From a virus (lineage: Duplodnaviria; Caudoviricetes), in the IMG/VR virus record IMGVR_UViG_3300032250_000200, positions 1 through 25,125 of that record: 25,125 nt of DNA. One strand, given 5' to 3'. Every line of letters starts with the position of its first letter. The stretch's first letter is position 1. The notes beneath the pieces were generated by a model, which made no database searches, was not told the origin of the DNA, and was given only the letters and a program-made list of their open reading frames with translations. Below, one piece after another: positions 1-25,125 of this stretch. The translations under genes were made by a program, and so were the position numbers.

Positions 1-648
1 ATGCATTACTCACAGGCCGTTGTGGTAATAGGCAACGGAGAAAGTCGCAGTTCTCTAGATCTTGCCAACTTAAAAAATACAGTAACTCTCATAGGCTGCA
101 ATGCCATTCATAGAGATCTTGCGGTTGATCATCTTGTCTGTTGTGATCAACGAATGGTTAAAGAAGCTGTGGCCAATAAAACCATAAGTCATATCTATAC
201 AAGGCCCAGATACTTTAGAGACTTTCATAAAATTCTACAAAAAGATGCAGTGAATAATCTTCCTGCTTTGCCTTATCAAGGAACACTAAAAGCTGACCAA
301 CCAGAACATTGGGGTAGCGGTCCGTATGCTACATTGTTGGCGGCACATTTAAAATTTAAATCAGTCTATATGGTGGGGTTTGATCTTCACGGAAAGAATC
401 GATTGGTCAATAATGTTTATAAAGATACCAATAACTATCTTCCAGCTGGTAAGCCAGCAGTTGATCCGGCCTATTGGATCTACCAAGGAAGAAAAGTTTT
501 TCAATGTTACGAGTCTGTGAATTTTAAAATATTTAATTTACCAGAATGGACTCTACCAACTGAATGGCAATTGCCCAATGTAGAGGTATTTGATTTAAAT
601 AAATTTACATTAGAGCTTGCAAACGAAGTAAATACCCTGTATACTTAA
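1..648 (+). CDS. Maf/DUF115/GT42-like protein, putative CMP-sugar (ulosonate) transferase
   Basis: N-terminal VVIGNGESR, IGCNAIHRD..DHLVCCD, WGSG..A..LA and VYMVGFDL match the GNGxS / SG / GFD signature of CstII-type sialyltransferase and Maf-like folds. Upstream context is outside the window. Confidence 0.55.
   Translation: MHYSQAVVVIGNGESRSSLDLANLKNTVTLIGCNAIHRDLAVDHLVCCDQRMVKEAVANKTISHIYTRPRYFRDFHKILQKDAVNNLPALPYQGTLKADQPEHWGSGPYATLLAAHLKFKSVYMVGFDLHGKNRLVNNVYKDTNNYLPAGKPAVDPAYWIYQGRKVFQCYESVNFKIFNLPEWTLPTEWQLPNVEVFDLNKFTLELANEVNTLYT
617..645 (+). promoter_or_regulatory. sigma70-type promoter for the queD leader, with a nested TAAATA motif
   Basis: TTGCAA (617-622), 17 bp, TATACT (640-645); TAAATA at 629-634 in the spacer; predicted +1 near 651-652. 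Confidence 0.65.
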
Positions 649-650
649 CA

Positions 651-725
651 GACAGCGGACTTCTACGTCATTCATCCCGCTATATAAACTCTGCATGTCG
701 TCAAACTTGCTCATTCATTAAGGAG
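651..725 (+). ncRNA. candidate preQ1-I-like riboswitch / structured 5' leader of queD
   Basis: Stem AGCGG (654-658)/CCGCT (677-681), CATCCC at the loop/stem junction, A-rich tail ATATAAACT (682-690), SD AGGAG (721-725). The layout resembles class I preQ1 aptamers and sits directly upstream of queD; the loop is atypical. Confidence 0.55.
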
Positions 726-732
726 ACTAGAG

Positions 733-1260
733 ATGGCAAAATATCTTTCAACAAAAACTTACGGTAACGATAGAGGTCTATCATGCTGTTTCAGACAATG
801 GCGTGCCACACACAGTCATTGCTCATTACTACATGGTTACTCGATCGGTATCAAGCTGATATTCGAATGTGATACCCTAGACGAAAAGAACTGGGGCATG
901 GACTTCGGTGGACTCAAAGACTTTAAGGAATGGGCAGATTATATGTTTGACCATACCACTGTAATTGCACAGGATGATCCACTATTGAATAGATTCAAAG
1001 CAATGGCAGGTTGGAGCTCAAATCCAGAACACGATGGTGATCAGGATCGTGTACAAACTGAACCATATCGCCGTAGTGGCGTTTGTGATCTACGCATTGT
1101 AGAAGGCGTCGGTTGCGAACTATTTGCTAAGATGTGCTACGAGAAGATGGATTGGCTGCTAAAGAACGGCAATCATCGTTATCCACTTAATCCAACTGTA
1201 AGAATTAAATCTGCAGAAGTGTTTGAACATGCAGGAAACTCCGCAGTCTACGAAGGTTAA
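733..1260 (+). CDS. queD: 6-carboxy-5,6,7,8-tetrahydropterin synthase (QueD/PTPS family)
   Basis: HSHCSLLHGY (CxxxHG motif), MDFGGLK, FDHT, GCE and C-terminal EVFEH; SD AGGAG 7 nt upstream. Confidence 0.9.
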   Translation: MAKYLSTKTYGNDRGLSCCFRQWRATHSHCSLLHGYSIGIKLIFECDTLDEKNWGMDFGGLKDFKEWADYMFDHTTVIAQDDPLLNRFKAMAGWSSNPEHDGDQDRVQTEPYRRSGVCDLRIVEGVGCELFAKMCYEKMDWLLKNGNHRYPLNPTVRIKSAEVFEHAGNSAVYEG

Positions 1261-1411
1261 ATTTTGGCGCTTATGGGCAAAGGCCCTAGGTGAAAAATCA
1301 GGGGCTACTAATCAGGAAGCTGATAGAGTAGCCCTTGTTCGTACAGCTATTGTACTCTGCTATATCATTACAAATATTTTTATTATTGCTGGGGTCATTA
1401 GACATTGGTAA
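1229..1411 (+). CDS. small phage membrane protein
   Basis: [21 protein letters not shown] followed by a hydrophobic C-terminal helix; fills the queD-kdsA gap. Start uncertain (ATG 1229 vs TTG 1223). Confidence 0.7.
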
Positions 1412-1414
1412 ATA
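1409..1414 (+). promoter_or_regulatory. TAAATA putative late promoter for kdsA
   Basis: TAAATA 5 nt before ATG 1420; no SD; same motif at other gene starts. Confidence 0.5.
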
Positions 1415-1419
1415 ATTCT

Positions 1420-2262
1420 ATGCGCACATTTAACATCCACAACATTACCGTAGGCAACGATCGACCATTTATGTTGATCGCTGGCCCGTGTCAAATCGAA
1501 AGTCAAGATCACGCTCTCGATACAGCAGAACGAATTAAAGAAATTACCGATCAATTAGGAATCAAATTTGTTTACAAAAGCAGCTTTGATAAAGCCAATC
1601 GTTCTAGTGTGTCTACCAAACGAGGTGTTGGTCTCAAAGAAGGATTAGAAATTCTTAACACAGTCAAGCACACGCTTGGAGTGCCAATTCTTACTGATAT
1701 TCACGAAAGTTGGCAGGCACAAGAAGTCAGTGATGCAGGTGTAGATATTTTACAAATTCCTGCTTTCTTATGTCGTCAGACTGACTTATTATTGGCTGCT
1801 GGCAATACAGGCAAAGCAATCAATGTCAAGAAAGGACAATTTCTTGCACCGCACGATATGAAGAATGTCGCAGAAAAAATTGCCAGCACAGGCAATGAAC
1901 GAATTATGTTATGTGAAAGGGGATACACTCATGGATATAACAACTTGGTTGTGGATATGCGTAGCCTACCTATTATGGCAAGCACCGGGTATCCAGTGGT
2001 CTTTGATGCTACACATTCTGTTCAACAACCAGGAGGATTGGGCTCAGTCTCCGGAGGCGATCGCACTATGGTCCCGTACCTCGCAAGGGCGGCAGTGGCC
2101 ACCGGATGCGTAAGTGCCGTCTTTATGGAAACTCACGAAGATCCTGATCGTGCGCCTAGTGATGGTCCTAATATGATCAAGCTAGATAATTTAAAAAACA
2201 TACTTGAAGAATTGGTCGCTATAGATGAAATTGTCAAAAGAAATAAGAGACAGTCTAAGTAA
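1420..2262 (+). CDS. kdsA: 3-deoxy-D-manno-octulosonate 8-phosphate (KDO8P) synthase, metal-dependent type
   Basis: [66 protein letters not shown] 1420 preferred over TTG 1405. Confidence 0.95.
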
Positions 2263-3043
2263 AGAACAATTTCGTTTTTATAAACAAAACGGATATCTTC
2301 CGCCAGCAACTGCTGATTTATCAACGCCAGTTGATCCCAATGCTGAAAAAATTACAGTACTCTGTGTAAAGTTTGGGACAAAATACGGACCCAACTATGT
2401 AGAACGATTACGCAATATGGTGAGTCGCCATATGACTGTTCCTTATGAGTTTGCCTGTTTAACCGACGACCCTAATCCAATTTCAGGAGTACGCACTATC
2501 TATCAACGAAGTGCAGGCTATCTTAAACCTTGGTGGCATAAGGTTCATATGTTTGATCCCACATTAGATATACAAGGAAGAATATTGTATCTCGATCTAG
2601 ATGTGGTCATTTGCAACAATATAAACAAGTTGGTTGAAAATCTAAAATACGAATTCATGGGAATCCAAGACTTCAATAGAAAATTTCACCCAAATTGGCG
2701 AATGCTCAATAGCAGTGTGATGAGTTGGCGTCACGGAACACAAAGTGAAATTTGGCAACGATTTGTAGCCAATCCTGCAACTGCACAACGAATGCACGGA
2801 GATCAGGATTGGACTTGGCATGTGGCCAAAGACCGAATTAAGTTTTGGCCCGTAGATTGGATACAGAGTTATAAATGGGAAATCCGCAATAGAGACGAAT
2901 TGGTTGTTCGAACAGGCAAAAGCGGATTTAAATTCATAGCACACGATCTAGTGGTACACCCCCAGTGTTCTATTGCTGTGTTTCACGGAGATCCTAATCC
3001 GGATGTTGTTCCGGATCCATTTGTAGTTGACAACTGGCGATAA
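2225..3043 (+). CDS. GT-A fold glycosyltransferase-like protein (GT8-like)
   Basis: [24 protein letters not shown], DxD motif [26 protein letters not shown]. Confidence 0.75.
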
Positions 3044-3055
3044 ATGTGTTACAAT
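3027..3055 (+). promoter_or_regulatory. near-consensus sigma70 promoter (extended -10)
   Basis: TTGACA (3027-3032), 17 bp, TGn then TACAAT (3050-3055); predicted +1 falls on the ATG at 3062. Confidence 0.8.
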
Positions 3056-3061
3056 AGTAGC

Positions 3062-3364
3062 ATGACTACTATTACTCGTGACCAATTATCCGCCCTACTA
3101 CACACAGGAGAGTGTGTAATAGAATTTACCAAAGTAGATGGCACAGTCCGTACTATGCCGTGTACACTCAATGAAGCTCTGCTTCCTCCACCTCCGGTGC
3201 ATGTTACTAATACAGACAATCCTGTAGACTTTCCTGCTCCTAAAAAAGAAAAGAAATCCAATCCAGATATCATGAGTGTTTGGTGTTTGGACAAAAAGGA
3301 ATGGCGTTCCTTCCGTATCGCCAATGTAATTTCTGCGAAAGTCAAAGATGAAAATCAAGTTTGA
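3062..3364 (+). CDS. WYL_2-like / Sm-like SH3 beta-barrel phage protein
   Basis: IEFTKVDGTVRTMPCTL ... VWCLDKKEWRSFRIANV pattern; start moved to 3062 because 3044 lies inside the promoter. Confidence 0.7.
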   Translation: MTTITRDQLSALLHTGECVIEFTKVDGTVRTMPCTLNEALLPPPPVHVTNTDNPVDFPAPKKEKKSNPDIMSVWCLDKKEWRSFRIANVISAKVKDENQV

Positions 3365-3515
3365 TAAAGATACTATGCCCGACGAATTGTATAATGCGTT
3401 GTTACAGCATTTTGTAAATGAGGCTGTTGGACTAGGCGTAGAAGTAAACAAGTTTACCGAATTTAACGATTGGGTAGTTGAATGTACAGTAAATGAGAAA
3501 GCCGCAGTACACTAA
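3348..3515 (+). CDS. 55-aa hypothetical protein (absent from the ORF track)
   Basis: ATG 3348, MKIKFDKDTMPDELYNALLQHFVNEAVGLGVEVNKFTEFNDWVVECTVNEKAAVH, TAA 3513-3515 overlapping the uvdE ATG (TAATG); exactly fills the gap. Confidence 0.75.
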   Translation: MKIKFDKDTMPDELYNALLQHFVNEAVGLGVEVNKFTEFNDWVVECTVNEKAAVH

Positions 3516-4540
3516 TGACTAAACGCATAGGCTTTGCCTGCAAGTGGATCGACGGTCCTAGCCAAATTGACGGCATTAAACAACAGGACAACTGTAAACA
3601 ATACAATACCGGCAGTACCACTGTGGCCTGGTTAAATAGACAGACTAAGGAAGTGGCGGAACAACGACTGTGGGACCTAATGGTAGGTAACATTGAAAGT
3701 GTTCGAAAGCTGGTTGCCCTGGTTGGAGAACAACATGAAGATCTTAGAATGGTACGACTCAGCAGCGATATCCTGCCTGTTTATACTGAGCCAACTTGGG
3801 GCGGGTATTGGCGGAGTGCCGATGTACGAGCCTATTGCGAAAGAGCATTTGGAGCCGTGGGAGCTTTGGCTCGCGAGAGGGGTGTTAGGTTGTCTATGCA
3901 CCCTGGTCAGTTTACTGTGCTTGCATCTAGCAATCCAGGTATTGTAGGCAGGTCAATTGAAGAATTTGAGTATCATACTGATATGGTACGCTGGATGGGC
4001 TATGGCAAGACCTTCCAAGACTTTAAGGTAAATGTACACATAAGTGGTCGCGAAGGCCCCGAAGGTATTCGTCGTGCATTAACACAACTAAGCCCCGAAG
4101 CTCGCAATTGCATCACTATTGAAAACGATGAAATGACTTGGGGCATTGATTCTAGTATTGAACTAGTAAATGATTGTGCCCTAGTGCTAGACATTCACCA
4201 TCATTGGATTAACTCTGGAGAATATATTGAAGCAACTGACGACCGTGTTAAGCGGATTATTGATAGTTGGCGTGGTGTCCGCCCTGTTATACATTATAGT
4301 GTATCACGGGAAGACTGTCTTATTGACTATCCCGGATACATCCGTCCCGATCTTCCGTCCCTCTTAGAGCAGGGATACAAAAAACAAAAACTCAGAGCTC
4401 ACTCAAACTTCTACTGGAACACAGCAGTGAATGAATGGGCTCTGAGCTTCCGTGACAACTTTGACATAATGTGCGAAAGCAAAGGCAAAAATCTTGCCAG
4501 CTTTGCACTCTACGAACAAGGTCTTAAGCAGCTGGCTTAG
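3515..4540 (+). CDS. uvsE: UV-damage endonuclease (UvdE/UvsE family)
   Basis: RIGFAC, RLSSDILP, RLSMHPGQF, IENDE, LVLDIHHH, IHYS, RAHS, DIMCESKGKNLA. Confidence 0.92.
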   Translation: MTKRIGFACKWIDGPSQIDGIKQQDNCKQYNTGSTTVAWLNRQTKEVAEQRLWDLMVGNIESVRKLVALVGEQHEDLRMVRLSSDILPVYTEPTWGGYWRSADVRAYCERAFGAVGALARERGVRLSMHPGQFTVLASSNPGIVGRSIEEFEYHTDMVRWMGYGKTFQDFKVNVHISGREGPEGIRRALTQLSPEARNCITIENDEMTWGIDSSIELVNDCALVLDIHHHWINSGEYIEATDDRVKRIIDSWRGVRPVIHYSVSREDCLIDYPGYIRPDLPSLLEQGYKKQKLRAHSNFYWNTAVNEWALSFRDNFDIMCESKGKNLASFALYEQGLKQLA

Positions 4541-4829
4541 CTTTTGGCTTGCGGTTACCTGTAGACTTTTTAGGGGCTGCTTCTTTTTTAGGAGCGGCCT
4601 CCTTCTTAGGAGCAGCAGGCTTTTTGGCCGCAGGCTTCTTAACTGGCGTTGCAGCCGGTGCTGGTTCTACAGGAGCAGCTTCTGCTGGTTTTTCTATCTG
4701 GGCTTCGACTTTTGGTGTGTAGACAATACCCGTTAACGGGTCTTGAGCGACCTCAACCTTGTAAGGCACTTCTGCTGGTGCAGGTGCTGCCTCTTTGGCT
4801 CCAAATAGTTTCTTGATTAATCCTAGCAT
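4524..4829 (-). CDS. Lys/Ala/Pro-rich histone H1-like protein with amphipathic N-terminus
   Basis: PAAKKPAAPKKEAAPKKEAAPKK repeats; N-terminus MLGLIKKLFG; SD AAGGAG and TAAATA (4852-4857, minus) upstream. Confidence 0.8.
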   Translation of the reverse strand: MLGLIKKLFGAKEAAPAPAEVPYKVEVAQDPLTGIVYTPKVEAQIEKPAEAAPVEPAPAATPVKKPAAKKPAAPKKEAAPKKEAAPKKSTGNRKPKAKPAA

Positions 4830-4854
4830 ATTAAAAGTCTCCTTAGATTTTTAT

Positions 4855-5142
4855 TTAGTATCTACCTACAGGTAATGTGCTACTAGCTGGCATATCCCAA
4901 ATTTTCTTCTTTTCAACTCCTTTTCTCTGAGCGAAGCGTTTACTATCACAGGTTGAGCAACAGTGAAAATAGTTATTGCTCAACCTTTTTCTATCTATGT
5001 GTTTTAGATCTCTGCGGAATATGTCGTCGCAATTGTCACAGCGAAACACTGCTAGAGTCTTATTACGAGTGTAAGCGTGTTCTTCCCCTAGCTTACTGTG
5101 TCTAACATATTGAGTTTCTTGAATTTCTGTTGTCAGGAACAT
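4855..5142 (-). CDS. basic Zn-binding hypothetical protein
   Basis: FRCDNCD ... FHCCSTCD cysteine pairs; TAAATA 4 nt upstream of ATG on the minus strand. Confidence 0.75.
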   Translation of the reverse strand: MFLTTEIQETQYVRHSKLGEEHAYTRNKTLAVFRCDNCDDIFRRDLKHIDRKRLSNNYFHCCSTCDSKRFAQRKGVEKKKIWDMPASSTLPVGRY

Positions 5143-5146
5143 TCTG

Positions 5147-5183
5147 TATTTACATCCGGCTTATAAAATTTTCAAACTAAATA
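5147..5183. promoter_or_regulatory. divergent pair of TAAATA putative late promoters
   Basis: TATTTA at 5147-5152 (minus) and TAAATA at 5178-5183 (plus) in the 73-bp divergent intergenic region. Confidence 0.6.
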
Positions 5184-5215
5184 GTAGAGTAAGCATTAAA
5201 TCTTAGGATTCTACT

Positions 5216-8200
5216 ATGGCAAGAAAAGTAATTGATACAGGTATTGTGGGTAATGACGGTACCGGTGATAGCATACGCGACTCGTTTCGCAAGGTAAATG
5301 AAAACTTTAGAGAGCTCTACGGCGCACTCGGTCTAGGAAGTAGACTAAAGTTTTCTACTCTAGAAGATGCTCCAGTAGGCGGAGAAGGAGAAGATTATTA
5401 TCGAGGATATGAAAATGCCGTAGTTGCAGTTAATCCCAACGAATCTGGTTTAATTTTTAAACAGTTTACCGCAGGGACTGGTATTAGTTTGAATTTTAGT
5501 AATGAAAATCAAATAGTAATTACCAACACTCGATCTTCGGTGGCAAACGATCCGTTTCCTAGTTTGGGTGGTAACCTACAGGCACAATCAGGCGGTGTTC
5601 AACGTCGTATACAGTCGTTAACTACTCCAGTTAGCTCAGACGAAGCTGCAAATAAAGGTTATGCAGATACCAAAATAGCTCTAGGCGGAGTTAACGCTCC
5701 TGACCCAGGAGCAGGTAATATCCCAAACAGTGCGTTTGGAACTATGACCGGTCCGTTGATTCTATCGAGAAATCCAGAGCCAGAAGACGATGTTACCTAT
5801 GGTGGACTAATTGCCGCTACTAAAAATTATGTTGACAATGCAGGTTTTGCTTCGGTAGCCAACTTGTATGTTGCTACATCTGGATCCGATGAACGAGTTG
5901 GCGTGGGTGCTAATACTCAAGGTCGTGCATTAGCATTTGCCTATAGAACTATTGAAGCAGCACTAAAAAAAGCCGAAGAGATTATCAAATCGGCACCACC
6001 AGAAATAGGACCATATCGTAAAGTATTGACTTGGACCAACCCCGACAGCGGTGCTATCAACAACTGTTCATTAACTGACATTGCAGTTTCACCAGACAAC
6101 GGAGTGGGATTTGCAGGTCGTGTTACTTTAACCATAGACACTATTAGACTAGTAACCGGTGGTTACAACTTCAAAGTAAATGAAATTTTAAGAATTAACA
6201 AAGTAGGCGGCGCAGCAATTGATGCTGCTACTGTAAGAATTCTCACAGTAAACAGCGAACCTGGCACTCCAAACGGACCTATCCTTACATTTCAATTGCT
6301 AACTGGCGGTAAATTTGATTTAGGACTACCGGAGACCAATGTTGGTGGTAATATTGTTGTCGGTGTTGCTAATGGAAGCGAATTTGGAACTAGTGCAGAA
6401 TTTGCTGTTACCTATAAGGTCAGCACTGCCATTATCACTGCTGGAGGAACAGGATATAGCTTGGTATCTGTTCGTGTAACTCCTGATGTAATGGATACTG
6501 GTGCTACAGCAGGTTTTGGTTTTGCTGACATTGTTAGCGGATCTGTTGCTGGTATTACTATTACAGATCAGGGTAGAAATTTTACAGAATTTCCAGATCT
6601 AATAGTAACACTGCCTAGATTTGAGATTTACACTGGGGGACAAAGAACCGACTTCACTGGAGATGTAACCACCGACAGTGCTGTGGCTCGTAGGGGTCGT
6701 GACATTCGAGAAGGTCTTTACCTATTAGGTGAAACCTCAGGAGCATTAGCACAAATTCTTTCTCATCAAGGTGAATTAGATACTAACGGAAACGAACTGT
6801 TTGATGTTGACATCAAATATGGTACATTCGTTAAAGGGGAATCAATTTCATACGGTGATGTTGCTAATACTCGGCAGGTTGCTGTTTTTGTTGAAACTGG
6901 AATATATTATGAAAATCTACCATTAAAGGTATCACAAAACGTAGCCCTTATTGGTGATGAATTCCGTAGAACAATTATCCGTCCAAAGAAAGGCATGAGT
7001 TCCAGTCCTTGGGCGTTTCAATACTTTAAACGAGATAGAGTTATCGATGGATTGAATACCGCGAGAAACGATCTTAATGCTGCCAGAGAAGACACATTTG
7101 GATATCATTATCTAGGCAATGCAAGCGAGCCTGTTTATCCTGAAGCAAGTATCAACAACAAAGGCTTCTATAGATCAGCTGCTGATCTACTATCTCTAAA
7201 TAAACAATTTATACAAGAAGAAGTTATTGCCTGGATCAACAAACAGATTGCCGAAGAAGTCGCTCCGTTTGTTGATTTTGAATATAACAGCGATATCTGC
7301 AAACGAGATGTAGGACTGTTAATCGATGCCATGGTATTTGACCTACGCTACGGTAGTGCTCCTAGGACTATTTCTGCGGCACTAAAATACAAAGATGCAA
7401 ATAATGCCAGCGCCCAGTTAGCAATTACTACTCAATTAACACAAACCATTGCGGCTATTCGAAGATTAGAAACTGTAGCACAGGCTGTTATTCGTAACAT
7501 TGAGATTGTAAACTCAGAGTACAATGCTCCGATTACAGGAACACTGATTACCTATGTTGAGCCACAAGTTATTGATACTGCCTATACAGCAGAAACAGGA
7601 GCTGGCGGCACCCCAGTTACTGTGTCAGCAGTAACTAGAGGAAATCAAACCACAATCACAACATCAGCAGAGCATGGGTTTGACAGCGGAGAAATTGTAA
7701 CTTTCCGTGGCATGACTGGACTAACCGAACTAAACGGAAACAGTTATTGGATTACTGTGGCTAACCCCACACAGTTCAATATCTTCACCAACTCTGCAAG
7801 AACTGCAAACGTTGTCAGTACATCGTTTGGTGCATATACTGCTAGCTCAGGAGACTGTGTACCCAACGGTGGCGTTATCGGAAGACTCACTGATGTTATT
7901 GTTGACATCATTGATACTTCCAGCGAATCATTTAATACTCCGTTAGACAACGATCAAATGGATGTGTTCTTGATGAACGATGCTACCATCCTTCGAGCTG
8001 CAACAATTCAAGGCGCAGGTGGTTTTGCGCTAGTACTTGATCCCGAAGGACAAATTCTTGCTAAATCACCGTATGCTCAAGAAGGTGCAGTATTTTCAAA
8101 GAGCACAGGACGACACACATTCAGTGGTGGTATGTTTGTTGACGGATTTGCAGGTAACATTAAATTTAGAATTACCAATAAGATTAGTACTACAAGACTA

Positions 8201-11200
8201 CAGGTTGATCAACTAAAAAGATTCCCGCAACTGCCTGCTTCATTTATTGTTCAGGATACAGTTTATCGCATCAACTATGTTAGAGATTTTACCTACGGAA
8301 CCAGCGGCAGCACAGCTACATTTGTTCTAGATGAAGTTACCCCGTGGCCCTTTGATGTGTTTAGCTATGATCAAACTATCTGTAATAGAGATGTTGGATT
8401 AATTATCACTGGTCTGGGATATGATGTTGTACTTAATACCAATTATCATAGTAGACGAGCAGGACAGACTTATAGAGAAGCCAACGCCGAAGTGGTCATT
8501 GAAGATCAATTAGATTTAACTATCAGAGCCATTGACCGAGCACATGATCGTGCAACTGCCACTTTACGGGCAATTGCTGTATCATCAGAATTTGATCCTA
8601 GTCTTGCAGTGATATCTCAAAGCAAGATCAACTTGAGAAATATAATTAGACGCGGTACTACTGCGGCTCCATCACTAAGTATTACCAATCCAACAGGATT
8701 GGCCAGTAATATTGCTAATGCCAAAACACTATTAATTTCCAATACAGAATTTTTAAAACAGGTCGGAACTGGTTATCTTATCACTACCTATCCGGCACTA
8801 GCATCTTCTGCTCCGAGTGTTCAAAGAGACATTGAACATATTTTAGATAGTTTGATCTATGACTTAGTATATGGTGGTAATAGCGAAACTCGTAAGGCGG
8901 CCTATAACTATTTTAATGGAGTGGGAGAAGCGTTGGTTCTTCAACTGTTGGTAACTGAACCTCAGGCCCGTGAAAATGCTCTAACAGTGGTTAAAGATGC
9001 AGCCAAACAGGTTATTGTTCTTACTACCGTCACTCCAACTTATGGAGCCACAATAGGTCAAACTCTCGGAGTAGCTAGTGACAGTACAGTGGCCAGTAGT
9101 ATTGAAACTTTGATGTCTATTATCATTACCGCACTAAACACCTATCGAGTTACTGGAGGAACAGAAGCGGCAAAGTTAGCGGCAGCAGTAGCATCATTAC
9201 CTGCCGAAGTGTTGCCAAAATTGACTGCGGGCGGTGGTGGCTATGACTATGATACCAATAGGACAGGTGCTCGTGTTGCGCTTGAAGCTGCAAAAACTAC
9301 TATTCAGTCTAATGTGATAGAGTTTGTTAATAATAATGCCAATGTCTACGAGGTATTGATGCCTGGTAATCGAAGTATGTTGTCAAATGACTTCACACAA
9401 ATCAATGACATGGGATACGGATTGATTGCAGCCAACGGTGGTTTAACAGAGTGTGTAAGTATGTTTACCTACTACTGTTATACTTCTTATTATTCTATAA
9501 CTGGCGGTCAAATTCGAGGTGTTGGAGGATCAAGTGCTCACGGTGTTTACGCTCTTGCAGCAGAAGGTTCAGATCCATTAGAAGTACCAACTCCGGTAGA
9601 TTTGTACTATGATCTGGCGCAGGGTGCTGTAGTATACAACGACCTAGGTGCCTACGACAACGATGTTAACGGCTTTATTGTTTATGTTACTGACTATACC
9701 TATCCACCAAGAGACCAAAGTGAGATTGAAGTTGATCACGGCGGAGTTACAGGAATTGTAAGATATCCTGTTATTAGTGCTGTAACAGAAAGTGACTTTC
9801 CAGCTGACTCGACAGGCCAGCGACTTTATAGACTAAACTTAGACAGTGCCACAGACGGTCTTGTAGCTCAGGTCCCTAACGGTACTAGAGTTACACTAAG
9901 AACCAATAACGAGATTGTTCTCACAGGCGGTGTTGTTGGTGTTGCAGTCCGACCATCCACTGCTTTAAAAATCAACGAATTGTTTGACAGTCAACTATAT
10001 CGTGTTTTAGAATTTGCAGATTACTTCCCTCCAATTAATGAGGCAGTGGTCTGTACATTTATAACTGGCGTGGACACTCTTGTCCAGACTTCAATAGCTC
10101 ACGGACAACAGCCGGGATATGCAATTAGATTTTCTACCAGTGGTAGTTTGCCAACTGGAATCTCTGCAGGAGATACCTATTATCTTTTAGACGACGGATT
10201 CACTGCAACCACATTTAAAATTTCGGCTGCAAAGAATGGACAACCGTTAGAAACTACTACAGCAGGTGCAGGCGCTCATTTCTTTGAAGCTACGAAACTT
10301 GCGGCTACTGCACTGAAAGATGGCTACAACTATGCTGAAATTACCTTGTGGCCGAGACAAGAGTTTGTACCAGAGACAGCTCCTAGTAATCCGGGCGGCC
10401 CTAGATTAATTGTCGGCGCAACTGAGATAGTTAGCGGTTACAGTTATTATATTGTAACTGTAGGGACTACTGTTTGGACTTCAATCGGTGCTGCTGCAAA
10501 TACTGTTGGTACTGTGTTTACTGCTACTGGTTCTGCTTCAGGAACAGGTATTGCTGTGGTCAACAGTGCCCGTTGTACATTTAATCACACCGCTGATACT
10601 ATTCTAAAATCATCGCATGGTTTTAACAACGGTGATATTATTCGATTCGAAACTAGCGGCATTATGCCTTCGGGTGTTTTCACTAGTAGGCAATACACCG
10701 TTGCCAACCGAACAGCCAACGATTTTCAAATTATCAGTTATGCTGGCGGTCCAGTTATTGAATTTAGCGATAACGGAACAGGAATATTTGCTATTGGCAA
10801 GGTGCTAGGCAGAGTTGGCGACAATACTCTGTCTGTTGTGGAATTGGGGCCTGTTGATGCGGCTCGAATTGTTGGCACTAAGTTAACATTCAAAGGAAGA
10901 GATTACAGTATTGTACAATATGACGATGCAGACATCACTGGCGAATCGTATGGTCAGATTTATCTTAACACTCCATTAGAAGATAGTGCAATTGTATATG
11001 ATAGTCCAATAACCTTGTTTGCTGGTGTTGCTGCAAGAACCGAAGACAGTCAAGGTACACTGACTATTCGTATTTCATTGACTCGTGTTACTGGTCATGA
11101 TCTGTTAGAAATTGGTACTGGTAGCTATGCTGACACAAACTATCCGAACGAAATTTATGGTAGCCCGGTACGCATTGCCACAGAAACACTGTTAGATACT

Positions 11201-14200
11201 ACAGGTGAAGTCGAATATAGTCAGGTGGTAGAAAGAGGTGAAGGTCGCTGCTTCTTTGTGACCACTGACCAGTTTGGTAATTTCTCCGTTGGTCCATTCT
11301 TTAGAGTTGACCAAGGTACTGGTACTGTTACATTCTCAGCCAGTTTGGCATTGAGTAACTTGAGTGGTCTAGGATTCAAGCGTGGTGTTCCAATCTCAGA
11401 ATTCTCCACTGATACAACATTCAGTGATAATGCCACAGACACTGTGCCAACAGAAAATGCAACTCGTGGTTACCTAGATCGTAGACTAGGTGTAAGTCAT
11501 GGTGGAGACTCAATTGATCCTGGAAGATTAATCCCCCCAACCGTTGGCGGTTATATGGCCCTATCAGGTCAGTTGGCCATGAAGGGGACTATGAACATGG
11601 ACAATTACAGAATTAGAAATGTAGCTGATCCTGTTGATCCCCAGGACGGAGTTAACTTACGAAGCATTAGCTTTGATGCTATTATTGCCAACAGCTTCCC
11701 AGGTCAGGCAGTAGATGCAGGATACACCATTGCATTCACTGGTACAGGCAACGAAGGCCGTGCTGTAAAAATTGCAGGTGACTTAACCGTACCGGGCGAT
11801 AATGCAATTACAACTGGTATCGATTCTACTGCCAACGAATATAACATCTATATTAAACCAGACATTATCGATAACGACAATATCAATAGTGCAGCAGCTA
11901 TTGCACAAAGCAAATTGTCAATGGTCACTGCAACCGCTAGAGCAAGTGCTGCTGGTATTACACAGGCTGATAGAGGACTGGCAAGTTTTAACAGTGCTGA
12001 ATTTACACTAACTAATGGTTGGACTGAATTAAAGACTAACGGTATTGAACTAGGCAAGTTTGCGCAAATTGCCACTGATACTGTGCTAGGTCGTAGTGCA
12101 GCCGGTACAGGAGATGTCAGTGCTGTGGCATTTAGTACTGTAGTTGATGAAGGTGGCGCAATCAAGAAGAGCCAATATAGCAGTCAAGGTTTCTTACGCA
12201 GGACCGGTGCAACTACCAGCAGTCAAGACAGCGACTACGGTATTGTTGAAGCAGTCAGTGCCTATGCTGGATTTACCGATGTAACTGCCAATAACCGATT
12301 GGTTATCAGAGACGGCAACGGCGATATTGGTGTTAGAGACTCATATGCATCAAGAGCATTTTATGTAGGAACCAGTGCTAGTGTTAATAAGAAACTGGCT
12401 GACACTGCGGTAACTGCTACAGGTGGATCTATTAACTTGTATGGCTTCAATGGAGTACTAGGTGTCAGTATTGGAGACGGAAGTTTAACTAGTGATAAAG
12501 TTTCTAGTTATAGAAACAACAGTCACAGATTCCGTTTAAATGACGACAGTGCATTTGCTCCGATACAGGTTAGTTCAATAATCACTCCTGATGTAACAAC
12601 TGGTGGCGCAAGTACCGCGGGCACATTGACTGGTAATTGGTCAATGAATACCACCAGTAACCTAACCCTGGGTACCGGTACAATTAACGCCAGCGCAGGA
12701 ACCTTGCAGTCTACAACACTTACAACTGGTGCAGTAGGCACAGCTGGTACACTAACCGGCGCTTGGAGTTTAAACACCACAAGTAAAATTATTGGACAAA
12801 CTGGCAGTGAAATTGATTTTAGTACTGGTACTATTAAGTCAAGAACATTTACCACAGGCGCAAACATTACCACAGGTAACCTAACTGGTAACTGGAGCCT
12901 AACTTCGTCTAGTAAGATTGATTTTAGTCTTGGCACACTACAGTCAACAACGTTGACTACAGGTGCAACAGGCACAGCTGGTGTTATTACTGGACAATGG
13001 AGTGTTGCTGTAGGGTCAAGCATTAATACAGGCGGTACTACTCTTACCACAAGAGCAATTACTACAGGAGCCGCAGCAACTACAGGTACTATAGAAGGTG
13101 ACTGGAGCATGTTGACCACAAGTAACATTACTTGGGGTACTGGCTATTTGGACATGCGTCCGGGTACATTCTATACAGATACAATTACTACTGGAGCAGA
13201 GGGAACTGCGGGTGTTATCACTGGTAATTGGAGTATGGCCGGTGCAAGTAACCTAACCCTAGGAACTGGTAGTATTGATGCAAGAACTGGTACATTGTAT
13301 ACAGATACACTGAACACTGGTGCTAGCGGAACTGGTGGTATTGTTACTGGAGCATGGACCGTTGCTGGCGGCAGTACATTTGTTGCCACAACAATTCAAA
13401 GCCAAGCAAACTCTGCAACAACTACAGCAACAACTGCCAACACTGGCGGAACAATTGTTTTGAGAGATGCAGGTACTGGAAACTTTAGTGCAGGCACAAT
13501 TACCGCAGCGTTAAGTGGAAATGCAACTACTGCAACAACATGGCAGACTAGTAGAACAATTACCCTAACTGGTGATGTAACTGGAACAGTAAGCGGCGTT
13601 GATGGCAGCGGCAACATATCCATTTCTACAACAATCAGTGCCGATGCTACAGTACTCGGTACAGACACAACTGGTCAATATGCAACCACTGTAGCAGTTA
13701 GCGGAACCGGACTAAGTTGCACTAGTCCTAACGCCGCAGACGGTACAGCCTATACTATTACAAGTAATGCAACTAGTCTAAATACACTCGGCGCAATTGT
13801 TGCTCGTGACGGAAGTGGTAACTTTACTGCTGGTACAATCACTGCTACATTGAACGGAAGTTCAAGTAGTTGTTCAGGCAATGCTGCAACTGTTACCAAC
13901 GGTGTGGTCACTACCGGTAGCTACAGTGACCCATCATGGTTAACATTAAGCAAAGGTAAGGTTGGTCTAGGTAACGTTGATAATACAGCTGATGCTAACA
14001 AATCAGTTAACTATGCTAACTCAGCAGGCAGTATTACTAGTCAAGCTAACTCGGCAACGATTACAGCAACTAGCGCAAATACTGGTAACACAATTGTTCT
14101 GCGTAACGGCGACGGTGATTTCAGTGCAAGAATTATGACTGGTACTGCTACAGCGGCACGCTACGCTGACTTGGCAGAAAGATACGAATCAGACAAAGAA

Positions 14201-14548
14201 TATCCAGTTGGTACTGTTGTTGTGTTCGGGGGCGACAAAGAAATTACAACAACTAATACAAAGATGGATACTGCGGTTGCAGGTGTTATTTCTGCCAATC
14301 CTGCGTTTAGAATGAATTGTGAAGCAGGTGAAGATAGCACACATCCGTATGTTGCACTGGCTGGTCGTGTTCCTTGTCGAGTAGCTGGTAAGATCAAGAA
14401 AGGTAACATACTAGTTACCAGCGGAATTCCAGGAGTAGCGGTTGCTGCTGTTGGCGACATTAAGGTAGGATCTATGATAGGAAAAGCACTTGAGGACTAT
14501 GACTCAGATCACATAGGCACAATTGAAGTAGCTGTAGGGAGAGCATAA
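5216..14548 (+). CDS. giant virion structural protein (tail fibre/tailspike-like, 3110 aa) with C-terminal chaperone-like domain
   Basis: N-terminal GNDGTGDSIRDSFRKVNENFRELY (T4 gp9/gp10-like); beta-helix-type motifs (LYVATSGSD, YRTIEAAL, GIYYENLPL..LIGDEFRRTIIRP); CKRDVG helical repeats; HGF..G modules; Thr/Gly fibre repeats; C-terminal YADLAERY..VALAGRVPC. Confidence 0.85.
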   Translation: MARKVIDTGIVGNDGTGDSIRDSFRKVNENFRELYGALGLGSRLKFSTLEDAPVGGEGEDYYRGYENAVVAVNPNESGLIFKQFTAGTGISLNFSNENQIVITNTRSSVANDPFPSLGGNLQAQSGGVQRRIQSLTTPVSSDEAANKGYADTKIALGGVNAPDPGAGNIPNSAFGTMTGPLILSRNPEPEDDVTYGGLIAATKNYVDNAGFASVANLYVATSGSDERVGVGANTQGRALAFAYRTIEAALKKAEEIIKSAPPEIGPYRKVLTWTNPDSGAINNCSLTDIAVSPDNGVGFAGRVTLTIDTIRLVTGGYNFKVNEILRINKVGGAAIDAATVRILTVNSEPGTPNGPILTFQLLTGGKFDLGLPETNVGGNIVVGVANGSEFGTSAEFAVTYKVSTAIITAGGTGYSLVSVRVTPDVMDTGATAGFGFADIVSGSVAGITITDQGRNFTEFPDLIVTLPRFEIYTGGQRTDFTGDVTTDSAVARRGRDIREGLYLLGETSGALAQILSHQGELDTNGNELFDVDIKYGTFVKGESISYGDVANTRQVAVFVETGIYYENLPLKVSQNVALIGDEFRRTIIRPKKGMSSSPWAFQYFKRDRVIDGLNTARNDLNAAREDTFGYHYLGNASEPVYPEASINNKGFYRSAADLLSLNKQFIQEEVIAWINKQIAEEVAPFVDFEYNSDICKRDVGLLIDAMVFDLRYGSAPRTISAALKYKDANNASAQLAITTQLTQTIAAIRRLETVAQAVIRNIEIVNSEYNAPITGTLITYVEPQVIDTAYTAETGAGGTPVTVSAVTRGNQTTITTSAEHGFDSGEIVTFRGMTGLTELNGNSYWITVANPTQFNIFTNSARTANVVSTSFGAYTASSGDCVPNGGVIGRLTDVIVDIIDTSSESFNTPLDNDQMDVFLMNDATILRAATIQGAGGFALVLDPEGQILAKSPYAQEGAVFSKSTGRHTFSGGMFVDGFAGNIKFRITNKISTTRLQVDQLKRFPQLPASFIVQDTVYRINYVRDFTYGTSGSTATFVLDEVTPWPFDVFSYDQTICNRDVGLIITGLGYDVVLNTNYHSRRAGQTYREANAEVVIEDQLDLTIRAIDRAHDRATATLRAIAVSSEFDPSLAVISQSKINLRNIIRRGTTAAPSLSITNPTGLASNIANAKTLLISNTEFLKQVGTGYLITTYPALASSAPSVQRDIEHILDSLIYDLVYGGNSETRKAAYNYFNGVGEALVLQLLVTEPQARENALTVVKDAAKQVIVLTTVTPTYGATIGQTLGVASDSTVASSIETLMSIIITALNTYRVTGGTEAAKLAAAVASLPAEVLPKLTAGGGGYDYDTNRTGARVALEAAKTTIQSNVIEFVNNNANVYEVLMPGNRSMLSNDFTQINDMGYGLIAANGGLTECVSMFTYYCYTSYYSITGGQIRGVGGSSAHGVYALAAEGSDPLEVPTPVDLYYDLAQGAVVYNDLGAYDNDVNGFIVYVTDYTYPPRDQSEIEVDHGGVTGIVRYPVISAVTESDFPADSTGQRLYRLNLDSATDGLVAQVPNGTRVTLRTNNEIVLTGGVVGVAVRPSTALKINELFDSQLYRVLEFADYFPPINEAVVCTFITGVDTLVQTSIAHGQQPGYAIRFSTSGSLPTGISAGDTYYLLDDGFTATTFKISAAKNGQPLETTTAGAGAHFFEATKLAATALKDGYNYAEITLWPRQEFVPETAPSNPGGPRLIVGATEIVSGYSYYIVTVGTTVWTSIGAAANTVGTVFTATGSASGTGIAVVNSARCTFNHTADTILKSSHGFNNGDIIRFETSGIMPSGVFTSRQYTVANRTANDFQIISYAGGPVIEFSDNGTGIFAIGKVLGRVGDNTLSVVELGPVDAARIVGTKLTFKGRDYSIVQYDDADITGESYGQIYLNTPLEDSAIVYDSPITLFAGVAARTEDSQGTLTIRISLTRVTGHDLLEIGTGSYADTNYPNEIYGSPVRIATETLLDTTGEVEYSQVVERGEGRCFFVTTDQFGNFSVGPFFRVDQGTGTVTFSASLALSNLSGLGFKRGVPISEFSTDTTFSDNATDTVPTENATRGYLDRRLGVSHGGDSIDPGRLIPPTVGGYMALSGQLAMKGTMNMDNYRIRNVADPVDPQDGVNLRSISFDAIIANSFPGQAVDAGYTIAFTGTGNEGRAVKIAGDLTVPGDNAITTGIDSTANEYNIYIKPDIIDNDNINSAAAIAQSKLSMVTATARASAAGITQADRGLASFNSAEFTLTNGWTELKTNGIELGKFAQIATDTVLGRSAAGTGDVSAVAFSTVVDEGGAIKKSQYSSQGFLRRTGATTSSQDSDYGIVEAVSAYAGFTDVTANNRLVIRDGNGDIGVRDSYASRAFYVGTSASVNKKLADTAVTATGGSINLYGFNGVLGVSIGDGSLTSDKVSSYRNNSHRFRLNDDSAFAPIQVSSIITPDVTTGGASTAGTLTGNWSMNTTSNLTLGTGTINASAGTLQSTTLTTGAVGTAGTLTGAWSLNTTSKIIGQTGSEIDFSTGTIKSRTFTTGANITTGNLTGNWSLTSSSKIDFSLGTLQSTTLTTGATGTAGVITGQWSVAVGSSINTGGTTLTTRAITTGAAATTGTIEGDWSMLTTSNITWGTGYLDMRPGTFYTDTITTGAEGTAGVITGNWSMAGASNLTLGTGSIDARTGTLYTDTLNTGASGTGGIVTGAWTVAGGSTFVATTIQSQANSATTTATTANTGGTIVLRDAGTGNFSAGTITAALSGNATTATTWQTSRTITLTGDVTGTVSGVDGSGNISISTTISADATVLGTDTTGQYATTVAVSGTGLSCTSPNAADGTAYTITSNATSLNTLGAIVARDGSGNFTAGTITATLNGSSSSCSGNAATVTNGVVTTGSYSDPSWLTLSKGKVGLGNVDNTADANKSVNYANSAGSITSQANSATITATSANTGNTIVLRNGDGDFSARIMTGTATAARYADLAERYESDKEYPVGTVVVFGGDKEITTTNTKMDTAVAGVISANPAFRMNCEAGEDSTHPYVALAGRVPCRVAGKIKKGNILVTSGIPGVAVAAVGDIKVGSMIGKALEDYDSDHIGTIEVAVGRA
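12590..13375 (+). repeat. seven imperfect 35-43 aa coding repeats (TTGA..TAG.(L/I)TG.WS)
   Basis: Trp-anchored units GNWS, GAWS, GNWS, GQWS, GDWS, GNWS, GAWT in the translation; DNA diverged. Confidence 0.85.
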
Positions 14549-16239
14549 TGTCTAGACAGTCAATTACACCCGGAAAGGCTCCTATTGTATGGAGCACAGT
14601 AGAAGAAGCGTTTACCAAAATAAACGCAAACTTCACAGAGCTCTATGCCAGCATAGGTGAAACAGGTAGTATAGGATTTGATAGATTAGAAGCAAATCTA
14701 ATACCTGCTGACAACGACACTTACGATCTAGGCTCTCCAAATAAAAGATGGGCTAATTTGTATCTCAATGACACGCTGATGATCGGCGGTGCTGCTATTA
14801 CCAGTGAGGGATTAACTGTTAATTTACCAAGTGGAACTAGAGTTGGTGGAGATTTGATCATTGACCCCAATAAAAGTTTTTTCAAAGAAGTTACAGTAGA
14901 CAACGAAACTTATATTGTTGCCAACGACTTCAACGACAACATAAATCTCCAAAGCGGAATAGGTGTTAGGATTACAGCTAACTCAAGCTCGGACACTGTT
15001 ATTTTTGACAATATTGGTGTTACCAGTCTTGTTGCAGGAACAGCAATGACCGTTAGTGCAGCTACTGGTGCCGTTACAATTAATAACACAGGAGTTACTG
15101 CAATTACAGCTGGACTGGGTATGAGTAGAAATACTGCCACAGGTGCAGTGACCATTGTCAATGAAGGTATCGTCGATGTCGATGCAGGAGTTGGAATTAG
15201 TGTTGGTGCTAGAGACCCAGTGACTGGCAAGGTTATTGTTACAAATACTGCACCGGCAGGCAACAGTTATCGTATATTTGCCACAGCAGGCGAACCAAAT
15301 TTGACTGCTCGAAGTACAGCTGACACATTAACACTGATCGAAGGTGCTGGTATAAACATTACCAACACTATCGCTAGCGGTGCATTTACAAATAGAATAA
15401 CACTAGACAATACAGGTGTACTAAGTTTAACAGGCGGAAATGGTCTAACCTTAAGCGGTAGTACAGGAAACATCACAATCAGTTTAGGCCGAGGAGATCT
15501 AATTGGTAGTGTATTTGCTGACGACTCTACTGTATTAGTTGATGGTGTTAACGGATACATTTATGGTAATGTTAGTGCAACAACGTTGAGAACACTGGAA
15601 TCTAAAATTGCACTAGGTCAAGGTGCAGGAGGCGACGGACTTCAGGGTTTAGAATCTATTGCTATCGGACTGTCAGCAGGTGGATATACTCAAGGCAATT
15701 ACGCAGTTGCAATTGGTTCCGGTGCTGGTAACATCGGGCAAGGAAATCGTGCTATTGCTATCGGAGCTACCGCAGGTGCAGATCAAGGCGATTACGCTAT
15801 TTCTATAGGAAACAATGCAGGGTATCCGTCGGCTGTTTCAGAATCCATTGCAATTAACGCATCCGGATTTACATTAGATGCACCGGCGGCTGGTTTGTAC
15901 ATTAACCCTATTAGAAATCAAACTAGTACAGGAAATGTATTAACTTACAATACTACAACAAAAGAAATAGTATATTCTACAGGGTTTGCTGGCGATGTAA
16001 CTGGCAGTGTGTTCTCAGACAACTCAACAAGGCTGATAGACGGTACCGAGGGAAAAATAGTCGGACCGATTGATTCCAGTACTGTTAAAGCCAGCAGCTA
16101 TATTCAAACTGGTGTATATGTGAACCTTGCAGCCATTGCTTCAGCATTACCAACTCCAAGCAAAGGCATGATAGTATTTGACGATGACACAAACCAGTTT
16201 AGAGGCTACGATGGCTCTAGTTGGGTAGCATTAAATTAA
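14548..16239 (+). CDS. virion fibre protein with YadA-head-like repeats
   Basis: N-terminal EEAFTKINANFTELY; YDLGSPNKRW; GVT..AG.G...TG.VTI repeats; (S/A)IAIG..AG repeats; TAATG coupling to the upstream gene. Confidence 0.8.
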   Translation: MSRQSITPGKAPIVWSTVEEAFTKINANFTELYASIGETGSIGFDRLEANLIPADNDTYDLGSPNKRWANLYLNDTLMIGGAAITSEGLTVNLPSGTRVGGDLIIDPNKSFFKEVTVDNETYIVANDFNDNINLQSGIGVRITANSSSDTVIFDNIGVTSLVAGTAMTVSAATGAVTINNTGVTAITAGLGMSRNTATGAVTIVNEGIVDVDAGVGISVGARDPVTGKVIVTNTAPAGNSYRIFATAGEPNLTARSTADTLTLIEGAGINITNTIASGAFTNRITLDNTGVLSLTGGNGLTLSGSTGNITISLGRGDLIGSVFADDSTVLVDGVNGYIYGNVSATTLRTLESKIALGQGAGGDGLQGLESIAIGLSAGGYTQGNYAVAIGSGAGNIGQGNRAIAIGATAGADQGDYAISIGNNAGYPSAVSESIAINASGFTLDAPAAGLYINPIRNQTSTGNVLTYNTTTKEIVYSTGFAGDVTGSVFSDNSTRLIDGTEGKIVGPIDSSTVKASSYIQTGVYVNLAAIASALPTPSKGMIVFDDDTNQFRGYDGSSWVALN

Positions 16240-16250
16240 TGGAGCAATAG

Positions 16251-17615
16251 ATGGCTAAAAGAATAATTAGAACTGGCACAACTGCTGACCCAACCGGTGA
16301 CAGCCTTAAGAATGCCTTTACCAAGGTAAACGACAACTTCACTGAACTGTACAATGCATTGGGCTTAGATGAAGGTGGACGGAATCTTGATGCGTTTGAA
16401 TTCACTGGTAGTGTGATCTCTACCACAGACAGTTCAGACATTGTTATTGATCAGGCTACCACCATAACCAGCAACCTGTCAGTGGGTGGAGACATTCTGC
16501 CACAGACTGCCAACGGTGGGGATCTAGGTTCAAGCACACTGCCTTGGCGCAGCCTCTATGTCAGCAACAACACAATTTATATTGGTGGTGTTCCTATAGG
16601 ACTAGATGCCAATGGTAACTTAACAGTTAATGGCGGTCAAGTAAATACTCCGGGCAGTACATTAGTCAGCGGTGCAAAAACTGTGAGTCTTGGATCAGAT
16701 GGATTGTTAAATGTTGCAGGCCCTGTTACACTACCAAATACTGGCGAACTGCGTCCAAGTACCACAGCCTATGATGCAGCATTGGCTGGTTGGGAATTTA
16801 TTCGTGGCGGGGAGATTCAATTTTATATTGACAACAATCTTGTAACAGCTGAAGGGTGGCCAATGATCAACTGGCATCCAACTGGAGTAACTGCTCAAAG
16901 CTATCTTGACTTCTTGCTCAATGCATGGACCATACAAAATACTGGCGGCACATTGATAATTACTCCGCCGTTATCATCGGCATTTTATCAGCAGCTGAGA
17001 GCTTCATTGAATCTTATTAAAAATACCTATAGCAGCATTGGATCCGGTGTTTCTATAGCTGCTGGTTATAATAAATCTTGGCATTTTAATAATGAGGGTG
17101 ATCTAACCATACCTGGTGATATCAAGAGCCAAGGCAACATCAACATCGAAATTAATCTTGGAGACTCAACCAAACGCATTTGGCAGTTTGGTGAAGATGG
17201 TGAACTAACATTCCCAGACTCTACTGTACAGTCTACAGCGTTTACCGGTAATGCTACGGCTTTGGTAAATGGATCTTATTCTATAAGTGCTGCCTACAAC
17301 GGCATTGATATCAAAGCGCCTCTTACCTGGAAAGAATTCGATACTGATAGAGTAGTATTAAATTACAATGGTACAGAAAATGGATTTGTAATTGGTACCA
17401 ATGTGACAGGTGTAACACAAGCGTGGTTCTTCTACAACAACGGTAGAACTAAATTTCCAACTGCCACAGCACCTGCTCACAGTTATGGAGCAGCCGGAGA
17501 TGTTGCCGGTATGGTGGCGTTTGACGGTTCGTACATTTACTATTGCACCGCAAACTATGTAAACAATTCAACGAACATCTGGAAGCGTGTGGCATTAGAT
17601 GCTACACCTTGGTAA
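16251..17615 (+). CDS. modular virion fibre/appendage protein
   Basis: N-terminal TGDSLKNAFTKVNDNFTELY; DLGSSTLPWRSLY; W.F...G.LT.P repeats; C-terminal GDVAG..AFD..YIYYC...WKR; SD GGAG. Confidence 0.8.
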   Translation: MAKRIIRTGTTADPTGDSLKNAFTKVNDNFTELYNALGLDEGGRNLDAFEFTGSVISTTDSSDIVIDQATTITSNLSVGGDILPQTANGGDLGSSTLPWRSLYVSNNTIYIGGVPIGLDANGNLTVNGGQVNTPGSTLVSGAKTVSLGSDGLLNVAGPVTLPNTGELRPSTTAYDAALAGWEFIRGGEIQFYIDNNLVTAEGWPMINWHPTGVTAQSYLDFLLNAWTIQNTGGTLIITPPLSSAFYQQLRASLNLIKNTYSSIGSGVSIAAGYNKSWHFNNEGDLTIPGDIKSQGNINIEINLGDSTKRIWQFGEDGELTFPDSTVQSTAFTGNATALVNGSYSISAAYNGIDIKAPLTWKEFDTDRVVLNYNGTENGFVIGTNVTGVTQAWFFYNNGRTKFPTATAPAHSYGAAGDVAGMVAFDGSYIYYCTANYVNNSTNIWKRVALDATPW

Positions 17616-17618
17616 CGG

Positions 17619-17624
17619 TAAATA
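17619..17624 (+). promoter_or_regulatory. TAAATA putative late promoter
   Basis: TAAATA in the 27-bp gap before ATG 17643. Confidence 0.55.
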
Positions 17625-17642
17625 TACTAAAGAGAGCGGATT

Positions 17643-18215
17643 ATGGCAACTATTTCAACAATCAACATTGGTAACATTGTAAACGACGGCCTAGGCGATG
17701 ATCTACGCACAGCCTTTCAAAAGGTAAATGCTAATTTTGCCACGCTAAACAACGACCTAACAATTACCGCAAGTAATCTAGGCACAGTGGGAGAACCAGT
17801 TTTCAAACAGAAAAACGGTCTTAATTTAGAGTTCAAGAAGCTGGTTGCTGGGAACAAGATCACAATTACATCCAGTCCAGACAGTTTACTAATTTCCAGC
17901 ACTGTTGGCAATACATTTCAACGCATTATCACGCAGAATGGTTATGTTGATGCAGACACTAGTCAGGTTGTTACAATCCAAGGCGATCCCGACATTAGTG
18001 TTACGGCAGCAGGAGATGTTATCACTGTTACTACTGTACAGGACCTAAATCAAATATTGCAAGTTTTAGACTTTGGTCCGTTAAATGGTGCGTACACTAG
18101 TATTGTGCAAATGAATACTGCCGCATCGAACATAGACTTTGGCACATTTACCAATCCTGGATCAATTAATTTTGACGCGGGTATCTTAACTTTTGATACA
18201 GGCTCACTTGCATAA
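17643..18215 (+). CDS. virion structural protein (gp9/gp10-like N-terminus)
   Basis: INIGNIVNDGLGDDLRTAFQKVNANF; C-terminal DFG repeats. Confidence 0.8.
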   Translation: MATISTINIGNIVNDGLGDDLRTAFQKVNANFATLNNDLTITASNLGTVGEPVFKQKNGLNLEFKKLVAGNKITITSSPDSLLISSTVGNTFQRIITQNGYVDADTSQVVTIQGDPDISVTAAGDVITVTTVQDLNQILQVLDFGPLNGAYTSIVQMNTAASNIDFGTFTNPGSINFDAGILTFDTGSLA

Positions 18216-18221
18216 TTATCT

Positions 18222-21002
18222 ATGACTATTTCTTGGATTACACCAGCTGGGAGTCTAGGCACAGTCGTTGAACGTGTAACTCTAGATATTCCAATAGAAG
18301 CCAGCTCAAATGTTGGGCCTATTACTTTCACTTTGTTATCTGGAAGATTACCTCGCGGTTTAAGACTTAGCCAAACTGTCACTAGCGACAGCACTGTCTA
18401 TAGTTCTGCTATCAAGGGCAGTCCTACAGAAGTAAGAAAGTTTACCACAAATAGATTTGTTGTCCGGGCCAACGACGGAGTTGACATTGAAGATCGGACA
18501 TTTGGCATCAGCATAGATGGCGACGATGCTCCGCAGTGGGTGACACAAGAAGGGTTTCTAAATGTTGGCCTAAACAATGCCTACTATGTGCTGGACAACA
18601 GTTATGTTAACTTTCAACTAGAGATACGAGATCCTGATATTATTGCTGGTGACGCAATAGAATATTATCTAATACCCAACGGCGGAGAAATGCCGCCGGG
18701 ACTAACATTAACTAGAGATGGTAGAATCAATGGCTACACTGATCCAGTATTTGCCTTAGAATACAACGACAGTCGAACTGGTGCGTATGACAGCGGCACC
18801 TTTGATACCATGCCTCTAGATCTTGCCGCCGCAGAAACCACAGGCTTTGACAGTTTTATCTATGATCTTGAAAGTTACGATTACAAAGTAGATACTAAAG
18901 CCCCTAGACGATTAAGCAGATTTTATACTTTTATTGTAGCAGCCTCCGACGGTGTTCATGAAGTTCGAAGACTGTTTCGTATATGGGTAGTCACTGAAGA
19001 GTTTCTTAAAGCAGATAACAATGTTGTTCAAGTTGACACCAATCTATTTCAGGCAGACGGAGATGGCACTCGTAAACCTATCTGGATCACCGAAAGCAAT
19101 CTTGGTCGTATTAGAGCCAATAATTATGTAACTATATTTTTAGATGTATATGATCCGCCTAGTCTTGAAGGCACAATGACCTATTTCAAGATGGCAACTA
19201 ATCCTGGTACTTACCAATTAAAGTCAACTGGAGAAATCATCACTGATGGTTATTACGAACTGTCTGAAGAACTTCCAGAATTTAAATACACACTGAAAGA
19301 CAATTGGGATTCTTCGGTAAGCTATGTAGTTGGAGATGCAGTAATATACAACGATCAAACTTGGGTTTGTCAAACTGCCAATTTAAATAGAACTCCTAGT
19401 CTAACTGCCGTCTATTGGAACAAAGATATTTCTGGAACTGCGATAACTTTTAAAGCAGCATATCCCGCAGCATGGACCGTTCTAGAAGCAGAAACAGTCA
19501 GCGAATTTCCTCCAGGCACTACAATTGATACACTAACCGGAGAAGTTGCAGGGCGTGTTCCTTATCAGGCTGCTGTTACTAAAAATTACAAATTTACATT
19601 AGAGGCTGTGAGTTTTCCGCCCGTGTTGTTTGAACAGAATTATACACTTCGCGGAGACTGGAGCTCTAGCACAGACTATGTTATAGGTGATGCTGTTCGA
19701 TATGATAACTTTATTTGGGTTTGTATTGAAGCCAACAGATTCAAAGCCCCGCAAGATGGAATTTATTGGGATCGTGGAGTATCCACACTCAAGAAAACAT
19801 TTAGCGTAGATATCATTGGAGAGATCGAAAGTGCCATTGAATGGATAACTGACAGTGACCTAGGATATATTCCTCCAAACATTGCCAGCGACAAAACTCT
19901 GTTAGCCGAAACCAAACTCTACGGTGGTAGAACTATATATGAATTGGTCAGTGGCCGACTACCTCCAGGTTTAGAATTAATCTCAAACGGTCTAATACAA
20001 GGTAAGGTAAAACAGTTTGCAGATATTAATGGACCAGGTCTAACTCGATTTTACGAGCGTACAGATTCTGCCGACGACAGCTCAACTAGATCTAGACTGT
20101 TTAGCGAAAGTTGGGACGGCGGAGATACCAGCTTTGATAGAACATTTGCATTTGATGTAAAGGCCCGAGACGCTAATAATGTTGCAGAAAATATCAAATC
20201 ATTTACTTTAACAGTTGCTACTAAAACAAATATAACATTCTCAAATCTCTATGCCAAAGCATTCCAAAGCAAAGACAAACGACTTACTTGGTATGATTTT
20301 ATCACAGACAACAATGTGTTTAGGGAAAGCGAAGTCTATAGATACGGAGATCCTAATTTTGGAATTCAACCAGAATTAAAAATGCTCATGTACGCAGGCA
20401 TCGAAAGTCGAGATGCTGAATATTTTATACAGGCAATGGGTCAAAATCACTATAACAAACAGGTAAGATTTGGGGATGTTAAAAGTGCTGTGGCCAAGGA
20501 CCCGGTGACCCAAATTCCAGTATACGAAGTTGTCTATGTAGAAATTATAGACGAATTAGAAAAAGATGGAAAAAGTATTAGTCAAACTGTACAATTAAGC
20601 GATCGCATAAACAGCAAAGTGTTAGTCAGCTACGATGCTATTAAGATTGACAGCAATATTCCACTAGTCAGTGACAGCGATCATCAGAGGATATTTCCAA
20701 ACAGTTACAAAAATATGCGAAAGCGTATCAAAGGCATCGGAGAAAGGGACCGTGAGTTTCTGCCGTTGTGGATGCGTAGCATACAACCGGATACTTATGT
20801 AGAGCCCGGGTGGGTCAAGAGTGTAGTACTTTGCTACCTAAAACCCGGATATTCGACCAATGTTCTTACTCGAATCAAGAATAAGGGCTTTGACTTTAAA
20901 ACCATGAACTTCACTATTGATCGTTACCTAATTGATGTCATAGGCGGTGAGTTCCAGGATAAATACCTAGCGTTCGCACAACGTGGAGAAAAACTACCGT
21001 GA
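18222..21002 (+). CDS. baseplate-associated protein with Ig-like (He_PIG-type) repeats and two CBM5/12-like modules
   Basis: Repeated (L/M/F)PxG..(L/I)...G.I.G motifs; WITPAGSLG / WITESNLG / WITDSDLG; two W....Y.(V/I)GDAV.Y...WVC modules. Confidence 0.75.
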   Translation: MTISWITPAGSLGTVVERVTLDIPIEASSNVGPITFTLLSGRLPRGLRLSQTVTSDSTVYSSAIKGSPTEVRKFTTNRFVVRANDGVDIEDRTFGISIDGDDAPQWVTQEGFLNVGLNNAYYVLDNSYVNFQLEIRDPDIIAGDAIEYYLIPNGGEMPPGLTLTRDGRINGYTDPVFALEYNDSRTGAYDSGTFDTMPLDLAAAETTGFDSFIYDLESYDYKVDTKAPRRLSRFYTFIVAASDGVHEVRRLFRIWVVTEEFLKADNNVVQVDTNLFQADGDGTRKPIWITESNLGRIRANNYVTIFLDVYDPPSLEGTMTYFKMATNPGTYQLKSTGEIITDGYYELSEELPEFKYTLKDNWDSSVSYVVGDAVIYNDQTWVCQTANLNRTPSLTAVYWNKDISGTAITFKAAYPAAWTVLEAETVSEFPPGTTIDTLTGEVAGRVPYQAAVTKNYKFTLEAVSFPPVLFEQNYTLRGDWSSSTDYVIGDAVRYDNFIWVCIEANRFKAPQDGIYWDRGVSTLKKTFSVDIIGEIESAIEWITDSDLGYIPPNIASDKTLLAETKLYGGRTIYELVSGRLPPGLELISNGLIQGKVKQFADINGPGLTRFYERTDSADDSSTRSRLFSESWDGGDTSFDRTFAFDVKARDANNVAENIKSFTLTVATKTNITFSNLYAKAFQSKDKRLTWYDFITDNNVFRESEVYRYGDPNFGIQPELKMLMYAGIESRDAEYFIQAMGQNHYNKQVRFGDVKSAVAKDPVTQIPVYEVVYVEIIDELEKDGKSISQTVQLSDRINSKVLVSYDAIKIDSNIPLVSDSDHQRIFPNSYKNMRKRIKGIGERDREFLPLWMRSIQPDTYVEPGWVKSVVLCYLKPGYSTNVLTRIKNKGFDFKTMNFTIDRYLIDVIGGEFQDKYLAFAQRGEKLP

Positions 21003-21580
21003 CCAGCAATATTAACTATTTGAGCATTAATGAGAACTTTCCTGTAGCAGGAGAGGATAACGATACACAGACCTTTAGAGATAATTTTGATACTATCAAG
21101 ACCAGCTTGCGAGCAGGCCAAGAAGAAATCACAGCTCTACAGGCCAATACTGCAAAGACCAACGAAGACAATGATTTTGAAGACAACGAAATCAGTCGAG
21201 CAGTGTTTAGAGATGTAATGGATCAAAGATTCGACGGAGGCATTATTGCTCTCCCAACAACCTTGCTGACCATAGATTACGAAAACGGCGGATATCAAGT
21301 TTTTCGATTTAGCGCAAACATGAATATTGATTTTCAAAACTTGCCTGAAAATTCTTCAGCAAGTGGTCCAATTGGCTGTGGAAGAATGACCTTAGAATTA
21401 TACGGTGACGGTACTGCTAGAAACTTGACATTTATTACCAGCGCCGGTACTAACCTTAGACGCAATACAGGATTTCCCGGAACTGTAACAGTCAGTTCTA
21501 ATTCTGCACCAATTATCATAGAAGTTTGGCGCCACAATGCCACTAACATTTTTATGAATTATCTAGGACAATTCAGTTAA
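20999..21580 (+). CDS. probable virion structural protein
   Basis: GTG start overlapping the upstream TGA (GTGA); SD GGAG; FPVAGEDNDTQTFRDNF then coiled coil; TAAATA at 20960-20965. Confidence 0.7.
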   Translation: MTSNINYLSINENFPVAGEDNDTQTFRDNFDTIKTSLRAGQEEITALQANTAKTNEDNDFEDNEISRAVFRDVMDQRFDGGIIALPTTLLTIDYENGGYQVFRFSANMNIDFQNLPENSSASGPIGCGRMTLELYGDGTARNLTFITSAGTNLRRNTGFPGTVTVSSNSAPIIIEVWRHNATNIFMNYLGQFS

Positions 21581-21813
21581 TGTTTCATCCTTTGCAGCAA
21601 GATCTTACAAAATTTACCGATTCCGATATCGAAAATAAATTACAGGAATTGAGTAAAAAATATTTTGCTGCACAGCGAATGGGCAGTTACGAGCTCTTGA
21701 CACAGATATCAACCTTTGTTACAATATATAGACAGGAACTATCTCGTAGATATATGGAAAAAAGCAGAGGCGCTCTAGACCCAGATCTAGATCAATTGAT
21801 AAATGTTGATTGA
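21580..21813 (+). CDS. hypothetical helical protein
   Basis: 77-aa ORF, TAATG-coupled to the upstream gene, overlaps the next start. Confidence 0.7.
   Translation: MFHPLQQDLTKFTDSDIENKLQELSKKYFAAQRMGSYELLTQISTFVTIYRQELSRRYMEKSRGALDPDLDQLINVD
21697..21725 (+). promoter_or_regulatory. near-consensus sigma70 promoter upstream of the dnaE fragment
   Basis: TTGACA (21697-21702), 17 bp, TGn then TACAAT (21720-21725). Confidence 0.75.
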
Positions 21814-22282
21814 AAACACATTAGAAAATCTCATCAAAGGTGTAATGCAACACGGTCCAGAAATACTGGAGGATTGTGTTGCCAATCCCAACGACATAGT
21901 ACAATACCTACAAAGGGTAGATCAAGAGCGCCTAGATTATCCTGTGACTAAATTACAAGTAGATAAAAACAATTGGTTTATTCCAGAAGAATATAAAACC
22001 ATGGACATACTAGATTGGTTGTATTATCGATGCCCGACCCCGGAAATACGAGAAAGGGTAGTTGAAGAACTTCGACTATTTGCCAAACACGATATGATTC
22101 CGGTATTAAAAACCATGAAGTATGTTGTTGATACTCTTAGGGCCAACAATATAGTTTGGGGTGTAGGACGGGGTAGTTCCGTTTCCAGCTATGTACTCTA
22201 TCTAATAGGGATACATAAGATAGACAGCGTTAAATACGATTTACCAATCGACGAATTCTTTAAAGGAGAACAAAATGGGTAA
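21803..22282 (+). CDS. dnaE: stand-alone fragment of DNA polymerase III alpha subunit (family C)
   Basis: RVVEEL...KYVVDTLRANNIVWGVGRGSSVSSYVLYLIGIHKIDSVKYDLPIDEFF aligns by eye with the DnaE GxGRGS..GSLVAY.LGIT..DP..Y.L.FERF segment; stops before PDIDxD. Confidence 0.8.
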   Translation: MLIENTLENLIKGVMQHGPEILEDCVANPNDIVQYLQRVDQERLDYPVTKLQVDKNNWFIPEEYKTMDILDWLYYRCPTPEIRERVVEELRLFAKHDMIPVLKTMKYVVDTLRANNIVWGVGRGSSVSSYVLYLIGIHKIDSVKYDLPIDEFFKGEQNG

Positions 22283-22499
22283 GATACATACAAGTATGCG
22301 TGGAAGAGAAGTTGACTTAGAAAAACTCAACATGATTCACGAAAATGTTCCAGCAGTCGGCAATGCCAAAGTAAATGCTCGCGGTGACGAATTAGGTCCG
22401 GGCGGTGTAATTAAACGCACTCGCGAACAGGTTCTAGCAGATTATTATGCTAAGAATCCCAATGCCATGCAAGAAGAAATTGCAGCTCGTAGACGATAA
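22275..22499 (+). CDS. hypothetical protein preceding groES
   Basis: SD AAGGAG; TAAATA at 22231-22236; PAVGNAKVNARGDELGPGG. Confidence 0.75.
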   Translation: MGKIHTSMRGREVDLEKLNMIHENVPAVGNAKVNARGDELGPGGVIKRTREQVLADYYAKNPNAMQEEIAARRR

Positions 22500-22508
22500 G
22501 AGGCACTA

Positions 22509-22907
22509 ATGTTTGCATTTGGGCCTAAACAGATCAAGGTACGAGCACTACCTAATGATATTCTAGTTGTAGACATGGACCTCGGCGAGATGAAAACTGC
22601 TGGCGGAATTGTTATCCAAAGTGATAACGGTAAAGCACACGGCATTAAACCTCGTTGGGCCAAGGTCTACAAAGTTGGTAGTAACATCACTGATATACAA
22701 GAAGGTCAATGGATCCTTATAGAACACGGTCGCTGGACTCGTAAAATTACCATTGACGACGGCGACGGAGTTAAAGACTTTCAAAAAGTAGAGACTAAAT
22801 CCATACTTGCTGTAACTGACGAAAAACCCACAGACTTTTATATTGGTACAGAGTACGGTCATGGAGATTCAGCAACGATTCGTCCGGAAGACTTTGGCGC
22901 ACGATAA
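22509..22907 (+). CDS. groES: co-chaperonin GroES-like protein
   Basis: VRALPNDILV, mobile-loop KTAGGIVI, VYKVG...IQEGQWIL; C-terminal extension. Confidence 0.85.
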   Translation: MFAFGPKQIKVRALPNDILVVDMDLGEMKTAGGIVIQSDNGKAHGIKPRWAKVYKVGSNITDIQEGQWILIEHGRWTRKITIDDGDGVKDFQKVETKSILAVTDEKPTDFYIGTEYGHGDSATIRPEDFGAR

Positions 22908-23146
22908 TGGGGTTCAAGAAGTCTTGGGATGCTGCTGACATTATGTCTCAGATACAGTCGTTGTCTAGAGAATGTCGGAGTCCATACAACGACGGTTTTA
23001 CTGGTTGGAACTGTAAACAAGACTTATTGATAATACAAGAACTAGTCAATGAAGCATTGAAAGATTCTCCAACCTTTGGAGATTTGGAAATAGACTGGTT
23101 GAAAAATCGAGAACAACAGCGTATAATTAAAATACTTAAACAGTAG
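22907..23146 (+). CDS. hypothetical protein
   Basis: 79-aa ORF, TAATG-coupled to groES. Confidence 0.7.
   Translation: MGFKKSWDAADIMSQIQSLSRECRSPYNDGFTGWNCKQDLLIIQELVNEALKDSPTFGDLEIDWLKNREQQRIIKILKQ
23099..23127 (+). promoter_or_regulatory. sigma70 promoter upstream of the nucleotide-sugar dehydrogenase
   Basis: TTGAAA (23099-23104), 17 bp, TATAAT (23122-23127). Confidence 0.7.
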
Positions 23147-23153
23147 GAAAGTT

Positions 23154-23942
23154 ATGCGTATAGGTATTATAGGGTTCGGCTATGTAGGCCAAGCTATTGG
23201 GTGGTCTTACCAATACAAAGCCGAACTCGTTATTAGAGATCCTAAATTAGTAGATTCTGCATCGCTAGATCAACTTGCAGACTGTGATGCTATTTTTATC
23301 TGCGTTCCAAGCCCGTCAACCGAAGATGGCCATTGCGACACAACTATTCTAGAAACCACTTTAAAAGAATTGTTATTTGTAAACATCAATAAACAAATTC
23401 CCATTATCAGTAAGGTTACTGCTCCGCCAAGAGTTTACACTCAACTACAACAAGAATACCCCAACTTGGTTTACTGTCCAGAGTTTTTAACTGCGGCTAA
23501 TAATGTTGCAGACTATGCTAACTCAAACTACTTTGTACTTGGTGGTGATTATGATTGGTGTGTCAAGGCCAAGGAAGTGATTCGCTTAGGTGTTCAGTTA
23601 GTACATGATAAGTTTACTATTGTAGATATAAAAACCGCTTCACTATACAAGTATATGATGAACACCTATCTAGCAACTAAAGTAACATTCATGAATGATT
23701 TTAAACTGTTAGCAGACGCAGAAGGAGTTGATTGGAATGATTTAAAATACCTATCAACAGCAGATAGGAGAATCGGTAATACGCACATGAATGTTCCAGG
23801 CCCCGATGGTCAATACGGCTGGGGCGGTGGTTGCTTTCCTAAGGATGTAGCTGCTATAATAATGGAAGCTATTGATAAGAATGTAGACTTCGAACTGTTA
23901 GATAGAGTTGAAACAATTAATAAAAAACATAGGAAACTGTAA
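23154..23942 (+). CDS. ugd: UDP-glucose/GDP-mannose dehydrogenase family protein (short form)
   Basis: Rossmann GIIGFGYVG, FICVPSP, PEFL, KYMMNTYLATKVTF.N, DRRIG, catalytic GGGCFPKD. Confidence 0.85.
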   Translation: MRIGIIGFGYVGQAIGWSYQYKAELVIRDPKLVDSASLDQLADCDAIFICVPSPSTEDGHCDTTILETTLKELLFVNINKQIPIISKVTAPPRVYTQLQQEYPNLVYCPEFLTAANNVADYANSNYFVLGGDYDWCVKAKEVIRLGVQLVHDKFTIVDIKTASLYKYMMNTYLATKVTFMNDFKLLADAEGVDWNDLKYLSTADRRIGNTHMNVPGPDGQYGWGGGCFPKDVAAIIMEAIDKNVDFELLDRVETINKKHRKL

Positions 23943-24310
23943 TGACTAATCCATTTCGTGATCAAGAAAAATTCATGAGGGCCTGCGATCAAACTGTAGG
24001 CGAAGTAAATGAACAGCAATTTGATCTTTATAAAAATCTTATAGAAGAAGAGTTTAACGAATTAACCACAGCCGAGATAGCTAACGATCGTGTAGAACAA
24101 CTAGATGCACTTATCGATATACTAGTAGTTACTATTGGCGCTATTCACTCAATGGGTGCAGATGCCGAAGGCGCTTGGAAAGAAGTTATGAAAACCAACT
24201 TTGCCAAGATTGATTCAGAGACTGGTAAGGTACGAAAGCGTGAAGACGGTAAAGTACTCAAGCCGCTAGGTTGGACTGCTCCGGAACTAGCGCAGTTTAT
24301 AAAATCTTAA
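23942..24310 (+). CDS. all-alpha NTP pyrophosphohydrolase (MazG-like/PRA-PH-like)
   Basis: LIEEEFNEL ... EQLDALIDILVV metal-binding pattern; N.AK...REDGKVLKP.GW. Confidence 0.85.
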   Translation: MTNPFRDQEKFMRACDQTVGEVNEQQFDLYKNLIEEEFNELTTAEIANDRVEQLDALIDILVVTIGAIHSMGADAEGAWKEVMKTNFAKIDSETGKVRKREDGKVLKPLGWTAPELAQFIKS

Positions 24311-24322
24311 TCGGAATCAAAG

Positions 24323-24868
24323 ATGCTAAAGGTCGTAGATAATTGGTTAGGTGATGAGGATCTTGTGAGATTTTTAGATAGGCAATTTACCTATAAAACT
24401 CCTCACCATTACATAGAATATGCAGATTCTACCAATGCACCTCCTAGCATATTTGGTAAGAAGCATGATCAAGAAACTGCAAGTCAAATTTTTTATAGTC
24501 ACGATTTCAATCCGCAAGAACCATTGATTAAATTTTTAGTCATCAAAGCCATTGAGACTGTTGAAGATCAACTAGGTATTGCAGCATTAGATTGTGTTCG
24601 ATGTCACCTGTCTATACAACACCCTAGACAAGATGTAGAATGGCATTCAGACGGTTCAGAGATTACCTGTGTGTACACAGCATCTACACCAGGAGGCGGA
24701 ACTTTTGATTTTGTCACTCTTGACGGTATTCAAAAAGTAGAGTTTGTAAAAAATAAACTTGTAATATTTGACGGGTTTCAAAAACACATGGCCAAGGCTC
24801 CGGAAGCCAATCGTCCAAGGATTCTGCTAGTAATAAAATTAGCAAAATCTAAATCTTTAAAAATATGA
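24323..24868 (+). CDS. 2OG-Fe(II) oxygenase superfamily protein
   Basis: HxD motif WHSD, GGGT.F, N.LVIFDG...H, and distal R (RPRILLV). Confidence 0.75.
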   Translation: MLKVVDNWLGDEDLVRFLDRQFTYKTPHHYIEYADSTNAPPSIFGKKHDQETASQIFYSHDFNPQEPLIKFLVIKAIETVEDQLGIAALDCVRCHLSIQHPRQDVEWHSDGSEITCVYTASTPGGGTFDFVTLDGIQKVEFVKNKLVIFDGFQKHMAKAPEANRPRILLVIKLAKSKSLKI

Positions 24869-25125
24869 CAAAAAGATCAAATGTTCTAAACATGACTCCG
24901 GAAGAGGCACAGGCTTTTATAAGAAAGATTATGGGTCCTCCTAAACGACCTATAGAAGGCAAGGAGTACGAGTATGTTTGGACAATTTTAAAAATGACTG
25001 AACCTACTAGAACCAGCAACAATCAACACAGTTGGTGTGAAGAATATTATGTAGGTGGAAAGTATTATGATGTGCATTACTTTCCAAACGAAGAACCAAT
25101 TATAGAAGAAGTGATGACAGAATGA
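24865..25125 (+). CDS. hypothetical protein
   Basis: 86-aa ORF with ATGA overlap; alternative start at 24892. Confidence 0.65.
   Translation: MTKRSNVLNMTPEEAQAFIRKIMGPPKRPIEGKEYEYVWTILKMTEPTRTSNNQHSWCEEYYVGGKYYDVHYFPNEEPIIEEVMTE

Follow-up and report, generated by a model that had tools for sequence, protein, structure and literature searches.

A covarying pseudoknot leader of phage queD genes as a candidate riboswitch with predicted ON logic

The stretch of viral DNA analysed here, referred to as the window (25,125 nucleotides; IMG/VR record IMGVR_UViG_3300032250_000200), is a 25-kb virus record with tail, baseplate and auxiliary metabolic genes. Close to its start, an 84-nt gap (649-732) separates an open reading frame with no assigned function (1-648) from a gene of the PTPS/QueD-like family (733-1260, plus strand). 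Does this gap hold a regulatory RNA and, if so, to which class does it belong and in which direction would it act on queD? The initial annotation had described the gap as the longest between the called genes, which holds once two minus-strand open reading frames in 4540-5216 are counted, and had read it as a variant of the class I preQ1 riboswitch (preQ1-I) exerting feedback control on queD. Its central observation, a riboswitch-like leader tied to phage queD, is borne out by conservation and covariation. Taken singly, the fold of 651-693 is unremarkable (z -1.78), and what goes beyond chance is comparative evidence.

Architecture of the leader element

The element spans 654-701 of the window (48 nt, plus strand) and follows a pseudoknot pattern upstream of the queD-like gene. 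The sequence originally quoted for it was found at 654-691; an end at 693 had been proposed, yet the element runs on to 701, and a conserved YUCUGC stretch had been partly missed. The first helix, P1, folds as claimed from five base pairs between 654-658 (AGCGG) and 677-681 (CCGCU), an arrangement drawn from both the fold and the alignment, and closes an 18-nt loop. At the start of this loop lies L1 (659-661), which reads H-C-U, with H being A, U or C in 19, 16 and 10 of 45 elements, respectively, and CU being fixed in our search rule; position 659 corresponds to the site of the invariant U6 in preQ1-I. Farther along, the 5' strand of the second helix, P2 (665-671, ACGUCAU), finds its partner in 695-701, save for a single U-U mismatch in the window copy, and this yields an H-type pseudoknot. 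A smaller GAC/GUC hairpin had been suggested inside the loop; it would consume the invariant P1 base G658 as well as part of the P2 strand, and a Watson-Crick partner is available in just 41 of 139 distinct elements. This hairpin was rejected.

The junction UCAUC (672-676) contains C673 and A674, which are able to extend P2 by pairing with G693 and U692; these combinations are CG and AU in 82 of 85 aligned elements each, and, since they are nearly fixed and never change on both sides, the two pairs are putative and carry no covariation proof. The junction ends in the conserved C676, correctly identified earlier as the C directly before the 3' strand of P1, which we infer, by analogy with preQ1-I, to be a candidate ligand-reading base. 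Among 142 distinct elements, the base ahead of its equivalent is U 103 times, C 24 times and A 15 times. The A-rich L3 (682-688) has A at fixed alternate positions and, judging from preQ1-I, likely packs into the minor groove of P1. Next to its three fixed A residues, 48 of the same 142 elements have C and the other 94 have U; setting its register against that of preQ1-I would require a structure. It is followed by the conserved YUCUGC (689-694), which is absent from descriptions of preQ1-I, and by a strand (695-702) with two alternative partners, forming either the 3' strand of P2 (695-701) or an anti-start strand (696-702 with 732-738). Altogether, about 13 unpaired or non-canonical positions are fixed, and the conserved bases gather at the P1/P2 junction in the manner of a small pocket.

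Distribution of the element

A protein search with QueD returned 530 viral stretches, of which 80 were kept, 79 of them with a 5' flank. The element is present in all 79: 78 fit a rule of fixed G-N-C-U, C-C-S and A-N-A-N-A-Y-U-C-U-G-C combined with at least four of five P1 pairs, and the remaining one (L047) was recovered by a model of the element at 50 bits. The comparison of upstream regions proposed earlier thus found P1, the junction C and the A-rich tail conserved in 79 of 79 loci, with covarying stems, where the closing G-C of P1, C676 and the CU of L1 are built into the rule itself. To guard against this circularity, a second scan used a pattern without any pairing information. An estimated 2000 or so stretches in IMG/VR fit this pattern, and among the 120 that were retrieved, P1 forms at least four of five pairs in 119, all five in 112, and both stems form in 69; an ORF of the PTPS family lies downstream in 115. 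The corresponding figures for a null set of 120 cell-genome matches are two with a full P1 and none with both stems; this set came from a scan with an over-loose pattern that covered two of 64 parts, and its matches behaved as chance. In metagenomes, where some 3200 stretches are estimated to match, 100 of 123 matches precede a PTPS gene, all of them with at least four P1 pairs, and most of the other 23 have no P1. By sequence comparison, hundreds of uncultured aquatic phage sequences keep the predicted pseudoknot pattern through compensatory changes, and the pattern is firmly linked to queD. Strong leader copies occur once per record in 15 of 15 carrier records (115-382 kb).

The element was sought in cells and cultured phages as well. 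The strict pattern found nothing in 401 genomes around a Pseudomonas genome and nothing in 401 around a Flavobacteriales genome. Six matches in 301 genomes around a Nostoc genome were rejected, as P1 is broken and they score at most 12.5 bits against 45-62 for true copies; four of the six are one coding gene in related genomes. With these chance matches removed, the motif was not found in the 1103 cell genomes searched by pattern, and a model search of five cell genomes gave no match. Among cultured phages, blastn gave a single 20-nt match, attributable to chance, and the model found nothing above 17 bits in five whole records (ACP17, Paride, Phosso, RHph_I1_18 and PhiXhv-15); no leader precedes the six PTPS genes of these phages, and none is found in the queD locus of phage Iggy. 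Rfam has no family at the element in window positions 400-900, nor in 20 of the homologous loci. No description of the motif was found in the literature searched, although supplementary listings or subscription papers may hold one; searching by term did not find it in the accessible text of PMC5737381, PMC7266159, PMC10690425 and PMC10043782, and the supplements of PMC5737381 and PMC10690425 may list it. We consider the element to be an uncatalogued riboswitch candidate, with predicted ON logic and a putative ligand, as judged from sequence comparison.

Covariation of both stems

For the covariation analysis, 85 of the 142 distinct elements were aligned, picked by eye for diversity. In this alignment 92.9% of P1 and P2 cells are paired, compared with 74.3% after shuffling and 33-52% in slid registers, and changes on both sides occur at nine of the 12 pairs. 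P1 is paired in 98.6% of cells, with both-side changes at four of its five pairs; P2 reaches 88.7%, with register shifts, and is less regular than P1. Among 59 distinct combinations of P2 strands, 37 pair at four of four positions, whereas shuffling gives 19.8 on average and at most 29. When the elements were placed on a QueD protein tree with 172 tips, P1 pairs 1 to 4 were seen to change on both sides together about 20, 13, 39 and 2 times, respectively, counts that are rough because the set was pre-filtered for perfect P1 and leaders may recombine. P2 is looser on the same tree, with more joint than single-side changes at every pair. Comparative evidence thereby establishes covariation for P1 as well as for P2.

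Position of the element in the transcript

A sigma-70-like promoter candidate, TTGCAA-17-TATACT, lies at 617-645 (plus strand), from which transcription would begin 1-2 nt before P1. The earlier proposal of this promoter stands as to its presence and agrees with the spacing among homologues, whereas taken alone the site is at chance level: positions 1-3000 hold seven promoter-like sites where 7.9 would be expected. In 101 of 254 distinct upstream regions, the end of a -10-like hexamer falls 4-20 nt ahead of P1, while shuffled sequences give 41 on average and 57 at most; the distances peak at 7-8 nt, and that of the window is 8 nt. TAAATA occurs within the last 40 nt in 119 upstream regions (19 after shuffling). 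This spacing peak, together with the TAAATA excess, makes it likely that the aptamer sits at the 5' end of the transcript. In 19 sequencing runs, no more than small shares of the sequence words were found. Four of these runs gave RNA-library contigs, all from relatives, that span the region but can show neither transcription nor its start, and we take them as evidence of neither expression nor habitat.

A shared strand as expression platform

In the minimum-energy fold of the window copy, 696-702 pairs with 732-738 across the start codon (733-735), while 695-701 doubles as the 3' strand of P2. The resulting hairpin (696-738) is predicted to bury both the Shine-Dalgarno sequence AAGGAG (720-725) and the start codon, a region that together spans 720-738. 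In a set of 158 distinct leaders, the probability that offsets 2-6 past the conserved core are paired to the ribosome site is 0.86-0.94. Pairing of the first five nucleotides past the core to this site, be it the start codon or the Shine-Dalgarno region, has a probability above 0.5 in 138 of the 158; of 268 leaders that belong to other genes in these loci, 33 reach it. The native five-mer adds 4.5 kcal/mol to the hairpin, where swapped natural five-mers contribute 2.7 and random ones 1.3, and it outdoes the swapped natural ones in 134 of 158 leaders. By these sequence-based measures, complementarity between the P2 3' strand and the ribosome site is well established. Two main platform types use this one strand, covering the start codon in 92 leaders and the Shine-Dalgarno sequence in 53, with 13 other or unclassified. 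The core ends 21-42 nt and P2 is located 22-42 nt before the start codon, and P2 itself is variable, 4-7 bp long, and devoid of a Shine-Dalgarno sequence.

Since the 3' strand of P2 is also the strand that covers the ribosome site, formation of P2 would open this site, and translational ON control is predicted; the feedback (OFF) control proposed in the initial annotation runs against this competition. Counting against the prediction, the computed accessibility of the ribosome site in the window copy rises only slightly once the aptamer is withheld, from 0.36 to 0.39, and on average over the 158 leaders from 0.45 to 0.59, with a gain above 0.1 in 109 of them. A three-way covariation that included codon 2 was striking in single cases and fell at a shuffle of its 14 distinct combinations, covariation between the anti-start strand and codon 2 being no higher than in the shuffle (0.786 against 0.784). 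A transcription terminator as platform is unlikely, because a run of five U is found in just eight of the 158 leaders.

The downstream gene and its pathway

The gene at 733-1260 encodes a 175-aa protein with a CxxxHGY motif that matches PF01242 (5e-12) and phrog_2389 (7.5e-34); against TIGR03367 it scores 30 bits, below the cut-off of 89. QueD (CPH4 synthase) is characterized by the PTPS fold and a CxxxHGH motif with the catalytic Cys (PMC10516641). The CxxxHGY form is present in 174 of 174 downstream proteins, and the leader is kept before at least four CxxxHGY subfamilies, 35-41% identical to the window protein outside its own group; it also precedes the canonical CxxxHGH type. A relative at about 45% identity is annotated as QueD within the queE-queC-queD-folE-dpdA cluster of phage Iggy.

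Each of the five largest carrier records, which belong to related jumbo phages, encodes FolE, QueE, a DpdL-like protein with the motif LxxxHRHxF and a 435-aa candidate transglycosylase. In all five, folE and queE are situated away from the queD-leader site and neither has a model match, the leader standing only before queD. The LxxxHRHxF protein is 55.5% identical to a protein of the cultured phage ACP17, whose record lacks the leader. The 435-aa candidate bears TGT-like motifs, and we take it to be DpdA-like. Its assignment as DpdA in the carriers is weak: neither the Pfam TGT profile nor Iggy DpdA matches in any of the five records, searches of PHROGs, Pfam and PDB are blank, and there is a weak Atlas match to a TGT-like cluster. 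The two proteins are exemplified by L337:42-1349 and L337:3469-3879 (genome G003; homologues in G001-G005), a candidate divergent DpdA and the DpdL-like protein near folE and queE. Both have relatives, annotated as hypothetical proteins, in cultured phages, namely the Pseudomonas jumbo phages PA5oct, Paride and MIJ3 and the Sinorhizobium phage Phosso; for this reason these phages may carry 7-deazaguanine DNA. Phage Paride additionally has a pair of PTPS-family genes (W01:C1:40504-41004 and 42823-43233) that belong to different subfamilies and are separated by 2 kb, both without the leader, the first directly following the end of a folE-like gene.

The pathway in the carriers likely leads from GTP through 7,8-dihydroneopterin triphosphate (H2NTP), CPH4 and CDG to DG in DNA. 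Full-length queC was not found in 15 carrier records, three of which are at least 90% complete; the one QueC match above cut-off covers profile positions 4-68 of 210 only. The carrier phages therefore probably do not make preQ0 or preQ1 themselves. H2NTP is also the precursor of folate, which makes QueD a branch enzyme between folate and deazaguanine synthesis.

A candidate ON switch and the competing explanations

Two general marks of a riboswitch were seen here: a conserved, covarying 5' leader, coherent genes, and a platform computed to share a strand with the aptamer. We favor, as somewhat probable, the interpretation that the leader is a new small-molecule riboswitch that turns translation on; ligand binding and the direction of switching are what we infer from the sequence comparison. 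In the OFF state, P1 would be folded while 696-702 pairs over the start codon or, in the second subtype, the corresponding strand pairs over the Shine-Dalgarno sequence. A ligand would bind at the P1/P2 junction, among C676, the C-U of L1 and YUCUGC, and stabilise P2. In the ON state, P2 would then draw the switching strand off the hairpin and free the ribosome site. Guanidine-III (ykkC-III) riboswitches provide a works-like comparison, being compact H-type knots in which formation of P2 frees the ribosome site. The comparison extends to the H-type knot with ON wiring only; the gene context is different, and Rfam gives no match at the element in the window or in 20 loci. A single ligand is bound by guanidine-III riboswitches, according to PMC7266159.

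As to the ligand, our tentative guess, with a low expectation of being right, is a pterin with a guanine-like face such as H2NTP or a folate-pool pterin; possible candidates after it would be guanine or GTP, followed by CDG or DG. The guess follows from QueD consuming H2NTP at the folate branch and from the leader standing only before queD: if the switch is turned on by H2NTP or a pterin akin to it, this would explain its presence there and not at folE or queE. A pterin would offer a guanine-like face to C676 but no purine N9-H, the atom read by U6 in preQ1-I (PMC11625349), which fits the loss of U6. In the complete scenario, uncultured aquatic jumbo phages would have a riboswitch class of their own, new to science, in which a pterin such as H2NTP or one of the folate pool is sensed and QueD is switched on only when the pool is to spare, thereby metering folate for DNA precursors against 7-deazaguanine for protection of the phage's own DNA; this seems to us rather doubtful as a whole.

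PMC9004378 calls riboswitches rare in phages and describes predicted glutamine riboswitches in the Methylophilales phage Melnitz. Both cases concern riboswitch-type RNAs in aquatic phages, whereas the Melnitz RNAs resemble the bacterial glnA motif and the present motif fits no catalogued family. In the sources consulted, the riboswitches described from phages to date are predictions that fall into known classes (e.g. PMC9004378). The present element is a strong orphan candidate: its 48-nt motif covaries clearly, its target genes belong to a single family, and its expression platform is visible. If confirmed, phages would have a native riboswitch class that was not borrowed from hosts, phage DNA hypermodification would be placed under metabolite-level control, and the motif would represent a very small ON-switch scaffold with a shape similar to preQ1-I and the opposite logic.

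A phage protein, whether an activator, QueD or another pathway enzyme, could alternatively bind the knotted leader and set queD translation in the manner of phage translational operators. The element is seen only in phage contigs among the DNA searched, in a single copy per record, and its fixed unpaired bases could form a protein site; since known riboswitch classes are mostly cellular and no true copy was found in the searched cell genomes, there is room for a phage-protein partner. We nevertheless regard such a partner as unlikely, as the leader is kept before QueD proteins that are so divergent, conservation centers on the P1/P2 junction as in a small pocket, and self-repression by QueD would favor an OFF hairpin, yet the hairpin is variable and has two forms.

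The knot could also act without a ligand, timing or tuning QueD translation through folding order or temperature, or shielding the 5' end of the mRNA. P1 does start approximately at the predicted +1, and computed stacking of P2 (mean -10 kcal/mol, loop costs ignored) exceeds the loss of the hairpin (mean 4.8), so that the knot might form unaided. Such a device, which we consider quite improbable, has no need of some 13 fixed bases that are unpaired or non-canonical, nor of an almost exclusive tie to a single enzyme family.

In the initial proposal, a variant of preQ1-I would bind preQ0, CDG or some other 7-deazaguanine and switch queD off by feedback. According to PMC11625349, preQ1-I requires a G-C floor, a specificity C, U6 and an L3 adenine: the base before the specificity C is U in type I and A in types II and III, U6 in L1 reads N9 of preQ1, together with U7 in types I and III, and L3 provides a ligand-contacting A, plus C31 in type I. 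In translational members, the same source states, the bound P2 buries Shine-Dalgarno bases and turns the gene off. Measured against this description, the element is likewise a small H-type pseudoknot with a 5-bp P1 closed by a fixed G-C, and it too has an A-rich L3 and a conserved C ahead of the P1 3' strand, whose preceding base is usually the U of type I (103 of 142). The G-C floor, this C and the A-rich L3 fit what is given there for the alpha site; a gene of the que and 7-deazaguanine pathway lies downstream, and folE, queE and the DpdL-like gene accompany it in five of five records. These resemblances support the preQ1-I-like layout claimed before; membership as a variant does not follow from them. 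Position 6 is A, U or C and position 7 is C, with no fixed U6 or UU; the A tract is followed by an invariant YUCUGC, and P2 is a variable helix in its own right. This P2, having no Shine-Dalgarno sequence, competes with the hairpin that hides it and predicts ON rather than OFF control. The suggested check with the Rfam PreQ1 model (RF00522) gave no match at the element in the window, the 20 loci or the five records at E<=10, the best score anywhere being 13.8 bits against a gathering cut-off of 39, and a full queC is found in none of the 15 records. In sequence terms the element is shaped like preQ1-I in its lower half and is not assigned to that class, and the variant model as a whole appears very doubtful.

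Finally, it is hardly credible that the element acts at the level of DNA, as a promoter, operator or recombination site, or that it reflects nothing but common descent: duplicated copies do bracket inserted genes in two loci, but two crossing helices, compensatory changes and many G-U pairs fit a single RNA strand, and the sequence on both the 5' and the 3' side of the element is variable among homologues.

Duplicated leaders and neighboring genes

The first of these two loci, L057, has leader copies at 1346-1396 and 2926-2976 that bracket a 1.5-kb insert before queD-queE, consisting of a 312-aa radical-SAM-like gene and a 187-aa ORF. Its upstream copy retains a similar downstream hairpin and may have been co-opted. 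The leader is likewise duplicated in the metagenome contig L388 (955-989 and 2118-2152, minus strand), with the full copy standing before queD; in the upstream copy a P2 3' strand that matches is missing, and the two ORFs behind it begin like signal peptides and match nothing in Pfam. The recurrence of this duplication in both loci suggests that the leader may be a site for gene-cassette insertion.

In the window, queD is followed at 1405-4540 by genes for a KDO8P synthase (kdsA)-like protein, a glycosyltransferase, a WYL_2 protein and a UvdE endonuclease, and uvdE and glycosyltransferases are frequent neighbors across the loci. Two open reading frames on the minus strand of an otherwise plus-strand region encode a 101-aa histone-like protein rich in Lys, Ala and Pro (4524-4829) and a 95-aa protein with two CxxC pairs (4855-5142). 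A tail-fiber-like protein of 3110 aa is encoded at 5216-14548, with a Pfam E1_FCCH match at residues 811-858. Toward the other end of the window, 21803-24310 carries genes for a 159-aa protein resembling part of DNA polymerase III alpha, a Cpn10-like protein, a UDP-glucose dehydrogenase-like protein and a PRA-PH/MazG-like protein.
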